The notes under the pieces: model-generated | What the model was told of the DNA's origin: nothing | Seen by the model: the letters and a program-made list of their open reading frames with translations, nothing else | Database searches by the model: none | Program-made: the position numbers and the translations under genes | Virus record (IMG/VR): IMGVR_UViG_3300050122_000263 | Span: 496,001 to 560,000 of that record | Strand: one strand, 5' to 3' | Length of the DNA stretch: 64,000 nucleotides | Part shown: in pieces, positions 1-64,000 of the stretch | Layout of the letters: each line of letters begins with the position of its first letter | Numbering within the stretch: the first letter of the stretch is position 1

Positions 1-1140
1 GGCCCCACTGGCCCTTGCTGTGCGGGCCCAACCGGTCCAACTGGACCGGCAGGACTTATTGGATTGGCTGGCCCCACCGGCCCCACTGGTGACGTCCCCT
101 GTACCGATTCATTGGTGAAATATGAATTCTTCATTGCTGGTGAGAATCGCCCCGTTACTGGTCCTATCTCCTTCACTATCGGTGGAGTCGATATGCCTGC
201 TCAAGGTTGGGATAAGATCACAGGCCTGGTTGACAGTGCTTTATACACCAAGGATCAAGGTATCCTAGGTGAGCAAGGACTTGGATTTGCTGCACAAGCT
301 GCTCACGAGATCGATAATGCTCATTATATTCAGATCGATCTGGCTAACTTGATTGCCAACACTAAGCCCGGAACCACTCCCACCATTACTATTCAGAGTA
401 ATCAGACGAATGAAGGCTTTGAACTACTTGGCTCGGCCACATCGGGGGTGGGAGTGGGTGGATCCAATCTCACCTCGCTGGGTACCCACTCTGGCACCCT
501 TGTGATCACTGTACCTATTCCTAATTGGAGCGGCCCCGGCTCCTTTAATGACGGCACTTACCGTTATCTCTCAGTCATCGCTACTGGCACAGCGGCCCCT
601 CCTGCTCCTGATGTACTGCTGAATTCCATCCTCTTCACAGAGTGTGCTCAGCCGGTGACTAGTACCGATTTCCTCTGGACTTACAAGACTACCACTCAGA
701 ATGCCATCGCTGGACCAGCATTCGATAATATTCTTTTCGATCCTGCGGCTGGTGATCCAGAACTTGAGGGCTGGACTCACTCTATCACTGGGCCCTCTTC
801 CGGTCTTTTCGTCTGCCCAACATCAGGCAAATACAAAGTTGACTTCTCCGTTTCTGTTGCCAGTGATGGAGTAGCCGGTAGGATAGCCAGTGTGCGTGTA
901 GCTATTGATCGCGGATTTGGCCTGACTGAGATAATGGGTAGTGCTATCACAGAGAATCTCTCACCCACCGCTGCCACTCGTCTTGTGCTTGTCAACCCTA
1001 TTATCACTTTCTTACAAGCTGGTGATACACTTGCCCTGCAGTTTGCCGCCAGTTCCACCACAGTATCGATCGCACCCTCTGGACCATTGGCCGGTGAAAC
1101 TGCCACTGACGCATCTATCGTCATCATTCGTCTGCAATAA
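1..1140 (+). CDS. Collagen-like (Gly-X-Y) fibre protein with C-terminal beta-rich domains (BclA-C/C1q-like); 5' truncated by window
   Basis: Frame 1 is open from base 1: GPTGPCCAGPTGPTGPAGLIGLAGPTGPTG, followed by two beta-rich globular segments, the last resembling BclA-C/C1q-like heads. Confidence 0.8.
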   Translation, partial: GPTGPCCAGPTGPTGPAGLIGLAGPTGPTGDVPCTDSLVKYEFFIAGENRPVTGPISFTIGGVDMPAQGWDKITGLVDSALYTKDQGILGEQGLGFAAQAAHEIDNAHYIQIDLANLIANTKPGTTPTITIQSNQTNEGFELLGSATSGVGVGGSNLTSLGTHSGTLVITVPIPNWSGPGSFNDGTYRYLSVIATGTAAPPAPDVLLNSILFTECAQPVTSTDFLWTYKTTTQNAIAGPAFDNILFDPAAGDPELEGWTHSITGPSSGLFVCPTSGKYKVDFSVSVASDGVAGRIASVRVAIDRGFGLTEIMGSAITENLSPTAATRLVLVNPIITFLQAGDTLALQFAASSTTVSIAPSGPLAGETATDASIVIIRLQ

Positions 1141-1233
1141 CGTTCTTGCGATAATTTGAGCCTAGAGCTCATGAGTTTTTTAAAAAACTTGAACTGAACA
1201 TCTCCTGCGTTCTTGTGTGGAAGTTAAATAGTT

Positions 1234-1878
1234 ATGACATTAGGGCAGAGTAAGCTGACATCAGCCATGGCTGCACTTGCATGCAGCATTTATATTGTAA
1301 TTTGGTATTTTGAGTTCTGGGTTCCAAGTGAGCTGACTGAGATCTGCACAAGACCAGAGCAAATCTGGTGTCACCAGCTATTACAAGTCGTGTCCTCTAT
1401 GCGAGCTGCTTTATCTCTATATCTGCTGGTGTATGCTTTAGCTCTGCACTTCTATCAATACAGAGTTGAACGTCGAGTTAAGGAGAGTTTGATGCTGCAA
1501 GATGAACATGCTGATCTAAGTTTGAGAGATGTGTCTCCTCTACTGCTGAAGTTGCAGTGTGGCTTCATCATATCTATTATGTTCTTCTGTGTTGGTTTCG
1601 CTTTCACAGCCTACTTTACCTTCGGCTATCCAATGAATGTGGAAAATGATGATACCTGTTACACCAAGTACAGTTACCTCTATGATATGTACACCTGGTT
1701 GGAGATGAGCACAATTCCAATAAGTTTATCCTATGGCGGCGGCATTGCAGTGGTTATGTATCAAGACCATCACTATAAGACCTGTTGCTGTAGTAGTCAG
1801 ACTGAGAAATCTGAAGTCAAGCGGGAGAAACATGATAGAAGTGTCCCTGTGGAGGAGAGACCATTACTCATCAACTAA
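1234..1878 (+). CDS. Hypothetical multi-pass membrane protein
   Basis: 214 aa ORF with about 4 hydrophobic segments and a CCC cluster; followed by TAAAAAC. Confidence 0.75.
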   Translation: MTLGQSKLTSAMAALACSIYIVIWYFEFWVPSELTEICTRPEQIWCHQLLQVVSSMRAALSLYLLVYALALHFYQYRVERRVKESLMLQDEHADLSLRDVSPLLLKLQCGFIISIMFFCVGFAFTAYFTFGYPMNVENDDTCYTKYSYLYDMYTWLEMSTIPISLSYGGGIAVVMYQDHHYKTCCCSSQTEKSEVKREKHDRSVPVEERPLLIN

Positions 1879-2046
1879 AAACTCTGCTGTGCTGAGTTGC
1901 GGATTAAATTACATCTAAGTTAGATGTGATGATTGATTTTGGCTTGCATCCCTTGAAACCCCTAACAATAAAGATTAGTTCTGGCTGTTAAAATTCAAAC
2001 TCTCTATAACTGATTCAGAGATTACTGGAAAATCAACCGGGAAAGA

Positions 2047-2931
2047 ATGGAGTCAGCATCACAACCCGAGGTTGTTGAGATAAGTGATGAGTCAAGAGAG
2101 GCGAAGCCAGTGAATACTGATGACATTCCTCAAACAGACATAACAGCCCAAGTGGAAGAGGTATGTTCACCTTTTGAAGAAGTGGTTAAGCTGTTTCCAA
2201 TTCAGTACCGTCCGGGCCTCTTGACCATCAAGGCTATGCAGGACTGTTTCAACCAAGAGAGGCCAGTGCGAGAACCCTCTGGTTTGAGATCTAAGGATAT
2301 CTATTTCTCCCCTGTCTGTCTCAAGATCTGGCCCCCTCAGGATGAGCGAGAGGCTAAGTATCACCACTTCAGTAACAAGCTGGTTAAGGAGTGTGCTGGC
2401 CATGCTATCGACTTCACCATCCGCTTACATCATGTTGAGAGACTTAGACTTCTTGACCATTTTGTACTATCTGGTGCAAGCAACTGGTACTTAAGTCGAG
2501 GAGTTGATTTCCTTTTCTTCCTGGCCTTCCAACAGCCACATCGGCTCGATGCTCTGACACATCTCGAACATTGCGACCAGGAACAAGTCCGATTATTAAT
2601 TGAGGCCTATAGGGCCATGCTGAAGGATGTTGGCAGAGATGGTTTTATCTATGAGGATGAGCTGGGCCACTACAGGCTGCTTCACTTAGATGGCGATTTC
2701 AGTCAGATTAATGAGTCTAGCTCTTGCTATGAGTGTACTCTGACGCGCAGAAATCTATCAGTGCGAGATGTATTGGAGCGTCGCCCAATGGGTACATTAG
2801 GCATAGCCCACGCAGGCTTCGTAGAAGCAAGCTTGCAGCGCGTTCTATATGAGCGTCCTGAGTTGGTCACTCAAGCCAGCAGCTCATCCAGTCTGGATGA
2901 AGAGAGCCTAGAAGATAGTAGTCAGGACTAA
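2047..2931 (+). CDS. Hypothetical protein
   Basis: 294 aa ORF with acidic termini; ends at a shared hairpin. Confidence 0.75.
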   Translation: MESASQPEVVEISDESREAKPVNTDDIPQTDITAQVEEVCSPFEEVVKLFPIQYRPGLLTIKAMQDCFNQERPVREPSGLRSKDIYFSPVCLKIWPPQDEREAKYHHFSNKLVKECAGHAIDFTIRLHHVERLRLLDHFVLSGASNWYLSRGVDFLFFLAFQQPHRLDALTHLEHCDQEQVRLLIEAYRAMLKDVGRDGFIYEDELGHYRLLHLDGDFSQINESSSCYECTLTRRNLSVRDVLERRPMGTLGIAHAGFVEASLQRVLYERPELVTQASSSSSLDEESLEDSSQD

Positions 2932-2935
2932 ATAA

Positions 2936-2964
2936 TAAAAAACCTCAAGCTATGAGGTTTTTAA
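2936..2964. terminator. Bidirectional 3' hairpin between convergent genes
   Basis: AAAAACCTCA-agcta-TGAGGTTTTT (10-bp stem) flanked by TAAAAA and TTTTTAA. Confidence 0.7.
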
Positions 2965-2971
2965 CTAGCAA

Positions 2972-4291
2972 TCATTCAGAGCCATGTGCCTGACATGGTA
3001 GAATGGCCTGGAACTTGCAGAACATGTCAGAGGTTATCTCGAACACCGGCATAGGCATGCTCAGCTGTGACAGGCTATCATCATCGCAGTGATCGGACAA
3101 GATGTAGCGCGCTCGTAGCCCAAAGATTAAGGGCACTAGATAGGGTAGCCGTGGAACATAGTGGAGAGCGCTGACATGGAGATCCGACATAGATGAATTC
3201 TGCTTCAACATTAAACGGATGGGGCGCCAACCCAGCAGATCATAACAGATGGCCAGGGATTTGTTGCTTCTGTTATGTGAAACAGCTGGTAACACTGGAA
3301 TTGGCGGCGCATAAGGTGAGATGAACTGATCCGCCAACTCTGGATGAAAAGGGCCTGGCTCCCAGCTGATTTGAATCTCATTCATAACATGTGCAATCTG
3401 CTGGCACTGAGTCACATCATGGCCAGCTAAGGAGCGTGCCAAATAACAGACATGGTCGATAATCTGCTTGGACTCAGGACTGGTATCATCAGCTAGAGTG
3501 TCGACACGCGACAGAAAAGCGTGGAATAATTGCAGATTTTTCTCCGGCTGGTGAGGCTCATGAGGCAGGCCCTCAATTATCTCAGGTGTAGGTTCAAGGA
3601 TAGCCTGCAGTAACTTCTTCCTATTGCTGACAATGTGGTTGAGTCGACCGGCACGTACTGGTTCAGTAATGTATTGAGACTGGCCTTGTAACTGAGTCAG
3701 AGTGTAGAGGGTGCTGTAGCTGGGGTAATGGATCTTACGGAACAGATCCAACAGAGCTAGGGTTAGATCGTGCTTGTTCAGGACTGTGGAGGGTTCAATC
3801 TGAATTCTATGGATTGAGGTCAAGAAGCATCCGTTTTGTGAGAAGGGTTGAGCCAGCTTAAGTAGTGACTCCAGCCCTGTTGGTGGGAAGGTCATGAAAA
3901 CCATGAGATAGAGTGAGAGATGATGGGCGTGGGTCTGAGCCTTCAGGCCTTGGGAGAGAGCCTCTCGTTGGATGGTGTACCAGATCAACTCAGTCAAATA
4001 ACAGATGAGTTGGTAGACTGAGCTACGCAGTGCAAACTCAGTGTGATAGCGCCTATAGAGCTGGTAATGGGTTGTTACTTCAGAAGTCTCTGTATCTGTT
4101 AGGGCTGGTATCTTAATGGCTCTAACCCCATTGACTCTGTCACCAAAGTCGTGATACAATCTGATCTGCCAGAGCAGGGGAGCCTTCCAAACTTGATGGA
4201 ACTGCTTGCAAGTCTGGATCAAGCTGTTACAGTCCTTGAGTTTGAGGGGATGAAGGATGTGACAAAGCACATGAGGCGGAAGCGATTGCAT
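2972..4291 (-). CDS. F-box domain protein
   Basis: N-terminal LPPHVLCHILHPLKLKDCNSLIQTCKQFHQVWKAPLLW matches the F-box consensus. Confidence 0.85.
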   Translation of the reverse strand: MQSLPPHVLCHILHPLKLKDCNSLIQTCKQFHQVWKAPLLWQIRLYHDFGDRVNGVRAIKIPALTDTETSEVTTHYQLYRRYHTEFALRSSVYQLICYLTELIWYTIQREALSQGLKAQTHAHHLSLYLMVFMTFPPTGLESLLKLAQPFSQNGCFLTSIHRIQIEPSTVLNKHDLTLALLDLFRKIHYPSYSTLYTLTQLQGQSQYITEPVRAGRLNHIVSNRKKLLQAILEPTPEIIEGLPHEPHQPEKNLQLFHAFLSRVDTLADDTSPESKQIIDHVCYLARSLAGHDVTQCQQIAHVMNEIQISWEPGPFHPELADQFISPYAPPIPVLPAVSHNRSNKSLAICYDLLGWRPIRLMLKQNSSMSDLHVSALHYVPRLPYLVPLIFGLRARYILSDHCDDDSLSQLSMPMPVFEITSDMFCKFQAILPCQAHGSE

Positions 4292-4387
4292 CTTTCAAGA
4301 AGGAGGTTTTAGCTCAGGATTAGGACAATTATGAGATTATTTTCTTGATCTGTTGTTCTTTGTTTCTCTTGTTGTGCTGGGATAGTA

Positions 4388-4975
4388 ATGGAAGATGTTG
4401 TGAAATGTATTCGAAATCGTCAGTTTGTGATGGTAGGCTATAACCTTAACTACTGTGATGGAAATACTAAACGGTGCAGGATTTGGCAGAAAATATATTG
4501 GCTGATAAATGGCAAAAATAAATTAAAATTCTTGTTCCTCCATCTAACCAAAAGATTAGAAGATATGGAAGGGCAACAGACATTTAAGCCTCTTCAGTTC
4601 GTTATCACCGATCAGAGAGGTCCTAATAGAATTCTCGTTGATAAGGAAGATCAAGGTCTTCTCTCTTTGCCCTGGGAACTTAAGAGGAGAGGCTTTACGT
4701 GCGAAGCTTTAGTTACCAGATATGTCTGCGGTCAGGCTTTCAGTGATCTTTTTGAGAAAATCTGCAAGGAAAACAGGATAATTTATCTCGACCGGATTAT
4801 TGCAGAGCGAGCTTATGGCTGTTCTCGTCTGTCTGTTGAACATGTCAATGGAGATATAACAGATTGTACAAGAGATAATCTCCGTTACACAGAGATGCCC
4901 AAGCCGGGCCCCGATCGTCTCACATATATCATCGATACTGTAAATAAGAAGATTATTCTGATGGAACTGATGTAA
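4388..4975 (+). CDS. HNH_3-like endonuclease paralog 1 (true start possibly 4565)
   Basis: ILVDKEDQGLLSLPW...IIAERAYG...VEHVNGDITDCTRDNLRY resembles phage HNH_3 (VDHINGDxLDNRxxNLR). Confidence 0.7.
   Translation: MEDVVKCIRNRQFVMVGYNLNYCDGNTKRCRIWQKIYWLINGKNKLKFLFLHLTKRLEDMEGQQTFKPLQFVITDQRGPNRILVDKEDQGLLSLPWELKRRGFTCEALVTRYVCGQAFSDLFEKICKENRIIYLDRIIAERAYGCSRLSVEHVNGDITDCTRDNLRYTEMPKPGPDRLTYIIDTVNKKIILMELM
4436..4502 (+). repeat. About 65-bp repeated element, copy E1
   Basis: Shares CAGGATTTGGCAGAAAA (4477-4493 = 5527-5543) and flanking CCTTAACTA...AAATAC...ATATTGGC with E2. Confidence 0.8.
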
Positions 4976-5005
4976 AAACTCATACCACAATAAACCTGGT
5001 ATGAC

Positions 5006-5365
5006 TTAAGGAGATTTCGCTTCGAATATCTGCTTGATAACATAGCCAATGGGTGGCTTAGGACCCAAAGCCTTCGGCCATTCTGTGTAACGAAGATTGT
5101 TTCTTGTACAATCCATAAAGTTGCCGTTGATATATTCTACAAGCATCTTACTTTTACCATATGCTCTTCGCGCTATTAGGTCAGACAATAAGAATGTACA
5201 CCTCGCTTCCTTAATAAATTTCACCTCATCGGCATTCTTCTTGTATGTTTGATATGTAATTTCTGCTGTAATCTTTCCATCTTCAACCTCCCAATCAAAT
5301 ATGAATAGATCACGATCTATCTCATCAAGCTGTATGACATTAGCATACAAGTCGTAAGACTCCAT
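5006..5365 (-). CDS. HNH_3-like paralog 2, catalytic His replaced by Tyr
   Basis: IQLDEIDRDLFIFDW...LIARRAYG...VEYINGNFMDCTRNNLRY. First ATG is at 5365; the ORF track extends to a TTG at 5572. Confidence 0.7.
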   Translation of the reverse strand: MESYDLYANVIQLDEIDRDLFIFDWEVEDGKITAEITYQTYKKNADEVKFIKEARCTFLLSDLIARRAYGKSKMLVEYINGNFMDCTRNNLRYTEWPKALGPKPPIGYVIKQIFEAKSP

Positions 5366-5484
5366 TTGAAGTGAAGATTTTCCTCTTAAACGAGTTTGGC
5401 AGATTTGAGAGCTTCTCGTTAAATTCCGACTAGATTTAACGAGAAGCTCTTGATTGAGTCTGAAACTGTGATATTCGTAGTAGT

Positions 5485-5660
5485 ATCCTATATCCTTAAC
5501 TATCGACTTGAAAATACCTAATGGTACAGGATTTGGCAGAAAACAAAGTACATATTGGCCAGCAGAAAACAATGTTTATACACCAAAATACACAAACCCA
5601 TTTTCTGCCAATTCCTGTACCATTAGGTATTACTATTACGATAGTTAAAGATTGGGATAT
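5485..5660. repeat. Inverted repeat E2/E3 between divergent HNH genes
   Basis: 5513-5543 AATACCTAATGGTACAGGATTTGGCAGAAAA versus the reverse complement of 5601-5631: 31 bp with 1 mismatch and a 57-bp spacer; weaker similarity extends outward. Confidence 0.9.
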
Positions 5661-5805
5661 AAATAGTGTAGATGGAAATGCTAAACTCTGAAGCAGAAAT
5701 AATAATTTTTACACACGTAATTATGCGTGTAAGATGCGAAGAAAGCTATCTGCTAAAGGATACGAATTGTTTCAAAACAATTCAGATTGACGACTATTCT
5801 AAAGG

Positions 5806-6240
5806 ATGACAACTTATATGTATAGAGGAGGCATCTCATATGATGCATCTATGCAGAAAGATACTCCTATCTCAATCTTACTTGACCCGCAAGATATGGA
5901 TTTAGCATCGTTACCGTGGCAGCTTGTAGCTAACAAGCTTACATGCGAGGTCTATTATTCAAGACTAGAATTTGACGAAAGAACTGGAGAACAGTTAAAA
6001 GGGCTCTGGGAAAAGAAGTTAGCTGTGTTAGATAGAATTGTAATTGAGAGAGCATGTGGTCCCTCTAACATGATAGTGGAACATATTAATGACAATCCAT
6101 TTGATTGTTGTGGAACTAATCTTCGATATGTTGAAGATCCAGTGTCACGTCAACGTCGCGACCATGAGATAATTAGATTTCGTCATCGCCTTCGCAGTTT
6201 GGATGGAACAAGATCCTTGTTCACCGACGGAGGTGAATAA
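5806..6240 (+). CDS. HNH_3-like paralog 3
   Basis: ILLDPQDMDLASLPW...IVIERACG...VEHINDNPFDCCGTNLRY. Confidence 0.7.
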   Translation: MTTYMYRGGISYDASMQKDTPISILLDPQDMDLASLPWQLVANKLTCEVYYSRLEFDERTGEQLKGLWEKKLAVLDRIVIERACGPSNMIVEHINDNPFDCCGTNLRYVEDPVSRQRRDHEIIRFRHRLRSLDGTRSLFTDGGE

Positions 6241-6266
6241 AAACTTATCCTATACATATAGGATAA
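6238..6266. terminator. 3' hairpin between convergent HNH genes
   Basis: TAAAAAC then TTATCCTATA-ca-TATAGGATAA (6245-6266). Confidence 0.65.
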
Positions 6267-6277
6267 ACTTCGCTATG

Positions 6278-6649
6278 TCAAATAACTTCCAGAATTAAGG
6301 GAAGTCGTGCGGATTCGACAGCTTTATAGATCTCTCTGATTTTACATCTTGTTGATTTGTGACCATCTGGCCAAATGGTGTAACGAAGATTGTTCCGCCT
6401 GAAATCAAAACAGTCCCCATTAATATGCTGTACATACATGTGACTCTGACCAAAAGCCCTTTCGGCTATCACCTCTGCGAGAGGAACGGACTTAATTGAG
6501 GCATTTACATGATGTCCCTGTTGATTCAGAAAATATACCCAAATCTCGACGTTTACTTTTGTGCAGAAATGGTTTGGATCAGAGATCCAATTAAATATCA
6601 ACAAGTCACGGTCAACATCATCTATCTGTATTTCTCTTGGATTTTGCAT
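6278..6649 (-). CDS. HNH_3-like paralog 4
   Basis: IQIDDVDRDLLIFNW...VIAERAFG...VQHINGDCFDFRRNNLRY. Confidence 0.7.
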   Translation of the reverse strand: MQNPREIQIDDVDRDLLIFNWISDPNHFCTKVNVEIWVYFLNQQGHHVNASIKSVPLAEVIAERAFGQSHMYVQHINGDCFDFRRNNLRYTIWPDGHKSTRCKIREIYKAVESARLPLILEVI

Positions 6650-6821
6650 ATCTTTGTTTTAAAACAAAGATATCTTTATGGAGTTATTTATTTTCTTAAT
6701 AACGCCGGATATTGTGAGAGCGATTAGTATTTCATGAATAGATTCTACATCTGCCTGAATTCATAATTTCAGCCCGATTAAGCTGAAATTATGCGAAGAG
6801 CTTGGAGAAATTCGGAAGCTC

Positions 6822-7293
6822 TGGAGCTCCAGAGCGCTCAAGCCATTAAAGAGGCTGTACCAAAATTTTAACACTTAAGCTGAACTTTTTATTTTCACGA
6901 GTTCCCCTATTAAATTATTAATACATAGCGGATTGATACAGAAAAAGCCTTTCTGTCAAGTATAGAGACTAAAGCAAGAAAATTGCTCCGTGCTTGGGAA
7001 GAAGAAGATCACAGAGAGACGGTCTCTATATTGGACTATACAACACATTGTTACTAATAGTCTATAGTAGACAGTCATCGTCGTCCAGAGCACAGCGTCA
7101 GATGGTTAAAAATCTCCGAACATTTTTCGAAGGGCATGAGATCTTAAGGCTATATGATGAAATAGAACATAGAAAACAGATAATATATGTTGTGTTAACA
7201 TATATTAAGGCGAAATATATGTAAATAAAAAGTTCAGCTTAAGTGTTAAAATTTTGATACAGCACCTTTAACAGCTCAGCGCTCCAGAGCTTC
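6822..7293. mobile_element. MITE-like unit: about 70-bp terminal inverted repeats around a decayed ORF
   Basis: 6861-6894 is the exact reverse complement of 7223-7256 (34 bp), with imperfect extension to about 6822/7293. The interior has stop-interrupted frames. No target-site duplication was identified. Confidence 0.45.
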
Positions 7294-7599
7294 AACTCAG
7301 AGCTCAGAGCTCTCAAAACATGGATCCTATATTGTTCTATAGCACTGCTTAGAATTTCTAGACAATATAGAACTCAACTTCCAGGCTCCAGAAATACAGA
7401 TACATCTGTATTAAAATCGTATAGTTATGCTGGATTTCCTGAACATCATCCATTAATATACTCTCTAACATGATATCGGATATGAAATATGAGATAAAAC
7501 ACGCATTGTCAAGTTAGAGATAATACATATTGTGGATGAGAATAGAAATCTTATCAGATTTCTCATTTAGTTGTTCATTAGGGCTAAATCTTCAGGGAG

Positions 7600-7644
7600 A
7601 AAAAGTTCAGCTTAAGTGTTAAAATTTTGATACAGCACCTTTAA
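7600..7644 (+). repeat. Third copy of the repeat arm
   Basis: 45 bp identical to 7227-7271 (AAAAAGTTCAGCTTAAGTGTTAAAATTTTGATACAGCACCTTTAA). Confidence 0.9.
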
Positions 7645-7683
7645 TATTTTAGGCTCTGGGCAAAAGAACGTAGAACCGTTAAA

Positions 7684-9150
7684 ATGAATTATCTCAACGA
7701 ATTTGTAGAAAATATGTGTATATTAGATGCATCACAATGCACTGCCTGTAGAAACTTGCGCGATGCATACTTCTCTTACGTCCGTGAAAAATATAATATT
7801 GACCAATATGTTAGCGTGCCACTAATGCTCAAGTATATTCGAGTTATTTCCGCTGTATACCCCTCTATTACTATCCAGAAAAGAGTTGATGCTACATATT
7901 GTATGGGTATCGGACTCCAGGGTTATTCCATTGTTCCTAAGAGTCGAGATCTCCAGAAAATTAAGGAAAGAAAGATTCTTGTTAATATAGACGGCAGAAG
8001 TGTGGACGAAACCTATTATGATGGATATAATGAAGCCAAGCAAGAGGTCAAGAGACATCCTTATGCGAAAGACACTATCATGGCTGCCTGGACTGTTCGC
8101 AATCGTCTTGGTCTCAGCAAGGACGAGTTTAGTAAATGTCAGAAACTCAATTATTTTGAATGGATCTATGATAAATCAGGTAACATCGATGTTGAGCGAA
8201 CAATTGGGTCTTTAGCATTTAATATCAAGAGATATGGATTCAGGTTGCATAAACCTGAAGTCCAAAACCCTGAACATAAACTCCAAGAGGTTGAAAGTTT
8301 GTCAGAAATCACTATAGGTAGATTACTTGAGTCTAGTACTTCAATCAGATCGGTGGATGAAGAACCAATACCCATCGAGTCAGATTGGCGTTTTAATGCC
8401 AATGATGCCATCAGATTTGCCAGAGAAGCATATGCACGCACCATGATCGATGATGAAACAAATCGATTGGATAAAGTTCAAAAGTTGGTAGATCGGAGAC
8501 GGAGAAGAGCTAAAGGCTTGAAATCTAAGGTAAAGAGAGTTCCACGTCAAATTTATGCCGATCAGCCGAAAGCATTCGGACTTGTTTTCCAAATACTTCC
8601 ATCCTGGCAAATAGAAACAGGATTTGATGTTGTGCGGTTTTCATTCAAGTACATAGATCATCCAAAGGAGAAAGATTATGAGGAATCTAATTGGGGTCAC
8701 GATAAATTATGTATCAACGGTCATTCCCCGCTCAAAGATCAGAAATCAACATTAACAGAAGTCTGGACTCATTTTCGCCAGAATGATATCAGAGTCCGTA
8801 GACTTCGTATTTCTTGGAATATGCTTTCTACCCTTCCTATTATTAAGCTGATAGTTGAGTTGGATGATAAGGAAATAAATCTCATTCATGAGATTAGTGT
8901 AGAAATGGACTTTGGGAACAAAATGGAACCTCGTGACAGAGAAGAAGAATATGAGGAGGAGAAAGAACAAGAACATAATGAGGAAGCTGAAGATATTGAT
9001 GAATATGACAAGGAGCAAGAACGTGATGATGAGGAACAGTCAGAAATAATTGATTCTCTCAGAGCAATCTATTCACCGGCTCCAATCGCCAATTCACCCA
9101 GTTATATAACTTCTCGTCCCTCTCCCCTTATCTTCGAACTTATCGATTAG
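7684..9150 (+). CDS. Hypothetical protein with acidic C-terminal tract
   Basis: 488 aa ORF with AAAATG start context; no family recognised. Confidence 0.75.
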   Translation: MNYLNEFVENMCILDASQCTACRNLRDAYFSYVREKYNIDQYVSVPLMLKYIRVISAVYPSITIQKRVDATYCMGIGLQGYSIVPKSRDLQKIKERKILVNIDGRSVDETYYDGYNEAKQEVKRHPYAKDTIMAAWTVRNRLGLSKDEFSKCQKLNYFEWIYDKSGNIDVERTIGSLAFNIKRYGFRLHKPEVQNPEHKLQEVESLSEITIGRLLESSTSIRSVDEEPIPIESDWRFNANDAIRFAREAYARTMIDDETNRLDKVQKLVDRRRRRAKGLKSKVKRVPRQIYADQPKAFGLVFQILPSWQIETGFDVVRFSFKYIDHPKEKDYEESNWGHDKLCINGHSPLKDQKSTLTEVWTHFRQNDIRVRRLRISWNMLSTLPIIKLIVELDDKEINLIHEISVEMDFGNKMEPRDREEEYEEEKEQEHNEEAEDIDEYDKEQERDDEEQSEIIDSLRAIYSPAPIANSPSYITSRPSPLIFELID

Positions 9151-9183
9151 ATATCTGACATTATCAGATATCTCCATTTATAT

Positions 9184-9666
9184 TCACTTAACTTCTAAAT
9201 TACTAAGTAACTGTCTCATTTCAGAGATTTCCCGCTCTTGACTCTTAATAATTTCGTCCAGGATAGCAGTTAATCCAGGACTATTTTCCTTTGCCTTCTG
9301 ACGCTGAGCCATAGTAATAGCCATTTGGTGATGTTCAATCATGCCCAGCATAAACTGGCGCTGATCTATGCCAACTTGATCGACAATTAAGTATTCAGTA
9401 ACCAAGGCCAATAGTAGAAAGACAACAAATATCGTAAGATATTCAACTCCAACTTGGCGAGATAGCACCATATAACCACCCAGCTCGACCGCAACCATTA
9501 AGAAGGCCATCAATAGAGCACCGTATATTTTATTGAGATTATTGGTGCGATTGGTTGAAATCAACACAGACATAATAATATAGCCTATGATGAAGCTAGC
9601 CACAAACATAATAACAAGCATCCAGAGCAGATGCTGGGCTCCAGACATGCTGTGTGGCTCTTGCAT
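9184..9666 (-). CDS. DUF305-family (ferritin-like) membrane protein
   Basis: Three N-terminal TM segments, then FMLGMIEHHQMAITMA...IIKSQEREISEM, matching the DUF305 MIxHH...Q..EI..M pattern. Confidence 0.85.
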   Translation of the reverse strand: MQEPHSMSGAQHLLWMLVIMFVASFIIGYIIMSVLISTNRTNNLNKIYGALLMAFLMVAVELGGYMVLSRQVGVEYLTIFVVFLLLALVTEYLIVDQVGIDQRQFMLGMIEHHQMAITMAQRQKAKENSPGLTAILDEIIKSQEREISEMRQLLSNLEVK

Positions 9667-9733
9667 CTTTTACATTTTAATATATCTAACTAGATATATG
9701 TTACGGCTCCGGAGCACGTTCTGATGTATTAAC

Positions 9734-10252
9734 TCAAGCCTCTTCTTTATCCTTAGCGGCTGTATCAGAAACACCAACATTTCCAGCACTCTGTATTTGA
9801 GCCGGCTCAGCCTCTCGTATTATGCGCTGATAATCTTCATCGATGCGCCGACAGTAGCGCGCCAGATGTTTGCCGGCTTGTAGTAAGACATATGCTATCA
9901 ACGCCACTATAGCCAGAGCACAGCAGAACATGGCACCCACTAGCTCACACATAAACAGCTCATTCTTGGTGCATCCGGGATAGTTACCATGAGAGTCTTT
10001 GTCCCAGGTCTCCATAATCAACATGGACCAAAGTGCTCCAATCACAAACAAGATACCACAGATAAAGCCAGCTCCTAATATACCGCCTATAATCCATAGC
10101 AAATTACAGGCTAAACTACAACGAAAATCAGCACAATTGCACTCATCCAAGCAGACCCGCTTACAGGCGAAACAACAGCGAGCACAGCATTTCCGCGGTC
10201 TCGGCACAACAATGAGGTCCTCCTCATCCTGCAGCAGAGATACACTTTCCAT
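9734..10252 (-). CDS. Cys-rich two-TM membrane protein
   Basis: KCCARCCFACKRVCLDECNC precedes two hydrophobic helices. Confidence 0.75.
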   Translation of the reverse strand: MESVSLLQDEEDLIVVPRPRKCCARCCFACKRVCLDECNCADFRCSLACNLLWIIGGILGAGFICGILFVIGALWSMLIMETWDKDSHGNYPGCTKNELFMCELVGAMFCCALAIVALIAYVLLQAGKHLARYCRRIDEDYQRIIREAEPAQIQSAGNVGVSDTAAKDKEEA

Positions 10253-10322
10253 CTTTATTTACTCCCTGACAGGAAGTTTAAGCAACTCATTTCATTTTAC
10301 CCGAAGATCATGACTCTGGTAG

Positions 10323-10541
10323 TTATTTGGGGCAACCAACGCAGCCACCCTGTTTCTTAGTTTGATTGATATAGGCTACCCAGGCTAGAATGGCCAATAT
10401 GACCACAATGATCAACACGACGATGGCACCAACTCCGCTGCCTGTGTTGGCATCCTTTGGCCCCCTCTCTCCCGGCCCTTTCTCACCATTTGCAGGACTG
10501 CCTGTTTCTTTTGGCTTGTCACCACTGTTGCCTGCTTCCAT
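10323..10541 (-). CDS. Small single-TM protein with C-terminal GGCVGCPK
   Basis: ATG at 10541 gives 72 aa: polar N-terminus, AIVVLIIVVILAILAWVAY, CxxC tail. Confidence 0.65.
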   Translation of the reverse strand: MEAGNSGDKPKETGSPANGEKGPGERGPKDANTGSGVGAIVVLIIVVILAILAWVAYINQTKKQGGCVGCPK

Positions 10542-10611
10542 AGCCTTTATTTGTAAAAATAAAATCCAGAAACTGTAACTCAAGTTATACAAATCCAGAG
10601 CTGTAAAGGCA

Positions 10612-10983
10612 ATGATACAGAATAAATTACTACCCCGCGGCTCAACTCTGCAACTTAAGACTAGATTGGCCACACTGCAAGTTACACTGACTCAAGACAT
10701 TGATCTAAGCACAGATGTCTATAATGAGGAGGATTGGGGTGCTGGCTCTGATCTATGTATTAATAAAAGGATTAGCCTACCAGACGAGCAGTCTTTGTTG
10801 ACGCCCTTCTGGTGCTATTTCACCTGTTACAACCAAAACCCGCGTCGGCTACGCATCATCTGGTCAGAACGACATAACGAGCCCTGGCTCATAGCAGACC
10901 TACATGATATGGGCTGCTTTATTGCAGAATATCCATTACGTCTAATTCCAAACATCCCAGAGATTCCCGTTATCCCTACTTAA
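10612..10983 (+). CDS. Hypothetical protein
   Basis: 123 aa ATG ORF; does not overlap its neighbour if that gene starts at 10541. Confidence 0.55.
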   Translation: MIQNKLLPRGSTLQLKTRLATLQVTLTQDIDLSTDVYNEEDWGAGSDLCINKRISLPDEQSLLTPFWCYFTCYNQNPRRLRIIWSERHNEPWLIADLHDMGCFIAEYPLRLIPNIPEIPVIPT

Positions 10984-11008
10984 TCATCTAAATCTAGATG
11001 ATTAACAC

Positions 11009-11914
11009 TTAGTTGCGGCCATAGCTGTAGCCCGATCTTAGGCCGGAGTTGAAACCTGGGTTAAGACTCAGACTGCTGAGAGGCTCATTGAAGCTGGTGA
11101 GATTAGGAGTTCTGCGGATGGGTGTATTAGCTTCACTGCCGGAAATGCCGGTTCTAATTTCAGCTCCAATTCCGGTCCCAGCTCCAGGCCCAACCCCGCT
11201 AATAAAGCGATGCAGTGAGGCAATAGTTTCCTGGTTCTTAGCGATCTTATGGTACAACAGCTCCTCAAACACGATCTTCTGCTGATCTAGGATAAGAGCG
11301 ATGGCGCTAGATCGCCAGATATCGGCCCAAGCTTGTGTCTGATTGGGGCCAGTGCCTGTATCGTGCTGTAGCTTGGCAACAAACTTATCATTGAAACCAT
11401 ACCAGAGGGCCCAGCGCATCAAATCATTGGGTGACAGATATTCTGTCATTCCCTTAGTCAGGATGCCAGCCATCAGAAGGCCAACTTCGTAATGACCGAA
11501 GTTAACTTCATACAAGCTAACCTCAGCCTTGATGATGCGCCAGATGTAAGTGGATAAGTAATTCTTGTCCTGATTGCTAGCTTCAAACTCCTTACGCTCG
11601 GTTGGATGTGTGGAGGTGTAATTGGATACAATTGAGCGTAGAGTTTGATCCGAGAAAGCTTCAGGCTTCTGGGCCTTACCCACGCGCAGCTGCAAGATGT
11701 TACGACGCATTGTCTCAGCTTGTAGGCTAAGATATGAGTATTCTGGATCGGACTGCACTAATGCTGCTGTTGTGTCCATACGCCCGGCCATCCAGGGTGT
11801 CACCAGCTGCCAGTTCTGGAACAGCCAACTTTGCTCAACACTTCTCACTTCTACAACTGTCTCTTGCATAGGCGCGACTGTGGTTTGCTCTGCTTTATTA
11901 GACTCGTTACCCAT
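11009..11914 (-). CDS. Hypothetical protein (starts MGNESNK, possible myristoylation)
   Basis: First ATG at 11914; about 300 aa; Ser/Gly-rich tail. Confidence 0.7.
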   Translation of the reverse strand: MGNESNKAEQTTVAPMQETVVEVRSVEQSWLFQNWQLVTPWMAGRMDTTAALVQSDPEYSYLSLQAETMRRNILQLRVGKAQKPEAFSDQTLRSIVSNYTSTHPTERKEFEASNQDKNYLSTYIWRIIKAEVSLYEVNFGHYEVGLLMAGILTKGMTEYLSPNDLMRWALWYGFNDKFVAKLQHDTGTGPNQTQAWADIWRSSAIALILDQQKIVFEELLYHKIAKNQETIASLHRFISGVGPGAGTGIGAEIRTGISGSEANTPIRRTPNLTSFNEPLSSLSLNPGFNSGLRSGYSYGRN

Positions 11915-12058
11915 TTTAGTTTGCAATTTTTATTTTACAGCGTATTATTCATTCTAACCAGATTCAGCTCAGGTTAAGGTGGAGTTGTGATGCAAACAGT
12001 TACACAACTCCACCATCAATAGGTATGTCCAAGTTTAAGACAGCGCTTCTAAGTGGGT

Positions 12059-12084
12059 AAAACAGCAGATATGCTGTTTTTAAC
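12059..12084 (-). terminator. 3' hairpin
   Basis: AAAACAGCA-gata-TGCTGTTTT followed by TAAC, just downstream of the 12097 stop. Confidence 0.6.
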
Positions 12085-12096
12085 AATCATCCATGA

Positions 12097-12561
12097 TTAT
12101 TTACGGCGTTTCAGGCGCAGATGATAGCCACCAATAACGGTCTTGCCTGGCTGCCAGTCCCGTTCTGGGCTATGGAAACGAGTCAGGATGTCTTTCAGCT
12201 CAAACTCTGCAGTTTGCTCATCTCTGACATAGTAGATTTGGTTGTTGACGAAACCAGCCGCCTCCAACAGTATGGCCTTCAGTTCTGGCAGATCTGCGAT
12301 TGTCTTTAGTTCTCCAATTCTGTATCTATCGACCTCATGATAGAGGTGTCCTAGCTTGCTGCACATCTCATCAAGGCTGGGCGGTACAACTCCATATTCC
12401 TGCCGCCCCTTAACGATAGCTGACAGTAAACGATAGAAAAACTTGAGCACTGAGTAACCATTGAGTCGGTCACAGCCAGAGCCGATGTGGCAAACCCGTT
12501 TCTCCAAGTGTCTCCATCCATCATTAACTCTTATGTAAATGTAGTAGTCGCGTGAGCTCAT
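12097..12561 (-). CDS. Hypothetical protein
   Basis: 154 aa ATG ORF. Confidence 0.7.
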   Translation of the reverse strand: MSSRDYYIYIRVNDGWRHLEKRVCHIGSGCDRLNGYSVLKFFYRLLSAIVKGRQEYGVVPPSLDEMCSKLGHLYHEVDRYRIGELKTIADLPELKAILLEAAGFVNNQIYYVRDEQTAEFELKDILTRFHSPERDWQPGKTVIGGYHLRLKRRK

Positions 12562-12598
12562 TTCTCACGTAAAATTTGATGAGGTGATGATTCAGTTT

Positions 12599-13501
12599 TT
12601 AAGCTGGATGCCTAGCCACATCAGTTTTAACACCCGTGTTGAAGTAAGCCAGCCGCTTAGCTCTGGCTATCTCAGCTTGAGACTGAGGCCTTGCGGGCTG
12701 AGTTGCAGCTCTAATATGGTTGATTGCATATGTCTGAGTTACAGGAGCTGTTGCTATTTCATCGATATCCACCAGTTGCAGCGGTACAAAAACTCGGTTG
12801 AGAGGCTGTACTGTCATAGTGAAGATTTCCTCTCCATTCACCAGAGTTGGGCCAGTCACAGCAGGTTGTGAGGGAGCAGATCCCACCTGCTGAGTCTCCC
12901 CCAGACCAACCATCTTCAACCATTCATGCCGTTTAGTACTGCGGAAGGAGGCTAAACAGATAGATCCGTCCTTTGGACCTCGCTGCATCTTGGAGGAGAG
13001 TCGAGCACAGTTTGTCATAACCAGATGCTTGAGCCAAGGGCCAGTCCTAGCACAGAGCGCGTAGAAGGTGGAGAGGGTGGCCCAGGTTAATGATTTGGTC
13101 ACCTTGCGGCTCTTATTGTCTTGTCTATATTTGCATTGAATGGCTGTGAACTGTATGCTGTTGCTAAACCCGGAACTGGCTATCAGATCAATGCCAATAT
13201 CAGCCGTACCCAGGCGCAGATAGGCACGCAGCTCGGCAGGCACATCACGCAGCATCCAGACCTCCTGATAGCGGCCGGTTGCCAATAACCAATCTCGACA
13301 GAACTGCTCCCAAACTCGCCCCTTAGCAGTCTTATCATCGCGCTGCTTCATCTCTGCAATACTCTGCACGGGGCGGTGGAAATAGTCTTCCAGCTGCTGA
13401 AGCAACAAGTCAAAGACCGTGACTGTAGCTGGCAGAGTCTTGGATAACAACATGTGTATAATCTTTTCTGTCTCAAACAGAGGGGTAGTAGAGCCCTGCA
13501 T
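12599..13501 (-). CDS. Mrr-like / type IV restriction endonuclease-fold (PD-(D/E)xK) protein
   Basis: GRVWEQFC...YQEVW...ADIGIDLIA...AIQCKYR is the D-x-G-I-D...Q-C-K motif of Mrr_cat-type nucleases. First ATG at 13501. Confidence 0.75.
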   Translation of the reverse strand: MQGSTTPLFETEKIIHMLLSKTLPATVTVFDLLLQQLEDYFHRPVQSIAEMKQRDDKTAKGRVWEQFCRDWLLATGRYQEVWMLRDVPAELRAYLRLGTADIGIDLIASSGFSNSIQFTAIQCKYRQDNKSRKVTKSLTWATLSTFYALCARTGPWLKHLVMTNCARLSSKMQRGPKDGSICLASFRSTKRHEWLKMVGLGETQQVGSAPSQPAVTGPTLVNGEEIFTMTVQPLNRVFVPLQLVDIDEIATAPVTQTYAINHIRAATQPARPQSQAEIARAKRLAYFNTGVKTDVARHPA

Positions 13502-14005
13502 GTACACGAGGTTATTCAAGGTGTTTGTTGAGGCGCTATTTGCAATAGGCAGTGGCAAACGAGGCTAGTCACTTATATATTCAAGCTGTTTTTTCTTGCC
13601 TCTTATTCAGGGTGAAAATTAGAGTAAGAGAAGAGATCTGATCCCACCTGGTTATAGAAACCTGCTTGAAAGAAGGCCGTGTCAAAAGAAATAGCAACCA
13701 GCGCCGATGAATCAGCAATATCTTCTCGTCTGTGTAGGCGGCGAAATTAGATTGATGCGACCAATTGTGGGAGATATGTTTGCCCCTCGTTATGCCCAGA
13801 AAGGGACAATTGGAGCTATTCTACCTCTTCCTGAAGCGGAAGGGACTCAGACTAGCAGATCAGATGATTCAAGACATCATAGCAAATCAGCCACAATTCA
13901 TTAGGGAACTTAACCTAAAGTTTAAAAAATACAGCAACACTGCTGTATTTAGCCAAAATAGAAAATGTTTGTACAACTGCTGAGCTCAACATGTGAAAGT
14001 TGTAA

Positions 14006-16006
14006 ATGAAAGCTAAGATTAAGGAGGCCGCCGATGCCAATAGCACTCATATCTTACATCGATACAAGAATATTTGCCGTTTAATTGCGGCCCTCCATCC
14101 AGCAGCCTATCGCATGCTAGTTAGAATTTTACACTGGTTCTGGGAGGAGCTGCGCAGTGTAGGCTGTGACATGTATCCACTCTCCACAGAAGATGCTACT
14201 AAGAACCGAGGTCAGCGCGACTATTGGAAACGGCATTTCATGAGAGCTTACATGGAATCTGGGCCGTTAGATGAGATTCCCACCCAAGAAGGCAATCCAG
14301 TTGTCTTCCCCATTATTGGCAACATGGTGTTTGGCAATAAAGTATTTGCTGTAACTGGTATGTTTAGGGAAAGCATTATGTTTTTCAAGGGCAAGAAACA
14401 TGGCACGGATGAGATGAGTCGCTTTGGCAATCATAAGAAAGTGTTTACTATCTACTTCCTGGCTTCAGATCAGGGTCGATATTCACATAAAGAGTTTCCT
14501 GACTACGCTCTCGTCAACTGTGTCAGGGGTCAGCTCGTTGTTCACATCAACTCGCTCTACAACGTGCTGCCTAATAGATCGTATTATGGCACTGAGATAA
14601 GTCTTTGGGAGGGTCTGAAAGCTCACGGTATCCAATTCAGAATTCACGGGGAGACAAATAAAGTCGAGGAGTTCAAATATTCGATCACTCGAGTCAGAGA
14701 TAAACAGTTCCCGTTGGACCCTCATGATGAATATTGGCAGGATGAGTGTAATGTTCTTATTTCCAAACGCCGAACTCTAATCTCTGGTGGGAAACATGGA
14801 TCCTCTGTTCGCACTGAAGAACGCGGTAGAGAATGGGGCGACTTTCAGAATAACAAGCGAGAAGGCACATGGTATTGGCAGCCTAATATGATCATAAAAG
14901 ATGAGATGGGAGGAATTAGATATAAGCCTCCAGGTTCCCGGCCAGGGAACCAGGGGCTATGTCCAACTCTTACGTTGGGCGACGCTCCACCAGAACCCTT
15001 CACTCCAGACTCCCGTACTTATAAACAAGGTAAGTTACATGGTCCAGCCACTCTCTACAAACGACCCTCAACACATTGGGCTCGGCACTATAGGGGCAGA
15101 ATTGTCTTGGTTACTCGCTTAGGTCCTAAGGGCTATACATTGGGTCCTTTTTCAGATCGCACAGGGCCTTACTACCCAACTGAGCAGGAGACGCTTGAAG
15201 CCAAGGAGTATGGTATGAACCTCTATTATGAAGATAACGAGTTAACACAGTCCACCCACAAATATTTCTATGTGACGGGGCCTAAACAAGGCGTGCGTTT
15301 TGCCGAATTCAATTATCTCTACAACTCCAATCAGCAGCTCAAAGCTTGGTATCAAAGCGGGACACTCTTCTTAGATGAGATGATCAAGTTAGCAGCTTTC
15401 GGCCCCGTTGCCACTTTGTACCGAAGTGATGGGAGCATCGCAGCTCAATGGAGCCGCAGAGAGGGTAAATCCGAACGTTCAAATCATCTGGAGTTAGTGA
15501 CTCATCACCCTTGCGGTGCTAGAGGCATTCCTGGTGTGGCAGACAACACAACACGTCAACTACGTTTCCGTGGTAATGATATAGATGTTCTGCATGGAAG
15601 CTGTCGCATCTACATCGCTAACTCGCGTTGGTGTGCCACCTTCGCTCACAATGTGCTGAAGAAAGTAACGGTAACTGTCTGGCGTGAGCCGGCTCCTGTT
15701 GTTATTTACAAGATAACCCTTACAAGTAAGCAAAGCAAGGGAGATCCTGAAGACAAGATGATTACTCTGGTTAACCAGCTTTTCCGCAAATACTTCCAAC
15801 ATGAGATAGTAGACGCTCCCAGCATCGCTATGCTCAGTGAGTTCTATTATACCCTAAACAAGACCAGTTTGCTATTCCCCAAGAGCTATCCCTTCTGGGA
15901 GAACCTAATTTATGTGGGACGCTACACAGAGCACTGGCAAGCAGCTGATGATGCTTTATCCTTCATTAACGGGGCCCGTTCCCGAATAATAAGTTTGAAC
16001 TGTTGA
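14006..16006 (+). CDS. MORN-variant repeat-like protein
   Basis: Recurrent GKKHG, REGTWYWQPN, YKQGKLHGP and WYQSGTL segments, typical of MORN-variant proteins of large DNA viruses. Confidence 0.55.
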   Translation: MKAKIKEAADANSTHILHRYKNICRLIAALHPAAYRMLVRILHWFWEELRSVGCDMYPLSTEDATKNRGQRDYWKRHFMRAYMESGPLDEIPTQEGNPVVFPIIGNMVFGNKVFAVTGMFRESIMFFKGKKHGTDEMSRFGNHKKVFTIYFLASDQGRYSHKEFPDYALVNCVRGQLVVHINSLYNVLPNRSYYGTEISLWEGLKAHGIQFRIHGETNKVEEFKYSITRVRDKQFPLDPHDEYWQDECNVLISKRRTLISGGKHGSSVRTEERGREWGDFQNNKREGTWYWQPNMIIKDEMGGIRYKPPGSRPGNQGLCPTLTLGDAPPEPFTPDSRTYKQGKLHGPATLYKRPSTHWARHYRGRIVLVTRLGPKGYTLGPFSDRTGPYYPTEQETLEAKEYGMNLYYEDNELTQSTHKYFYVTGPKQGVRFAEFNYLYNSNQQLKAWYQSGTLFLDEMIKLAAFGPVATLYRSDGSIAAQWSRREGKSERSNHLELVTHHPCGARGIPGVADNTTRQLRFRGNDIDVLHGSCRIYIANSRWCATFAHNVLKKVTVTVWREPAPVVIYKITLTSKQSKGDPEDKMITLVNQLFRKYFQHEIVDAPSIAMLSEFYYTLNKTSLLFPKSYPFWENLIYVGRYTEHWQAADDALSFINGARSRIISLNC

Positions 16007-16017
16007 TTTTCAAAAAC

Positions 16018-16037
16018 TCAGCCTAAGTTTAGGCTGA
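16018..16037 (+). terminator. 3' hairpin
   Basis: CAAAAAC then TCAGCCTAA-gt-TTAGGCTGA. Confidence 0.6.
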
Positions 16038-16094
16038 ATTAATTCAAACAAGTGAGAATTGATCTCCACACGTCCATCCATTATCTCTACTCAA

Positions 16095-17201
16095 ATGGAG
16101 GGCACTCAGCATAACAAGCTTAACGGTAGCTTCTCCTTCCAAAGAGTGATATCGACTGAGACCCGTATTGTGGTGCAAGGCATTTGGCACACTGCCATCG
16201 AGGATATCCATGCTGTAGTCAAGTTCGAGTGGGAAACATCTCGCAACGCAGATGCTCTCTTGTATGAGCTACTAAAGGATCGAGGTCTACCTGTTGAGAA
16301 GTTGCTGTTCTCCTGCATCAATGCCGAGCAGATACAAGCCTGTATCAGTAATTATGATGAGCTAATCGCGGCTATTCGTGAGCATAGGGTGGCTCAGGCT
16401 GAAGCGGCTGTGGCTCGTTTCAATATGCCCTCTCAGATAGCCTACCAAGATGGGGCGGATCAAATCGTGGTTGATATGATAGTTGTTGATGAGGTTGTGG
16501 TACTGGTTGAGATGAATGTTTTCCAATTCATTGAAGGTATTAGCCTGCAGAAGTATCTACGACAATTGACGATAAATCATTTACAAATGCCTAGAGATAT
16601 CAGACATAATACTCTGCTGGCAATCAAGAAAGCGCTGTGCCATCAGATCCTGGCTACCTCAGAGCGCATCCATCGACTAGGCGTGGTTTGGGGTGACCTC
16701 TGCATGAAGAATATGATTGTCGGGCCTCTTATAGAGACCGATATAAGTGATGATCTACCCTGGATACCCGAGCAACCTACCTGTTTCATCTGCAACGCAG
16801 GTGTTCCGGAAGAGGAACATGATGTCTGTGTACAAGTCTACTTCATCGACTTTGCCAATGGTTGTACATCTCCCTATGCTCGCTTTGATCATGCATATCC
16901 CACCATTGCTCCTCCCGAAGGATGTGGCGATGATGCCAAGAGCTGGTTACATTTGGATGTTGATAATCTCTCTTCCCTGGTAATGGGTATCTTATACGAC
17001 CTACCTGCAAATCCTAGGAGAACTCCATATATCACAGAATGTATGGAGTTCTTTAACATGATGCAAGACTGCGAGAACTGCAAACGTTGTCGTAACCGTA
17101 AGAGCCCTGTAGAGCCGCTACCCATCACGCAGAAGTATTTAACCATTATGCAACTTATTGAGCCTGTTAGACCGGCTCGTAATGTTGAAATTCGTGAGTA
17201 A
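16095..17201 (+). CDS. Divergent protein kinase-like protein
   Basis: HRLGVVWGDLCMKNMIV (catalytic loop) and YFIDFANG (DFG-like); no Gly-rich loop seen. First ATG at 16095. Confidence 0.7.
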   Translation: MEGTQHNKLNGSFSFQRVISTETRIVVQGIWHTAIEDIHAVVKFEWETSRNADALLYELLKDRGLPVEKLLFSCINAEQIQACISNYDELIAAIREHRVAQAEAAVARFNMPSQIAYQDGADQIVVDMIVVDEVVVLVEMNVFQFIEGISLQKYLRQLTINHLQMPRDIRHNTLLAIKKALCHQILATSERIHRLGVVWGDLCMKNMIVGPLIETDISDDLPWIPEQPTCFICNAGVPEEEHDVCVQVYFIDFANGCTSPYARFDHAYPTIAPPEGCGDDAKSWLHLDVDNLSSLVMGILYDLPANPRRTPYITECMEFFNMMQDCENCKRCRNRKSPVEPLPITQKYLTIMQLIEPVRPARNVEIRE

Positions 17202-17251
17202 AAACTCTTTGTTAATTGATCTCTGTTCAGAGGTCAAGTTTTTGTAACTGC

Positions 17252-18022
17252 TCATTTGCGAACACTAATCCACATAGCTGTGTTAACACCAGGGAAGTTT
17301 AAGGCTGGATATTCTATTGATGCGAACTCAGGGCTATGCTCCATGAAGTTAACATTGAAGGTGCAGCCTCCTTCCTTTTCTCCAATAATGATCACATATT
17401 TGCCGCCTCTCTTGATGTAGCTGGCAACTACTGAGGCTGGACATTGACCCCAAGACAGAAAGAGAGCTGAGTCGGTCGGCACTTCATATGTTTCATCCAC
17501 CGTAACAATCTCACTGTAGTAATAGCGATAAGCGTGCGTGAAGTTATCCACAGCTACCACTTGGTAGCCAGCTATTTGTCTCAATACTTGAGCGATGAGA
17601 CCAGTTCCAGTGCCAAAGTCAATAATTGGTACATCTAGGGGCACTATCAGACGAATAGCGGCTAACATGTCGTGTGATAGTAGCGCCCAACCAAAGTATT
17701 TGTTATAGATGGGCTTTTCAAGTGCTACTCCTACCTGCATGAGTTTCTCTGCAGTGACTGCTTCATACTTGGGTAAGAAAGTACTAACAGTGAATTGTAG
17801 CAAACGCTCCAACTGCTCCTTACTGGTTGAAATTTGTTGTGAGCTTTCCACTGAGCTAAAAATGCCAAACTTGATGTGATGTTCTGGTTGAACTTTCTGA
17901 CTGAAAGGTAGGCCGACATACTCGATCCATTCGTCGAGTAGTGTGTCAAATGTGATTGCCGCTGACTCTGTGACTTGAGAGTCAGAACTTGTGACTGATA
18001 TAGGTGTTGATCTGTCCTGCAT
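17252..18022 (-). CDS. Class I SAM-dependent methyltransferase
   Basis: IIDFGTGTGLIAQVL (motif I), VVAVDN, ALFLSW, YVIIIGEKEGGCT. Confidence 0.8.
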   Translation of the reverse strand: MQDRSTPISVTSSDSQVTESAAITFDTLLDEWIEYVGLPFSQKVQPEHHIKFGIFSSVESSQQISTSKEQLERLLQFTVSTFLPKYEAVTAEKLMQVGVALEKPIYNKYFGWALLSHDMLAAIRLIVPLDVPIIDFGTGTGLIAQVLRQIAGYQVVAVDNFTHAYRYYYSEIVTVDETYEVPTDSALFLSWGQCPASVVASYIKRGGKYVIIIGEKEGGCTFNVNFMEHSPEFASIEYPALNFPGVNTAMWISVRK

Positions 18023-18116
18023 TTCCAGAAATTTAATAGAGCTTCTGACTTAATCATTTTCTCCAACGAGCTCTGAAATAACGTAATCTCTGATTAGGGA
18101 TCAAGTTTTTAACAGT

Positions 18117-18977
18117 CTATGCATAGCGCGCGATCAAGATGGGCATAGCAATGAGGGCAAACAAGCAGAGTAAGATGACTATAGCTATGCAGCAAGCTTT
18201 GCGGCCCTGTTTACTGTGTTTCTCGGCCATCACTAGTTCCCTGACGCCTGCTGCACTGTGCTCAACACTCTTGTTGACATGATGTTCGATGGAATCAATC
18301 ATATGCCCCTGTTCATTGACTAGAAGGGAGAGGTCAAGGAAAAGCTGATGTAGTGTCAGTATATCAGCTTCCAGCTCCTTAATCTCCTTGCTCCTTTGAG
18401 TGAGCTGTTGCAGGTTGTGGGATGCTCTAACATGGGTTGAATCAAGTAGTGATTTGGGTTCATGCTCCAGGAAAGCTCTCTCAAACACTTCATCTTGGCC
18501 CTCATCTTCGATCTCAAGCATTGTCTTAGCCTCGCTTGGTCTAATACCCTTGACTAGAGCTAACTCACGAGCGCGCCTGTCTCGAATCGTCTCAGATACT
18601 TGCTTCTCCATGCCGTAGAGATCTCTGACGGCATTATGCAGATCACGTAGCATCAGAGATTTTATGTTCTGCCAGTCCTTAGCATCATGGGTGAAGAGTC
18701 GATATATCTTGGCCTTGATATCAACAGCTAAATTACGGCTCTGTCTGCTAACTAGCATGATCTTCTTCTCTGCTTCATCATCAACAGCCACCAGCAGTTG
18801 ACCATGTAGTTGCTCAAGCAGAGTGGTCTGGCCATTCAGGGTTATGATGTTGCGACGCACCTCTGCTGTGTATAGCAGCAAGTTGTCATGATCAACCACC
18901 TCCCGGCGCTTAGTAGGCTTACCTGTTGGGCGACGCTCAAGAGGAATGCTAGTCATATCAGTTTCGAACTCTGTCAT
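18117..18977 (-). CDS. Syntaxin (Qa-SNARE)
   Basis: Habc-like helices, SNARE motif RSKEIKELEADILTLHQLFLDLSLLVNEQGHMIDSIEHHV with zero-layer Q, and a C-terminal TM anchor. Confidence 0.92.
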   Translation of the reverse strand: MTEFETDMTSIPLERRPTGKPTKRREVVDHDNLLLYTAEVRRNIITLNGQTTLLEQLHGQLLVAVDDEAEKKIMLVSRQSRNLAVDIKAKIYRLFTHDAKDWQNIKSLMLRDLHNAVRDLYGMEKQVSETIRDRRARELALVKGIRPSEAKTMLEIEDEGQDEVFERAFLEHEPKSLLDSTHVRASHNLQQLTQRSKEIKELEADILTLHQLFLDLSLLVNEQGHMIDSIEHHVNKSVEHSAAGVRELVMAEKHSKQGRKACCIAIVILLCLFALIAMPILIARYA

Positions 18978-19249
18978 AGTGATTCAGCAACTAGCTCCTT
19001 AGCTACTGTACCTGGTTTATATGTTAAAAAGCGATTAATCGGCAAGACAGTTGTGGTTTATTCTTCATTTATCGCTCTAATTAGAGCCGCTATCTTCTAC
19101 GAGAGCGATAATAAGTTCCCCGTCACTCTGATCGCAGGGTTATAAACTCAGAGTTATGGGTACGGACAGGAATTGCTTGCCATAGCTCTCGATGACAAAA
19201 ACTCGAAAATGATGTACGGACGATATCTGCTCATAGCCGATAAAGTAAG

Positions 19250-19969
19250 ATGAACGAAGCAAAAGAAACTATCGAAACAGTTCATGGATACCAAGTCTCA
19301 ATCCCTAACCTGGGAGGTGGCTATGCTGGAGTACTCCAGCTGAAACCAGCCATGCTCAAATTACTTGAGATCTTTGCCGCGAACAATGTGAAGGTCGACA
19401 GTATTGGTGTCGGTTTGGGAGAGGCTGGTTACTATGCCGCAAACGACGGGTGTTATGGCTGGATAGGCTATATTCCAGAAGAGCAGAGGAAAAACATAGG
19501 CTTCTTTCAAGATGGAGTAACAACTCTGTGGTGGTCTCAAACTACCGATTTTGACGTGCTCAAACAACAACCAGAGCTGTGTCAGCGTCTGCGAGATAAC
19601 CTGACCAAAGGTGGGCGCGGCAAGACGTATAGCCCCATCAATGTACGAGGAATTACCCAGAGAGAAATATCCAAAATCGGCATCTACAAACGCCCCAACT
19701 TTGATGAGGTGTACCAAGCATTGAAGAAGGTCTATCCTGATCTCAGCGCGGCTCAATGTGCTAAGATGGATTCGCGTTACGAACCGGACGAATATAATTA
19801 TGACCTGGTGATGGACCGCCCATATGACGGAGACATGGATCTGATAGATATAGAAGAAAGAACGAGTTACGAACCCACGGGTACATATACAACTTATTAC
19901 GGCATCCTCACTCCAGACATTGAGCCCAATCTGCAAACATTGCTGGAGCTGGTCACTGCCAAGAAGTAG
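19250..19969 (+). CDS. Hypothetical protein
   Basis: 239 aa ORF with AAGATG start and downstream AATAAAAA. Confidence 0.7.
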   Translation: MNEAKETIETVHGYQVSIPNLGGGYAGVLQLKPAMLKLLEIFAANNVKVDSIGVGLGEAGYYAANDGCYGWIGYIPEEQRKNIGFFQDGVTTLWWSQTTDFDVLKQQPELCQRLRDNLTKGGRGKTYSPINVRGITQREISKIGIYKRPNFDEVYQALKKVYPDLSAAQCAKMDSRYEPDEYNYDLVMDRPYDGDMDLIDIEERTSYEPTGTYTTYYGILTPDIEPNLQTLLELVTAKK

Positions 19970-20062
19970 CCGAGCCAGAAGGGGCTGAAATAAAAAACAA
20001 CTCACAACTAAGTTGTGAAGAGTTTCCAAAACTTCGAGGGTTTAATCTTGACATCGAGATAA

Positions 20063-20362
20063 ATGACCTCCACCCAAACCATCTCTGAGTACGAGGCTAT
20101 AGCTTTCAGCTTCTTGGGAAAGAATTTTGTACGAGGTGCCTCTATCAGACAAGGAGTAAGAACCATTCTACTGCAATGGCCCAAACGTGAGATCGGTTTA
20201 ATCCTGACAGAAACGGATTGGACCCTGTTTCGTTTCAAGCAGAATGAACAACTCAAGCACCGAGTGACTGGCTATCAGAGGACTGGAGTCTCGGTGGATG
20301 ATTTGAGTGAAGCTCTCACCCATATCAAAGAACAACTAGCCGCCAATGCTGAGAATTGTTAA
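20063..20362 (+). CDS. Hypothetical protein
   Basis: 99 aa ORF; its stop overlaps TTAAAAA, followed by a hairpin at 20364-20387. Confidence 0.65.
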   Translation: MTSTQTISEYEAIAFSFLGKNFVRGASIRQGVRTILLQWPKREIGLILTETDWTLFRFKQNEQLKHRVTGYQRTGVSVDDLSEALTHIKEQLAANAENC

Positions 20363-20527
20363 AAAGCACCTCTCATCAGAGATGCTTAATTTAATCATGT
20401 TACCTTCGATCAAGGGATGTAAGCTATAGCCGCTTCAATATATCCCATAGTTTAACCGCCATTAATTGGTGTAACTAGCACAAATGATCTACAGCAACTG
20501 TAGCGAGAGACAAAAACACAAGACACT

Positions 20528-21109
20528 ATGGAAGGTATCAAGAACTCTCCAGTTTCTGCCAAGAAGATGGAGTCTGTAGAAGTAGATATCTTTGACATCA
20601 AGCCCGTCTGTCTTCACTACGATCCACCCCACGAGTTCTTTTGCCCACGTCTCGCGATGACGGATGAGAATTACTGTCTTCGCCATATCCCTCAGGATCG
20701 CAAGCGCTTCCCTGCCCATCATCCCGAAGAGATCTGCTCATCTGACAACCCTAGGCATAAGGCTGATATTGAAGCTGTTATGCAAGACACTGATTGCACT
20801 ATATTGACAGCTGTAGCGGCTCTGCGCCGTTATTGGGGCAACCCGTTTCTAGCTATCGACGCTGTCAATGAGAAGCTAGAGCTTTATTATGCAGATGAGT
20901 CTCACAGCACCAAGTTCACAAGAGAGGATATTGAATGTGTGAGTCTCATTGTGGACATCAACAAGGAGTGTGCTGAAGTAGCGCTTGAGCGTCAGCACGG
21001 CAATGTTGATGAAGCTATACTGGATATCCTCAATACCACTAAGCCAGAGCGTGCTCGTAAGTTTGTGGTTGCGCGGACTGAGAAGCGCCGTAAGAAGAAC
21101 GGTATGTGA
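20528..21109 (+). CDS. C3H Zn-finger plus two UBA-like (NAC-alpha/HYPK-type) domains
   Basis: C..(FFC)...YCLRH, then DIEAVMQDTDCTILTAVAALRRYWGNPFLAI and DIECVSLIVDINKECAEVALERQHGNVDEAI. Confidence 0.7.
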   Translation: MEGIKNSPVSAKKMESVEVDIFDIKPVCLHYDPPHEFFCPRLAMTDENYCLRHIPQDRKRFPAHHPEEICSSDNPRHKADIEAVMQDTDCTILTAVAALRRYWGNPFLAIDAVNEKLELYYADESHSTKFTREDIECVSLIVDINKECAEVALERQHGNVDEAILDILNTTKPERARKFVVARTEKRRKKNGM

Positions 21110-21115
21110 GATTGT

Positions 21116-21145
21116 TAAAAAGCATAATCACTGATCAGTGATTAT
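21116..21145 (+). terminator. 3' palindrome
   Basis: TTAAAAAGC then a perfect 22-bp palindrome ATAATCACTGATCAGTGATTAT (21124-21145). Confidence 0.65.
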
Positions 21146-21200
21146 ACCGATATAAACCTGAAACATCAGGGCTGAGTTTTTAATCATACATCTCCAAGTT

Positions 21201-22178
21201 TCAGCGCCCGAAAGGCTCAGCACACTCAACAGCCTGATCGATCCTGCCTGGCCTAACCAGGGCTTCCATATTAGGAGCTGTCAGGAATTCTCTCACATTG
21301 CTGGTCAAGATAACGAGACAGCGGGTGGGAAGGCGTGACGGTCCATCTATGGCACTTAGGATACCTCCGATGGAGACCCGTTTCGGCTTATCAACCAACT
21401 GTTTGTCAATCTCGTCAAAGACGACGATAGAGGAGGGAGGAATAGAGTTGATGAGATTGGTTAGAGCGCTGTCACACATCTTCTCGTGATTGAGAGTGAT
21501 ACAGTAGACGGACATGTTGTACATAGCAGCGATAATGCCGGGTAATGCCGACTTGCCAGTGCCTGGGGGACCATATAGGAAATAGCCCCGGCGATAGGGT
21601 CTACCTGTCACTAGGTATCTATTGGCACTACCCATGAATTCGGCCACATCAGTCAGCACATGTCTCATGCTGACCGTGTGAGTGGCTGGATTAAGAGCCA
21701 GCACTGGACGAGGCGCTGGGAAGGCCCAAGCATCTCCATTGGACATGTAGTAATAGAGTAGCTGAGCAGCATTATTACTCTGTCCATAGATATGGGTAAC
21801 AGCATTGCGCAGAAATAGTCTCTTTGAGGCAGTCTGAAAAGGTCCCTTCCAGATCCAGATTATGATTTTCTCTGCTTCAAGCTTGATGTGCAATGTTACC
21901 CCTTGATGCTTGACTGTGTAGCGACCAAGTCCAAAAGTGAAGTTAGGCGCATCCCCGTTGCCGTCCTGGATATCTGTTGCCTGATTGGGAATCTCCCTCT
22001 TCAAGAAATTCAAGATAGCATAAACTGTCTTGGGGTTCTGTGCTATAATGCATGAATATTCTACAGTGAAGAGACTAGCTATTAAGTCCAACAATCTCTG
22101 AAATATGTTCTTGGCTTGATCACCGCCAACGGTGAGAGCTGCCGAAGCACCTATCGCCACTGCCACTGCGCCACTCAT
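21201..22178 (-). CDS. BCS1-like AAA+ ATPase
   Basis: PYRRGYFLYGPPGTGKS (Walker A), SIVVFDEID (Walker B), GILSAIDG, ILTSN, ALVRPGRID. Confidence 0.92.
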   Translation of the reverse strand: MSGAVAVAIGASAALTVGGDQAKNIFQRLLDLIASLFTVEYSCIIAQNPKTVYAILNFLKREIPNQATDIQDGNGDAPNFTFGLGRYTVKHQGVTLHIKLEAEKIIIWIWKGPFQTASKRLFLRNAVTHIYGQSNNAAQLLYYYMSNGDAWAFPAPRPVLALNPATHTVSMRHVLTDVAEFMGSANRYLVTGRPYRRGYFLYGPPGTGKSALPGIIAAMYNMSVYCITLNHEKMCDSALTNLINSIPPSSIVVFDEIDKQLVDKPKRVSIGGILSAIDGPSRLPTRCLVILTSNVREFLTAPNMEALVRPGRIDQAVECAEPFGR

Positions 22179-22228
22179 TTCCCAGGTTGCGAAAATGATC
22201 CAGGAAAATCATTTTTCCATAGCGATAA

Positions 22229-22627
22229 ATGAAGAGCGATACATCATTAGCTCGTGCTCAGAGAATGGTACCAATCGGTCCTGGCATCCCATCTATTCCA
22301 TTTGGGCCAACTACAGACAATCCATACCACTGGTTAGGCCAAGGCAATGCATCAGTCCAACCAGTGCAAAGCATGTCAGTGGAAGCACGAAAACCGACCA
22401 AACCAGGTCAGGTACCTCCCGGACAGAAGATGTGTCCGGCATGTTCCGGCAAAGGCAGCTATCAGGAGATGGGTGAGGAAAAGTGCGGCCCCTGTATGGG
22501 AACTGGGCGAGATCTGAAAGAGGATCTATGGGCAGCGCCTTGCCGTACTTGCAATGGTCGTGGAAAGATCACCTACTGTCGCAGGGTTACCTGTGGACGT
22601 TGTCATGGTAATGGCTGGATCTTTTAG
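22229..22627 (+). CDS. DnaJ-type Cys-rich Zn-finger protein (no J domain)
   Basis: Four CxxCxGxG repeats: CPACSGKG, CGPCMGTG, CRTCNGRG, CGRCHGNG. Confidence 0.85.
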   Translation: MKSDTSLARAQRMVPIGPGIPSIPFGPTTDNPYHWLGQGNASVQPVQSMSVEARKPTKPGQVPPGQKMCPACSGKGSYQEMGEEKCGPCMGTGRDLKEDLWAAPCRTCNGRGKITYCRRVTCGRCHGNGWIF

Positions 22628-22882
22628 CGCTCTCCTCTAACACCCTCCTCTACACCTTCCTCTCATCACTGTTTGTACAAACATCCCAGCACCCACACTT
22701 TGTAATATAAAAATTCTCATTTTAAACTCATAGATTTCATAGCAGAAATAGCTAATATATTAGCTATCTTTACCCGGCCCATCTTATCAGCTTATTTTCA
22801 TGGAAGTAATTTCACCACTTCTGACCTCAGCATCTGAAAATGAGAGTTAATTTTTGCTCCATAACTTTGCCAAACCGTTCTG

Positions 22883-24229
22883 ATGGAGGTGCGCGCTTTC
22901 ACATGTCAGGACCCTGGTAAGGCCAAGGTTATTGGCTTGGATATTTCTTCCACTCGTGATGTGAAATTCTTCCAGAAGAAGGAGATCATCTTTTGTGTTG
23001 ATCTGTCTGGTTCCATGCGCTCGGCTTTGCCCGATGTTAAGGCCAGTCTCATGGCTTTCAGAGATGTTCTGCTCGGCATTACCCCTGCCGACTTAGATGG
23101 ACAGCTGACTGGAACAATGTTGGAGAAGCGCCTGCGTGACAACATCACTATTAAGATCGTGGGTTATAGCAGTGACTCTTGGCTCATCTATTCCACGCAA
23201 GCTGAAGATTATCAGCGTTTTTCTCCCTTCAACAGTGAAACCCCTTCTGAGCCAGAACTGTCGATGTATGGAGTGGAATACAGGCAGTGCTATGCTTCTA
23301 CTCCTGCCCAGAGCTTTGAGCAGGCTGTGTCCAATATGCGTATCTACACCGAGACCAATATCGGCGCTGGAGTAGAGCTATGTTACAAACTGGTTGATAC
23401 CAGGAAGATGTCTTGGATCGTACTGCTCAGTGATGGAGATGCCAGTATCGGTACTTACCAAGCGCCAAATAGTTTCATCGTGTTGAAACAGAAAGCACCA
23501 CCCTTAACTCGCATCATCACGCTGGGCTACGGAGATAACTTCTCCGTCGAGACTCTAACAAATCTGGGAGATTTTACCTATGTCTCAGACAGTAGCGCTA
23601 TTCCCAACGTCTTTGGCAGTCTCATCAGTGAAGTGGGAGGCACCCATATCTTCAACCTCTCCATCACCGCTCCAATTAAAGCAGCTGTTATGAGGCCTAT
23701 CATTGGAAATACAGATATTGGCTGTATCTATGCCGGACGAGAGTACACAATAGCTTATTCTTGCAATGAGCTGGCATATTCCACTCTCAAGCCTTTCACT
23801 GTCTCTTATTATGACGCTGTTTTGGAGAAAGATGTCACGTTTGAAGTAGTGCCTGAGAGGCGTTGTCTACCCTCTCCTGAGTCATTGCGTGTCAAGTATT
23901 ATGCGGCAGCCACTGGCCGCCGTATGCTCTTAATTTACCGGGCTATCAGAGAAGGTGATAATATACAGACCTTCTGCCTGAAAATGAAGAAAGAGTTGCA
24001 AGCCTGGACTGAGCCCTGTGCTCAGCAGTTTAAGGATCGCTTATTCAGCTTCCTTGACTCCGTAGAAGGGGTAACTGGAGAGCGTGACATAATCGGTTTC
24101 TCCCATCAAGCAGCTCAGCTCTCAGCCGAGACAATGACTCAGACTTCTATGCTGACAGCTTCACCTCGCAGCCAGGCCAGTGTAGACAGCATGCGCAAGA
24201 TAGCAGGTTATTACTCTGCTCGTAAGTGA
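22883..24229 (+). CDS. von Willebrand factor A domain protein
   Basis: MIDAS motif IIFCVDLSGSM, TNIGAG, IVLLSDG, TLGYG. Confidence 0.9.
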   Translation: MEVRAFTCQDPGKAKVIGLDISSTRDVKFFQKKEIIFCVDLSGSMRSALPDVKASLMAFRDVLLGITPADLDGQLTGTMLEKRLRDNITIKIVGYSSDSWLIYSTQAEDYQRFSPFNSETPSEPELSMYGVEYRQCYASTPAQSFEQAVSNMRIYTETNIGAGVELCYKLVDTRKMSWIVLLSDGDASIGTYQAPNSFIVLKQKAPPLTRIITLGYGDNFSVETLTNLGDFTYVSDSSAIPNVFGSLISEVGGTHIFNLSITAPIKAAVMRPIIGNTDIGCIYAGREYTIAYSCNELAYSTLKPFTVSYYDAVLEKDVTFEVVPERRCLPSPESLRVKYYAAATGRRMLLIYRAIREGDNIQTFCLKMKKELQAWTEPCAQQFKDRLFSFLDSVEGVTGERDIIGFSHQAAQLSAETMTQTSMLTASPRSQASVDSMRKIAGYYSARK

Positions 24230-24270
24230 AGAGTTAAAAACCTTAAACTGGTCTTTTCTAATATAAAGAG

Positions 24271-24630
24271 ATGTCCAAGTTACCGCGCGATTCCACCTGG
24301 CAGCTCAACTTTTATCAGGGCCCTATTGTTTCTGTAGATGCTACCAGTAAAGTGACTTTCACCACTCCTCATGAGATTGATCTTACTAAAGGGCCATATG
24401 TTGAGCAGGATTATGGCAATAATGGTCTTCACATTATGTTCGGTCCAGCTCAGCGCGACTGTTTCACTTGCTTGGAAGGTATCTGGAAGCACGTTAAGGC
24501 CAAATATCCAGCTATCAGTGGATTACGCATAGATCGAGATCTGATTGATGGTAAATTCTATCTTGCTACCGAGGATGGTGGTTGTGGCGTATGGCGTGGT
24601 AAGTTCTTGCTAGAACAGATTTCTATCTGA
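24271..24630 (+). CDS. Hypothetical protein
   Basis: 119 aa ORF followed by a 13-bp hairpin. Confidence 0.65.
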   Translation: MSKLPRDSTWQLNFYQGPIVSVDATSKVTFTTPHEIDLTKGPYVEQDYGNNGLHIMFGPAQRDCFTCLEGIWKHVKAKYPAISGLRIDRDLIDGKFYLATEDGGCGVWRGKFLLEQISI

Positions 24631-24637
24631 AGTTATG

Positions 24638-24666
24638 AAAAATATCTCATCATGAGATATTTTTAA
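24638..24666. terminator. 3' hairpin
   Basis: AAAAATATCTCAT-c-ATGAGATATTTTT. Confidence 0.7.
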
Positions 24667-24924
24667 TGTGTGCCCTTACTAAGACCAAGATCATTATGAA
24701 TGGTTAACCACCTCCTCCGTCCCATTTCGAGCCCATTTCGGGGAAAGTTGCATCTTTATTGCCACATACATAGCGGTCATAGAGATATATCGATGTGGGA
24801 AAGCTCATAAAAAGCGCAAGAGAGATCACTGCGACAAGCAGCGGCGGGACCATGTTTTGCTTTGTCTTTCGCGTACGAGTAATATTTCTATATCACTTTT
24901 AATATCATATTATTTCCCTAATTG

Positions 24925-26355
24925 TTATGGGGCTATATAGACCAAGCTGTCGAAGCTGGTAGTTCTATCTCTCACATCCACCAGCTCTGTGACTATTTGG
25001 TGGGAACCTGGCATGTGAGTGAAAACAATAATGTCATATCCCAATTCTTTGCCTAACAGACATAGATCCCTGTCAAAACTATCTTCACTCGCGTAGAAAC
25101 CCAATAACTGCCCCATATAACGCTTGCGTTGTGGCAGACGAGCTATCTCCTCCTCTGTGAAAGATCTATTATAAAGCTGGAGTGGCCCACTGATCTTGTG
25201 TAACTTGTTATGACGATCCATCTCCTTAGTGTAAGCTGCCACTTCTAGAGGTGTCATCATCAGATCATCTGGCAGCCGTGGTAGCTGGCTCAGCTTCTTG
25301 CCGGCTGCGAAATCTCGGTAACCAAGACTGTAGGCTAGAAAGCTTTCATCAAATCCGTGAATAATGTGTTCCTCCTCGGATGGTGCTGTAACTCCTTCAA
25401 TATAGGTTTTGTGACGCCCCAACATAGCTTCCATCTGCAACATAGCGACCAGTTTAGTGCGAGCAATTAGAGCGCGCCGGAAAGCTAGGTAGGTGCTAGA
25501 CTCTGACTCCAAGTTCCCGGTTAGGGAACTAGGGGCTTCCCCAGACATATACGTCGGGGGAAGCTCCACATAATAAAAGGTGCCACAGAAACTTCCGCCA
25601 GATTGAGATGGACCATGATAGAGACCCCGACTCATACCTGCAGCATAACGGGTGACGGGAACCAGTTGCCATTCCATCCCATTCAACTCAGCCTTGAAAT
25701 AAATGTCTGTGGGAATGATCTGTGTAGAATTAATAACCGAAGCCCCTGGAGTGCGGAAAATAGACATATCGGTGACAGGGCGCTTGCTCCGCTTATATAC
25801 ACGGTCTGGCGCAAATAATAGCAAAGGCAGTGAATTAGCTGTCTCGCCAGCTTCTCGGATAAGTTCGGCTACAGTACAATAGCGCCATCTGGGCCACTGT
25901 CGCAAAGTGAGGCTCTCATCGCTATCTGGGTCACTTAGGTCAGGTAATGTGGGAGCAAATGTGTACCAGAACTTTATCTCCTCTCTTGTCAATCCATTGA
26001 GGCGATCCTCTAGATAGAGCGTATTGAGTTCGGCTATAGTGGTTACGCCTTCTCCATAGCTCGGTAAGTAATCGTTACTCTCCTCCTCGGTGGGAAGTTC
26101 TGGTAAGAAACCGGCTCTCACAAAGGCCACAGCATCGGGAATTGAGCGCACGTTAAACAATAGGCATTGTTTAGCATCGCTAAGTTGTTGAGCTAGCAGA
26201 GCTCGGATCTGCTCTGCAAAGGCTGGAATGTCTGTGATGTCTCCATAATAATGACGCCCCTCTGCATCAATGGTGCCGATGGGAATCAACGGTTTAGATG
26301 TCAGCTCCTCTTCTTCCTCCTCAAAAGAGACAGATTCATTGAAAGACTCTTGCAT
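24925..26355 (-). CDS. Paralog family A member 1 (PVTRY...GTFYY...GYD...QIVTE; putative ART-like fold)
   Basis: Clear colinear similarity to 36026-37132 and 47871-49058. Confidence 0.8.
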   Translation of the reverse strand: MQESFNESVSFEEEEEELTSKPLIPIGTIDAEGRHYYGDITDIPAFAEQIRALLAQQLSDAKQCLLFNVRSIPDAVAFVRAGFLPELPTEEESNDYLPSYGEGVTTIAELNTLYLEDRLNGLTREEIKFWYTFAPTLPDLSDPDSDESLTLRQWPRWRYCTVAELIREAGETANSLPLLLFAPDRVYKRSKRPVTDMSIFRTPGASVINSTQIIPTDIYFKAELNGMEWQLVPVTRYAAGMSRGLYHGPSQSGGSFCGTFYYVELPPTYMSGEAPSSLTGNLESESSTYLAFRRALIARTKLVAMLQMEAMLGRHKTYIEGVTAPSEEEHIIHGFDESFLAYSLGYRDFAAGKKLSQLPRLPDDLMMTPLEVAAYTKEMDRHNKLHKISGPLQLYNRSFTEEEIARLPQRKRYMGQLLGFYASEDSFDRDLCLLGKELGYDIIVFTHMPGSHQIVTELVDVRDRTTSFDSLVYIAP

Positions 26356-26422
26356 CTCGCTCCTTTCCTTGAGTTCGATAATAAATTGTCGCAGAGTTAT
26401 AAATTGTTCTTTTCATATCTAA

Positions 26423-27631
26423 ATGGAGGCTTCGATCGGAGGCATCAAATACAACTTTGCGATTCCAGGTACAGGGATTGAGATAAAACTCTTTGAAGTA
26501 TCACGATACTTCTCAGATTATGGCAATACTAATTTCAATCTATCACTACTCAATTTAGGCAATGGCTATTATTTGGCAGCTTGTAACAGCTTCCGTCGTT
26601 ATGCTGAGGGTGCTCTTCCCCGCAGTCTGATTGCTGATACTCTGAATAATCCCAACCATCCTTGGTTAGGCGGTAAAGGTTCAACTACTTGGTGGAAAAT
26701 AACAGCAAAAGGTACCGATGGTTCAATTATCATGGTTTTGGACGGTAACTTTCGAGTGCTGGGTATCCCCGTGCTTATCAGTACTGTCAATGATACCAGA
26801 TTGTTCCGCAATGCAGCAGGGGAGATAATCGCTACCACTTCCGCAGGAGTTCTTCGCCAGCAGATCGGTGAGGACAGGGAGAAATATGGGCTTCCCAAGG
26901 ATGAAGCCCGTCTTAAGTGCGGTAATGTCTGCGGCCTAATAAATGAGTATGTTATCGGCTCACCAGTAAAAGTAGGAAGAGAATGGGAGATGACGGTACA
27001 AGACAGGGGACCACTTTGTGCTAATCTCTCCGTACATGGGGAGAAGAACTGGTCGCTCTGGAGTTATAACGGCCGAGACTTTATTTCCTACTGGTTGGCA
27101 CCCAAACATACAGTCTTCATAATGGAAGGCAACATCTCACGCTGTGCTGCTAAGATGGAACAGGAGATTAATATCTTCCAGCAAGTGGAGCAGTTCTATG
27201 CGCGGAAAGTTATCTTTTCTCTATCCACTCCAGCCTTGCCTTTAGGAGATGGCACCATGCTGGCAGTTGGTCACCTGAAAATTCACCTCGATGGACTGAG
27301 GACCGATACGCCTGCTCATCGCTTTGTTACAGCGGTTGCCGATTTACCTCATCACCCCTTTGAGGTCATCTATCTTATGTATCTGTATACCTTCAATCCA
27401 GAGACTTTCAGCTTGCTACAGATCAGTAATGCTTTCTTGCCACCAGCTGCTAAATACGCTCTGGTCTTTCCGGAGGGATTAACACACTCAGATGATGGTC
27501 GTTTCTTGATCTCCTATGGAGAAGGTGATGTATTAATGAAAATCATGGCTATTAACTTAGAGACAGTCAGATCACTGCTTTATTCTGTGGAGAATGTTAA
27601 TCCGGCTGATTTCAACTTCTACAAGTTATAA
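26423..27631 (+). CDS. GH130-like five-bladed beta-propeller glycosidase
   Basis: EKNWSLW, SLSTPA...LAVGH, YLMYLYTF...ISNAF, LVFPEGL...LISYGEGD match this propeller family. Confidence 0.6.
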   Translation: MEASIGGIKYNFAIPGTGIEIKLFEVSRYFSDYGNTNFNLSLLNLGNGYYLAACNSFRRYAEGALPRSLIADTLNNPNHPWLGGKGSTTWWKITAKGTDGSIIMVLDGNFRVLGIPVLISTVNDTRLFRNAAGEIIATTSAGVLRQQIGEDREKYGLPKDEARLKCGNVCGLINEYVIGSPVKVGREWEMTVQDRGPLCANLSVHGEKNWSLWSYNGRDFISYWLAPKHTVFIMEGNISRCAAKMEQEINIFQQVEQFYARKVIFSLSTPALPLGDGTMLAVGHLKIHLDGLRTDTPAHRFVTAVADLPHHPFEVIYLMYLYTFNPETFSLLQISNAFLPPAAKYALVFPEGLTHSDDGRFLISYGEGDVLMKIMAINLETVRSLLYSVENVNPADFNFYKL

Positions 27632-27678
27632 GCCTCAACCTTCAGACTAGATGTCAAAAATCTCTCAACAGAGATTTT

Positions 27679-27966
27679 TTATACTCGGGGCAAGAAACAG
27701 CCCGCCGAGGCAAGCAGAATCGCACTGTTTGTCCATATAAAATATATGGTATCATCACCGGGAAACTTGTAAAAGACGATGTATTTGTCCCATCCTTGCT
27801 CTTTAGCGTATTTAGCGGCACTTTCAGCAGTGCTGGTGCCGTAACAACTTCCCGCACCAGAAATATTCCACATATAAATTCCCTGTGGTATCTCTTCTAG
27901 ATCTTTTGAGTCCGGAGCTGACATATCCTCTCTGTTAGGTATCCTCCCCACCGTTCTTCCTGCCAT
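27679..27966 (-). CDS. Hypothetical protein
   Basis: 95 aa ATG ORF. Confidence 0.55.
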   Translation of the reverse strand: MAGRTVGRIPNREDMSAPDSKDLEEIPQGIYMWNISGAGSCYGTSTAESAAKYAKEQGWDKYIVFYKFPGDDTIYFIWTNSAILLASAGCFLPRV

Positions 27967-27998
27967 TTTTCTGGCTATGAGATGAGATTATTTACAAT

Positions 27999-28020
27999 CA
28001 TTCCAGAAATTTCTGGAATG
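27999..28020. promoter_or_regulatory. Perfect 22-bp palindrome in a divergent intergenic region
   Basis: CATTCCAGAAATTTCTGGAATG; it sits between two 5' ends and lacks the TAAAAA flank. Confidence 0.4.
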
Positions 28021-28232
28021 ACTTGCTCGACAGGGTAGGGTTATCTGTTACCTCTCGTTTTAATGGAGTATATAACATATTCTGCTGTTTTAGCTTACCG
28101 TCTTTTAACCCTTATCTTGAAAATATTTGCTCCGAAACATTACGCTGAGGGGAAGCATCATTCTGGCCGGAGAAATTAAGTGTCTGCAACTGTAAATGAC
28201 AGGTGCAAATTCCTTTTTAGCAGAGCAAAGCG

Positions 28233-29219
28233 ATGGCGGAGGCCGACGCGAAAGGTAAAGAGGAAACCCCATCGCTAAAACGCCCTCTTGTTAAGTGGAA
28301 ACTTGGTGGCACTTTTATCCCTAAAGTGGCTGTCAAAGTTGAACCAGAAGAACCGGAGGATCCTCCTGTAGTGGTGCTTCCTACTGTCCCTGATGACACC
28401 CCGCCAGAAATACCGGCGAAACCAAATCTACCTCTCAAACGCTCGGTTAGGGAGGTCGAGCGTGTGGCTGCTCTGCGGGACAAATTCACACTGCGAGATG
28501 TTCTGGCCCAGCATCAAGTCGCTCTTATGGGCAACTGTCCTTATCGAACTGTCATTAACATGGAGCGAAAGTTGTTAGTTAGATTGTGGTATAATACCTG
28601 GCCAGAGGATCTTCAGAGTTTTTGTCATTCTTTCCTACTGCGGGAGGAGAAGTTTATACGCCTACTACCAGCAGGAAAGGGAGACTATGGAAAAGGCAGA
28701 CGGGCCATTGTTGGTTGGCTTGTAAATACAGGAAGAACGGATGTCTTGAGTGGCAATAATTATGCAATTCCGATAAATCGAATAAAGAAGAACCCTACTA
28801 TAAAGGTGGTGATTGTGGTGGATGGTGACAACCTATGGCAAGTTGTGCCTGTCATAGGTAAATTTAATACAAAACACATACATGCTATCGTGTATGCCAA
28901 CACGGAGGTTCTGACCAGCAATCCTGTGCTGTATGCGAGAGGTAGGCCCTGGCTAAACATTATCCACAATTTCAACACTCAGAATGATGCCACTGATTTG
29001 CATGTGACAATGGCCGTGACGGCCTGTAACATGTTGTTAGATGACCATCTTGTTCTGCTTGTTGTTAGTGGAGATCATTTCGCCCGAAGCACTGTAGAAT
29101 ATCAACGCGAAATCCGTGAATTTTTGTATCCCAAACAGCGGTCAGTGCACTGGGTACAAAGTGTAAAGCAGATGGAGGCTATTTTGCAAGATTTGGCTCC
29201 ACTGCCCAGTAGAAAATAA
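28233..29219 (+). CDS. NYN/PIN-like nuclease domain protein with upstream HTH-like segment
   Basis: VIVVDGDN...NDATDLHVTM...LVVSGDHFA; paralog of 46837-47781. Confidence 0.65.
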   Translation: MAEADAKGKEETPSLKRPLVKWKLGGTFIPKVAVKVEPEEPEDPPVVVLPTVPDDTPPEIPAKPNLPLKRSVREVERVAALRDKFTLRDVLAQHQVALMGNCPYRTVINMERKLLVRLWYNTWPEDLQSFCHSFLLREEKFIRLLPAGKGDYGKGRRAIVGWLVNTGRTDVLSGNNYAIPINRIKKNPTIKVVIVVDGDNLWQVVPVIGKFNTKHIHAIVYANTEVLTSNPVLYARGRPWLNIIHNFNTQNDATDLHVTMAVTACNMLLDDHLVLLVVSGDHFARSTVEYQREIREFLYPKQRSVHWVQSVKQMEAILQDLAPLPSRK

Positions 29220-29946
29220 AAAATTCTATAGGAGTAATATTTTCGTTAAAAACATCACAGGAGTGATGTTTTGTTTCCCTGAGTTGCGGCGTTGGGTGGA
29301 GTCGATAACGCGGCAGCTCCGCTCCAGAGCTCTCACAGTGATATTCAGAGTATTATCATTATTATAACTTGATGTTTGAATTCTTACAATTACAACAGTC
29401 TGTATAGATATTAGGTTAGCAGTGCTAGAACATGTATAACTTGATATATCCTAAGATATCACACTGGTAACAGCTAGGTTATGGAGCTACTGTTGTAGAC
29501 CGCAGATTCAATAAGACACATTAAACTCAGTTATCTTCTAGAGCATAATGGGAATATATAAGTAATGATATCTCTAATTCCTCATATCAACATTGATAAG
29601 CTAATACATATACAACAGTCTGTATATGTAAGAATTCATTGACTTGGCCTTAATAATAGAGCTACCTTGAATATTATCGCAGGGCATCACTGAGCGAGCT
29701 CAGTGATTGATGCTGGAGTTGTTGGGTTCTAGACCATCTCTCCAGCTGTTCAGCGTTATATCTGCCACAATCTTCTGAGCAGATGGTTAAAGCTTAGGAA
29801 ATGCTAATTCGCAGTATATGAGACTTATTGAAGAAACCTGTTATGTACAGATTTTTTTGAACGATTCAGAGCTAAGAGCCCTGGTTATTAGGGTGTGTTT
29901 GAGAGTTATAGTTGGTCACTGTGACATGTCAGCTGAGCCAGACCGA

Positions 29947-31344
29947 CTATGCCTCTCTAGCTGTAACTGGTAAGATCTTACCACTGAAGGCATCGATGAC
30001 AATCTGAGGCTGTTTGGCACGAGGCTTGGCACCTGGGCGATTGAGCTGACGGTACATCTCACTGCCGAAGTAAAGTAGTTCAACCTCCTGCTGGCTGAAT
30101 TGGTAGGGGTCAGTACCAGCCAGCACTTGATCAAGCAGATTGTCGATCTTGTCAGATGTAAAGCCGCGTTCAAAGAGGAATTTGGCAATCTTGTCCGTCA
30201 TCTGCAAGATGAGAAGCAGCTCAGGCTTAGGCATAGCATTGCCGATCTCACGGGTACCGTCTGATTCAAGCACTCCACTATCCTTATGTTTAGAATCAGA
30301 TGTATTGGAGACACCCAAACCCTCGATGAGATAATTCCTCTGAGAGCGGACACACTGAGCATTTGGCCCGAAGCGTTCAGATATAAACTGAGGGTTCATT
30401 TGAACCAGCTCCCGAACAGAGATATTGCGATAGTCCAAGATCTGGAGAGACTGAGCATCCAACACATTGTTTATGCGTGTATCATTCGGCACGAGGATGG
30501 TCCAGCCTCGCTCCTGTAACTTGGTTACCTGATATCCAAGTCGTTTTGGATCAGCATCAGCTCTGATGAAGGTGATCTTATTGCGAATAGCTCGTAACTG
30601 TGCTTCAATTGAATCCCATTTATGCTTCGCGGGACCTGGTGCTTCATTCAGGGAAAACCAACCTGGCCCACATTCGAGATCAGGGTAGGCCTCAGAGGGG
30701 CCATCGTAGACGAGACGATCGATAGCCAGGCCACTGGTCGGGGGTTCAGAGGCCACATAAACATTGACGACGAATAGAGCAGTGCGGCCAGCTGGACAGG
30801 CATAGAGGAATTGAGCTATGCGAGATGCAAACGGTAATTTCTTGAGCCCAGCCACCATCTGCCCTACCAAGTGGGATAGGGAAACGGCATTGCCACAATA
30901 AGTTTTGATGAACTGTGTAGCTTCAGTGTCATTAGTGAACCAGACGTCCACATCCGAGAACTCAAGTTCTGAAAGAGGGCGATTGTGAATGAGAGCGGGC
31001 ACGATGAAATCCCTCACAACACCCCCAAAGGCATAGCCGTGGTGATCGGCGGCTCCCTTAAGCAGTCGCAGCACATAACCCAGGATCTGATAGTCGAATT
31101 TGTGATCGGTGGATAGCACACCCTTGAATGATCGTTCTTTGGGCGCTAGGGCCTTAACCTGTTTGGCGATTTTGACGGAGAGTCCTTGCAATTGACGTGA
31201 GTAATCTAACTCAGAGCATTGCTTCAATAATGAAGATAATCTGCCAGAGGAAGCTTGCGCCTTTTGGGCAAGTTCCTCCAACTGTGCGATCGATGACGCG
31301 AGGTTATCGGTCGTGCTGATTGTCTTCTCTGAAGTGGACTCCAT
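29947..31344 (-). CDS. Nucleotidyltransferase-fold protein (poly(A) polymerase/CCA head-like)
   Basis: HGYAFGGVVRDF...FSDVDVWF retains the GG and DxD motifs; N-terminal coiled coil. First ATG at 31344. Confidence 0.6.
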   Translation of the reverse strand: MESTSEKTISTTDNLASSIAQLEELAQKAQASSGRLSSLLKQCSELDYSRQLQGLSVKIAKQVKALAPKERSFKGVLSTDHKFDYQILGYVLRLLKGAADHHGYAFGGVVRDFIVPALIHNRPLSELEFSDVDVWFTNDTEATQFIKTYCGNAVSLSHLVGQMVAGLKKLPFASRIAQFLYACPAGRTALFVVNVYVASEPPTSGLAIDRLVYDGPSEAYPDLECGPGWFSLNEAPGPAKHKWDSIEAQLRAIRNKITFIRADADPKRLGYQVTKLQERGWTILVPNDTRINNVLDAQSLQILDYRNISVRELVQMNPQFISERFGPNAQCVRSQRNYLIEGLGVSNTSDSKHKDSGVLESDGTREIGNAMPKPELLLILQMTDKIAKFLFERGFTSDKIDNLLDQVLAGTDPYQFSQQEVELLYFGSEMYRQLNRPGAKPRAKQPQIVIDAFSGKILPVTAREA

Positions 31345-31514
31345 GTTCTTGCTTTGGATCTCCCCAATAATTACATCCAAGAAATCAATTTCAGCGCTAG
31401 AGGGCTGAGAACAACTTCTTCATTATCTCAGCCTTTGTTAAGGCTAATCATCCAGAAACTTAACTTAAAACATCTATAATCTCATGATAGATATTCTTAT
31501 CTCACAGTGTGTAA

Positions 31515-32096
31515 CTAGGAACCACAACACACATTCTCCAGCAGATTGAAGCGGCACCCAAACTCCTGGAAGAATGCGGCTAAGTAGCCCGGCTCTTTAC
31601 GGTAGAAGTGGAATTTTGTTCTGGTTTCATCCTCCAACTCAAGTTCATCCATATGGGTTAAGTATCCAGTGACTGTGGTCCAAAATGCTGGAAAATTCTT
31701 GCAGCTCTGTTGAGGCTGGCGGCCAAAGTCAATAGCAAAGAAACCAGCACCGAAGCTAATAGCGATATCAGTCCAAGGCTGCTCCTCCACAATCATAGTG
31801 ACATCAGCTGTCCAACCTTTCATAATCAACCACTCGATTTGCGTCAGAGACAACTTCCTCAGGGCTACAGGCGTTAGGAAGAGAGCGCCAGATTCTGTGA
31901 TCTCAAGACCTCCCTCAAATAGAGGCATCACTTTGCAAACATTAATCTCCGTGACGGTAGATGCAATTTCACCATCTGTTTCTGGAAAGACTTTGTGTGT
32001 AACACTGATGTCATTAGTTCGATGACGCCACTTGACATCAGCCCTTAACTCTTTGCGTCTTAATTCATAATCTTCGCTCTCCTCAGTATCCTCCAT
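31515..32096 (-). CDS. Hypothetical protein
   Basis: 193 aa ORF with AAAGATG start. Confidence 0.7.
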   Translation of the reverse strand: MEDTEESEDYELRRKELRADVKWRHRTNDISVTHKVFPETDGEIASTVTEINVCKVMPLFEGGLEITESGALFLTPVALRKLSLTQIEWLIMKGWTADVTMIVEEQPWTDIAISFGAGFFAIDFGRQPQQSCKNFPAFWTTVTGYLTHMDELELEDETRTKFHFYRKEPGYLAAFFQEFGCRFNLLENVCCGS

Positions 32097-32154
32097 CTTT
32101 GTTATAGCGATGAGAATTTTAAATTAGTCTGCTCCGTTTGAGCTCTCTTTACAG

Positions 32155-32700
32155 TTAGTAGAAGATCAAACTCAGGTCGTAGTGATCATCTCCATGGTAG
32201 GTGATCTGCTCAAAATTGAGGTCTGCTTCCATCAGGTCAGCCCAGAGCACTTCTCGCTTCTCTTCCAAGTTCCTCCTTAATCTATCTACAACATCTTCAT
32301 CGGGCCAATCACAGTTAGCTAGAACTTTCAGATCATCCGCTGTTAGGGCTGAGCAGTAGAATTTGTTGATTGTAGTGAATATATCGAGAGGAGTCACTCC
32401 AGAGGGGTTCTCTATGGTGATGGCTCTAGTCTCTGACATATTGGAGGAGACAGGACAGTTCACTACAAACTTAGTACGGATGGAATTGTTGAAAAGCATA
32501 GCTCGTTGTAGCGGCTCTAGATCAGCCGGTACAAGTTGGCCATCGAAAGGAGTCATAACCACACTATCCCTGTTGCCAAACCTAAAGCGCAGAGGATGGA
32601 AATCCTGAAGAGTGTATGCTCTAGTTGGCCCGGCTTCGACTGGTTGATCTGGTCGGATGATTGCTTGACACTGTTCCACAACGACCAAAAACTTCTGCAT
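32155..32700 (-). CDS. Paralog family D (DUF6699-like) member 1
   Basis: ITIENPSGVTPLDIFTTINKFYCSALT...LWADLM; tandem paralog of 32732-33358. Confidence 0.65.
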   Translation of the reverse strand: MQKFLVVVEQCQAIIRPDQPVEAGPTRAYTLQDFHPLRFRFGNRDSVVMTPFDGQLVPADLEPLQRAMLFNNSIRTKFVVNCPVSSNMSETRAITIENPSGVTPLDIFTTINKFYCSALTADDLKVLANCDWPDEDVVDRLRRNLEEKREVLWADLMEADLNFEQITYHGDDHYDLSLIFY

Positions 32701-32731
32701 TTTATGGTTGAAGTGCCTTATTGGGAAGTTT

Positions 32732-33358
32732 TTAACGAGGCTGTGGTAGGCAATGCAGCCGATTCATTAGTCTTAACAGGAAGCATTGTCCGTTGCAATA
32801 GTAAATATTATCGTAATAGAGACAATCTCCCATTAAATCGGCCCAGACAGCTGTTCCTCTCTCCGCTAGCGTGCTGGCTTTCTCCACGTGAAGTTGGTAT
32901 TCCTCCCTATAATCTTCATCACCTTCCTCTACGCCCTCATCCTGTTCGTCAAATGCTTTAACTCCTTCCTCCGTCAAAGGTGAAAGATAAAACTCGTTAA
33001 CAGCGGTGAGAATGTCCATCGGAGTGACGCCTCTTGCATTCTCCACTTCTATCGTAAAGGTGGGTATTTGCTCATTGAAGGGAGCGATAGGACATTCCAC
33101 TGTAATCTTGGTATTGTCGAAGGAGTGACACCAAGGATATACCATTTTTCTAAAGTCAATGGGGAGATGTAAATTTTCATCGTCGTCCTGTCCGAGATGT
33201 GCCAGTTTATAGTCAACGATTTTGTGGATTAAATTATCTTTAGTGCCGAACTTAAAACAGAGCTTATTAAGCTGTAACTGCGAATATTTCTTCTCTTCTT
33301 GCTTTTGCTCTAAGAGTTCAGGCTCTACAACCTGAATTTCAACCGGCTGATCTTCCAT
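32732..33358 (-). CDS. Paralog family D (DUF6699-like) member 2
   Basis: IEVENARGVTPMDILTAVNEFYLSPLT...VWADLMGD. Confidence 0.65.
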   Translation of the reverse strand: MEDQPVEIQVVEPELLEQKQEEKKYSQLQLNKLCFKFGTKDNLIHKIVDYKLAHLGQDDDENLHLPIDFRKMVYPWCHSFDNTKITVECPIAPFNEQIPTFTIEVENARGVTPMDILTAVNEFYLSPLTEEGVKAFDEQDEGVEEGDEDYREEYQLHVEKASTLAERGTAVWADLMGDCLYYDNIYYCNGQCFLLRLMNRLHCLPQPR

Positions 33359-33444
33359 CTTTTCGCATGATTAAGACTCAGCGATCTAAAACTCAGATTT
33401 GTATTTTGAGTTTCTACATCATATTAATTTATTGCTCTGAAAGG

Positions 33445-33849
33445 ATGGAAGCTCTCATTCTGCAACATGTTACTCAGTTGCTTGACAAGAAGACCAGGAA
33501 ATATATGCGTCATATGGCTCAGCTACAAACTAGAAAGGCTATAGTTGAGGGTACTAGGCAGGCCAAAATGACACTGACTACTACCCTCAATGGCTCAGGG
33601 CACTCTATTAATGTAGTGGCTCATCTCACAGAAGATGGTGATCTCTACATTTATTATAGTAAGAACCTCAATAAGCTGAAAGTGTTTCGCAGGAAGAATG
33701 TGGAGAAGATCTGGCTTACAACTGATGGCATTCGGGGGATGTATAAGGATCATTGGTGCTTCTCTCTTGCCCTAAATAATAGCGGATCTGGCGGGCAACT
33801 TATCTTCACCATGCTCAGAAAGATGAGCAGTCTTTCTGATGAAAATTAG
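33445..33849 (+). CDS. Hypothetical protein
   Basis: Likely start MEALILQH at 33445 (AAGGATG context). Confidence 0.6.
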   Translation: MEALILQHVTQLLDKKTRKYMRHMAQLQTRKAIVEGTRQAKMTLTTTLNGSGHSINVVAHLTEDGDLYIYYSKNLNKLKVFRRKNVEKIWLTTDGIRGMYKDHWCFSLALNNSGSGGQLIFTMLRKMSSLSDEN

Positions 33850-33992
33850 GATTATGAAATAACTGTGATCTATCTGCAACATTTTGCCCCATAAACTGAG
33901 ACAAATATCTATGATGTGTGGGAAAATGAATGATTTGTGTTCTTTCAAAACATGAGAAAGAAAGGGCTTTACCTAACAACAATACTTACACG

Positions 33993-34304
33993 ATGACAAC
34001 TTGGGCAGAGAGCGTAGCTGAGATGAAGAGTCTTGAAGATAACTGGTTAGATGGTTCAGGCCACAAGCCAAGCGAGAAAGCTCTGGCTAAATTGGAGCTC
34101 ATGTCTCAGGAACTGCAACGTTTTGAGGTACCCATTCTCTTCCCAATGGATGACGGTGGTGTGGAAGTAACATGGCCACACAAGCTGTATCTGTTTGTTG
34201 ATGCAGTTGGCAATGTGAATCACTGGGACGCCGACAAAGAGAAGTTCCTGCAAGTGGAGACAATCCCGACAGATGCTCTCAACCCGAAAGATTCCGGTCA
34301 TTGA
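33993..34304 (+). CDS. Hypothetical protein of a bacterial-type family (L..NW.G.G..P...P..DGGV..TW)
   Basis: KSLEDNWLDGSGHKPSEKAL...PILFPMDDGGVEVTW. Confidence 0.6.
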   Translation: MTTWAESVAEMKSLEDNWLDGSGHKPSEKALAKLELMSQELQRFEVPILFPMDDGGVEVTWPHKLYLFVDAVGNVNHWDADKEKFLQVETIPTDALNPKDSGH

Positions 34305-34356
34305 GGCGGAGACTGGAGTGTATAGAATATAATAAAAAATCTGTACTATACAGATT

Positions 34357-35865
34357 TTACTTGAAGTGATAGAGCTGAGGTGGTATAAATTTCCCTGCAG
34401 GAGAGGGTTGTACTTGTTCGAGCCTGTAGGCTGGCTTATTTCTAGAAGGAGAACGGGCTGTCATCACCATCTGTGGTATGAACCTTCTGCTTGGATCAGT
34501 GGCTGGTTGAGGTGTGGGTTGAAATGTGGGCTGAACAGGCTGAACAGGCTGAACAGGCTGAGTGACTGGTAAGACAGGGGGTTGAAGAGGACGGACTATA
34601 GGTGAAGGTATCAGCATAGGAGTGAAGGGTTGAAGAGGACGGATCATAGGTGAAGGCGTAGGCAAAGGCATTATCATAGGAGTGAAGGGCTGAAGAGGAC
34701 GGACTATAGGTGTAGGTGAAGGTATCAGTGCCGGAGTGAAGGGTTGAATTGGAGGTGTTTGAGGTGCAGGAGGTAAGATGGGATCCCCATAAGCCCCAAG
34801 TAGGGTTAACCCAGTGGGGTAAGTGGTAAACATTTGCGAGAGCTGTTTAACCACAGGGACATCAGCCACATACTGGAAAGTGTATTCCGCAGGTGGCCGG
34901 AGAAGATAGTCGAGACTTTGTTGGAAAAGTTGACCTATCAACTCATTAGGGCTAGCCCATTCACTAAGCACAGATATTAGACCATTTGCGGTGCTTTCTA
35001 GATATCCGGGAACATCCATAACAAAGCCCGGGTTACGGCGAATGGGGCGAACATCCTCATAATCAATCCAGGCCGCTCTCATTCCCAGAGTTGGCACATA
35101 GTAGCTCACACCAAGAATTTGGTAAGCAAAGAATCCATTGGAGTCAATCGGGAAGATAACTGCATTTTCCGACTTGGGATCGAGATGCTCATAATCAACC
35201 CCAAGCAATGCATCCTGCCCTTGCCAAAGTTGAAGGAACAAGGTTAGCTCCTGCTGAACGGTAGTTTGTGTAGCTTGCAGCCAAGTTCGAACATTTGATC
35301 CACCCTTCTCAGATAGAACATAAGTGTAACCAGCTATTTCATGGAAAATCTGTTCTTCAATCGCCTGGTCGGGGAGCGGTGCACCAAATTGCATCGATTG
35401 TTCTCGGATCTGTCGATAATAGTCCTTCTGACCCTGTCGCCACTGTTCGCGAGGTGGCACGAATCGCTCAGGCCGATCCAAAGGGCAATGCAACACTGCA
35501 TAAACATAAGTTAAATGTGCTGTCTTGTTAGTTTCAATTAACTTGTTGATCGTGGCGTAAAGATTGTCGAGATCACTGTAACGGCCACTTTGTTCCAAAT
35601 GAAGCTCGCGGTCAACACGCTTCACAGCATAACCATATTGACAGATTTCGTCTTCACAAGCGGCAAACACTGTTGCATAGCCTCCTTCACCTAACTTACG
35701 AACCTCCGGGTTAGCAAAGATGATTGAAGCAGGGAAATCTCGAGCTGTTGCATTACAAGTTAACCCTTGTAGACGGCTCTTAACATAATTAATCTTTTCC
35801 TCTTCTCCACGCAACCAAACCCCTGAGACTGGGGTAGTTTGCACAGTAAGTGGTCCGCCTTCCAT
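34357..35865 (-). CDS. Ser/Thr protein kinase-like protein with Pro/Gln-rich repetitive tail
   Basis: LGEGGYATVF, YAVKRV, HLDPKSEN, WIDYE. Confidence 0.85.
   Translation of the reverse strand: MEGGPLTVQTTPVSGVWLRGEEEKINYVKSRLQGLTCNATARDFPASIIFANPEVRKLGEGGYATVFAACEDEICQYGYAVKRVDRELHLEQSGRYSDLDNLYATINKLIETNKTAHLTYVYAVLHCPLDRPERFVPPREQWRQGQKDYYRQIREQSMQFGAPLPDQAIEEQIFHEIAGYTYVLSEKGGSNVRTWLQATQTTVQQELTLFLQLWQGQDALLGVDYEHLDPKSENAVIFPIDSNGFFAYQILGVSYYVPTLGMRAAWIDYEDVRPIRRNPGFVMDVPGYLESTANGLISVLSEWASPNELIGQLFQQSLDYLLRPPAEYTFQYVADVPVVKQLSQMFTTYPTGLTLLGAYGDPILPPAPQTPPIQPFTPALIPSPTPIVRPLQPFTPMIMPLPTPSPMIRPLQPFTPMLIPSPIVRPLQPPVLPVTQPVQPVQPVQPTFQPTPQPATDPSRRFIPQMVMTARSPSRNKPAYRLEQVQPSPAGKFIPPQLYHFK
34527..34748. 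repeat. Coding tandem repeats in the kinase tail
   Basis: Imperfect 48-60 bp units (GGGTTGAAGAGGACGGACTATAGG..., encoding RPLQPFTP) plus CTGAACAGG x3 (QPV). Confidence 0.85.
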
Positions 35866-36025
35866 TTACCCTTGGCTAATAATTTTTAAGTTTCTCAATT
35901 GATAACCTAATATATCGAAGGAAGATCTGATTATCTTCTCTAATATTATGGGTTAAATTAAGGCTTCCAATAAATTTCTACTCTAAACTGAAATCCTGAA
36001 AGTTCTTCTTTTATCCAGCTCAAAG

Positions 36026-37132
36026 ATGGAGTGTAATCCAGAACAAACAGATGTTATTGTGTCTGAACAGACCACTGAGACAGTTTTACAGGTCACAGAT
36101 ATAGAGCAGTTTAAGCAAACTCAGAAACAGCTGGACGAATTGGGGAAATCTTCAATTATTGTCGAAGTTAAGTTGAAGGCACCCTGGAGAGAGTTTATTA
36201 AGGCCGGGTTTCTTCCACTAATCGGTCACGGGGAATTCACTGAATGTAGCGGTATGGCTCTACAAGCTTGCAATGTTGGATTAACTGCAAGAATGGCTCT
36301 AGGGTATTTGCTATCTGGCTATACTGAACCGGAAATGGATTTCTACATCGGAGATCATTGGCGTGAAGTGGCTGATTTCCAACAATGGGGTCGCTGGCAG
36401 TTCTGCGCGCTAGAAAGCTGGTATGCCCAAGCTATGACCGATTGCCAATCCCTCCCAATCATTCTGTATGGAAGGGCTGGGGATCTCTACACTAAATCTC
36501 AGCGGCCTCGTACTGATATGTCTCTCTTTCTACCATTGACCCTTTCTACACCCCCCTCTTACAAGCAGGAGGAAGATTGGCAGTTAGTTCCAGTCACTCG
36601 TTACGCTTCAGGAATGAGTAGAGGCCTCTTCCATGAGGAAGACAATACTAGGCAATTTGGTACTTATTACTACAAAGAAGAGGAATCAACTATCTTCTTG
36701 CGCTATAAGCGAGCTCTGATTGCCAAGAACAAATATGAAGCAGCTAAACAACTGGGCGTAGAAGCAGAGAGGTATTTGAACGGAGAGAAAACAGCCAAAG
36801 CTTGGTATCGAGGAGAAATTCCAACACCAGCCGATCTAATGATGACTCCGATAGAGATGTATGATTGCACTCTAACACAAGACAGGGATATCCTAGGAAA
36901 CTGTAACGAGCTCTGCAAGCAAATTTCCCAAGATAAGCGATATGCTGGTCTCTTCTTGGGTCTCTATGCTGCGGAGGATGATCTGGATGGAATTTTGTAT
37001 GATCGGGCTAAGAAGGCCGGTTACGATATAGTCATATTCTCAGCAATTGGCTCTCATCAAGTTGTTGAGGAAGTATTGGATGTACGACCTCGAGCAGAAT
37101 CCTTCTCTCATCTAGTCAGATGCTCAGAATAA
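36026..37132 (+). CDS. Paralog family A member 2 (putative ART-like)
   Basis: VPVTRYASGMSRGL...FGTYYYKEEES...GYDIVIFSAIGSHQVVEEVLDVR. Confidence 0.8.
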   Translation: MECNPEQTDVIVSEQTTETVLQVTDIEQFKQTQKQLDELGKSSIIVEVKLKAPWREFIKAGFLPLIGHGEFTECSGMALQACNVGLTARMALGYLLSGYTEPEMDFYIGDHWREVADFQQWGRWQFCALESWYAQAMTDCQSLPIILYGRAGDLYTKSQRPRTDMSLFLPLTLSTPPSYKQEEDWQLVPVTRYASGMSRGLFHEEDNTRQFGTYYYKEEESTIFLRYKRALIAKNKYEAAKQLGVEAERYLNGEKTAKAWYRGEIPTPADLMMTPIEMYDCTLTQDRDILGNCNELCKQISQDKRYAGLFLGLYAAEDDLDGILYDRAKKAGYDIVIFSAIGSHQVVEEVLDVRPRAESFSHLVRCSE

Positions 37133-37191
37133 ACGCCTAAGTGAGTAAAAAACTATTATCTCTAGGCAGAGATAATCGGTCCTTGTAAAGA

Positions 37192-37896
37192 ATGGAAGAT
37201 GCTGCTCGCAACCTTTCACAAGCCCCTCTATCTCCAGAGTGTCAGAAACAGCTGTGGGCCAGTGTCACTAATTTCTTACAATTACAAGCAGCCGCTGCCC
37301 TCAATATTCAGGGCAATGCCATATCTGGTCCTATCTATGGTAGTCGTTTGAATGAGGAATCTGAAATTATTCTAACTCAGCTAACCAAGCTTAATCTCTA
37401 TGGCTGCTTCACAACAGATTCTCAGCCATATCAGCGTTTCACTCTCTTTGAGGATCAGAACCAAGATGTCATTCAGCGTCCTTTTCTCATGTTCTGGACT
37501 AGAACTGCCTTAGCAGCCTCCTTTCTAGGTCGATTCCTTCAACTTCATCCCCAGGCTTTGATTAGTGTGACTCATAACGGGCAGATGGTGCCTGAGACAT
37601 ATGGAGTCAACAATTTCACTTTTGCTCAACATACTAACCCAACTACCAATGAGACAAATTATCTTGTTGCAGCTCACATGGTACGCCCGGTTAACGATCC
37701 TAATGCAGCTTGGCAAGAGAACTACAACACCACCTTCACACTCCATCAAAACATCTATGATGTTGAGAGGGCTAGCGTACAGAGTGTTGAGCCCGTCTCA
37801 CTCTTCATTGTGCTCAGCGCTGAGCAGTCCAACAGACTATTTGATGACTGCCTCAGGTCTATTATCTATGCAATTGGAGTGGAAGAAGGTGTATAA
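37192..37896 (+). CDS. Stand-alone MTHFR C-terminal (SAM-binding regulatory)/DUF6919-like domain, copy 1
   Basis: RLNEESEIILTQLTKLNLYGCFTTDSQPY...VIQRPFLMFW. Confidence 0.65.
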   Translation: MEDAARNLSQAPLSPECQKQLWASVTNFLQLQAAAALNIQGNAISGPIYGSRLNEESEIILTQLTKLNLYGCFTTDSQPYQRFTLFEDQNQDVIQRPFLMFWTRTALAASFLGRFLQLHPQALISVTHNGQMVPETYGVNNFTFAQHTNPTTNETNYLVAAHMVRPVNDPNAAWQENYNTTFTLHQNIYDVERASVQSVEPVSLFIVLSAEQSNRLFDDCLRSIIYAIGVEEGV

Positions 37897-37984
37897 CCTG
37901 AATTTAGGACTTATCTCCCAAGATAAATCTGGAGGAAATTATAAACTGTTTCACTTAAAAAGGTCATTTAATTGGTCAAACAAG

Positions 37985-39007
37985 ATGGCGAACAAGGAAC
38001 TGGCTTCTCTTATCACTGTGTTGAGCGAAGTGGCTGAAACTTATTCTAAGCAAGTGATTGAAACTGTGAAGGTTAATATTGATTGCATTAACAAGATCCG
38101 ATCGGCCATCTCAGTACTTGAGAAGCTTACCATTCCTGCCTCGGAAACCGGAACTCCGAAGCTAGAGCAGGCTGTGAAAGATGTTGAGCAGCCTCAGCCT
38201 CAACAGACCGAAGTTTGTGAAATTAAAGCAGAAGTTAAGGAATCACTGACAATCACCCCATCTACTACCCCAAGTCCTGTCATTGCTGTTGAAACTGTCG
38301 TGCCTGAAACTATCCCCGCTCATCCACCCTCTCCCGTCTGCAGTAGATATCACCAGTCTGATTTCGAGCGCTTCCTGCGCCAGCACGATCTACCTTCTAA
38401 ATTCATGGAGCAGTTCCTCAAAGCTGTCTGTGAGCATAAGGGCAAGCTGTACGGCAGCTACCTCATGCGGGCTATGATGCTGGTTACCATGCAACAGGCC
38501 CACAAGCCTAATTGGCTGGTTGATCCCCACACTGTTCGCTTCTGGTTCACCAGTGAAGAGGATAAAGCGGCAGCTTTCAAGGTTCTGTCGTGCGGACAAG
38601 ATTACCGTCTCCTTAAGAACATAGGAGACGCTGACAAGTATAACTTACACTTCATCAGTCGCAAGGGAGGTTTTAAGCTGCTGCCACTCACTGTCTATCT
38701 GGTGGTCTCTCCTGTCTTCCCGGAAAAGACCTTCCTACAAGCCATGGTGGTTTATGATTTCAAAGGTAGCATGGGATCCTACCCTCCCTTGGCTCCAGTT
38801 CTCAGAGATCTCATATTCCGCTTCAATGCGGGAGCTGGCTACATGAAACATGCTGAATTCATGCGCGCTCGTTGCAACTACAACGAGCGAGAAATCAAGG
38901 CTGCCCGGGATAGCGAACAGGAACAACTCACTCACGGCTTCGTCGTAGATCGCACCTTTATTGTGCGAGATGATGGCACTCTCACTACATTTGAGCCTCC
39001 CAAATAA
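37985..39007 (+). CDS. Degenerate NTase-fold paralog of 29947-31344
   Basis: Start at AAGATG 37985; the ORF-track extension overlaps the upstream gene. Coiled coil, then KGKLYGSYLMR...HTVRFWFTS without the catalytic Asp pair. Confidence 0.6.
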   Translation: MANKELASLITVLSEVAETYSKQVIETVKVNIDCINKIRSAISVLEKLTIPASETGTPKLEQAVKDVEQPQPQQTEVCEIKAEVKESLTITPSTTPSPVIAVETVVPETIPAHPPSPVCSRYHQSDFERFLRQHDLPSKFMEQFLKAVCEHKGKLYGSYLMRAMMLVTMQQAHKPNWLVDPHTVRFWFTSEEDKAAAFKVLSCGQDYRLLKNIGDADKYNLHFISRKGGFKLLPLTVYLVVSPVFPEKTFLQAMVVYDFKGSMGSYPPLAPVLRDLIFRFNAGAGYMKHAEFMRARCNYNEREIKAARDSEQEQLTHGFVVDRTFIVRDDGTLTTFEPPK

Positions 39008-39031
39008 TGACCGTTAACTAACACAAGTAAA

Positions 39032-39056
39032 TTAAAAACTCATAACTTATGAGTTT
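39032..39056 (+). terminator. 3' hairpin
   Basis: TTAA then AAACTCATAA-c-TTATGAGTTT. Confidence 0.65.
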
Positions 39057-39154
39057 CGACATAGATCGAGGTAAATAATGCTGAACTTGGCAGAGATAAT
39101 TGATAATCTGATTTGACAGCATTTCAGTGTTTTGCATGAAAGCTAACAGGAAAC

Positions 39155-40213
39155 ATGCAAGAACCGGTTATTGTAACAAGCGATCATGGACGAGGCCCAG
39201 CTAATGAGGGTCTCCAGCGTTTAGTGAGAGAAGAGGAGTTGCACGAGCACTTCAAGACTTTGTATGGAGAGATGGAGGCACAGCAGATAAGAGAGATGTG
39301 CTACAGTTTTGAGCCTGAAGCCAGTAAAACCCCACCTTACTACTGGGTCTTCCTAGAGCGTGGTTCAACAGAGTTGAACTCAGCCCTTACTCACTCCACG
39401 GGAGTGAGTTTAGAGCGTCGCTCGGAAGACATTCCAAGCATAGCCCCTGCTCACTCCACAGAGATGAGCTCGGATCATAGTTCAACAGAGTTAAACTCGA
39501 CTCCTCACCCTGAGGCGAATAAGGATCGCAGCACAATTTTCCATGAGGTTTTTCCCAAGCACTATCAGATCAGCTGGAAGGATGAGCCCCATGAATTGGA
39601 GACTGTCACCTGTTACCATACAGTGGCAACTATCACCAACAACTCTCTTCCAGCCACTCATGCTGCAATGACTGAGGCAGAGTACAGTGCTATTCTGCTC
39701 GGAGTTAAGAAGCACTTCATCAATGATGGCGTGGAAGAGATGTCTCAATCTCTCTACAGCAGGAGCAGTGGGCGCCATGTCACAGTTGATCTTCCCCATC
39801 GAGAAGCCATGTTCCGCGACTTCTTCGGCGACAACTACGAAATAATCTTCACACTGGAGAATAACATGATCGATGGACATCCGTTCCAGTATAACACCCT
39901 CCTGATTAGGCGCAAAGAAGGAGCAGATGCAGCTCTACCCATACGCCAAGAGTTCGCTGTTAAGACCGAGTTCCTGGGTTGGCTGCACAAGAAGCGAGCT
40001 GAAATGACGAGACTAGGCCGCTGCACCTTGACTATGTCTGGGGATCAAGCAGATGTCTTCTTAGTCATTAGCTTGGCTAGCCGAGACAAACTGGTGCATA
40101 CCGCTTTTGGTAAGCGCTGCCGCATAGAATGGGCTGAGGAGCAGAGAGTGCTGTATGGCCAGACCTACCATTACACTACCCTCTATGTGGCTATGCCCAT
40201 CACCGGCCGCTAA
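39155..40213 (+). CDS. Hypothetical protein with internal duplicated modules and a palindromic in-frame segment
   Basis: 352 aa; repeated F..xF.++Y.I.W...Y.T modules; STELNS occurs twice. Confidence 0.75.
   Translation: MQEPVIVTSDHGRGPANEGLQRLVREEELHEHFKTLYGEMEAQQIREMCYSFEPEASKTPPYYWVFLERGSTELNSALTHSTGVSLERRSEDIPSIAPAHSTEMSSDHSSTELNSTPHPEANKDRSTIFHEVFPKHYQISWKDEPHELETVTCYHTVATITNNSLPATHAAMTEAEYSAILLGVKKHFINDGVEEMSQSLYSRSSGRHVTVDLPHREAMFRDFFGDNYEIIFTLENNMIDGHPFQYNTLLIRRKEGADAALPIRQEFAVKTEFLGWLHKKRAEMTRLGRCTLTMSGDQADVFLVISLASRDKLVHTAFGKRCRIEWAEEQRVLYGQTYHYTTLYVAMPITGR
39363..39498. repeat. Cluster of DNA hairpins inside a CDS
   Basis: GTTCAAC-aga-GTTGAAC (39363-79), ACTCACTCC-acg-GGAGTGAGT (39389-409), and degenerate second copies at about 39449 and 39480. 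Confidence 0.75.
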
Positions 40214-40287
40214 TATGTTAAAAAGCCAAAATATATACCTAAATATGATAGGTATATCTACTTCATCAATCCTGTTAAAGTGAGGCT

Positions 40288-40890
40288 ATGCAAGCTGTTG
40301 TTTCAGACTATCAGAGCTGGTTGCAGCGTTATCAATCATTCTGCTCAATTCTGACCCCTGACTTCTCTATTGACGGTAACTTCTCTCTGGCACAGGGTGA
40401 CCTCGCACAGGTATTGTGTGAGATGTCACTAAACTCAGCTGAGTGGTTATGCTGTTTGTCCAGACATCTGAGGGCTTACCGCCTAGACATCTGCGATTAT
40501 ATCGTGCGGCAAACAGAAGGCATAAGCACTTCAAACCGGGGCAAGTTGGATAAAGTCACTGTCGATGATGGCAAAGCAGTTATAATGGAGAATCTGAGAC
40601 ATGATCTGGATCTAATTCATCGCTTATTGGCTGTAGTGCAAGCAATGGAGAGAGCTGGTACTATCACAGTATTTGGTTTGCCTATTAATTCCAGTTATCT
40701 AAACGCAGCAGCTGAGTTGCGACAGATTGCTCAAGATACAGTTTCAGAGCAATTGGCCCCAGATGAGGAGTCCGAGGAAGATGACAGATCAGTCAGATTT
40801 TCAACAGCTCAGCCTGAGCAGGGCAGATCTCATTTACCATTCTGTATCTTGGTTATTGCTATCGTAGCAGCCTCTTTTTATATGCATTGA
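40288..40890 (+). CDS. Hypothetical tail-anchored protein
   Basis: 200 aa, helical, with a C-terminal hydrophobic segment. Confidence 0.7.
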   Translation: MQAVVSDYQSWLQRYQSFCSILTPDFSIDGNFSLAQGDLAQVLCEMSLNSAEWLCCLSRHLRAYRLDICDYIVRQTEGISTSNRGKLDKVTVDDGKAVIMENLRHDLDLIHRLLAVVQAMERAGTITVFGLPINSSYLNAAAELRQIAQDTVSEQLAPDEESEEDDRSVRFSTAQPEQGRSHLPFCILVIAIVAASFYMH

Positions 40891-40956
40891 CTGCAAAAAC
40901 TCTTCAAAAATTGAGCTACACACTTCTCAGTGTAGAGTTTGCAAACACAAGCGGGA

Positions 40957-41496
40957 ATGAGTGGTACAGGCGATGAAGTTACTAATTCTAAATCAGAGGT
41001 AGTTCAAAGCAGTGACCCTGTAGCGGAGGCGGAAGTAGTGGTCAAACCAGCAGAGCCAACTATAACCCCAGCCCCAACCTCAATTCCAGCAGCATCTCAA
41101 CAAGAAACAATACAGCCTCAACAGCCGGCAGCTATAACCTCACAGTCCTCTCAAAAGGTAACTCAGCCCTCTAAACCTCAATCCAAACAAGCGACAGCGG
41201 CCAAGGCGCCTCAGAAACACTCAGCCAAAGTTGGCAAGCAGAAACAGAAAGAGCCCATCGATCCTTATACAGCAAATACCAATGATGTGATCAATCTAAC
41301 GCCTGAAGAAGTAGCTGATCTGTTACTGCGATTCAATGTGGAGAAAGCTCATGTACTTCCCTTCATTAAGGAGCGGATTAATGGGCTGGCTTTCCTGCTG
41401 CTGGAGAGTTATGAGCTCAATCACCTTAACTTGCCTCTAGGGCCGAGGAAAGTGATCTTCTACTTGATTCAGCAGATTCGCCAGCGCAATAGTTGA
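40957..41496 (+). CDS. SAM (sterile alpha motif) domain protein
   Basis: LTPEEVADLLLRFNV...FIKERINGLAFLLLESYELNHLNLPLGPRKVIFYLI; disordered P/Q/K-rich N-terminus. ATG at 40957. Confidence 0.85.
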   Translation: MSGTGDEVTNSKSEVVQSSDPVAEAEVVVKPAEPTITPAPTSIPAASQQETIQPQQPAAITSQSSQKVTQPSKPQSKQATAAKAPQKHSAKVGKQKQKEPIDPYTANTNDVINLTPEEVADLLLRFNVEKAHVLPFIKERINGLAFLLLESYELNHLNLPLGPRKVIFYLIQQIRQRNS

Positions 41497-41757
41497 TGGC
41501 TGAGATTAATAAAAACAATATAGGACTATGTTGTTTCACTTGATAAGCTCGACTTAACACTGAGGTATTGTGGCATGATCATTAAAATGCTCTGTGTTAA
41601 CTGCCCTATTCTTCAGGCATAGGTTGTGAATTCTGATTTACAATGCTCTAACGCCTGTGTGAGCGCGCTCAAAGGCTCAGATTAAATAATCACAGTTGTA
41701 GATTGATTTATTGGGTTACTCATTAGTGGTAATAAACACAACTTCACACAGTTAGAT

Positions 41758-42573
41758 ATGCAAGGAACAGATGAGCAAGTAGCACACAACACCATAAGTG
41801 GTGATGAGGATTTATCTCAAGATCAAACACCCGAAGGCTCTGAAGAAGAGGAAGTAGTAGATGTGTTTTCTCTAGCCTCAGCTCCAAAGGGATCGGACGA
41901 TAATGCAACGGCTAAAATCGTGTCCCACGCATCTATCTCCTATCAAGCAGGGGAAGATTTGTGGCAGACAATAGCCAACTTCGAGCAATTGCAAGCTGTT
42001 TTTGCTCTCAACATCCAGGGAAATGTATTGGAGAGCCCATCCCATATTGGTCGCCTAGATGAGGAAACTGAGGTTATTATACCTCAGCTGACTAAGCTTA
42101 ATCTATATGGCTGTGTTACTGTCAACTCTCAACCCTATGGTAAGTTTGTTTCACCACTGACCAACAGTTGGGCTATCCAACGGCCTTATCTCTGTTGTTG
42201 GTTGCGCTCTGAGGAGGCCTTCGCTTTCATCGCCACTTTACGAGAGATAGATGAAAGATATGCCGTCACATGTGTTGACGATGAAGTCATGACTCCGGAG
42301 ACCTTCGGCCTGAAGCACTTCATCCTGGACAACGGTGCTATAGCAGGGTATAAGACACTGACTATCACAGGGGAAGGCGAGGTTTGGGTTGAGGATTACC
42401 ATCATTGCCTTCCTATGACGGAGAACAATTATGTAGATGAGCAAATACGACTTAACATAGTTGGTGAGAAGATGACCTTGATCACAATTGTCAGTGATCA
42501 ACAGAACAATGATATCTTCGATGACTGTGTTAAGGCCATGGCCAAGGTGGTCTATCACAGGGAGTGGCCCTAA
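41758..42573 (+). CDS. Stand-alone MTHFR C-terminal/DUF6919-like domain, copy 2
   Basis: RLDEETEVIIPQLTKLNLYGCVTVNSQPY...AIQRPYLCCW; paralog of 37192-37896. Confidence 0.65.
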   Translation: MQGTDEQVAHNTISGDEDLSQDQTPEGSEEEEVVDVFSLASAPKGSDDNATAKIVSHASISYQAGEDLWQTIANFEQLQAVFALNIQGNVLESPSHIGRLDEETEVIIPQLTKLNLYGCVTVNSQPYGKFVSPLTNSWAIQRPYLCCWLRSEEAFAFIATLREIDERYAVTCVDDEVMTPETFGLKHFILDNGAIAGYKTLTITGEGEVWVEDYHHCLPMTENNYVDEQIRLNIVGEKMTLITIVSDQQNNDIFDDCVKAMAKVVYHREWP

Positions 42574-42720
42574 TTAATAGATAGTTAAAAAGGGTGTGTA
42601 AAAATTTCCCATATGGATGGGAAATCTTGCATAAGAGTATAAGGGATAATAGTGGCAGAATGTGAATAACACTAACAGAATTATAAACGGAGAGTTTCAA
42701 GAAATTTAGGCAGAGCAAAG

Positions 42721-45426
42721 ATGCAAGCTGCCACAGCTCCTGAGCATGTCACACTCAATTTCGCCGGTCAGCAGTTGAAACTGCCTCTCCCCATTGCTCA
42801 ACAAGCAGGCACTCTAAAGCAGCTACTCGAATTCAACCGCAAGTACGGAGCTCAAAATTACAACTTCACCCTTGCTTTAGAGGAGCTACCGGAGGATATC
42901 AGAAATAATCCGACCGTGCAAGAGCAGCTCTTAATTCGCCTACGCCAGATTTTCTTTGATGAAGCGTTCTTTGTGCCAGAAGACCCGGCCACATTACTGA
43001 ATCTGTTAGCCTTGATGCAACGACTGGAGCTCACCAAGTCTCCATATCTGGAGAACATAGCTACCAGATACTTCTCGTTGTTACCATTTGGCGAGTTGCC
43101 ACCCCAAGAGACGCTGCTCTGGATATTCACACATCAACCCATTCCAGTTGCTCGGTTCTTGAAGCAACTCTCTAACAGACTGCATCAGGAGGATGGTTTC
43201 AACACAGCCATCATACGCTATTACCAAGAGCTGATTCGAGCTGATCAGCAGATCGCTTATGCGCTACAACCTCATAGCTATCCTTTTGTCCATCCAGACA
43301 GGGTAGACCGGATCTCACCAAATCTCTTCCTACTGAATCCATTAGATAATACCCGTCCCTTGATATCAGATTATATGCAAGCTGGACTGGCTGTAGCCAT
43401 CCATCGTAAGAGCTTCCTGGTGCCACCACCTCAATGGATTGAGAATGTGGAGATCAAGTTTCCAACTCAGGCTGTTTTTATCGGAAGGTTGGTACAGCTC
43501 TTCCCCGGTTTGATCAAATTTGTGGAGGATATAGCGAGAGAAGTCACGGAGATGTTTCCACCTGTTGATAACCGACCAGTAGCGGGCTGTCTACTAGCAG
43601 GGCCTTTTCTACCAATTTGTCTGGACGACTGGTTATTTCAGCGTTTACGTCACAAAGCCTCGATCGAGATTCTGATCTATGGTAGTAGCCCTGCAGTGCG
43701 AGAACGAGTCTTTGACTTAATACTAGGTTGGTTCCGCGAATACTTCGATGATCAGGAAGGAGATGTGACCACCAGATATTACGAGGATAGTTGGGTTTTC
43801 GTCAATCCCACTCAGCGTGTCAGGTTACGACCTCTCTTATTCAACACAGCTATGGCGGCCCTGTCACAACAACGCCTCTCACACTCACAAATTGGTTACG
43901 ACATCCATTATGGACTGCTTGCTACTCCCCTCTTCTCATTATATTGGCGCCGACGTGAATCTATTATCGCCTGGTATGGAGTCAGAGGTGAGGAGTTGAT
44001 AGGAGCAGCTTATTTCGGCTTCGCCATTAAGCTGATCGCTCCATATGCTCATATACTGAGGGAATCAGCTATCCATATTTTCGAAGATGGTCGCCCCACT
44101 GCCGAGGTCTACTATGAAAGCACTCCAAATTTCACCCTAATTAAAGGAACCCCTAATCTTGTCTTAGAAAATGCAGGGAAGAGACCAGTTCTGGCAGTCG
44201 ATTATGCTGGGCCAAGAGCTTCCCCTCGTTTGGAAGCATTTCCTCAGGACTTTTTGCCGGGGGACAGGGGTAGTTATGGCCTTATAACCATATTTGGAGG
44301 AGTGAGTTCTATTGTAGAAACCACGCCTTGGGAGACCGAAGTCTTGTTCAGAAGAGATTTCCGTGATAATATGCATGTTAACTTCGAAGTTAACGCTTTG
44401 TTTGCCAATCCAAGTATCAGATCAGGTCTCAACCCCGGGGCTGATACTACAATTGAAGGTGTTATGTTCACACCGCGGAGCTTCTATCATGCTCACCGCG
44501 ATGTTGGTACTGATCTACTTTGGGGAAGCCCTATTGAACTAGCAGCCGGGCCTGGCTCCTTTGGTAGCTATTTCTGGTTACGTCAATGTTCTTTCAAACG
44601 CTCCCCTGTCTACCGCTTCCCTCGTGGCATCATTCCACAAGAGGGACATTACCGGACCTTCGATGCCCTACGAGGTTATGTCGTTGAGAATTCTCGTCCA
44701 CCCATAGCGGACACATTTCAACTGATAGACGAAAATGTGGTGAAATATCCTATCCCACTCAGAGATGCTGATCAAGGATACATAGTGTTTACAGAGCTGC
44801 CGCAACCGGCTGATCCCAGACACCTTGAGTTACTGAAGCCTGGTAAAGCAGAGTGGCCAATCACTGTCACTGCTGTGCTACAACTCAGGACTTTTGGCGG
44901 GCAACAACGACCAGTTACTCCAGAACTCTATCGTGAATCTCTACAGCTTAATGAGGAGCAGATTGCAGCACTGCCTCTAGTGACTGCTGAGCAACTGCCC
45001 GCCCTACTTTACCAGGCTGATCCTCAGTTCAGAGCCCAAGCAGAAGCATATCGTGAGAATGCTGCAACGATCCAAGAGCTGAAGGAAGATGAAGAGATCG
45101 ACGATGAAAACGAAGAGGAGCCAGGTTATATACCTAGACTTGCAGAGGGTGAGATGGAGAACTTTAAACAAGTCTACCGAAATCGAATCGCTGAACTGAC
45201 TCTGGACTTTGAACGTGAAGCTCAACAGCTCCCCCTCTATGTTCGGGTAACAATAGATGTAATGGTTGATAGATGGTTCTTCATTGATGGGGCCAACTGG
45301 CTGATGCCTTTTGATGAGTTGTTTAACAACCAGTTCAATTGCTCTATCAGGATAGACTCAGCTGATGAGAATGGTGAAGAGAGACGTTATCCGTACATTA
45401 TGCGAGGTTACAAAGTGTATCCCTAG
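42721..45426 (+). CDS. Large protein with BTB/Skp1-like N-terminus and degenerate NTase-like segment
   Basis: VTLNFAGQQLKLPLPIAQQAGTLKQLL resembles a BTB/Skp1 start; GCLLAGPF...SIEILIYG resembles the NTase head without the Asp residues. Confidence 0.5.
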   Translation: MQAATAPEHVTLNFAGQQLKLPLPIAQQAGTLKQLLEFNRKYGAQNYNFTLALEELPEDIRNNPTVQEQLLIRLRQIFFDEAFFVPEDPATLLNLLALMQRLELTKSPYLENIATRYFSLLPFGELPPQETLLWIFTHQPIPVARFLKQLSNRLHQEDGFNTAIIRYYQELIRADQQIAYALQPHSYPFVHPDRVDRISPNLFLLNPLDNTRPLISDYMQAGLAVAIHRKSFLVPPPQWIENVEIKFPTQAVFIGRLVQLFPGLIKFVEDIAREVTEMFPPVDNRPVAGCLLAGPFLPICLDDWLFQRLRHKASIEILIYGSSPAVRERVFDLILGWFREYFDDQEGDVTTRYYEDSWVFVNPTQRVRLRPLLFNTAMAALSQQRLSHSQIGYDIHYGLLATPLFSLYWRRRESIIAWYGVRGEELIGAAYFGFAIKLIAPYAHILRESAIHIFEDGRPTAEVYYESTPNFTLIKGTPNLVLENAGKRPVLAVDYAGPRASPRLEAFPQDFLPGDRGSYGLITIFGGVSSIVETTPWETEVLFRRDFRDNMHVNFEVNALFANPSIRSGLNPGADTTIEGVMFTPRSFYHAHRDVGTDLLWGSPIELAAGPGSFGSYFWLRQCSFKRSPVYRFPRGIIPQEGHYRTFDALRGYVVENSRPPIADTFQLIDENVVKYPIPLRDADQGYIVFTELPQPADPRHLELLKPGKAEWPITVTAVLQLRTFGGQQRPVTPELYRESLQLNEEQIAALPLVTAEQLPALLYQADPQFRAQAEAYRENAATIQELKEDEEIDDENEEEPGYIPRLAEGEMENFKQVYRNRIAELTLDFEREAQQLPLYVRVTIDVMVDRWFFIDGANWLMPFDELFNNQFNCSIRIDSADENGEERRYPYIMRGYKVYP

Positions 45427-45554
45427 ACCTTGACAGCGGAGATAAAAACTTGTCATGACTGACAAGTTGAGAGTTTAAATCACTGAAGACAGAGAAATTC
45501 TGTGGTGAGATGAGATGTAAAGTGTCTGAAAATTAAGATTCTTTTCTCAGGAAA

Positions 45555-46754
45555 ATGCAAGGTCAGACACCTATACTTCCCGGTGCATTTGGCAATCGAG
45601 CCATAGAAGGAGTGCCATATGTTGAGAAGATGTCAACAACTGGCTTTGGTGTTGAACCTCCAACTCCATTAGAGGAGGTATGGCTGCATCGACAACAGGT
45701 TGCTACAGCTCAACAGGAGTTAGAACAGGCACTGCAGCGTGCTCAGCGTGCTGGAGCCACTCCCATTCAACTGACTCAAAATCAACCTTACTTTGCAAGG
45801 ATGTCTGCAACCACCTTTGGAGTTGAACCGCCAACTGCATTAGAGGCTCTTCAGATAAAGAGAGATCGACTTGCGCGAGTACAACAGTACTTGGTACAGG
45901 CGCAACAACGTGCAGCACAATATCTGGCAACACAACCTCAGCCCTTCCAGCCCCAACGTGCCGTTCAACCATTCCAACCCACTCAACAAGTCACACGGCC
46001 CTTCCGTCCCGCTCAGATCGCTCCACCACAACCATTTCAGCCAACTCAGCAGCCATTTGCCTTGACTCAGAAACAGATTTTCCGTGCACCCCGCTCACCA
46101 CGTCAACCCACCCAAGGACCATTCAAGCCCATTCCTCTGCCTACTCAACCTTTTCAGCCCATTCCTCTGCCTACTCAACCTTTTCAGCCCATTCCTCTGC
46201 CTACTCAACCTTTTCAGCCCATTCCTCTGCCTACTCAACCTATTAGGCCTCTTAGCCCAAGGGCTGTGCTAACTGGATCTCCTCCACGCTCACCGCCAAG
46301 ATCTCCAATCTTCCAGCTTCAACTTCAGCAGCCAACACAACAGATTCAGCGATTCACTCAGCAGCCCCGGGCCCTTCAACCCGTTGTTCAAGCTCAACAA
46401 TTCACTCAAGCTCAACAACTTCCCCCTAGGCGTGTAATTTTGGAGGAGATCTCCTGGACTGTGGGTGATCGTCCTGAACAAGCCAGATTGGCTGTGGGAG
46501 CTCCCACCATTATTCTGACTCTGAGTAGAGATGTCTTTGGTGTTGCAGATTATTCCGTCCGTATTGACGAGCCCGTGCCTGGCAACGGCATTCCAGTCAG
46601 TGCCATTTTTGAAGGCATTAACCGCATTCCTGCCTTGCAGAACCCTGTTGACCGTGGCGATCGTGTCTTTTTCGAAGGAATTGAACAATTTTTCCCCCAG
46701 GGACCTCAGGTTATCCCGGGAGTGGAATATTACGAGGTCCAACTTGGCAACTAG
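45555..46754 (+). CDS. Pro/Gln-rich repeat protein with C-terminal family D (DUF6699-like) domain
   Basis: 57-aa N-terminal duplication (PY..+MS.T.FGVEPPT.LE), QPFQP repeats, C-terminal VRIDEP..GIPVSAIF...GDRVFFEGI...YEVQLG. Confidence 0.75.
   Translation: MQGQTPILPGAFGNRAIEGVPYVEKMSTTGFGVEPPTPLEEVWLHRQQVATAQQELEQALQRAQRAGATPIQLTQNQPYFARMSATTFGVEPPTALEALQIKRDRLARVQQYLVQAQQRAAQYLATQPQPFQPQRAVQPFQPTQQVTRPFRPAQIAPPQPFQPTQQPFALTQKQIFRAPRSPRQPTQGPFKPIPLPTQPFQPIPLPTQPFQPIPLPTQPFQPIPLPTQPIRPLSPRAVLTGSPPRSPPRSPIFQLQLQQPTQQIQRFTQQPRALQPVVQAQQFTQAQQLPPRRVILEEISWTVGDRPEQARLAVGAPTIILTLSRDVFGVADYSVRIDEPVPGNGIPVSAIFEGINRIPALQNPVDRGDRVFFEGIEQFFPQGPQVIPGVEYYEVQLGN
46126..46241 (+). repeat. Perfect 30-bp coding tandem repeat, about 3.9 copies
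   Basis: Unit AGCCCATTCCTCTGCCTACTCAACCTTTTC, encoding (QPIPLPTQPF)n. Confidence 0.95.
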
Positions 46755-46792
46755 GATTCTGACCTCCATCTATAGAGTCTTACAGAAACAAC

Positions 46793-46820
46793 TAAAAACT
46801 CATTATCAATGAGTTTTTAA
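46793..46820. terminator. Bidirectional 3' hairpin
   Basis: T-AAAAACTCATT-atc-AATGAGTTTTT-AA between convergent genes. Confidence 0.7.
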
Positions 46821-46836
46821 CATCTATCCTCTATGG

Positions 46837-47781
46837 TCAATAACTTAACCATCTCCCCACAGCTGCCTCAACACTAGGCACATGATTACCAGCTAGCCAT
46901 CTCTCCACAGCTGTAGTCTTAACAGCCCAGCGCTGGCCAAAGGCTTGTGGTGTATCTTTCCACAAGAAGAGCCAAACATCTCTCCATAAATAAGGGCGAT
47001 CAAGATAGAGAGCACAGATGATATGAGCAGGCACTATAGCCCGCACTGCCACTCGTGTTAAGGGTTGCATCTCAGCTACAGAAATCTTGGCAAAATGGTC
47101 ATAGGAAACTAGTAGCAATGACTTGAGGTTGGGTAAACTCATTGTTATATACATAGCTTGAATAGTAATACTTAGGTCGGCGGCATCTCTTTCATTGGAA
47201 CCAGAGTGTACAATAGTCAACCAACCACGGGGTGGATTCAATAGTTCATTCAGAGCCTGGGAGCGCTTTCCTTTGGCCAGAGTCACTACAACATGTATAT
47301 CAGACAGTAACATACTGTTTGTGGGTGCCTTATATGCATCTATCTCTGCAGCAACACGAGCACAAGAATCACCATCTATCAGGACAACAGTGCTCAAACC
47401 ATTTTGTATAGCAGCTAACTTGAAACAAACTTGTGCTGTGCTAAGAGACGGCAGTTCACAAGATACAGCCACATCGCTGGTATCCTCCATCTTACAGTCC
47501 AGTTCCTCCTCTGCTTTGGAGCGATTGGCTTCAATTACCACTTCAGACATCTTGGTCTTAATCTGGGGAGGTGGATGATGAGATAGAAATCGCCTAATCG
47601 CATTAGCAGCAGAGGGCATACTCCTTCTTCCCTGTAGCCAGCGTGAGAAATTTCCCTGATTCAAGAGCCAAGTCTTACTAAAGGCGGATTGTGTACCCAT
47701 CCACTCCGTCTTCCAAGCTACAATTAACTGGTTGTCTGTCAGGTTCAGGAAGTGAGTTGGAATCTTAAGTTCATCTTGCAT
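46837..47781 (-). CDS. HTH - NYN/PIN-like - HTH protein
   Basis: QSAFSKTWLLNQGNFSRWLQG; VLIDGDS...ERDAADLSI...LLVSYDHFA; PQAFGQRWAVKTTAVERWLAG. Confidence 0.65.
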   Translation of the reverse strand: MQDELKIPTHFLNLTDNQLIVAWKTEWMGTQSAFSKTWLLNQGNFSRWLQGRRSMPSAANAIRRFLSHHPPPQIKTKMSEVVIEANRSKAEEELDCKMEDTSDVAVSCELPSLSTAQVCFKLAAIQNGLSTVVLIDGDSCARVAAEIDAYKAPTNSMLLSDIHVVVTLAKGKRSQALNELLNPPRGWLTIVHSGSNERDAADLSITIQAMYITMSLPNLKSLLLVSYDHFAKISVAEMQPLTRVAVRAIVPAHIICALYLDRPYLWRDVWLFLWKDTPQAFGQRWAVKTTAVERWLAGNHVPSVEAAVGRWLSY

Positions 47782-47840
47782 CTCTGTTCACCTTCACTGT
47801 TGACTGCAAGTAAAACAGAATAACACTATATCAAATCTAC

Positions 47841-47869
47841 CTTGCTTATCTCAATAAGCAAGTTTTTAA
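47841..47869 (-). terminator. 3' hairpin
   Basis: CTTGCTTAT-ctca-ATAAGCAAG followed by TTTTTAAC (TTAAAAA on the sense strand). Confidence 0.65.
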
Positions 47870-47870
47870 C

Positions 47871-49058
47871 TTAAGCGATGTACAGTAAGCACCGGAAGCT
47901 CTCGTCTCGTGGCCTCGCATCCAAAACCTCTGTCACTATTTGGTGAGACCCCACCATATGAGTCAGAATGAGAATATGCAGCCCAGCCTCCTCGGCCATA
48001 ACCGCGAGGCTTTGGTCGAATTCATCTTCCTGCGCAAATAAGCCCAGCAGCATGCCGGCATAGCGAGCTGTGGTTGCAATACGTGGCACTAATTGCCGCT
48101 TGCTCTCAGGGAAGTTAACTCCTTTGTATGTCTGGATCTGCTCTGGTGTCATAATCAAATCCTCAGGCATTCCAACCATGTGTTTCTCATGTGCCATCTC
48201 ATCATCCAGCTTGTCCATGGCTGTCTCCTTGTTGCGGAAGGTTCTGGCTCGCTGATAGAGTAGGAAGGTGGTCGATTCTGGCTCGTAATAATAGAATGTC
48301 CCTTTGAAGTCGTCTACATTCTCATTAAAATAAAGACCTCGGTTCAGAGCGCTGGCATAGCGAGTGACAGGGATACAGAAGCATGTTTCAGCTTGTGGTC
48401 CGTTCAAAGTCACAATGTATTCGTATTGATTGATTTGAGTGAGTTGCTCTCGCTTGGCTGTTAGTGAGTTGATAGTTCGGAACATAGCCATATCGTTTCT
48501 AGGTCGCCGACTGCCTGTGTAAACAAGCTCAGGGGCATACATTAACAGAGGTAGTGAGTCAGCCGTTCTTAGAGCATGTTGCCGCCAATATTCAACAGTG
48601 GCGAAGATCCAAACCTTACTACAAAGGGCCAACTTCTTAGGATCCCCATACCAGAAAATGTTCTCCTCCTCCGTCATGCCATGCAGAATAAGCCCTTCAA
48701 TCACATCACTGTTCTTTTCCGGTAGGAAACCAGCCCTGGCCATCTCCAGATTATTATCTACATAGAAGTTGGTTGTGTGACAGCGTATCATCACCAGTTT
48801 GTGTTGCTGCATAAGAGCCCCAACCTCCGTGAAGAGCCTTTGCACATTGAGCTGTGCAAAGAGAACAGGGTAACAAAAGGTATCGTCCTGCCGGATAAGG
48901 TGACTGTCGACATCATAAGCAACAGTCAAATCAATGGTACCGATGCTGGGCGATGTGGCATCCACCACGATTTCGCTCATTGTGTGAGGTTCTGTGGTCA
49001 CAATGTTGAGAAATAAGGCAGCTGCAGTTCGAGCTCGTTTGTTAGACATATTTTTCAT
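47871..49058 (-). CDS. Paralog family A member 3 (putative ART-like)
   Basis: IPVTRYASALNRGLY...FKGTFYYYEPES...THMVGSHQIVTEVLDAR. Confidence 0.8.
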   Translation of the reverse strand: MKNMSNKRARTAAALFLNIVTTEPHTMSEIVVDATSPSIGTIDLTVAYDVDSHLIRQDDTFCYPVLFAQLNVQRLFTEVGALMQQHKLVMIRCHTTNFYVDNNLEMARAGFLPEKNSDVIEGLILHGMTEEENIFWYGDPKKLALCSKVWIFATVEYWRQHALRTADSLPLLMYAPELVYTGSRRPRNDMAMFRTINSLTAKREQLTQINQYEYIVTLNGPQAETCFCIPVTRYASALNRGLYFNENVDDFKGTFYYYEPESTTFLLYQRARTFRNKETAMDKLDDEMAHEKHMVGMPEDLIMTPEQIQTYKGVNFPESKRQLVPRIATTARYAGMLLGLFAQEDEFDQSLAVMAEEAGLHILILTHMVGSHQIVTEVLDARPRDESFRCLLYIA

Positions 49059-49209
49059 CCGCTTTGGTGGCGCTTAGACTTCGAGCACTCAGATCAATTA
49101 ACTCCTGGTAACGTATTTTTGCGCCGTGCGACACTGAGGAGAATTACCACAACCCTGTTAAAATGATTTGCCACTTATCCATAATTAGAGCTCCAAAGCA
49201 AAGGCAACA

Positions 49210-49698
49210 ATGAGTAGCGCGATCTTCTTCAAGAACACTTCCATGCCAGATGAGAACACTAAGGTGAAGACAATTGATGTGGAGTATTTCAACACTAGTT
49301 CCGATCCACTGTTTGGGCGACTCAAGGCTCTCTTCGAGATGGCATATGAAGATGAGAGCTCCATTAGCCTCTTCGACGGGGCTGAGGATCAGCTGGATCA
49401 GCTCTGGCTGTCTGCCGATGATTGTGATATGACAGATAAGGGACGCATTCCGATCTGGAGCATCACATCCTACAACATGAAGGATCGTCATAACATTCAT
49501 CGCTTCTTTGAGGTGTCGGAGTTAACGCATGACAAAGATGGTTGCCATATCTGGGACGTCAGCCCAAAGGGCAGAACTCAGGCTGAGAAGATTGAATCAT
49601 TGATCTTCTACACAGTAGCCGAGAATTTGAGACTCAAAGCGGGTACAGTCATCATCCACAAACCCACTGATCCCACTAAGTACTTCGAGCTGAAATAA
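49210..49698 (+). CDS. Hypothetical protein
   Basis: 162 aa ORF followed by TAAAAA and an 11-bp hairpin. Confidence 0.75.
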   Translation: MSSAIFFKNTSMPDENTKVKTIDVEYFNTSSDPLFGRLKALFEMAYEDESSISLFDGAEDQLDQLWLSADDCDMTDKGRIPIWSITSYNMKDRHNIHRFFEVSELTHDKDGCHIWDVSPKGRTQAEKIESLIFYTVAENLRLKAGTVIIHKPTDPTKYFELK

Positions 49699-49731
49699 AA
49701 AACACAATTTACCCCACTTATGGGGTAAATT
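49696..49731 (+). terminator. 3' hairpin
   Basis: TAAAAAAC..AATTTACCCCA-ctta-TGGGGTAAATT. Confidence 0.65.
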
Positions 49732-49929
49732 TAACCTAATGATTTGACAGGCAACAGTTACATTAATATTACTGAACTCTCTATTTCTATTAGACAGTTT
49801 GAGAATTACCTCTACCTTATACTATGTCTCTGAATAACACCAGTGCTAAATACTCATCCACAGAGAACAACGGCTACAACTGATAATCCACTCTCTCATC
49901 AAACTCAGTCCAAATAAAGACAGACAAGC

Positions 49930-50568
49930 ATGGACAACCAGAAGAAGAACTTACTCGCTAACGGCATCTTCCTTAACCTGAGACGCGAGATATTGCTGAA
50001 ATCTGAAGCATACGAGGAAGAGCATCTCCTTGCCCGTGAAGAAGAGTCTAGTTGGAAATGGAAAGGTCGCTTCAGCACCCTTGGCTTTGTTATCTCAGCT
50101 GTTGGTGGTTCTGTTTGGATGCATCGGCGCCCAAACCTTGGCGTTAAGAGCCTGTGTCTACTGGCTATTGGTTCAAGCATCGCCAGCTTCGTCTACTCCT
50201 ATTACAAGGTCTGGTTGGCTGAAGACAAAGTGATGAGTGCCTATATGACCAAGGAGGACTGGCTGAGTCTGCGTTGGCAATGCAATGATTTGCTCAAGCG
50301 CCTGCACGAGGGCACTAATGGAGTGCCCACGACAGTAGAGCAGATCACAGGAATCCTCACCACACTGGTTTCTCAAAGAGATGGTGTCGAAGATCCCAAT
50401 GAGGAAGGACAAACTGCCAATATGCCAGCTAAGTTCGGCACTCTCTCAACACAGGCATATTTAATAGGTGCTGCAAAGCTGAAGCAGTTTGATCAGGAAG
50501 AAACAGCACTTTACCAGACATGGGGTTGGCAACGTCCAGAGGACTTGTCAGTCTTCAACGTGCAATAA
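49930..50568 (+). CDS. Two-TM protein, SLATT-like
   Basis: Helix - TM (FSTLGFVISAVGGSV) - TM (LCLLAIGSSIASFVYSYY) - AEDKVMSAY...WLSLRWQCNDLL...EDP follows the SLATT layout. Confidence 0.45.
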   Translation: MDNQKKNLLANGIFLNLRREILLKSEAYEEEHLLAREEESSWKWKGRFSTLGFVISAVGGSVWMHRRPNLGVKSLCLLAIGSSIASFVYSYYKVWLAEDKVMSAYMTKEDWLSLRWQCNDLLKRLHEGTNGVPTTVEQITGILTTLVSQRDGVEDPNEEGQTANMPAKFGTLSTQAYLIGAAKLKQFDQEETALYQTWGWQRPEDLSVFNVQ

Positions 50569-50572
50569 CTTC

Positions 50573-50598
50573 AAAAAACACCAAATGTGGTGTTTTTA
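50573..50598. terminator. Bidirectional 3' hairpin
   Basis: AAAAACACCA-aatg-TGGTGTTTTT between convergent genes. Confidence 0.65.
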
Positions 50599-50647
50599 CA
50601 GCTTCAGCATTATCTCCTCAGAGTTAAGTTGCCATTTATTTCAACTA

Positions 50648-50998
50648 TCAGAGCAGAGTACAGGTGCCTGCTCCGCTGAAAGCAATGCAGACAACAACTT
50701 CTCTCTCAATTGTATTCAAAGAGACTCTACACTCTCTACCGAAGGAGGTGTTCTGGGCTTTCACAAACAGATTGTTATCAGCTGCTAGACGGGTCACCTC
50801 TTTGAGGTCAACAGATTCAGGCAGTTGTGATTGTTGCCTAACCTCTAATATTCTACATTTGAAGGACTGGCCTGCCTTGATGCATCTGTCGGCTACAGCC
50901 CAAGAGCGATGCCCGTGATTGAACTGAGTGCCTAAGTCGATAAGCCAACGACTCACGGCCAAAGTATAGGGATCTAATGAGGTTTCCTCCTGCATCAT
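50648..50998 (-). CDS. Hypothetical protein
   Basis: 116 aa ATG ORF. Confidence 0.6.
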   Translation of the reverse strand: MMQEETSLDPYTLAVSRWLIDLGTQFNHGHRSWAVADRCIKAGQSFKCRILEVRQQSQLPESVDLKEVTRLAADNNLFVKAQNTSFGRECRVSLNTIEREVVVCIAFSGAGTCTLL

Positions 50999-51068
50999 TT
51001 TCCCGACTTATAGGCTACACTGTTTTTATCATTTACATTTTCTTACTCAACTTCAAGCTTCAGCGCCG

Positions 51069-52046
51069 TTAGCGTGAGTTGAAGGTGAAAGAAACATCTT
51101 GTTTGTTATTGATGTACTTGAAGCGGCCACCCACCCAAATAGGAGTTCCTTCCACTTTGATCTGCATGGCCTTTAGGAAGTCTAGGATTGAGCGAATGAA
51201 GTTGAAGGTATAGATGTTGCCAGGACACTGTACTCCTGTCGGACCAAATGCCTTGTTGTTAGCGTTGTTAACTAGATCTCGATTACGATGCATAAAGACC
51301 AGCTGGCCATCAGATCCTCCTGTGTGGAAGATGGAGAATTGGGCCACCGCGATCAGGAAGTCGTTCTCCTCCAGACCAGCCATATCGCCCTTCCTATTGA
51401 GGATGGCTTTGGTAAAGTTATCCAACAAAGCCAGTTGTGGCACAAAGACCAGGAAACGCAGGTGACCTGGCAGGGAGCGAATAATACTCGACAGCCTGAA
51501 GACATTGCCAATATTACGGAAGAACACAGAAATACCAGTGATGAAGTCACCACGTAACACCGTCACTATACCACGCAGCACGACCAGGAGTTGGATCATT
51601 TCCTTCTCTACCTCATTGTCAACGATACCAAAGGCTCGATTCGTCTCGATCAGGATGGATTTGGATAGGAAATCCTCAAACTCCTCAATAGTGAGCTTCT
51701 TCTCATTGATATCGTGGAAGTAGTGACGCATATCAATACCTTTAGCTTTCTCTCCCTGCACGCGAAGTAGATCTTTCCTGACTTTATCTGGTAGTACGAT
51801 GCCCATACCAGAGAAGAGCTTGAACATCTCAATGAAGAAGCCAGAGGTGTAGATGTAGGTCTCATCCCGATCTGTCACCCAGTCGCGATCATCCTTGTAG
51901 CCTATGCCGAAGAAGGCAGCAGCCTTAGGGTGCTTATACAGATAGTCGAAGCCAAAACTCAGAATATAGAAGCGAAAGGGCTTGTAGAAGGCATACAGAG
52001 TAAGAAAAGCCACCACACTTGCTAGAAACCAGGTTAGCAGGGACAT
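51069..52046 (-). CDS. Short, divergent cytochrome P450-like protein
   Basis: N-terminal TM anchor; C-terminal AFGPTGVQCPGNIYT resembles the FxxGxxxCxG heme-thiolate motif at the expected position; no ExxR motif; only 325 aa. Confidence 0.6.
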   Translation of the reverse strand: MSLLTWFLASVVAFLTLYAFYKPFRFYILSFGFDYLYKHPKAAAFFGIGYKDDRDWVTDRDETYIYTSGFFIEMFKLFSGMGIVLPDKVRKDLLRVQGEKAKGIDMRHYFHDINEKKLTIEEFEDFLSKSILIETNRAFGIVDNEVEKEMIQLLVVLRGIVTVLRGDFITGISVFFRNIGNVFRLSSIIRSLPGHLRFLVFVPQLALLDNFTKAILNRKGDMAGLEENDFLIAVAQFSIFHTGGSDGQLVFMHRNRDLVNNANNKAFGPTGVQCPGNIYTFNFIRSILDFLKAMQIKVEGTPIWVGGRFKYINNKQDVSFTFNSR

Positions 52047-52179
52047 CTTAAATGTGTGGGAGATACTTTATCTCGTGAGCGACCCAACGAGTCAGATCAC
52101 TTTCCCAGTGAAAATATTCACAACAAGAGTCTATTAACCCTGAACAGGGATAATCGGTTTTTACAATTTCTCTCCCTCT

Positions 52180-53223
52180 TTACACATGAACTTGCCCAGT
52201 CTCTAACGAGATCATATCAACTGCGGAGTTCGATTCAGTCAAGGTCTCATATGGTTCCTTACGCTCTCCCTTGATCCAAAGCGCCACACTCAGCAAACTA
52301 GCCACCAACGCGGGGATCATAATGTAGAGCGGATAATCAAGCCCTGGGTTAAGGTCTGGGAAGACAGAGTAGAAGATAGCAGTGGAGGGATTGACGATCG
52401 AGGTTGAGATCATGTTATAGTTGGTACTGATGGCATTGAGATAGACAGCTGCCACGAATAAACAGATGTAGGAAGCAGTGAATATCTCAAGCAGCAATGT
52501 AGGTACCAGTTTATGTACAAAGATGTCGCCACTGTCCCTGAAGGCTATTATAATATTGTCGGAGTAGCCGAAGAAGATATCAAGCCAGGAGAAGGCTACC
52601 ACTACCACGAACTGTACCAGACGGATGTAGAAGACTAGGCGTATCATGTTAAGGAAGCTGCCATCTCGGGTGTCAGTGATGTATTTCTCCTGCATCACAT
52701 TATGCCCGCTGCGGAAGGTGGTACCTATGGTGAAGATAGCAATCCAAAGGATGGAGGATGGGCTCCAATGAGAATAGATGGGAATAATTGAGATACCTAC
52801 GGAGGTGAACAGAAAAATTAGGCTCGGCACTATATACCACTTCTCATAGAAGACATTCTTCTTCAAAATATATTTAGTCATAATGATACTGGGGATGACA
52901 GCCAAGCCAGGTAGGATAGATTGCACCACAGCAGGGGTACGGATCGGATTAGCCGCATATAATGTGAAGATGCCGGCAAATGCATTACAGAGCCCTGCTA
53001 TCAATATAGTCTTCTTCTCTGGGACTCGCAACAGCTTCCAATCCTTGCGAGCCAAGAACAAGAGAATAAGGCCGAAGACAATACAGAAATGCGCCCCAGA
53101 GACTAGGATAACGAAGATCATGGATGGAAACATCTGCGCCAGAAATGTTACAATAATGCGCTGTGTAGCCCCAGTGATGCTGACGGCGAAAACCAGAAAT
53201 GCAATTCTGCGAGTTGCATCCAT
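52180..53223 (-). CDS. CRT-like (chloroquine-resistance-transporter family, DMT superfamily) transporter 1
   Basis: About 10 TM; AGLCNAF...YAANPIRTPAVVQSIL...IPSIIMTKYILKK...VMQEKY. Confidence 0.8.
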   Translation of the reverse strand: MDATRRIAFLVFAVSITGATQRIIVTFLAQMFPSMIFVILVSGAHFCIVFGLILLFLARKDWKLLRVPEKKTILIAGLCNAFAGIFTLYAANPIRTPAVVQSILPGLAVIPSIIMTKYILKKNVFYEKWYIVPSLIFLFTSVGISIIPIYSHWSPSSILWIAIFTIGTTFRSGHNVMQEKYITDTRDGSFLNMIRLVFYIRLVQFVVVVAFSWLDIFFGYSDNIIIAFRDSGDIFVHKLVPTLLLEIFTASYICLFVAAVYLNAISTNYNMISTSIVNPSTAIFYSVFPDLNPGLDYPLYIMIPALVASLLSVALWIKGERKEPYETLTESNSAVDMISLETGQVHV

Positions 53224-53294
53224 ATTTACGCGGTACTAATATACAAGATTGTTTAAAAGTGAAGCTGGCTCAAATTTTCTTGTCACTTTTAAAG

Positions 53295-54119
53295 ATGCAC
53301 ACAGATTACATTGCTGACGCAGTAGTCAAGAGCCGCGTCTATCCGGTGTCACTCAGCATTCTCTTTATCGGCCAGTTTCTGATCTTTGCTGGTGCACTTT
53401 GGGTCGCTGATGTTTTGCTAACCACTGTTTTCCACGGTCTGGATGGCTATAATGGACGCATGTATTCTTATCTGCTGATTCATATTCCCTTCATCTTTGT
53501 CGTGAGTGGTGTGAGGCAATGGGCTTGGTACTTGCTGACCTTTGTTCACGGTATCGCCCACGTAACCCACCCTGCCCTTTTTGGTGTAGTCTTCAACACC
53601 AATTATACACCTCTGTATGACTACATCGTGCATGCAGCACAATGTCTTTGTGTGTGGTACTGGAACCAGGACCATTTCCCCATCGGCGTGATGACCAGCC
53701 AACTCATGCTAACCGGTGCTGCTATCGCCCATGTGCACCAACCCTTTTTGCAGACATTCCTCTGGATTGTTATCTCTGGCTTTGGCGTTTATGGTACCCA
53801 ATACCATATGCAGCTTCTCAATGTCAAGAAACATCATCATATCTTCGTCTGTGGTTGGATCATCTGGCTGTCACCCTACCTCGGCTATCTTGTGCCAGGT
53901 CGCCTGCCTGAGTGGGACGCTGTCACCAACTACATCGGCCTATTTCGTGTTTGGTTTGTTGCCTTTTACCTGACCATGATCTCGGTTGGACAACATGATC
54001 CACTTGATGAAGCCAGAGAGGATCAGAGTATGCAGATTCAGCAGGGCAAGCGTGTAATCAGTTTCATCCAAACAGACACAGCCCCTGTTGAGGGTGACAG
54101 CAAGATCAAGGCAAATTAA
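53295..54119 (+). CDS. His-rich polytopic membrane protein of unknown family
   Basis: AAAGATG start at 53295; about 7 TM; HGIAHVTH, DYIVHAAQ, AHVH, QYH, HHH. Confidence 0.75.
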   Translation: MHTDYIADAVVKSRVYPVSLSILFIGQFLIFAGALWVADVLLTTVFHGLDGYNGRMYSYLLIHIPFIFVVSGVRQWAWYLLTFVHGIAHVTHPALFGVVFNTNYTPLYDYIVHAAQCLCVWYWNQDHFPIGVMTSQLMLTGAAIAHVHQPFLQTFLWIVISGFGVYGTQYHMQLLNVKKHHHIFVCGWIIWLSPYLGYLVPGRLPEWDAVTNYIGLFRVWFVAFYLTMISVGQHDPLDEAREDQSMQIQQGKRVISFIQTDTAPVEGDSKIKAN

Positions 54120-54124
54120 CCCCG

Positions 54125-54210
54125 GGCTCAACTGGAGTTGAGCCACACCTAGTGTTCTGATATGTATATATGTAAGCCGTGTAAATATTTCGCTACTTCA
54201 AGCGAAATAT
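54125..54210. terminator. Two hairpins between His-rich gene and CRT-like 2
   Basis: GGCTCAACT-gg-AGTTGAGCC (54125-44) and ATATTTCGCT-acttca-AGCGAAATAT (54185-210). Confidence 0.5.
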
Positions 54211-54275
54211 CCCCTATAATAGTGCAGAGAGTGGAAATGTTAAATCACTCTGCTTGTTTCTGAGCAAAAATTGTA

Positions 54276-55391
54276 ATGACTGCTGAAGTTGATGTGAAGT
54301 CCGGCCAGTTTGTGGCCTTGGCTATTGCCGTCATTACCCTCAATATGTTTCAGAGCATTGTTATCCCATTAGCAGCTCAATACTATACATGTCTCTACTT
54401 TATTTGTTTGATCACAGCTGTTGAGTTCTGTATAGTTATGTTTGTTGTTTTTATTTCGGTTAGACGTTACAATACTGGTAGCTGGACATTAGGGCCGATG
54501 CGAGCCAGGAAGACAGTTATCCTCTCCGGTATTTTTAATGCCTTAATGTCTATTATACTAGTGTATTGCTCAAATCCAGCGCGTACTCCTGTTATCATCC
54601 AATCTATCTTCACAGGCTTGGTTATTCTGCCCAGTGTTCTTTTCACCCGCATTGTGCTTAAGAAACAGGTCGTCTATGACAAACGCTTTATTATACCTAG
54701 CCTACTACTTTTAGCTGCCTCAATCGCCATCCCAATCGCGGGCATGGGAGCTGAAGGAACCTGGGCATCCTCCAATATCTACTGGAGCTCAGCCTATCTG
54801 TTTGGAGTAGTCTGCCGCAGTTACTTCAGCATCCTTCAGGAGAAGTATTTTGTTGAGACACAGGATGGCAGCATTGAGAATAAGCTCTCCTTAACTTTCT
54901 ATACTAGATTGGTGCAGCTTGTTGTTGTACTGGCTTGTTGCTGGCTAGAGTGGGTGGTTGGCTACACCGATCATCCCATCACCGCTTTCGGCGAGAGTTT
55001 TATGGCCATGTGGACTCAAGCGATAGGAGCTGCTCTGCTACAAGGCTTCATTGCTGCCTATCTCATTAACTATGTGTTGTCTATCTACCTCAATGCCATC
55101 AGCACCAACTACAGCATGATTATCTCAACGGCAGTGACGCCTGCTCTTGCTCTTTTCTTCGTTATCATACCAAGCCTCAATAATGGGCCTAAATGCAGCG
55201 TCGCTTTTGTTCTTCCAGCTCTGGCATGCTCCATTACTAGTGCTGTACTCTGGATTCTGGGTGAGAAGAAGACAGGCTACCAGATCATTGATAACAAAGG
55301 CATCAGTCCACCGGCCTCATTTGAAGGGACAATCGATCATATGAGTAAGATCTCAATTAACACAACATCTATTAGGAATGAGTCTGCCTGA
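54276..55391 (+). CDS. CRT-like transporter 2
   Basis: SGIFNAL...YCSNPARTPVIIQSIF...LPSVLFTRIVLKK...ILQEKY...YLNAISTNY; paralog of 52180-53223. Confidence 0.8.
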   Translation: MTAEVDVKSGQFVALAIAVITLNMFQSIVIPLAAQYYTCLYFICLITAVEFCIVMFVVFISVRRYNTGSWTLGPMRARKTVILSGIFNALMSIILVYCSNPARTPVIIQSIFTGLVILPSVLFTRIVLKKQVVYDKRFIIPSLLLLAASIAIPIAGMGAEGTWASSNIYWSSAYLFGVVCRSYFSILQEKYFVETQDGSIENKLSLTFYTRLVQLVVVLACCWLEWVVGYTDHPITAFGESFMAMWTQAIGAALLQGFIAAYLINYVLSIYLNAISTNYSMIISTAVTPALALFFVIIPSLNNGPKCSVAFVLPALACSITSAVLWILGEKKTGYQIIDNKGISPPASFEGTIDHMSKISINTTSIRNESA

Positions 55392-55462
55392 TGTTCAATT
55401 TAAAAACATCATCTGTGGTGTTTTTTCTCCTTATATACAACGATTCTCATCTCTGCATATGG

Positions 55463-56971
55463 TTAATAGAGATAAGGGATGAGACGGTAGGGAACTGTCT
55501 CACAGTATTTGTGCCAAGAGAGGCCATACTTCTTGGCACAACGGGCTTCATCACGGTAACAACGGATGACTAGCAAGATGATCATGTAGATACAGTAGAA
55601 ATAAGGGATGATGCTGTCTGAGCCACAGGCTAAGCAATAGGCTGTTGACAGGATAATATCCCCTGTGTAGTTCATGTGACGGGCTACGCCCCATAGACCC
55701 TCAACCAGGAGTTTGCTCTCGTGGCAGCCAGACTCAGTTGTGTAGCTACACAGTACATGCTGCTGTCTGGCCTGTTCCTGCGGAGTTGAACGTCTGAAAC
55801 AGTCCTTCTGGCTATTGGCGACTCGGAAGATGACGTAACCCAGCAGTCCCAACAGTAGGATGGAAAAGAACTTAGAGTTACCGAGCGTGACTGGATGGTA
55901 GCTGAGATACTGAGCCTGTATAGTATAGGTGAAGGGCAACCAGACACAGTCTCCCCAAGCTAGCACCCAACCAAAGTGGTCATGGGCGATATCAATAGTG
56001 CGCAGATACCAATTCTCATTGAAGAAAAAGTCAAGCACATAGATAGCCTGTAATATATTAACCAGAACCATGGAGTCTGAGACATAACCGTAGCGCTTAG
56101 CTTGGGCTGCTGCAAAGGAGATGTTGATGAGAGTCCAGGCGATAATACCTGGTCGCCCGTTGAAAAAGAGCTTGAAATCCAAGTTGCCAATACGCGGGTT
56201 AAACTCGACGCCCATAATGAAATCATACACAAAGCTGCCTGAGTATTTATTATCACGTGGATGAGTTGGGGCATAATGGGCTTTTAGGTAAGACATAATG
56301 GACAACAAAAGACCGGTGATATTAGCTACAAGGAAGAGAGCCATCCAATTGTCCGCGATCCAAGTCACAGACAAGATACTGTAATAGCAGAGCATGACGA
56401 AGGTGATGTGAGTGATGAGCCAAGCCTGCAGCCCGTTAATATTGTAATAGAGCAGATGACCGGCAGGAGTTAACTGCCCCTGTTTGTGACCACCAACATA
56501 GCTAGGCGTCAGCTTATGTAAGCCATCAGGCAGCACAGCCAATAGAGTTTGCCAGGCAAACCAGCCAATTAGGGTGATTGTGACTGAGCCTATAGTATCT
56601 CTGATGTGAACGATGTCCAGGTAGCTGAGATTGTCTGAATTGGAGAGTTGGCTGTTCTCTGTAACAGCTACGAGGTGATCACCTCGCGACGATCCTGGGC
56701 TCAGGCCCAGGATCGGTACGAAATTCAACAGATTCTCGGCGAATGGCAGGAGATGATCATTTACACAGAGCATGATAAGACACAGGGCCAAGCCAGGCAC
56801 CCAAATGAACATAAGTAATACACCGCGTACAGTCAGCTTGCTTGGGCTATCGCAGCGGCCCCACGTCTTCTTCCCTATAGCATTAGTATTGCCTGTGGCT
56901 GGGGTAATATTGATATTCGAGCGAGAAGTGAAGTCTCCAGCACAGTCGCTATATGGAACATTAATGGACAT
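55463..56971 (-). CDS. DHCR7: 7-dehydrocholesterol (sterol delta-7) reductase, ERG4/ERG24 family
   Basis: GVEFNPR...DFKLFFNGRPGIIAWTLIN...DFFFNENWYLRTIDIAHDHFGWVLAWGDCVWLP...WGVARHMNYTGD...RDEARCAKKYG...VPYRLIP. The RTIDIxHDHFGW signature is DHCR7-type. First ATG at 56971. Confidence 0.95.
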   Translation of the reverse strand: MSINVPYSDCAGDFTSRSNINITPATGNTNAIGKKTWGRCDSPSKLTVRGVLLMFIWVPGLALCLIMLCVNDHLLPFAENLLNFVPILGLSPGSSRGDHLVAVTENSQLSNSDNLSYLDIVHIRDTIGSVTITLIGWFAWQTLLAVLPDGLHKLTPSYVGGHKQGQLTPAGHLLYYNINGLQAWLITHITFVMLCYYSILSVTWIADNWMALFLVANITGLLLSIMSYLKAHYAPTHPRDNKYSGSFVYDFIMGVEFNPRIGNLDFKLFFNGRPGIIAWTLINISFAAAQAKRYGYVSDSMVLVNILQAIYVLDFFFNENWYLRTIDIAHDHFGWVLAWGDCVWLPFTYTIQAQYLSYHPVTLGNSKFFSILLLGLLGYVIFRVANSQKDCFRRSTPQEQARQQHVLCSYTTESGCHESKLLVEGLWGVARHMNYTGDIILSTAYCLACGSDSIIPYFYCIYMIILLVIRCYRDEARCAKKYGLSWHKYCETVPYRLIPYLY

Positions 56972-57124
56972 TGCAGCTGTTTGCAACTTTCTTACGATCT
57001 CTCCACTACAATTGGCTGATCAGTTCTCGCTTCTTTCGCTGTTGTCATAGAATTAGCACTATGATTATGACTGATATAAAGTTATATCAGTCAGATTAAA
57101 GTCGTACTAGAAACAACCTAGATA

Positions 57125-57481
57125 ATGCAACTTGTATTGGATGCTGAGTCATGGCTTTGTCTCTTTGGTATTATGCTGCTACTGAGTAGATTGTCTTTCT
57201 CATCTGTTTTATATAGTTACCTCTTTGCTAGTGCTTGTCTAAGACGATATCGACAATATTCGCGTACTGGTAAAAGCTTGTGTAGTCAACTGCTAGAGTT
57301 CTCCGCCATGACAATTATCTTCTTCAACCTCATCTTCATCAGTCTAGCTAGCCAAGACTATACAATTCATGATGTATTCCAACGTAGTTATCAATACTTC
57401 AGCAGTATTGTGCCAGCTCCTGTTGTGATAGCGGTATATGTAGTGATCGTCTACATCAGCTATCTCTGGGCGGCCCATTGA
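57125..57481 (+). CDS. Small three-TM membrane protein
   Basis: 118 aa, mostly hydrophobic, divergent from DHCR7. Confidence 0.6.
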   Translation: MQLVLDAESWLCLFGIMLLLSRLSFSSVLYSYLFASACLRRYRQYSRTGKSLCSQLLEFSAMTIIFFNLIFISLASQDYTIHDVFQRSYQYFSSIVPAPVVIAVYVVIVYISYLWAAH

Positions 57482-57596
57482 TTTATTCAAATAAAGAGGA
57501 TGAGAGTTACAAGATCTGCCATAACAACCTCTATGATGACAGATTTTATCTGTAAAATGATAGTACACCTCCAGCTAAAATTCTGGGAAATTCACG

Positions 57597-57875
57597 ATGA
57601 ATAAGGGGCAAGAACAGGAACAAGAAGGGAAGCAACAGGTCATTGACCGTCTGAATGAGCATGCCAAGCAGCAGGGTAGTGATAAGACTGTTATCTATAT
57701 GTCTCATGTTAGTCTACCTGAAACAACTACAACATGTGCCAAATGCTCTGCCCCACCGACCCACCTAGCCCACTTCACCGGCAAGGAGAAGAGACTTTGT
57801 GGCGTCTGTGCCCTCAAGTTTCGAATTAAGAATGGTGGCTTACCAGCAGATCTCTGGTTCTGCAGGCCGCTCTAA
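57597..57875 (+). CDS. Small Zn-finger protein
   Basis: CAKC...H...CGVC. Confidence 0.65.
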   Translation: MNKGQEQEQEGKQQVIDRLNEHAKQQGSDKTVIYMSHVSLPETTTTCAKCSAPPTHLAHFTGKEKRLCGVCALKFRIKNGGLPADLWFCRPL

Positions 57876-57904
57876 CCTTGAGCTAAGATTAAGGCTGCTT
57901 ATCG

Positions 57905-57932
57905 TTAAAAACTTATTACAATAAGTTTTTTA
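57905..57932. terminator. Bidirectional 3' hairpin
   Basis: TT-AAAAACTTATT-ac-AATAAGTTTTT-TA. Confidence 0.7.
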
Positions 57933-57955
57933 TTTGAACTAGAGTACATGGCTGA

Positions 57956-59395
57956 TTAATTGTAAGTGTATTTCTCGAGCTTCCAACCGCTAACCAACAG
58001 CTCTGAGCTCTGCAACATGATGTTAGGAAGTGCTATTTTCGGCTCTTCCCGGGGCAGAAATGAGCCATAGATATGAACTGGATTGTTGCGAAGATACGGC
58101 TCATTTTCCTCTTGAGGTAATAGCTGTAAAGTTCCATAATCCCCATCATCGATTCTATATATTTTAGGATCTGGACACCATGATGATGTTACTTGTAATA
58201 TATCACTAGGTCTCTCGATAACTCTTACCCTATTATCCCAACATCGCAGATGGTGGGAGAGAGCCGTACAACCACCAATATTAGGAGGCATCAATTGAGG
58301 TAGAGTACCAACCATAACATATAACGGGCGCTCATGATACTCAGGCTTTTCAGGGAGTGGAAGATTGAGATATGTCACCTGAGCCTCCTCTTCTGCCTTA
58401 CGGACCGACAGGTTACGTATGACTAGCTCTGGTTGATCATCAAGCCAACCAAAGATTATGTTCATATCGAGTTGCACTCTATTGCTCTCCCAGGCGAGAC
58501 GCTGTTCATCATACATGATGCGGACTGGCAACTGACACCATCCATTCCAAAAATTTTGACTTATCTGTTGGCATGTCTTACAAAGACGCCTGAAGCGAGC
58601 AAGCTCGTGTATAGAAAGGTAGCCGAGGATCTCAGCGATGATAGGTTTGAGCAACAACATCCAGAGCTCATTTCGAGCATTCAGTTGATTGCGTAGATAA
58701 TATCTTGCAGTCCATCCCTCAGGCGTAGCTTGGGTATCATTACATGTGAAATTGGGAAGTTGTAGCAATTCTTCAACACATGGGGTAAGATCAGCATGTA
58801 TAACTCGCATGGCAAAACTAGGTACATTGCAAGACCTCCCGGTAAAAAGGGTCTTAATTGGAATAGTTGCATCGATATCCCCTTCTGTATACATTTTCAC
58901 TATCTGAACAGGCTCTGTCTTGGTTATCATCTTTACCACTCTTATTTGATTAACGGTGATAGAGTCGCGAGTTACACGACATTGATGATATGTTTGTATA
59001 AAATCATCAGTTATCACGGTTTCATAGCGCTGTAACCCCGCACGATAGAATTGAGGAAGGGTACCCTCAATGACCGACAGATTATGCGCTTTATCATTGA
59101 AGATGTCCATATTCCAGTAGCGCTTGATAAGCTCCATTTTGTTCGGGCTCCAACCATAGACAAGCAGAGTAGTGTCATAATACAACCAGTTAAAACTGGG
59201 AATTGTGAGCCAATAATAAATGCGGACGGGAAGAATCTGCCATTGCTGCCATAAGGTCTGAGCCTGTTGGCAGAACCATTTACATGTTTTTCTTAGATTA
59301 GCTAGATGGTATGGCCCAAGTTGTGACAGCAGATGTTGAACAGTCTTCTCCTCAAAGTTGGCCCATAACAGAGGAATGATTATCCCTGCGTCCAT
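57956..59395 (-). CDS. Tandemly duplicated F-box-like protein
   Basis: LLSQLGPYHLANLRKTCKWF...WQILPVRIYY and ILGYLSIHELARFRRLCKTC...WCQLPVRIMY. First ATG at 59395. Confidence 0.7.
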   Translation of the reverse strand: MDAGIIIPLLWANFEEKTVQHLLSQLGPYHLANLRKTCKWFCQQAQTLWQQWQILPVRIYYWLTIPSFNWLYYDTTLLVYGWSPNKMELIKRYWNMDIFNDKAHNLSVIEGTLPQFYRAGLQRYETVITDDFIQTYHQCRVTRDSITVNQIRVVKMITKTEPVQIVKMYTEGDIDATIPIKTLFTGRSCNVPSFAMRVIHADLTPCVEELLQLPNFTCNDTQATPEGWTARYYLRNQLNARNELWMLLLKPIIAEILGYLSIHELARFRRLCKTCQQISQNFWNGWCQLPVRIMYDEQRLAWESNRVQLDMNIIFGWLDDQPELVIRNLSVRKAEEEAQVTYLNLPLPEKPEYHERPLYVMVGTLPQLMPPNIGGCTALSHHLRCWDNRVRVIERPSDILQVTSSWCPDPKIYRIDDGDYGTLQLLPQEENEPYLRNNPVHIYGSFLPREEPKIALPNIMLQSSELLVSGWKLEKYTYN

Positions 59396-59555
59396 CACAA
59401 CTTTCACAACACTTCGTTCACAACATGTTAATCATTGTCCTCTACTCAACACATTTATCTACCTACAAATAGAGTCAAACTTAAACAGGAGACTTAATCA
59501 ATCGATACTTCATAACATTACCTATTGCGAAGATACGCCATATATGGTGCATTTT

Positions 59556-60392
59556 TTAGGCTGTCTTGTAAATCTCAACATGATTGGGGAAGGTCACAAA
59601 GATTTGATCCTGGTGTAGAAATACATCCTTCACCTCCTTCTCAAAGGCCAAGGTATATTTGAGTTTGAACCTCAAGTCATGACACTTCAACTGCTTACCA
59701 CTAATCACAAAGATTTGGCCTTGCTCGATTTTGACGCGATCATAAACATCCAAGAACTGGAGCCGGTGCACAAAGATGGGCGATGTCTCTAACTCATAAC
59801 ACCACAAAGAGATGTTATCATAACCGCGATCCTCAAGCGTAAACATCATTCCGCCTGCTAACCAGATACGCCTAGGAATGACTCTCATCTCTTTCAACTC
59901 AATCTTCTTCAGTGGTGTCTTGAGGGTAAAGCAGTCTTCATACTCGGTCTGGTCAAGGGTTAGCTCATAGTCCTCTTTGATGGGGATGGTAGTTTTACGG
60001 GCCATAACCTCATGTTTGTCAGCATAACAGATGAGATGGCCATCGCCCATGTAAGCGAGGCGTGTATCTTGAGTTGAGATCATCAGCGCTTCATCTGAGA
60101 TCATACGCAGCGCATAGCCCGTATCGATGGGAATAGAGATTTCATTGCGGATATTACTTCTGAGATCAAAACAGATCAACTGGTTATCTGCTATATAATG
60201 AATGCCGCCGTCAAAGATAACCCAACCATTAGCGTAATGTGTCGCATAAACTTGCTCACTTCCGCTGGAGCCCGGTACAATGCGAATAAATCGATTTGGT
60301 CCTATACTTCGCTCAATTGTGTAGATTTGCCCATCGATGACGGCGATCACACCGGGACAGGGGAAATTACCCGTCGGTTGAGGTTGCTGCAT
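59556..60392 (-). CDS. Hypothetical beta-propeller-like protein
   Basis: Repeated short beta-strand blocks (LICFDL, LWCYEL, LKCHDL). Confidence 0.55.
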   Translation of the reverse strand: MQQPQPTGNFPCPGVIAVIDGQIYTIERSIGPNRFIRIVPGSSGSEQVYATHYANGWVIFDGGIHYIADNQLICFDLRSNIRNEISIPIDTGYALRMISDEALMISTQDTRLAYMGDGHLICYADKHEVMARKTTIPIKEDYELTLDQTEYEDCFTLKTPLKKIELKEMRVIPRRIWLAGGMMFTLEDRGYDNISLWCYELETSPIFVHRLQFLDVYDRVKIEQGQIFVISGKQLKCHDLRFKLKYTLAFEKEVKDVFLHQDQIFVTFPNHVEIYKTA

Positions 60393-60590
60393 TGCTTTCG
60401 TGGAAATTAGTGGAGTGCTCTGAAATCAGTTCAAATTGCTTGCTTATTGTATTTGGGTCTAGACTGGATCTCCTGTACAAATGATATCTGTGTGATCTGT
60501 ATTATAGAACTGAGGGATTAAATTCTCAAGTCTATAACAATGTCTGTGACAATCCACAGATCAGAATACAGCTCTTATAAAGCTTGAGTC

Positions 60591-60618
60591 AAAACATCTC
60601 ATATGAGATGTTTTTTAA
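60591..60618 (-). terminator. 3' palindrome
   Basis: Perfect 24-bp palindrome AAAACATCTCATATGAGATGTTTT followed by TTAA. Confidence 0.75.
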
Positions 60619-60630
60619 TTTGGTAGCCGG

Positions 60631-62862
60631 CTAAACTGACTCAACCAAAAGCTCCTTGTCGAACTTGCCTAGCTGCAAGTTATTCAGCTTAATCCACTCA
60701 ATGTCAGCGACATCTTCGATTGGCACCACCTCTCCACTTGGCAGCCGCTTACCAAGAGCATATGTTATGCCGTTATCTTGGGCTACAATGAAGCCGTGAC
60801 TTGTCTCCTCAAATAGCCGTTTAGCTGTATTGAACTTCTTGACGTGTAAGCGAGTGGGTTCTAGGGTGGGTGCTCCAGGCACGAAAGTTCCAGCCGTCGG
60901 AGCTGCACCACCCTTGTTCTGGGGTGCAATTTCCATGCCCTTTGCATAAGCGAAGGCCAAGTCCTCGGCTTCAAGTGGCACCAACTTACCGTTCTTCCAC
61001 TTGCCCTTGACTCGCAGCTGGCCAGCCTTGTCATGCTCAACTACCAGTTGTTGTTGCTCTGTGATGAACAGATCGTCATAGGGCTCGTGATCGCGTATAA
61101 CCAGGTCACGAGCTGGATGCTCGAGTGCCCCATAACTAGGCAGAACTGGCGGCAGATAACGTAATCCATGTATGCGACTCCGTGCCATGTCCTCTGGACG
61201 CAGAGACAGGATGTCGCCATCTTCTCCCTTATAGCCAATGACTCGCCAGCCAAATCGGCTAACATGGAGAATCAGACCATCTCCCTCTATCTCATAGAGC
61301 TGAAGCTCCAGATTGAAGGGTCGAAGCAATATGTTGTGAATCTCGGTGCCATGAGCACCCAAGGGCACAGTATCGATATCGCGTAGATTACCTTCCTTGA
61401 TGGTGTTCAGACAAGAGTGGCAGATATAACAGTCACCCTCGCCCATCAAGCCGATGTAGAAGGCCGGATTGCCACAGTGCTCCTTACCCCTCATGTTTCC
61501 GGGGTAAGTGCAAAGTCGCATCTTGTTGACCTCCCAGCCCACTTTGGCAGCCTCGTTATGTTGCACCACTTTCTTATGCAGTACACAATGATCTAGGCCA
61601 GGCATCACAGGTTTCTCACAAGGTTGTCCCTTCTTCGATCCTCGCACGATCACGTAAATACAGCCCGTGTTGATGGGGACAGCTCTCTTCAAGCCATTGT
61701 GCACAACACAGAAGAGTCTATTGCCTGATGCAAGAGGTTTGGCACAATATTGTCCCTTTCCAACACCTCGCTGGAACATATGCTGACACAAGTTCTTGGG
61801 TGGCTCTGGAACCTCATCTTCCACTTCTACCTCAACTTCCTCCTCGAAGTCTTGCTCTCCCGGTTGAGTTTGCTCAGACGGTGATGGGATGAAACTGGGT
61901 GCAAAACCACCCATGACAGATGGAAGTGCTGGAACGAAAGAAGGAGTAAAAGCTGGGGTAGCAACAGGGTCAGGTCTAGAAGACGTCTGATTGCTCAGGA
62001 TAGGCATTTGCATGGTGAATCTCGGTTGATCAACAGTAACAGGCTTCTTGACCGGCCTGACCGGTTGCTTGAGCTTGCCTCCGTATACAGTCACATGATG
62101 TTTGCCACAGTAGCCTAGCCCGTCGGTACGTAGTCTCTCGCAGCGAAGTCCCATACAGGGGCCCTTTGGATATTTGAAGGTACAACGCAATTCTACCGGC
62201 ACAGGCTCCGGTAGCGGCTCAGTCAAGAAAGCAGGTAGAACAACGCCGGGTATCTCTGGCATAGATATGTATCTAGCTACGATTGATCTGGCAAACATCA
62301 CAGCATGCTGCTCGCGCCAGATCTTGCGATGCTCCACGCAATGTAACGACCCATCTACACGGGGCTCTTTGCAGATTCGACTTCTGGACTCCTTCGGAAA
62401 ATCATAGGTGCAGCTCTCCGGGGTATGAGCATCACATCGAACCCTTCCTTGCAATCCTTCCTCACCTGACCAAGTGACTTCACAGAGTCCCTCGGGAGTG
62501 CGCGTGCAGCAACGAGTAGGACACGAGTATTGACGCAGCGGTACGTTGCTCTCAGCTAACAGCTTAGTCACGTACTCGACCCTTTGATCGCGAACCTGCT
62601 TCTTGTGGGGTTTGCAATAGTCTGACTCGAATGCACAGGGCTTATTGCAGGGAAGTTCATTGTCACTGTCGGTGAAGCTGCATCCGATTGGCTCAGTCTC
62701 AACCGGGGCGATGTCAGATACGATCTGGGTGAAAAGCTCTGCCGCATGTTCGGTGCAGGCAAAGTGCTTGCTGCCCTCGATTTGAGAACAACGGTTGTTG
62801 CATTGGCGCCCGGTTGAGAAGCCGCGTTGAAAGATGTACTCACAGAATCCGCTCGTGTTCAT
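60631..62862 (-). CDS. C3H Zn-finger array protein (DUF5763-like) with C-terminal repeated modules
   Basis: About 8 units of C-x-x-(IF)-x-RG-x-x-x-G-x-x-C-x-x-P-x(4-6)-C-x-x-H; three C-terminal (V/I)G(K/Y)....PL..ED modules. Confidence 0.8.
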   Translation of the reverse strand: MNTSGFCEYIFQRGFSTGRQCNNRCSQIEGSKHFACTEHAAELFTQIVSDIAPVETEPIGCSFTDSDNELPCNKPCAFESDYCKPHKKQVRDQRVEYVTKLLAESNVPLRQYSCPTRCCTRTPEGLCEVTWSGEEGLQGRVRCDAHTPESCTYDFPKESRSRICKEPRVDGSLHCVEHRKIWREQHAVMFARSIVARYISMPEIPGVVLPAFLTEPLPEPVPVELRCTFKYPKGPCMGLRCERLRTDGLGYCGKHHVTVYGGKLKQPVRPVKKPVTVDQPRFTMQMPILSNQTSSRPDPVATPAFTPSFVPALPSVMGGFAPSFIPSPSEQTQPGEQDFEEEVEVEVEDEVPEPPKNLCQHMFQRGVGKGQYCAKPLASGNRLFCVVHNGLKRAVPINTGCIYVIVRGSKKGQPCEKPVMPGLDHCVLHKKVVQHNEAAKVGWEVNKMRLCTYPGNMRGKEHCGNPAFYIGLMGEGDCYICHSCLNTIKEGNLRDIDTVPLGAHGTEIHNILLRPFNLELQLYEIEGDGLILHVSRFGWRVIGYKGEDGDILSLRPEDMARSRIHGLRYLPPVLPSYGALEHPARDLVIRDHEPYDDLFITEQQQLVVEHDKAGQLRVKGKWKNGKLVPLEAEDLAFAYAKGMEIAPQNKGGAAPTAGTFVPGAPTLEPTRLHVKKFNTAKRLFEETSHGFIVAQDNGITYALGKRLPSGEVVPIEDVADIEWIKLNNLQLGKFDKELLVESV

Positions 62863-63246
62863 TGTTTTGTCTTGATTTGATACATGTTTTCAGGATTGTT
62901 GGGATTTCAAATCGCGTCCACAGCTCTTAATTTTCTCTGTTTAAATCGCTACACGTAGTGATGAGATTTGCAGCGAGTGTCTCTAATAATCTATCAACTC
63001 TGTTGGACAGAGTATGAGATGAGAACCTATGTTATGACATATCTCCCAGATGCTTCCTAAGAATCTCTTGTTAAATAAGTCCTATAGTAGGGAACACAGT
63101 CAAAGATAGAGTTATTATATCCCTGATGCCTAGAATAATAAAGTAACTAAAACCAAACATCTAAATCTTAGCATTAGATCCTCAAGACTCTGTCGCATGA
63201 TGAAATAAGCTTCATCACAAAGCAGCATATCTATAAGGCTCAAGTC

Positions 63247-63275
63247 AAAATACCTTGTGTAAGGTATTTTTTTAA
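63247..63275 (-). terminator. 3' hairpin homologous to 60591-60618
   Basis: AAAATACCTT-gtgt-AAGGTATTTT followed by TTTAA. Confidence 0.75.
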
Positions 63276-63295
63276 TTAGTCACCACTGACTGCGG

Positions 63296-64000
63296 CTAGT
63301 CAAATCGCTTCTTGTCGAACTTGACCAATAATATGTTGTGCTGCTTAATCCACTTGATGTCCTCAGAATCCTCAATTGGCACCACAACATTGGACAGCTT
63401 CTTGCCAACTGCAAGTGTTGAGTTAGCTCCCTGAGTCACAATGATATCGCGCTCAGTGGTTAAGAACAGTCCTCTCGCCACGTCGAACTTCGTGACTTGC
63501 AAGCTTCTTACGTGGGGCTCATCGCATCTGGATATCTGAGGAGTGGGGCCAGGAACGAAGGGTATCTGAGATACAGGTGGAATTAAGGCTGGCATTGAAG
63601 GTGATGTGGATCTGATCTGAGGAATGAATGTTAGTAGGCCAGGTACAGGCCTGACATGAGCTGCGATCTCCAGTCCATTCTTATAGGCGAAGGCCAAATC
63701 GTCCTTGTCTAAGGGTTCAACATCCACGTCTACCAGCTTGCCTATCACACGTGGCTGATTGGGCTTGCTGTGTTCAACCAGTAGGTTGTGTTCCTCAGTC
63801 AGGAATAGACTATCTACGGGCTCGTATAATTGCACATCAACTGAGCCGGCTGGATGATCAACAGCGCCGTAACTGGGCTCAATCGGACGCAGAAAAGATA
63901 AGAATAGCTCACTGGCTTGCACGACATCCTCCTCACGCAGAGGCAGGATGGCATCTGTTTCTCCCTTACGTCCAATGACCTTGGGTCTATCATGGTTCAT
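63296..64000 (-). CDS. Paralog of 60631-62862, C-terminal part; probably 5' truncated by window
   Basis: VIGKLVDVDVEPLDKDDLAFAYKNGLEIA versus VKGKWKNGKLVPLEAEDLAFAYAKGMEIA; VPIEDSEDIKWIK versus VPIEDVADIEWIK. Confidence 0.8.
   Translation of the reverse strand: MNHDRPKVIGRKGETDAILPLREEDVVQASELFLSFLRPIEPSYGAVDHPAGSVDVQLYEPVDSLFLTEEHNLLVEHSKPNQPRVIGKLVDVDVEPLDKDDLAFAYKNGLEIAAHVRPVPGLLTFIPQIRSTSPSMPALIPPVSQIPFVPGPTPQISRCDEPHVRSLQVTKFDVARGLFLTTERDIIVTQGANSTLAVGKKLSNVVVPIEDSEDIKWIKQHNILLVKFDKKRFD

Follow-up and report, generated by a model that had tools for sequence, protein, structure and literature searches.

P0001 and P0002 are two of three lineage-specific paralogs encoded by an uncultured peat giant virus (Nucleocytoviricota). 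They are homologous to the regulatory domain of eukaryotic MTHFR, share its fold and have a stand-alone architecture. Both genes are intact open reading frames on the plus strand of the window, the whole 64,000-nucleotide stretch that was analysed. P0001, a stand-alone MTHFR-regulatory-domain or DUF6919-like protein of 234 aa, is encoded at 37192-37896, and P0002, a DUF6919 protein of 271 aa with the same architecture, at 41758-42573. The two ORFs were found where an earlier sequence-only reading had placed them, together with the peptides quoted there. The two homologs described in that reading are thus real, but the genome total is three, as a third paralog, P0003 (229 aa), was located about 21 kb upstream of the window start in the virus record.

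The paralog pairs were 34-36% identical. The identity between P0001 and P0002 was 34% across 221 residues (E 4e-47), and P0003 matched P0002 with an E value of about 1e-40. In the tree of relatives the trio formed a single clade with a support of 99/94. In the profile search, the E values within the trio were about 1e-110 versus 9e-20 for the nearest non-self relative. An alignment of the trio revealed that residues 1-60 of P0002 (41758-41937, plus strand), which form an acidic and, by prediction, disordered extension at the N-terminus, are missing in both paralogs. The virus record carries an NCLDV capsid gene, F-box proteins and a sterol reductase, which shows that the virus infects a eukaryote.

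A perfect hairpin with a 9-bp stem was detected at 42604-42625 (plus strand), 30 nt 3' of the P0002 stop codon. A hairpin follows each of the paralog genes, which are intact ORFs. Genome-wide, hairpins were present within 100 nt past the stop codon in 57% of 380 genes, compared with 1% inside coding sequence. The hairpin downstream of P0002 is probably a signal forming the 3' end of the transcript.

The homology with MTHFR was determined at the level of both sequence and fold. A profile built from 80 relatives matched the regulatory domains of 8uy2, 8uy1, 8qa4 and 6fcx among the PDB sequences with E values from 6.9e-17 to 1e-15. MTHFR was reached only with the 80- and 12-sequence profiles, while single-sequence and 3-sequence profiles gave no matches to the PDB sequences. 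The AF2 model of P0001 had a pLDDT of 87.6 and a pTM of 0.85. The model of P0002 had a pLDDT of 81, with a core above 90 and an extension that was devoid of secondary structure (pLDDT 44-56 for residues 1-50 and 65 for residues 51-60). The predicted fold consists of two side-by-side antiparallel beta-sheets and helices and is superposable on the MTHFR regulatory domain. According to the secondary structure of the AF2 model and VIA-align, the folded domain of P0002 spans residues 61-269 (41938-42564, plus strand), starting with two N-terminal helices followed by the two-sheet regulatory-domain core. These helices match the MTHFR linker segments after the conserved GRW motif.

A Foldseek comparison with MTHFR structures had been proposed beforehand as a check, and MTHFR turned out to be the sole significant fold match. 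With the P0001 model, MTHFR chains alone were retrieved at E values from 1.3e-10 to 5.7e-7 (TMq 0.62-0.66), the next fold having an E value of 0.013; with the P0002 model, MTHFR alone was retrieved at 1.5e-9 to 4e-7. In VIA-align, both models aligned with MTHFR over 192-201 residues at Z scores of 17-19, and the Z score of the next fold was 7.9. The corresponding values for P0002 were Z 18.9, 196 aligned residues and 4.3 A with 8uy2_B, and Z 18.6, 192 aligned residues and 3.0 A with 8qa4_A. Residues 58-269 of the P0002 model were paired with residues 365-588 of Chaetomium MTHFR, and residues 63-266 with residues 415-644 of the human enzyme. The ESM Atlas model gave a TM score of 0.80 over 181 residues, normalised by the bacterial DUF6919 representative. 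The proposed relationship to the MTHFR regulatory domain is therefore borne out by profile, fold and conserved residues alike.

The viral proteins belong to the DUF6919 branch of the MTHFR regulatory-domain superfamily. The Pfam gathering cut-off is 27 bits for both DUF6919 (PF21897) and MTHFR_C (PF21895). P0002 exceeded the former with 31.0 bits (E 3.5e-7; 31.2 bits in the genome scan), in agreement with the earlier suggestion that the proteins may correspond to DUF6919. P0001 and P0003 remained below it with 24.4 bits (E 3.7e-5) and 23.6 bits, respectively. The alignment with the DUF6919 model was limited to positions 3-95 of 183, i.e. its N-terminal half. The MTHFR_C cut-off was missed by all three proteins, with 12.8 bits for P0002 and 11.4 and 10.9 bits for the others. 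The profile search in 1.84 billion proteins resulted in 88 relatives, nearly all of them stand-alone proteins of 150-350 aa. When 80 relatives were scanned with Pfam, DUF6919 was detected in 76 and MTHFR_C in 24. A word-index search with P0002 retrieved the protein itself and one paralog, a tblastn search of 50,697 phage records was without a match, and the IMG/VR pattern scans matched only one other contig, which came from the same metagenome and was 100% identical. The literature search yielded no publication dealing with DUF6919 or MTHFR-like domains of giant viruses.

The conserved ligand-site blocks comprise residues 52-99 of P0001 (37345-37488, plus strand; RLNEESE...NLYGCFTTDSQP...IQRPFL) and residues 99-145 of P0002 (42052-42192, plus strand; RLDEETE...NLYGCVTVNSQP...IQRPYL). 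The human MTHFR segment which the sequence-only reading had quoted is genuine: it corresponds to residues 459-486 of 8qa4_A, and QKAYL to residues 509-513. This 28-residue block aligned gap-free to residues 99-126 of P0002 and 52-79 of P0001. The claim of an alignment without gaps holds for the block and fails beyond the SQP motif, since the stretch from SQP to the conserved Q is 8 residues shorter in the viral proteins than in human MTHFR. All the residues claimed as retained have viral equivalents. In P0002 and P0001, respectively, E463 corresponds to E103 and E56, T464 to T104 and S57, N475 to N115 and N68, G478 to G118 and G71, T481 to T121 and T74, S484 to S124 and S77, Q485 to Q125 and Q78, P486 to P126 and P79, and Q509 to Q141 and Q95.

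The equivalents of E463, T464 (T/S), T481, S484, Q485, P486 and Q509 were kept in all three paralogs, and the same seven positions were the best-conserved columns of the family. Across the relatives, E was present in 77/82, S/T in 82/82, T in 77/82, S in 71/83, Q in 78/83, P in 78/83 and the Q corresponding to Q509 in 68/78. Their counterparts in human MTHFR are in contact with SAH/SAM, and binding is lost upon the E463Q/D substitution (PMC5995969, PMC11018872, PMC8040968). T481 and S484 hold the adenine, E463 and T464 the ribose and the sulphonium, whereas Q485 and Q509 form the pocket floor. The methionine end of the ligand is held by T560 and T573. For these two residues the hairpin-length register and the HMMER register disagreed; under the one that assigns them a position, H occupies the T573 site in P0002, and K/M/L occupy the T560 site in the trio. 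The viral proteins begin downstream of the linker portion that includes human P348, W349 and A368, and therefore lack both these residues and the contacts made by them. As judged from the aligned residues, demonstrable retention is limited to the adenine/ribose half of the SAM/SAH pocket and Q509. The same inference of SAM binding was drawn by the Pfam authors for bacterial DUF6919 (PMC11701544).

The absence of an attached or nearby TIM barrel, claimed previously, was confirmed and extended to the whole record. The domain fills each of the proteins (234, 271 and 229 aa), each ORF begins shortly upstream of it, and the entire 582-kb virus record contains no match to the MTHFR catalytic domain (PF02219). 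Ten neighbouring proteins were scanned with Pfam and yielded no domain, and no conserved neighbour that would suggest a partner was found around the genes. SAM synthetase, SAH hydrolase and N6/N4 and C5 DNA methyltransferases were absent from the record, the completeness of which was estimated at 61%. None of the RNA runs searched contained the locus or provided evidence of expression. The contigs from three further peat metagenomes were letter-identical at the locus and, due to this, gave no signal of selection.

On balance, we lean towards the reading that the viral trio of MTHFR-regulatory-domain paralogs functions as non-catalytic switches or binders of a SAM/SAH-type ligand acting with a partner in trans. 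The conserved pocket of each protein would take up a single adenosyl ligand of the SAM/SAH type, and the protein, having no catalytic activity of its own, would serve as a ligand-dependent switch or binder. The occupancy of the pocket may reposition the N-terminal helices, the counterparts of the mobile MTHFR linker segments, and this shift would alter how the protein interacts with a partner that is provided in trans, from either the virus or the host. At a high copy number, the protein could also buffer the free ligand. The roles suggested in the sequence-only reading, namely a SAM/SAH sponge, a dominant-negative regulator of host MTHFR and a blunting of SAM-dependent defences, gained no support from the results and are speculative.

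The identity of the ligand is the first point at which other explanations diverge. The pocket could accommodate another adenosine-containing molecule, such as a nucleoside, a nucleotide or a signalling molecule, which would be sensed or sequestered instead of SAM/SAH. This would agree with the demonstrable conservation of only the adenine/ribose side and Q509, with the uncertain or replaced equivalents of T560 and T573 and with the absence of the linker residues covering the homocysteine moiety. However, the conserved E463 makes a salt bridge to the SAM sulphonium, the conserved Q509 bridges the methionyl groups, and SAM is favoured by the authors of the family description (PMC11701544); another ligand is therefore considered unlikely. 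A related explanation, a sponge or counter-defence role, retains SAM or SAH as the ligand and assumes abundant expression, by which the proteins would sequester it and starve SAM-dependent host processes, in analogy with the SAM-degrading enzymes of phages. The SAM-site residues are kept, three gene copies could increase the dose, and fold relatives occur in jumbo phages (Erwinia phage Kwan, PhiPA3, Bacillus phage G) and in phage-dominated Atlas clusters. Such a sponge appears quite unlikely, as capturing SAM stoichiometrically would be costly given its abundance, and the low identity of the paralogs, just 34-36%, is more suggestive of diverged roles than of a dose effect. Moreover, to our knowledge no SAM-dependent antiviral system has been described for the protist hosts of giant viruses.

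The nature of the partner and the lack of catalysis were considered likewise. Eukaryotic MTHFR dimerises solely via its regulatory domains (PMC5995969, PMC13001107), the viral proteins have the regulatory-domain fold (Z 17-19) and the virus infects a eukaryote. Consequently, the proteins might act as dominant-negative or deregulating partners of host MTHFR, either by pairing with its regulatory domain at the dimer interface or by competition for SAM. Feedback inhibition would thereby be relieved or enforced, and one-carbon units would be rerouted in the course of the infection. Such a role is improbable, given that the family is also found in bacteria and phages and that the viral proteins are just 12-18% identical in sequence to MTHFR regulatory domains. 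Bacterial MTHFR has no regulatory domain (PMC5995969), so partnering with host MTHFR cannot be the ancestral function of the family. A homodimer prediction with two copies of P0001 and unscored SAM gave 0.15 compared to a mark of 0.32 and counts neither way. A very improbable alternative is that the proteins are cryptic enzymes, i.e. SAM-dependent methyltransferases of an unusual fold distantly resembling the archaeal 2dvk and 2it3, which we take to be of the TYW3/Taw3 class. These structures were the second-tier fold matches in VIA-align (Z 7.9 and 7.1, respectively), and an Atlas feature match to a TYW3 cluster scored 0.84. Still, Z scores of 7-8 equal the stated background level of VIA-align, the TYW3 HMM (PF02676) had no match in the genome at E<=10, TYW3 appeared in the results of neither the Pfam nor the PDB profile search, and the MTHFR regulatory domain, as the closest relative that has been characterised, lacks catalytic activity.

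The MTHFR regulatory domain is a distinct SAM-binding fold with a debated origin, and according to the published view it was derived from bacterial DUF6919 proteins (PMC11701544, PMC13001107). The locus and the 88 relatives show that stand-alone versions are distributed across giant viruses and fungi as well, and probably across jumbo phages, and that one giant virus expanded the gene to three diverged copies with the adenosyl-binding residues kept. DUF6919 is already catalogued, giant viruses included, and the three peat-virus proteins are new members. The advance is incremental because no function is established and the databases already record the family in giant viruses. The viral proteins are small, soluble-looking and single-domain, and suited to testing the ligand specificity of the family. 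They make it conceivable that the methylation potential of the host is sensed or manipulated by large DNA viruses. There is a low probability that the viral domains are working SAM/SAH-responsive switches with host or viral targets in trans and, in addition, represent a virus-borne lineage between bacterial DUF6919 and the eukaryotic MTHFR regulatory domain, in which case they would mark a route for the transfer of this allosteric module among bacteria, viruses and eukaryotes. If this strongest form were true, viruses would carry a portable 'methylation-potential sensor' rewiring host one-carbon metabolism.

Compared with the eukaryotic MTHFR regulatory domain (PF21895; 6fcx, 8qa4-6, 8uy1-2), the viral proteins have the same fold and the site-1 residues E463, T464, T481, S484, Q485 and Q509. 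The conserved Trp of their N-terminal helix aligned with the Trp of 'RERWG' in Chaetomium MTHFR and presumably corresponds to W389 of the human enzyme. In contrast to MTHFR, they have neither the catalytic domain nor the N-terminal linker, the identity is 12-18% and the Y403YLF406 plug is not recognisable. Like the viral proteins, bacterial DUF6919 (PF21897, PMC11701544) is stand-alone, about 200 aa long and predicted to have a two-sheet fold, and the motif E-[ST]...N..G..T..SQP...Q is common to both. The viral genome differs from the bacteria in having three paralogs and, in P0002, the 60-residue acidic disordered extension. The published description of DUF6919 mentions bacteria alone (PMC11701544), while proteins of Pithovirus LCPAC401, Faunusvirus and Marseillevirus LCMAC103 that were obtained as fold matches are labelled DUF6919 in UniProt. 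Further relatives were retrieved by the family profile or by fold. The motif of the viral trio was shared by the stand-alone fungal DUF6919 proteins of Lophiotrema nucula (KAF2110289.1) and Cercospora zeina (KAM3424155.1), and by the stand-alone giant-virus proteins EsV-1-229, an ORFan of Tupanvirus deep ocean and those of Harvfovirus and Pithovirus LCPAC201. These fungal and giant-virus relatives are more distant from the trio than its members are from each other.

The two window genes that the sequence-only reading had singled out were present exactly as described, both on the plus strand: P0001, encoding 234 aa, at window positions 37192-37896 and P0002, encoding 271 aa, at 41758-42573. Their proteins share 34% identity (E 4e-47). 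A third paralog, P0003 (229 aa), was located on the minus strand at 474958-475647 of the whole record, about 21 kb before the window, and no copies beyond these three were detected in the 582-kb record. The three proteins formed one clade (support 99/94) in a maximum-likelihood tree of 36 rows, each covering at least 65% of the domain; the three copies are therefore products of gene duplication in this viral lineage. P0002 and P0003 have the MQG start in common. Among the three paralogs, an acidic N-terminal extension (EGSEEEEVVD...; residues 1-60, window 41758-41937), predicted to be disordered, is exclusive to P0002.

P0002 scored 31.0 bits against the Pfam family DUF6919 (PF21897; cut-off 27), which places it within the family and bears out the earlier guess of this assignment. 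P0001 and P0003 fell just under the 27-bit cut-off, and all three scored only 11-13 bits against the MTHFR_C model (PF21895). A profile of the three proteins retrieved 88 relatives at E<=1e-3 from 1.84 billion representative proteins, almost all of them stand-alone proteins of 150-350 aa; 80 of these were aligned and scanned, resulting in DUF6919 matches in 76 and MTHFR_C matches in 24. The profile of the 80 sequences matched experimental MTHFR structures in their regulatory domain (8uy1/8uy2 from Chaetomium, 8qa4/6fcx from human), with E values from 6.9e-17 to 1.3e-15. The AlphaFold2 models made from the same alignment were confident: pLDDT was 81 for P0002, with a core above 90, and 87.6 for P0001. 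In Foldseek searches of the PDB, 13 MTHFR chains were the only significant matches of both models: E 1.5e-9 to 4e-7 for P0002 (next fold 0.07) and 1.3e-10 to 6e-7 for P0001 (next fold 0.013). The VIA-align scores against MTHFR were Z 16.6-18.9 across 192-201 residues, compared with 7.9 for the next fold. The ESM Atlas model of P0002 gave a TM of 0.80 with a bacterial DUF6919 cluster representative (normalised by the representative) and of 0.6 with full-length eukaryotic MTHFRs (normalised by the query). Since the Pfam, profile, Foldseek, VIA-align and Atlas results agree, the homology of P0001 and P0002 to the MTHFR regulatory domain is established.

After MTHFR, the next fold matches of the P0002 model (residues ~73-267) were the archaeal structures 2dvk and 2it3, which we take to be TYW3/Taw3-type SAM-dependent methyltransferases; their Z of 7-8 is the VIA-align background level. 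The Atlas feature match of P0002 to the TYW3 cluster was 0.84, and the TYW3 HMM had no match in the genome. These similarities may hint at a remote connection of the MTHFR regulatory fold to TYW3.

The human MTHFR sequence given in the sequence-only reading was found in the PDB chain 8qa4_A, the numbering of which agrees with the published residue numbers. In the human enzyme, the segments N456-T464 and T481-Q485 enclose SAH/SAM from both sides; the adenine is bound by T481 and S484 and the ribose by E463 and T464, a salt bridge links E463 to the sulphonium as well, binding is abolished by the substitutions E463Q/D, the pocket floor includes Q509, and the homocysteine end is ringed by T560, T573 and the linker residues P348, W349 and A368 (PMC5995969, PMC11018872, PMC8040968). 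The equivalents in P0002/P0001 are E103/E56 for E463, T104/S57 for T464, T121/T74 for T481, S124/S77 for S484, Q125/Q78 for Q485, P126/P79 for P486 and Q141/Q95 for Q509, and all seven are kept across the three paralogs, T464 as T or S. These positions were also the best-conserved columns among 83 relatives: E463 was retained in 77/82, S or T at T464 in 82/82, T481 in 77/82, S484 in 71/83, Q485 and P486 each in 78/83, and Q509 in 68/78.

The first-helix Trp (W69 of P0002, conserved in 58/64 relatives) aligned with the Trp of Chaetomium 'RERWG' and is presumably the counterpart of human W389 in the motif F384PNGRW389. At the homocysteine end, the register set by hairpin length brought T573 onto the T of a 'W.EDY.TS' motif, a position occupied by T in P0001 and P0003 and by H216 in P0002, and the T560 position is K, M or L in the three paralogs, Q in the closest aligned relatives and variable family-wide. 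The HMMER alignment instead paired the Trp region of this motif with human F582/W583, and T573 then fell in an insertion missing from the viral sequences. Because the viral proteins begin after the N-terminal linker residues, they lack equivalents of these positions.

The record, of which the window spans positions 496001-560000, has a G+C content of 46.6% and carries an NCLDV major capsid protein gene outside the window (record positions 261782-263257) and, within the window, genes on the minus strand for two F-box domain proteins (2972-4291 and 57956-59407) and an ERG4/ERG24 sterol reductase homolog (55463-56986; Pfam E 2.4e-100). Together these identify a giant virus of a eukaryote. F-box proteins are typical of giant viruses manipulating host ubiquitin ligases, and the virus-borne ERG4/ERG24 homolog is possibly an auxiliary lipid-metabolism gene. 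The nearest relatives of the capsid protein are just 43% identical and all metagenomic. Some of their contigs measure 1.1-1.6 Mb, and one relative carries the name 'Divergent major capsid protein [uncultured virus]', a label in use for pithovirus-like lineages. The lineage of the virus is deep and uncultured. In IMG/VR the record is classified as a 'provirus' cut out of a 620-kb contig, and the same DNA recurs in several peat metagenomes. Stretches of 35-40 nt at window 39409-39474, in the gene at 39155-40213, were also found with 5-6 mismatches on unrelated peat-metagenome contigs, and probably represent a short segment that is shared or of low complexity.

The three genes are ordinary, intact transcription units. 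A perfect hairpin with a stem of at least 9 bp follows P0002 and P0003 each, and the hairpin after P0001 has a stem of 6 bp only. Of the 380 record genes encoding 150 aa or more, 57% were followed by a perfect stem of at least 9 bp within 100 nt after the stop, for example at window 42604-42625 and 37156-37175, compared with 1% of control positions within coding sequence. Comparable 3'-end hairpins have been described in mimiviruses.

The region is rich in multi-copy ORFan families, and no Pfam domains were detected in ten proteins neighbouring the window genes. The gene immediately downstream of P0002 (window 42721-45426, plus strand) belongs to a family of ~900-aa proteins that lacks Pfam domains; the record has at least 11 copies, with pairwise identities of 28-35%, including three in tandem at record positions 568854-577133 and others at 398283-400994 and 456489-459083. 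The gene immediately upstream of P0001 (window 36026-37132, plus strand) is one of a five-member family of 370-480 aa, likewise devoid of Pfam domains, the other members being located at window 24925-26355 and 47871-49058, both on the minus strand, and at record positions 41108-42310 and 45640-46836. P0002 and P0003 each lie ~1 kb downstream, with one gene between, of a member of a ~200-aa family with a hydrophobic C-terminal tail, apparently tail-anchored (window 40288-40890, plus strand; record positions 476658-477290, 478088-478699 and 481665-482240, all minus strand). The shared arrangement is a weak hint of a duplicated-module remnant, such families being common in this genome.

The viral proteins are stand-alone homologs of a SAM/SAH-binding allosteric module with conserved adenosyl-binding residues, and we infer that they have no catalytic activity. 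Searches of the record, which CheckV estimates to be only 61% complete, detected neither an MTHFR catalytic domain nor an SAH hydrolase, a SAM synthetase, or an N6/N4 or C5 DNA methyltransferase. It was proposed from the sequence that the proteins are dominant-negative regulators of MTHFR, which would involve heterodimerisation with the host enzyme, or SAM/SAH sponges; both are possible but unsupported, and the sponge fits poorly with copies that are 34-36% identical, since identity at this level suggests that their roles have diverged and not that they raise the dose. On balance, we lean towards the binding of SAM/SAH or a close adenosyl analogue by a ligand-dependent switch or binder acting towards a partner. 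A SAM/SAH-type ligand would occupy the conserved pocket, the N-terminal helices, corresponding to the mobile linker segments of MTHFR, would be the likely moving part, and the ligand state would change the action of the viral protein on its partner.

The nearest metagenomic relatives were on contigs of giant-virus appearance, one bearing an NCLDV capsid gene and others genes for a PARP_regulatory (poxvirus poly(A)-polymerase regulatory-subunit) domain protein, a SET-domain protein, an NAD-dependent ligase and F-box proteins. A fold search among models of viral proteins gave matches in Pithovirus LCPAC201/401/302/304, Harvfovirus, EsV-1 (ORF 229), Tupanvirus, Faunusvirus and Marseillevirus LCMAC103, three of the matched proteins already bearing the label 'DUF6919 domain-containing protein', and weaker ones in jumbo phages; the profile matches included fungal stand-alone DUF6919 proteins. 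The DUF6919 family and its kinship to MTHFR have already been published (PMC11701544), and our literature search found no paper discussing this giant-virus expansion or membership. In comparison with the giant-virus DUF6919 members that were already auto-annotated, the three-copy expansion in one virus is new, as is the breadth of giant-virus membership revealed by the profile search.

What the first reader, a model, noticed from the sequence alone, without database searches (positions are those of the whole stretch)
51069..52046. Minimal 325-aa P450-like protein lacking ExxR
Seen: TM anchor plus AFGPTGVQCPG about 50 aa from the C-terminus, but 100-150 aa shorter than usual P450s, with no ExxR and no clear I-helix AGxxT. 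Known: giant-virus P450s exist and are divergent. Inference: a stripped-down heme-thiolate protein, either peroxide-driven or a non-catalytic sterol binder.
Basis: partly seen in the sequence, partly recalled or inferred. Interest (0 to 1): 0.6.

Follow-up and report, generated by a model that had tools for sequence, protein, structure and literature searches.

The report
Giant-virus mini cytochrome P450-like protein
This giant-virus gene encodes a membrane-anchored protein that is predicted to fold like a cytochrome P450 about 100 residues too short, keeps the haem-binding cysteine loop, and sits in a gene cluster with other membrane proteins and a sterol reductase that recurs in distant viruses.

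Summary
The ORF at 51069-52046 (-) is real. It encodes 325 aa with an N-terminal hydrophobic anchor and a single cysteine, C274, inside AFGPTGVQCPG, 51 residues from the C-terminus.

It belongs to a small family found so far only on giant-virus-type contigs: 85 clusters among 1.84 billion proteins, typically 320-360 aa. No sequence method links the family to P450. Pfam gave 0 of 50 members at E<=10, a family profile found nothing in PDB, and hhalign was insignificant.

The only invariant columns in 50 members are F267, G268, C274 and P275. The classic Arg/His two residues before the Cys, the I-helix AGxxT and a conserved K-helix ExxR are missing. All of the length deficit lies N-terminal of the K-helix region.

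New here: the gene recurs beside a His-rich 7-helix membrane protein. A further multi-pass membrane protein and an ERG4/ERG24 sterol reductase join them in some loci.

Best reading: a reduced, probably haem-thiolate P450 working in a viral sterol or lipid module. Haem binding is untested.

The parts
51069..52046 (-). Gene for the 325-aa mini P450-like protein (P0001)
   Evidence: ORF. Single copy in the 582-kb virus record. Family of 85 representatives. AF2 model pLDDT 84.7 with only P450 matches.
51984..52046 (-). Residues 1-21: N-terminal hydrophobic membrane anchor, followed by a conserved K-P-x-R-F-Y hinge
   Evidence: Hydropathy. Helix 3-20 in the model. A hydrophobic N-terminus scored in 45 of 50 members by a crude test. 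Consensus YKPxRFY.
51456..51467 (-). Residues 194-197 (GHLR): position of the K-helix ExxR by spacing, 80 aa before the Cys; degenerate in the family and lacking the Glu here
   Evidence: Column counts. Spacing of 70-85 aa in 13 canonical P450 controls. The assignment is by spacing only, not by superposition.
51219..51257 (-). Residues 264-276, N-K-A-F-G-P-T-G-V-Q-C-P-G: Cys-pocket-like loop; the C274 codon is 51225-51227
   Evidence: F267, G268, C274 and P275 are invariant; N264 is 49/50; G276 is G in 43 and A in 7 of 50. The best local hhalign path pairs F, G, C and G with FGxGxHxCxG of canonical P450s, but this is not significant (E 0.2).
51168..51218 (-). Residues 277-293: helix directly after the Cys loop, in the position of the L helix; strands follow to the C-terminus
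   Evidence: DSSP on the model: H277-293, E294-299, E319-324. Structural alignments run to residue 325 and to the end of the P450 chains.
53199..54119 (+). His-rich 7-helix membrane protein, the conserved neighbour of the mini-P450. The likely true start is the ATG at 53295, because relatives are about 210-240 aa.
52180..53223 (-). Multi-pass membrane protein (347 aa), member of a third family that recurs in the cluster
   Evidence: 39% identical to the product of 54276-55391. Homologues lie inside the cluster in L023, L030, L031 and L032. No Pfam family.
54276..55391 (+). Paralogue (371 aa) of the multi-pass membrane protein
55463..56986 (-). ERG4/ERG24-family sterol reductase
   Evidence: PF01222 at E 2.4e-100. 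The closest solved chain is a Delta14-sterol reductase, 4quv, E 4.6e-72. Also found next to the cluster in L023 and L032.

Best explanation
The gene encodes a member of a small family, seen so far only on giant-virus-type contigs, of N-terminally membrane-anchored proteins of about 320-360 aa. They are extremely divergent, shortened relatives of cytochrome P450.

Shown: the predicted fold is P450. The part from the K-helix region to the C-terminus (about 130 aa) has normal P450 length and order. The Cys-pocket loop, with F at Cys-7, G at Cys-6, the Cys, and G/A at Cys+2, is the most conserved feature. All of the length deficit (about 90-160 aa) lies between the anchor and the K-helix region.

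Inferred: C274 ligates haem iron as a thiolate. The lost segments include much of the D-to-H region, meaning the F/G 'lid' and B' helix, which would leave an open distal face towards the membrane. There is no I-helix acid-alcohol pair and no Arg/His at Cys-2. Oxygen activation is therefore unlikely to follow the textbook proton-relay route. The enzyme would either take electrons from the host's ER reductase with substrate-assisted chemistry, or use a peroxide or hydroperoxide substrate as CYP74, CYP8A and CYP152 do (named from memory). I cannot choose between these.

The gene works with its conserved neighbour, a His-rich 7-helix membrane protein, which may be a metal or haem site. In several viruses a multi-pass membrane protein and an ERG4/ERG24 sterol reductase join them. 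The likely substrate is therefore a membrane sterol or another lipid of the infected cell.
For: Fold:
- AF2 model pLDDT 84.7, pTM 0.80.
- Every Foldseek PDB row listed (ranks 1-49) is a P450.
- ESM Atlas: 29 of 30 feature neighbours are P450 clusters (score 0.91). Its own model matches a P450 at TM 0.60, and my model matches a CYP20A1-like cluster at TM 0.66 over 301 residues.
- BFVD: a 45%-identical Edafosvirus protein is named 'Cytochrome P450 (Fragment)' (E 5.6e-26). The next hits are viral P450s.

Cys loop:
- The only invariant columns in 50 members are F267, G268, C274 and P275.
- On reading the printed sequence, C274 is the only cysteine.
- A helix at 277-293 follows the loop directly.
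- Cys to C-terminus is 51 aa, against 48-91 in 13 canonical P450s.

Real, selected gene: there are full-length ORFs in many contigs down to 18% identity.

Linkage:
- The His-rich family sits within 3.5 kb of the mini-P450 in 10 of 11 loci. This includes 6 of 7 loci fetched through the His-rich protein alone.
- ERG4/ERG24 is in 3 clusters, and a CYP51-like canonical P450 is in one.
Against: - No sequence method detects P450 homology: Pfam 0 of 50 at E<=10, a family profile against PDB found nothing, and hhalign gave E 0.2-0.5.
- 0 of 50 members match PROSITE PS00086, against 11 of 12 controls.
- Cys-2 is V/F/L/M instead of Arg/His.
- ExxR is degenerate and there is no AGxxT.
- Five members carry 1- to 8-residue insertions inside the Cys loop.
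- The virus record holds no P450 reductase FAD domain, no cytochrome b5 and no canonical P450. It is estimated to be only 61% complete.
- Both structure predictors were trained on P450 structures.
- I had no model coordinates. Superposition of C274 on the proximal Cys, the existence of a haem cavity and the identity of the missing helices are therefore inferred from element order and spacing only.
- Three mini-P450 loci lack the His-rich neighbour within 3.4-10 kb.
Confidence: 0.5

Rival explanations
1. A P450-fold protein that no longer binds haem or catalyses anything. It would act as a membrane-anchored lipid or sterol binder, or as a scaffold or chaperone for its membrane-protein neighbours. 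Haem-free P450 homologues that assist glycosyltransferases are a precedent (named from memory).
For: Several canonical P450 features are lost: Arg/His at Cys-2, PS00086, conserved ExxR, AGxxT and about 100 aa of the distal half. No redox partner is found in the record. The neighbours are conserved membrane proteins.
Against: The Cys loop is the most conserved element of the family, with four invariant columns all inside it. To my knowledge, the known haem-free P450 homologues have lost the Cys. A pure binder has no obvious need for an invariant F...C-P-G loop.
Confidence: 0.25
2. An ordinary class II monooxygenase that is merely compact. It would use host NADPH-P450 reductase and O2 to hydroxylate or demethylate a sterol, for example in a step next to the Delta14-reductase.
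Against: There is no acid-alcohol pair and no Arg/His at Cys-2. The region that normally encloses the substrate is about 100 aa short.
Confidence: 0.2
3. Not a P450 relative at all. The fold prediction would be an artefact triggered by a chance FG...C.G motif, or the ORF would be a truncated fragment or pseudogene of a normal P450, as the database label 'Fragment' on a relative might suggest.
For: No significant sequence similarity to P450s by any method.
Against: AF2 and ESM independently give the same fold with high confidence, and the structural hit list is exclusively P450. The family has complete ORFs of consistent length (median 333 aa) with their own N-terminal anchors and stops, so the shortness is native and not truncation.
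Confidence: 0.05

Closest known systems
[not shown]
   Same: The overall fold aligns over about 250-290 residues. There is an N-terminal ER-type anchor. The Cys loop keeps F at Cys-7, G at Cys-6 and G/A at Cys+2, followed by an L-type helix and C-terminal strands. Cys-to-end and K-region-to-Cys spacings are normal.
   Different: It is 70-170 aa shorter, with the whole deficit before the K region. It has no HMM or profile similarity, fails PS00086, has a hydrophobic residue instead of Arg/His at Cys-2, has no AGxxT, and its ExxR is degenerate.
UniProt A0A3G4ZT11, 'Cytochrome P450 (Fragment)', Edafosvirus sp. (BFVD)
   Same: Same family: 45% identity, E 5.6e-26, TM 0.79-0.84, rmsd 2.5 over 280 columns. 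The P450 label therefore already exists for a relative.
   Different: That record is flagged as a fragment (305 aa) and, as far as I could find, is uncharacterised. Here the family is shown to be natively short and complete, and to have a conserved gene neighbourhood.
Smallest solved P450s, e.g. CYP231A2 of Picrophilus torridus (2rfb) and CYP119 (1f4t, 1io8)
   Different: Chain numbering in the hit list reaches 352 for 2rfb and target lengths are 359-367 for CYP119. Both are soluble (from memory). Here the globular part after the anchor is about 300 aa, roughly 50 residues smaller, and the standard motifs are missing.
Atypical P450s that do not run the standard O2/proton-relay cycle: CYP74 allene-oxide synthase/hydroperoxide lyase, CYP8A1/CYP5A1, CYP152 peroxygenases. 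Also CYP157, which lacks ExxR.
   Different: These are full-length and recognised by P450 HMMs. The comparison of their chemistry rests on my memory of the literature and was not tested here.
Canonical giant-virus P450s (Mimivirus, Tupanvirus, Pandoravirus, Yasminevirus and others)
   Same: Same hosts and virus phylum, and the same fold class. They are weak Foldseek hits at E 4e-3 to 0.6. One canonical, CYP51-like P450 sits inside the cluster in L030.
   Different: Those are 400-575 aa and match PF00067. The record holding this window has none.

Membership tests
Cytochrome P450 superfamily | P450 fold (helical domain with the I and L helices around the haem, plus the N- and C-terminal sheets) | tested here: met
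   [not shown]
Cytochrome P450 superfamily | Invariant cysteine (fifth haem ligand) in a loop directly before the L helix, about 50 aa from the C-terminus | tested here: met
   C274 is invariant in 50/50 members and is followed by helix 277-293, 51 aa from the end. That it superposes on the proximal Cys was not checked at coordinate level.
Cytochrome P450 superfamily | FxxGxRxCxG / PROSITE PS00086 signature | tested here: not met
   0 of 50 members match, against 11 of 12 controls. F, C and the last G/A are kept, the middle Gly is shifted by one position, and Arg/His at Cys-2 is replaced by V/F/L/M. PMC3990721 states that only the Cys is invariant in P450s.
Cytochrome P450 superfamily | ExxR in the K helix, 70-85 aa before the Cys | tested here: inconclusive
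   At that spacing this protein has GHLR. The family has E/D in 23/50 and R/K in 39/50. The literal ETNR at 134-137 is at the wrong distance. Exceptions such as CYP157 are known.
Cytochrome P450 superfamily | I-helix (A/G)Gx(D/E)T(T/S) oxygen-activation motif | tested here: not met
   0 of 50 members. The strict motif was found in only 5 of 12 bacterial controls, so its absence is not disqualifying.
Cytochrome P450 superfamily | Match to the Pfam p450 model (PF00067) or other significant sequence similarity | tested here: not met
   No hit at E<=10 for any of 50 members. The family profile finds nothing in PDB. hhalign against 4-13 P450s gives E 0.2-0.5.
Cytochrome P450 superfamily | Binds haem b; the reduced CO complex absorbs near 450 nm | not testable with these tools
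   Needs expression and spectroscopy.
Viral mini-P450 family (defined here by alignments A1/A3) | About 320-360 aa, N-terminal anchor plus KPxRFY, invariant N-x-x-F-G...C-P-G/A, near-invariant R60, Q97, E124, E134 and N314 | tested here: met
   P0001 scores 475 bits against the family profile and carries all of these residues.

The most novel reading that the evidence does not exclude
The mini-P450, the His-rich 7-helix membrane protein and the multi-pass membrane protein, often with an ERG4/ERG24 sterol reductase, form a self-contained virus-encoded membrane module that remodels host sterols or lipids. The mini-P450 would be the smallest functional haem-thiolate P450 known: lidless, with its open distal face on the bilayer. 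The His-rich partner would be a previously unknown metal- or haem-containing protein that supplies electrons or substrate, in place of the usual reductase.
Probability: 0.15. Interest if true: 0.85.

Novelty: new variant of a known kind. Interest (0 to 1): 0.62.

Why it matters
If it binds haem, this family would set a new lower size limit for a working P450. It would show which parts of the fold are dispensable, which is useful for enzyme minimisation and for understanding P450 evolution.

It also shows that giant viruses carry P450-type proteins that standard sequence annotation misses. In this search 0 of 50 members matched Pfam, so surveys of viral P450s undercount them.

The recurring cluster with a sterol reductase and two unknown membrane-protein families points to viral manipulation of host membrane sterols or lipids. 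It also gives two orphan membrane families a testable functional context.

Tried and rejected
**Sequence-level homology to P450**
- Pfam gave nothing on P0001 or on 50 members at E<=10.
- phmmer and a family profile against PDB found nothing relevant.
- hhalign of the family against 4, 12 and 13 canonical P450s was insignificant, with E 0.2-0.5 and probability below 2%. A run with -M 50 gave a spurious alignment and was discarded; global mode failed. The P450s came from plasmids pNGR234a, pNL2 and pRHL1, from phage-like contigs and from L030.

**Extra domains:** the longer members (448-605 aa) have no Pfam domain in their extensions, so there is no informative fusion.

**Paralogue in the window:** the other 325-aa ORF (21201-22178) is an unrelated AAA ATPase.

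**Complex prediction:** mini-P450 plus the His-rich protein plus haem returned 'no answer', score 0.00. This is evidence neither for nor against binding.

**Searches that could not run or found nothing**
- A genome-contig scan with the sterol reductase found no relatives.
- Plasmid accessions NC_004808 and NC_003903 are not held.

**Mimivirus early-promoter octamer AAAATTGA:** not enriched, 2 found against 3.7 expected.

**Literature**
- Lamb et al. 2019 (PNAS, viral P450s) and Lamb & Waterman 2013 are not held.
- There is no paper with both Edafosvirus and P450.
- I could not check whether this short family has been given a CYP name.

**Reads:** only peat metagenome DNA runs hold the gene, and no RNA run does.

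**Not possible:** model coordinates are not exposed, so I could not make a residue-level superposition, check for a haem cavity or name the missing helices.

Full report
**What is in the sequence.** The minus-strand ORF 51069..52046 encodes 325 aa.
- Residues 1-21 are the most hydrophobic stretch (19-residue hydropathy mean up to 1.89). They are followed by K-P-x-R-F-Y, which is conserved in relatives.
- AFGPTGVQCPG occupies residues 266-276. C274 (codon 51225-51227) lies 51 residues from the C-terminus. On reading the printed sequence it is the only cysteine.
- No AGxxT-type motif is present.

**Where it comes from.**
- The window is bases 496001-560000 of a 582,007-bp IMG/VR virus record. 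The record is estimated 61% complete and is labelled provirus. It has 46.6% G+C.
- The record has an NCLDV major capsid protein and D5-type primase-helicases.
- The window is densely coded with ORFans, F-box proteins and an AAA ATPase.
- It is therefore a giant virus of the Nucleocytoviricota.
- The gene is single-copy in the record. It occurs in several peat metagenome runs, and no RNA run holds it.

**It is a real, conserved gene family.**
- A word-based search found 20 relatives at 37-65% identity.
- An exhaustive profile search of 1.84 billion representatives found only 85.
- Complete members are 283-384 aa with a median of 333. Three longer ones have extensions without Pfam domains.
- The contigs examined carry NCLDV-type genes such as D5/AEP primase, family-B DNA polymerase with an intein, translation factors and ankyrin repeats.
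- In an alignment of 50 full-length members (18-65% identical to P0001) the only invariant columns are F267, G268, C274 and P275. N264, R60, Q97, E124, E134 and N314 are at least 96% conserved. G276 is G in 43 and A in 7.

**Sequence methods do not see a P450.**
- Pfam finds nothing for P0001 or for any of 50 members at E<=10.
- The family profile finds nothing in PDB.
- The best local path does put F, G, C and G of the loop in register with FGxGxHxCxG, and the following helix on the L helix. I count this as a consistency check, not as evidence.
- None of the 50 members matches PROSITE PS00086, whereas 11 of 12 controls do.

**Structure says P450, and nothing else.**
- AlphaFold2 on the 20-sequence alignment gave pLDDT 84.7 and pTM 0.80.
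- Every Foldseek PDB row listed (ranks 1-49) is a P450, at modest E-values of 3e-4 to 5e-3.
- The ESM Atlas gives P450 clusters for 29 of 30 embedding neighbours, independently of my model. Its own model matches a P450 at TM 0.60.
- My model matches a CYP20A1-like cluster at TM 0.66 over 301 residues.
- Among viral models, the top hit is a 45%-identical Edafosvirus protein already named 'Cytochrome P450 (Fragment)'. It is followed by canonical viral P450s.

**What is kept and what is missing.**
- In 13 canonical P450s used as controls, the Cys lies 48-91 aa from the C-terminus and the K-helix ExxR lies 70-85 aa before it.
- Here Cys to end is 51 aa. Position 194-197, 80 aa upstream, reads GHLR. 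The family has E/D in 23/50 and R/K in 39/50 at those positions, within a consensus P-E-x-x-R-L-L-x-x-V-P-Q-L.
- The K-region-to-C-terminus part therefore looks full-sized, with a decayed ExxR.
- The N-terminus-to-Cys distance is 274 aa, against 345-437 in the controls.
- About 173 residues follow the anchor where canonical P450s use about 290-335. This is my arithmetic from the values, taking the K-helix position by spacing.
- From the order of predicted elements, my best guess is that the F/G/H 'lid' and the B' helix are lost and the D helix is shortened. The order is short helices, strand 48-52, helices 70-79, 87-103 and 107-113, strand 117-119, helices 120-139, 144-166, 168-177, 179-191 and 194-217, a hairpin, the Cys loop, and helix 277-293.
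- That guess is inference. I had no coordinates and could not superpose residues.
- Within the loop, F at Cys-7, G at Cys-6 and G/A at Cys+2 match P450 usage. The central Gly is shifted by one position, and the Arg/His at Cys-2 is V/F/L/M. From memory, that Arg/His normally contacts a haem propionate.
- Five members have 1- to 8-residue insertions in the loop.
- According to PMC3990721, only the Cys is invariant across P450s, and ExxR has known exceptions such as CYP157.

**A conserved neighbourhood (new).**
- The ORF at 53199-54119 (+) has relatives of about 210-240 aa, so its likely start is 53295. It encodes a multi-pass membrane protein with invariant HGxxH, D, VHAAQ, YHM and P-x-W-D motifs.
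- Its homologues lie next to the mini-P450 in divergent viruses.
- Of 11 loci carrying this protein, 10 carry the mini-P450 within 3.5 kb. The exception is a 2.8-kb contig that ends 367 bp after the gene.
- Of the 7 loci fetched through the His-rich protein alone, 6 contain the mini-P450. Conversely, 4 of 7 loci fetched through the mini-P450 contain the His-rich gene, while L001, L004 and L024 do not.
- A third family comprises the paralogous multi-pass proteins at 52180-53223 and 54276-55391. It lies inside the cluster in 5 loci.
- ERG4/ERG24 sterol reductase (window 55463-56986) flanks the cluster in the window, in its close relative L023 and in L032. It matches PF01222 at E 2.4e-100, and the nearest solved chain is a Delta14-sterol reductase.
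- L032 is the most telling case. Its mini-P450 is no closer to P0001 than about 40% identity, since only P0002 and P0003 reach 65%. It carries the same gene families as the window, on one strand, in the order reductase, His-rich, multi-pass, mini-P450.
- In L030 a canonical 491-aa P450 whose best PDB matches are CYP51s (E 4e-29) sits between the mini-P450 and the multi-pass gene.
- L031 has two tandem mini-P450 copies.

**Mechanism, with shown and inferred steps.**
- Shown: P450-type predicted fold, anchor, invariant Cys loop, normal C-terminal half, missing N-terminal/distal mass, and conserved gene neighbours.
- Inferred: haem-thiolate ligation by C274, an open active site next to the membrane, a sterol or lipid substrate, and cooperation with the His-rich protein.
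- The source of oxidising equivalents is open. It could be host reductase, a peroxide or hydroperoxide, or the partner.
- The record has no cytochrome b5, no reductase FAD domain and no canonical P450. It has one FA_hydroxylase gene far away, at record bases 287448-287867.

**Probabilities.** I put about 0.9 on 'P450-fold relative', about 0.6 on 'binds haem through C274' and about 0.4 on 'acts on sterols or lipids with its neighbours'.

**Novelty.** The kind (P450) is known, and one relative already carries that label in a database. The following appear undescribed in the literature I could search:
- the native shortness;
- the loss of most signature motifs while the Cys loop is strictly kept;
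- the restriction to giant-virus-type contigs;
- the conserved partner genes.

The key survey of viral P450s was not available to me. I rate this a new variant of a known kind.

No alternative genetic code was used, and read laying was not used.

Noticed in passing
window 53199-54119 (+); relatives in L002, L025-L032: An orphan family of His-rich 7-helix membrane proteins with invariant HGxxH, D, VHAAQ, YHM and PxWD motifs. It has no Pfam family and no clear structural relative. Eighteen relatives were found, almost always beside the mini-P450.
   Followed up: yes
window 52180-53223 (-) and 54276-55391 (+): Two paralogous (39% identical) multi-pass membrane proteins without a Pfam family. Homologues lie inside the same cluster in L023, L030, L031 and L032. 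They could be a transporter, but this was not tested.
   Followed up: partly
window 55463-56986 (-): An ERG4/ERG24 sterol reductase of 507 aa. The Pfam match starts at residue 164, so there is an N-terminal extension of about 160 aa of unknown nature. The closest solved chain is a Delta14-sterol reductase.
   Followed up: partly
L030 2317-3792 (-): A canonical 491-aa P450 (PF00067) inside the cluster of another virus. Its best PDB matches are CYP51 sterol 14-demethylases, but only at E 4e-29, so it is CYP51-like rather than a clear CYP51.
   Followed up: partly
L031 1791-2774 and 3050-4111 (-): Two tandem copies of the mini-P450 gene in one virus contig.
   Followed up: no
L023 6916-7170 and 7331-7654 (-); 5838-6419 and 6597-6866 (-): In the closest relative's contig, the His-rich gene and one multi-pass paralogue each appear split into two ORFs. 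This may reflect a frameshift, a pseudogene or an assembly error.
   Followed up: no
window 47871-49058 (-), 24925-26355 (-), 36026-37132 (+): Three paralogous ORFan proteins (30-36% identity) without a Pfam family, forming a multigene family within the window.
   Followed up: no
window 2972-4291 (-) and 57956-59407 (-): F-box domain proteins, typical of amoeba-infecting giant viruses.
   Followed up: no
window 1-1140 (+): An ORF open at the window's 5' end, with a weak BclA C-terminal domain match below the Pfam cut-off (25.2 bits against 38).
   Followed up: no
window 4001-10000: G+C drops to 0.37-0.40, against about 0.46 elsewhere in the window.
   Followed up: no
G000 C1:287448-287867 (-), outside the window: A fatty-acid hydroxylase / sterol desaturase superfamily gene (PF04116, E 4.4e-13). 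It is another lipid-oxidising enzyme in the same virus.
   Followed up: no

What the first reader, a model, noticed from the sequence alone, without database searches (positions are those of the whole stretch)
51069..57481. Candidate viral sterol/membrane-remodelling locus: P450-like, CRT-like, His-rich membrane protein, CRT-like, DHCR7
Seen: six contiguous membrane-protein genes. P450-like (-) and CRT1 (-) are divergent, across 71 bp, from the His-rich gene (+) and CRT2 (+), which converge on DHCR7 (-); a three-TM ORF follows. Nowhere else in the window are polytopic proteins clustered like this. Known: DHCR7 reduces delta-5,7 sterols; Acanthamoeba sterols are mainly delta-5,7; DHCR7 homologs exist in Mimivirus (R807) and some amoeba-associated bacteria. 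I know of no description of DHCR7 clustered with twin CRT-like transporters and a His-rich enzyme. Inference: a multi-step pathway that oxidises, reduces and moves sterols or related lipids to alter host or virion membranes.
Basis: partly seen in the sequence, partly recalled or inferred. Interest (0 to 1): 0.85.

Follow-up and report, generated by a model that had tools for sequence, protein, structure and literature searches.

The report
Conserved giant-virus DHCR7 / mini-P450 membrane cassette
A giant virus from peat carries a tight block of membrane-protein genes: a sterol reductase, a very small P450-like protein, a histidine-rich membrane partner and two transporters. The same genes sit together, and two of them are sometimes fused, in several distantly related giant viruses, so they very likely work as one lipid-modifying unit whose chemistry is still unknown.

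Summary
Genes A(-) B(-) | C(+) D(+) E(-) lie exactly as described, and the assembly is sound.

- **E** is a clear DHCR7 orthologue. It is 56-60% identical to Mimivirus R807 and to animal DHCR7, and it nests in a clade of giant-virus sequences.
- **A** has no Pfam or PDB sequence match, but a confident model hits only cytochromes P450. It is a 325-aa "mini-P450" with an invariant FGP-x4-CPG cysteine loop.
- **B and D** are paralogues with the 10-TM DMT-superfamily fold. The "CRT-like" label rests only on weak, indirect hits.
- **C** belongs to a family with no Pfam, PDB-sequence or PDB-fold relative. It has a conserved HxxxH…YDxxxH…H signature.

The new result is that these genes are linked in other viruses. 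One has E-C-D-A in tandem, several have C|D-E, others have C-A, and one protein is a natural C-A fusion. Mimivirus R807 (DHCR7), L808 (P450) and R809 (a probable distant C relative) look like the same module.

The functional link is strong. The sterol substrate, heme binding and the transporters' cargo are inferred. The host is unknown, because the source is a peat metagenome. ORF F is not conserved.

The parts
51069..52046 (-). Gene A: 325-aa 'mini-P450', with an N-terminal TM anchor and a reduced P450-fold domain. Invariant FGP-x4-C274-PG loop.
   Evidence: No Pfam or PDB sequence hit. AF2 model: pLDDT 86.7, pTM 0.82. The Foldseek PDB top 50 are all P450s, E 2.7e-4 to 7e-3. In the ESM Atlas, 98 of 100 feature hits are p450. 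The family has 20 homologues of 260-362 aa.
52180..53223 (-). Gene B: DMT-superfamily transporter, a lineage-specific paralogue of D.
   Evidence: 39% identical to D, E 2e-78. Orthologue next to A in L014, 57% identical. 9 TM-like segments.
53224..53294 (.). 71-bp divergent intergenic region between B and C, holding an exact 11-nt inverted repeat TCACTTTTAAA (53252-53262 / 53283-53293).
   Evidence: These are the only two exact copies in the window. Function untested.
53295..54119 (+). Gene C: 274-aa His-rich polytopic membrane protein from a family of unknown fold class. Conserved H85-x3-H89, P93, N101, Y104, P106, D109-x3-H113, C117, S161, G164, G167, H171, D208.
   Evidence: Alignments A1 and A2. 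45 representative clusters in 1.84e9 proteins. AF2 pLDDT 87.1, pTM 0.81. No significant PDB fold match. No Pfam match in any of 35 members.
54276..55391 (+). Gene D: DMT-superfamily 10-TM transporter. This is the copy found in every cassette that contains a transporter.
   Evidence: Atlas structure TM 0.63-0.71 (by query) to nucleotide-sugar, EamA and TPT transporters. No Pfam hit. Homologues lie next to DHCR7 in L007, L013, L022, L027 and L014.
55402..55425 (.). Palindrome AAAAACATCA-n4-TGGTGTTTTT between the convergent genes D and E. It is a likely shared 3'-end hairpin of the genome-wide type.
   Evidence: 5 in the window against 0.04 expected.
55463..56971 (-). Gene E: 7-dehydrocholesterol reductase orthologue (ERG4/ERG24 family). 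Its N-terminal part (about 130 aa) is longer than in the cassette relatives and does not align with them.
   Evidence: PF01222 E 2.4e-100. MaSR1 (4quv) E 4.5e-72, including the C-terminal LWGxARHxNYxGD region. 56-60% identical to Mimivirus, Cotonvirus, Waddlia and vertebrate DHCR7. Lies in the giant-virus clade of the tree.
57125..57481 (+). ORF F: 118 aa with 3 TM-like segments. Not shown to belong to the cassette.
   Evidence: No homologue in any related locus. No family hit.

Best explanation
This is a conserved giant-virus gene cassette built from four membrane-protein families that act together on one lipid in an ER-type membrane. That lipid is most likely a delta-5,7 sterol of the host.

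**Shown**
- E is an intact DHCR7 orthologue.
- A has a reduced P450 fold with an invariant cysteine loop and an N-terminal membrane anchor.
- C is a polytopic His-cluster protein that is genetically coupled to A, by adjacency and by a natural single-chain fusion, and to D and E by adjacency.
- D, and its duplicate B, have the DMT transporter fold.

**Inferred**
- E saturates the C7=C8 bond using NADPH.
- A and C form one two-subunit membrane oxidoreductase. A is the heme-thiolate catalytic domain. C holds a metal or heme on its His/Asp cluster, which hydropathy and the fusion topology place on the same membrane face as the A domain. C would then either relay electrons or substrate to A, or carry out a second step on the same lipid.
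- The DMT proteins exchange a water-soluble co-substrate or product rather than the sterol itself.
- The net effect would be to convert oxidation-prone host delta-5,7 sterols into a virus-chosen sterol for factory or virion membranes.
For: **Linkage**
- The window has A B | C D E.
- L014 has the same arrangement at about 60% protein identity, with 3.5 kb inserted before E.
- L027, L028 and L029 have E-C-D-A co-directional and contiguous.
- L007, L009, L013 and L022 have C | D E.
- L017, L018 and L026 have C-A.
- P0044 is a 605-aa C-A fusion; its A part is 38% identical to the window's A, E 1e-71.

**Identity of each gene**
- DHCR7.
- P450 fold. The invariant FGP-x4-CPG loop aligns with the real Cys pocket of Mimivirus L808.
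- Conserved His/Asp signature in C.

**Mimivirus parallel**
- R807 (DHCR7) is adjacent to L808 (P450).
- R809 is adjacent to L808. It is rank 2 in the BFVD fold search with the C model. It aligns HxxxH..P..YDxxxH with the C profile at a score above 100 of 100 shuffles and above all natural hydrophobic decoys.

**Lipid genes beside A or C in other viruses**
- An Abhydrolase_3 gene lies one gene upstream of C in L017, and a CDP-alcohol phosphatidyltransferase/cytidylyltransferase gene lies next to A in L016.
Against: - A-C occurs without DHCR7 within 10 kb in L017 and L030. A occurs alone in L015, L016 and L033. The sterol link therefore may not hold for the A-C pair.
- A lacks several P450 hallmarks. 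It gets no Pfam p450 score, the Arg two residues before the Cys is missing, there is no ExxR at the K-helix position, and the globular part is only about 280 aa. Heme binding is unproven.
- C has no recognisable fold relative, so metal or heme binding is inferred only from conserved His and Asp residues. Model coordinates could not be inspected.
- None of the DMT relatives found here handles sterols.
- No RNA run was listed, so expression is untested.
- The host and its sterols are unknown.
Confidence: 0.5

Rival explanations
1. The A-C pair is an autonomous oxidative module for some other hydrophobic substrate, such as a fatty acyl or isoprenoid lipid, a lipid peroxide or a xenobiotic. DHCR7 and the transporters sit beside it only because membrane-lipid genes tend to travel together in these genomes.
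For: A-C, or A alone, is found without DHCR7 within reach in L015, L016, L017, L030 and L033. The neighbours there are phospholipid or esterase genes. P450s that lack classical motifs often catalyse isomerase- or peroxide-type chemistry; this last point is general knowledge and was not tested here.
Against: C is directly adjacent to DHCR7, or separated from it only by D, in five diverged lineages (window, L007/L022, L013 and L027; in L014 a 3.5-kb insertion intervenes). Gene order and strands differ between them, which argues for selection on the linkage. Mimivirus again places a P450 next to DHCR7.
Confidence: 0.25
2. C is not an enzyme. It is a metal or heme handling membrane protein, acting as a transporter, chaperone or insertase that matures or supplies the heme protein A. 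The DMT paralogues import the needed small molecule.
For: The C-A fusion and adjacency fit a maturation partner as well as they fit a catalytic one. The conserved His cluster lies in transmembrane helices. C has no similarity to a known enzyme fold.
Against: C-D-E cassettes without A within 10 kb (L007, L022) would then lack the client protein. Conserved Asp, Asn, Tyr and Cys residues around the His residues look more like an active site. No transporter-like internal repeat was seen.
Confidence: 0.15
3. The cluster is a chance neighbourhood of membrane-protein genes, or a piece of cellular (host) DNA mis-assembled into the contig.
For: Most of the window consists of ORFans, so context gives little guidance.
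Against: The synteny and the fusion argue against chance. Contigs from two separate runs span the block identically. GC content and the intergenic palindromes match the genome. E lies in the giant-virus DHCR7 clade, separated from animal and bacterial sequences by a branch with SH-aLRT support of 100.
Confidence: 0.02

Closest known systems
Mimivirus R807 (DHCR7) - L808 (P450, called CYP5253A1 from memory) - R809 locus
   Same: DHCR7 lies directly next to a P450-type gene and a His-rich membrane ORF. R807 is 49% identical to E over 477 aligned residues (57% over the conserved part) and sits in the same viral clade. R809 shares the HxxxH..P..YDxxxH signature and a weak fold match with C.
   Different: L808 is a full-size, Pfam-positive P450 (E 2.3e-36) fused to a 2OG-Fe(II) oxygenase-like domain. 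It is not a 325-aa mini-P450. No DMT transporter is present in that locus. The homology between R809 and C is only probable (hhalign E 0.012).
Cytochrome P450 superfamily (PF00067)
   Same: The overall fold by structure search. An N-terminal membrane anchor like that of microsomal P450s. An invariant Cys in an F-G-x-x-G-x-x-C-P-G loop just before a helix, about 50 residues from the C-terminus. A conserved E-(T/S)-N in a central helix that could be the I-helix acid-alcohol pair.
   Different: No sequence-level match. It is about 100-150 residues shorter than the smallest known P450s. It lacks the Arg of FxxGxRxCxG and a clear K-helix ExxR. TM-scores are only 0.3-0.47.
DHCR7 / ERG4-ERG24 sterol reductases (human DHCR7; MaSR1, PDB 4quv)
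   Same: Full-length homology, a conserved C-terminal cofactor-binding region, and 56-58% identity to vertebrate DHCR7.
   Different: Its N-terminal part (about 130 aa) is longer than in the cassette relatives and unaligned with them. It is viral and sits in a cassette. Its activity and sterol substrate are untested.
Drug/metabolite transporter (DMT) superfamily: SLC35 nucleotide-sugar transporters, EamA, CRT-like (PF08627)
   Same: A 10-TM fold with TM-score about 0.7 to nucleotide-sugar, TPT and EamA models. Language-model neighbours include CRT-like and SLC35F clusters.
   Different: B and D match no Pfam DMT family. Only a distant relative, P0005, gives a sub-threshold CRT-like hit (20.2 bits against a cut-off of 26.9). 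The substrate is unknown.
Membrane desaturase/hydroxylase-cytochrome b5 fusions (general knowledge)
   Same: The architecture is analogous: a His-rich polytopic membrane domain joined to, or partnered with, a heme domain, as in the P0044 C-A fusion.
   Different: C lacks the HxxxH / HxxHH / HxxHH boxes and gives no FA_hydroxylase or desaturase hit. The heme-type domain here has a P450 fold, not a b5 fold.

Membership tests
DHCR7 (ERG4/ERG24, PF01222) | Pfam ERG4_ERG24 score above the gathering cut-off | tested here: met
   336.8 bits against a cut-off of 27, E 2.4e-100.
DHCR7 (ERG4/ERG24, PF01222) | Belongs to the DHCR7 group rather than the delta-14 or delta-24(28) reductases | tested here: met
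   Among named best hits, all but two (generic ERG4/ERG24; 'phospholipid methyltransferase') are annotated 7-dehydrocholesterol reductase, at 54-60% identity over 95-100% of the searched region. Solved delta-14 reductases score lower. No explicit tree with ERG24 or ERG4 outgroups was built.
DHCR7 (ERG4/ERG24, PF01222) | Conserved C-terminal cofactor-binding region | tested here: met
   LLVEGLWGVARHMNYTGD and the C-terminal RD(E/D)xxCxxKYG region align with MaSR1.
DHCR7 (ERG4/ERG24, PF01222) | NADPH-dependent reduction of the sterol C7=C8 bond | not testable with these tools
   Needs an enzyme assay or sterol profiling.
Cytochrome P450 | Sequence-profile match (PF00067) | tested here: not met
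   No hit at E<=10 for any of 19 family members. No PDB sequence hit from the family profile.
Cytochrome P450 | P450 fold | tested here: met
   The Foldseek PDB top 50 are all P450s, probability about 1, E down to 2.7e-4. Atlas structure TM 0.60 by query. The domain is strongly reduced.
Cytochrome P450 | Cys-ligand signature FxxGxRxCxG | tested here: inconclusive
   F267-G-P-x-G-x-x-C274-P-G is invariant and aligns with the L808 Cys pocket. The Arg at position -2 is absent.
Cytochrome P450 | K-helix ExxR and the I-helix acid-alcohol pair | tested here: inconclusive
   An invariant E134-(T/S)-N136 lies in helix 120-139 and is a possible I-helix pair. No conserved ExxR lies between it and the Cys loop.
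Cytochrome P450 | Heme-thiolate spectrum (450 nm with CO) | not testable with these tools
   Needs purified protein.
CRT-like transporters (PF08627) | Pfam CRT-like match | tested here: not met
   No hit for B, D or their close homologues. Only the distant relative P0005 reaches 20.2 bits, below the cut-off of 26.9.
DMT superfamily | 10-TM DMT fold | tested here: met
   Atlas model pTM 0.74, with TM 0.63-0.71 (by query) to SLC35, TPT and EamA models. 9-10 hydropathy segments.
CREST superfamily (alkaline ceramidase / PAQR / TMEM8; considered for C) | 7-TM fold with SxxxH, D and HxxxH motifs in that order, or a sequence or fold match | tested here: not met
   Only weak language-model neighbours, scores 0.72-0.75. 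No Pfam hit in 35 members. No PAQR or ceramidase among the PDB fold hits. A viral hemolysin-III model ranks only 16th, E 0.65. The motif order also differs.
Fatty-acid hydroxylase / desaturase di-iron enzymes (considered for C) | HxxxH, HxxHH, HxxHH boxes and a Pfam match | tested here: not met
   Only one HxxxH box plus single His residues are conserved. No Pfam match.

The most novel reading that the evidence does not exclude
A and C together are a previously unrecognised kind of two-component membrane oxidoreductase, single-chain in some viruses. A minimal heme-thiolate P450 fold of about 280 aa is coupled to an 8-TM His-cluster metalloprotein. This pair was recruited repeatedly next to DHCR7, from Mimivirus (L808/R809) to uncultured peat viruses, to make a virus-specific sterol from host delta-5,7 sterols.
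Probability: 0.3. Interest if true: 0.85.

Novelty: new variant of a known kind. Interest (0 to 1): 0.72.

Why it matters
DHCR7 and P450 genes have been known in giant viruses for years, but no function has been assigned to them. This analysis shows that they belong to a larger recurring cassette. Two of its families have no Pfam or solved-structure sequence relatives: a drastically reduced P450 fold, and a His-cluster membrane protein that is sometimes fused to it.

That supplies concrete gene sets for reconstitution experiments. If the tentative R809 link holds, it also supplies an entry point in a cultivable virus, the Mimivirus R807-L808-R809 locus. Together these would make it possible to test directly why giant viruses re-tailor host sterols. 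If A binds heme, it would also be one of the smallest P450-type proteins.

Tried and rejected
- **Pfam and NCBIfam on A, B, C, D and F.** Nothing was found. Scanning every family member individually gave no consistent weak hits.
- **PDB sequence searches with single proteins and with family profiles for A, C and D.** Nothing real turned up; a rhodopsin hit for the D profile is a short hydrophobic match.
- **CREST, ceramidase or PAQR identity for C.** Rejected.
- **Is the C-terminal domain of Mimivirus L808 a C homologue?** No. It is 2OG-Fe(II)-oxygenase-like.
- **P0096 as the DHCR7 of the L017 virus.** Rejected. It lies on a Legionella-like bacterial contig.
- **Scans for more loci.** IMG/VR, JGI-metagenome and prokaryote-genome scans returned mostly the same virus, two short contigs, one GVMAG contig carrying only A, and no prokaryotic relative of C.
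- **Expression.** No RNA run was listed.
- **A shared promoter motif upstream of the genes.** The candidate motifs are not enriched.
- **Geometry of the His cluster.** It could not be checked because model coordinates are not exposed.

Full report
**1. The observation**

ORF listing confirms the six ORFs, their strands and their spacing:
- A 51069-52046(-).
- B 52180-53223(-).
- C(+). Its long ORF starts at 53199. Homologues and the Logan-contig gene call support the ATG at 53295 (JGI calls the 306-aa ORF).
- D 54276-55391(+).
- E 55463-56971(-), convergent with D across 71 bp.
- F 57125-57481(+).

A hydropathy scan gives 9-10 TM-like segments in B and D, at least 5 in E, 3 in F, and a single N-terminal anchor in A. 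It scores only 2 segments in C, which helix-by-helix reading puts at about 8. No comparable run of polytopic proteins occurs elsewhere in the window.

The window comes from a 619-kb contig of a JGI metagenome, which IMG/VR lists as viral. Public runs that hold it are peat metagenomes. Eighteen of the 20 large ORFs I scanned have no Pfam family, so this is an ORFan-rich giant virus whose lineage and host I could not establish.

The block is native to that genome. Its GC content matches the window. It contains one of five AAAACA..TGTTTT intergenic palindromes, where 0.04 are expected. Contigs assembled separately from two runs span 51069-57000 without a single difference, though these runs may be the source samples.

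**2. What each gene is**

*E (DHCR7).*
- It is an ERG4/ERG24 protein: PF01222 E 2.4e-100.
- It aligns along its length with the solved sterol reductase MaSR1, including the C-terminal cofactor region.
- It is 56-60% identical to Mimivirus R807, Cotonvirus, Fadolivirus, Waddlia and vertebrate DHCR7.
- In a 46-sequence tree, all giant-virus sequences form one side of a branch with SH-aLRT support of 100. This includes the window, every cassette locus and the mimivirid isolates. Animals and Chlamydiae/Legionella-like bacteria lie on the other side. The tree has no protist or plant sequences, so the donor is not addressed.

*A (mini-P450).*
- It has no Pfam, NCBIfam or PDB sequence match, even with a 19-member family profile.
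- The ESM Atlas places it among P450s; 98 of 100 feature hits are p450.
- A confident AF2 model (pLDDT 86.7, pTM 0.82) retrieves only cytochromes P450 as its top 50 PDB matches. E-values run from 2.7e-4 to 7e-3, probability is about 1, and TM-scores are a modest 0.3-0.47.
- The family has 20 members of 260-362 aa. It has an invariant N-x2-F-G-P-x4-C-P-G loop immediately before a helix, about 50 residues from the C-terminus. It also has an invariant E-(T/S)-N in a central helix.
- The only segment that hhalign aligns with the genuine P450 Mimivirus L808 is that protein's Cys pocket. This alignment is not significant on its own.
- A is therefore a strongly reduced P450-fold protein. Heme binding is plausible but unproven.

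*B and D (transporters).*
- They are paralogues: 39% identical, E 2e-78.
- They have a DMT-superfamily 10-TM fold, with TM-score about 0.7 to SLC35, TPT and EamA models.
- They fail every Pfam DMT model, including CRT-like. The only support for "CRT-like" is a set of language-model neighbours and a sub-threshold CRT-like hit in a distant relative, P0005.

*C (His-rich membrane protein).*
- An exhaustive profile search of 1.84 billion representatives finds 45 clusters, nearly all 190-290 aa.
- None of 35 members matches any Pfam family. The profile matches no PDB sequence.
- A confident model (pLDDT 87.1, pTM 0.81) has no significant PDB fold match. The best hit has E 0.24.
- Conserved positions are H85-x3-H89, P93, N101, Y104, P106, D109-x3-H113, C117, S161, G164, G167, H171 and D208. 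That pattern looks like a metal or cofactor site inside a helical bundle.

*F.* It has no homologue in any related locus and no family hit. I do not count it as part of the unit.

**3. The decisive evidence: linkage in other viruses**

- Homologues of D at 46-47% identity lie in AT-rich giant-virus-like contigs (L007/L009, L013, L022). There they sit directly next to a DHCR7 gene (61-63% identical to E) and divergently next to a C homologue (40-43% identical). The arrangement is C | D E.
- The closest relative, L014, carries all five genes in the window's arrangement at 57-65% identity. It has 3.5 kb of other genes inserted between D and E. Its C and D are split across reading frames, either as pseudogenes or through assembly indels.
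- A third lineage, L027-L029, is seen on 17 contigs. It has E, C, D and A as a contiguous co-directional cassette, with D 28% and A 39% identical to the window's genes.
- Other viruses keep only C-A: L017/L018 and L026 have them adjacent, and L030 has them 6 kb apart.
- P0044 is a single 605-aa protein. A C domain (residues 5-214) is followed by a hydrophobic anchor and a complete A domain (E 1e-71).
- A also occurs alone within the fetched flanks in L015, L016 and L033.

Four families recur side by side in different orders and orientations across proteins only 28-65% identical, and two of them are fused in one case. This is strong evidence of a shared function, with C as the hub.

B is a duplicate specific to the window/L014 lineage. 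The cassettes outside that lineage carry a single transporter that is closer to D.

**4. Link to a cultured virus**

In Mimivirus, R807 (DHCR7) converges on L808. L808 is a 709-aa protein with a bona fide P450 domain (E 2.3e-36) and a 2OG-Fe(II)-oxygenase-like C-terminal part.

The next gene, R809, is an ORFan. Three observations connect it to C:
- It is the second-best hit of the C model in the viral structure library (probability 0.93, E 0.18).
- hhalign of the C profile against R809 aligns HxxxH, P and YDxxxH residue for residue (E 0.012).
- The hhalign score of 22.9 exceeds all 100 composition-preserving shuffles (mean 14.0, sd 2.6, maximum 21.0) and every natural hydrophobic decoy (maximum 19.8).

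Each line is weak. Together with the gene's position, they make R809 a probable distant member of the C family. I put this at about 0.6.

**5. How it most likely works**

Shown:
- The genes are functionally coupled.
- E is DHCR7.
- A has a P450 fold.
- C carries a conserved His/Asp cluster.
- B and D have the DMT fold.

Inferred:
- E reduces the delta-7 bond of delta-5,7 sterols.
- A and C act as one membrane oxidoreductase.
- Hydropathy suggests about 8 TM helices in C. In the P0044 fusion, the short SSKYR loop between the last helix of C and the anchor of A then places H85, H89, D109, H113 and the conserved PxWD loop on the same membrane face as the P450-like domain. That fits electron or substrate hand-over, or two consecutive steps on one lipid.
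- The DMT proteins more plausibly carry a soluble co-substrate than a sterol.
- One biological rationale is to replace highly oxidisable delta-5,7 sterols in factory or virion membranes. This is my inference from general sterol chemistry, and nothing here tests it.

**6. Rivals**

- A-C may serve a non-sterol lipid, since it also occurs away from DHCR7.
- C may be a metal or heme handling partner rather than an enzyme.
- Chance clustering or host contamination is excluded for practical purposes.

**7. Comparison with what is known, and novelty**

Viral DHCR7 and viral P450s are known (PMC9270025, PMC12443978, PMC3423634). Full-text searches found no description of this cassette, of the mini-P450 family, of the C family or of the C-A fusion. 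The key P450-in-viruses paper was not available to read.

I rate the finding a new variant of a known kind: virus-encoded sterol and lipid tailoring, with two component families that are new at the family level.

**8. Limits**

- There are no expression data.
- The host is unknown.
- Genome-wide co-occurrence could not be computed, because only flanks of up to 10 kb were available.

Noticed in passing
window 50574-50597, 55402-55425, 12059-12080, 29249-29272, 60591-60614 (also 57907-57930): A recurring intergenic palindrome of the form AAAACA-n-TGTTTT. There are 5 in the window against 0.04 expected. Two copies are nearly identical (AAAAACAYCA/TGGTGTTTTT), and the three checked (50574, 55402, 57907) sit between convergent genes. 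They are probably bidirectional 3'-end hairpins of this virus.
   Followed up: partly
window 53252-53262 and 53283-53293: An exact 11-nt inverted repeat TCACTTTTAAA lies inside the 71-bp divergent B|C intergenic region. These are the only two exact copies in the 64-kb window. It may be a shared bidirectional promoter or operator element.
   Followed up: partly
L021 (Mimivirus AY653733) 11725-12411: The Mimivirus ORFan R809, next to P450 L808 and DHCR7 R807, shares the HxxxH..P..YDxxxH signature and a weak fold match with the His-rich family C.
   Followed up: partly
window 55463-56971 (N-terminal ~130 codons of E): The window's DHCR7 has an N-terminal part, about 130 aa, that is longer than in the cassette relatives and does not align with them. 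It contains one hydrophobic segment. Mimivirus R807 does align from residue 36.
   Followed up: no
L014 5841-7663: In the closest relative, the C and D homologues are split over two or three reading frames. They are either decaying copies or indel errors in that assembly.
   Followed up: no
L019 8423-11266: A Legionella-like bacterial contig (KdpD, Legionella_OMP) carries a DHCR7 homologue that is 60% identical to E. It lies directly after a reverse-transcriptase (RVT_1) gene, which hints at mobile-element-associated transfer.
   Followed up: no
L017 7858-10957; L016 8447-10990: Other lipid genes lie near A and C homologues. An Abhydrolase_3 esterase/lipase is one gene upstream of C-A in L017. 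A fused cytidylyltransferase / CDP-alcohol phosphatidyltransferase is divergent from A in L016.
   Followed up: no
window 2972-4291 and 57956-59407: F-box or F-box-like proteins. The first is clear (E 5e-7). The second is only faintly annotated in the JGI gene call.
   Followed up: no
window 64-1140 and 12599-13558: One ORF has a BclA C-terminal-like domain (below the Pfam cut-off). Another is an Mrr_cat_2 restriction-endonuclease-like ORF. These are among the very few recognisable domains in an otherwise ORFan-rich window (18 of 20 large ORFs have no Pfam hit).
   Followed up: no
L007/L022/L013 upstream of C: In the C|D-E type cassettes, a Glyco_transf_92 gene lies two or more genes upstream of C. 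LicD and chitin synthase genes are nearby in L007 and L022. The DMT transporter there could equally serve glycosylation.
   Followed up: no
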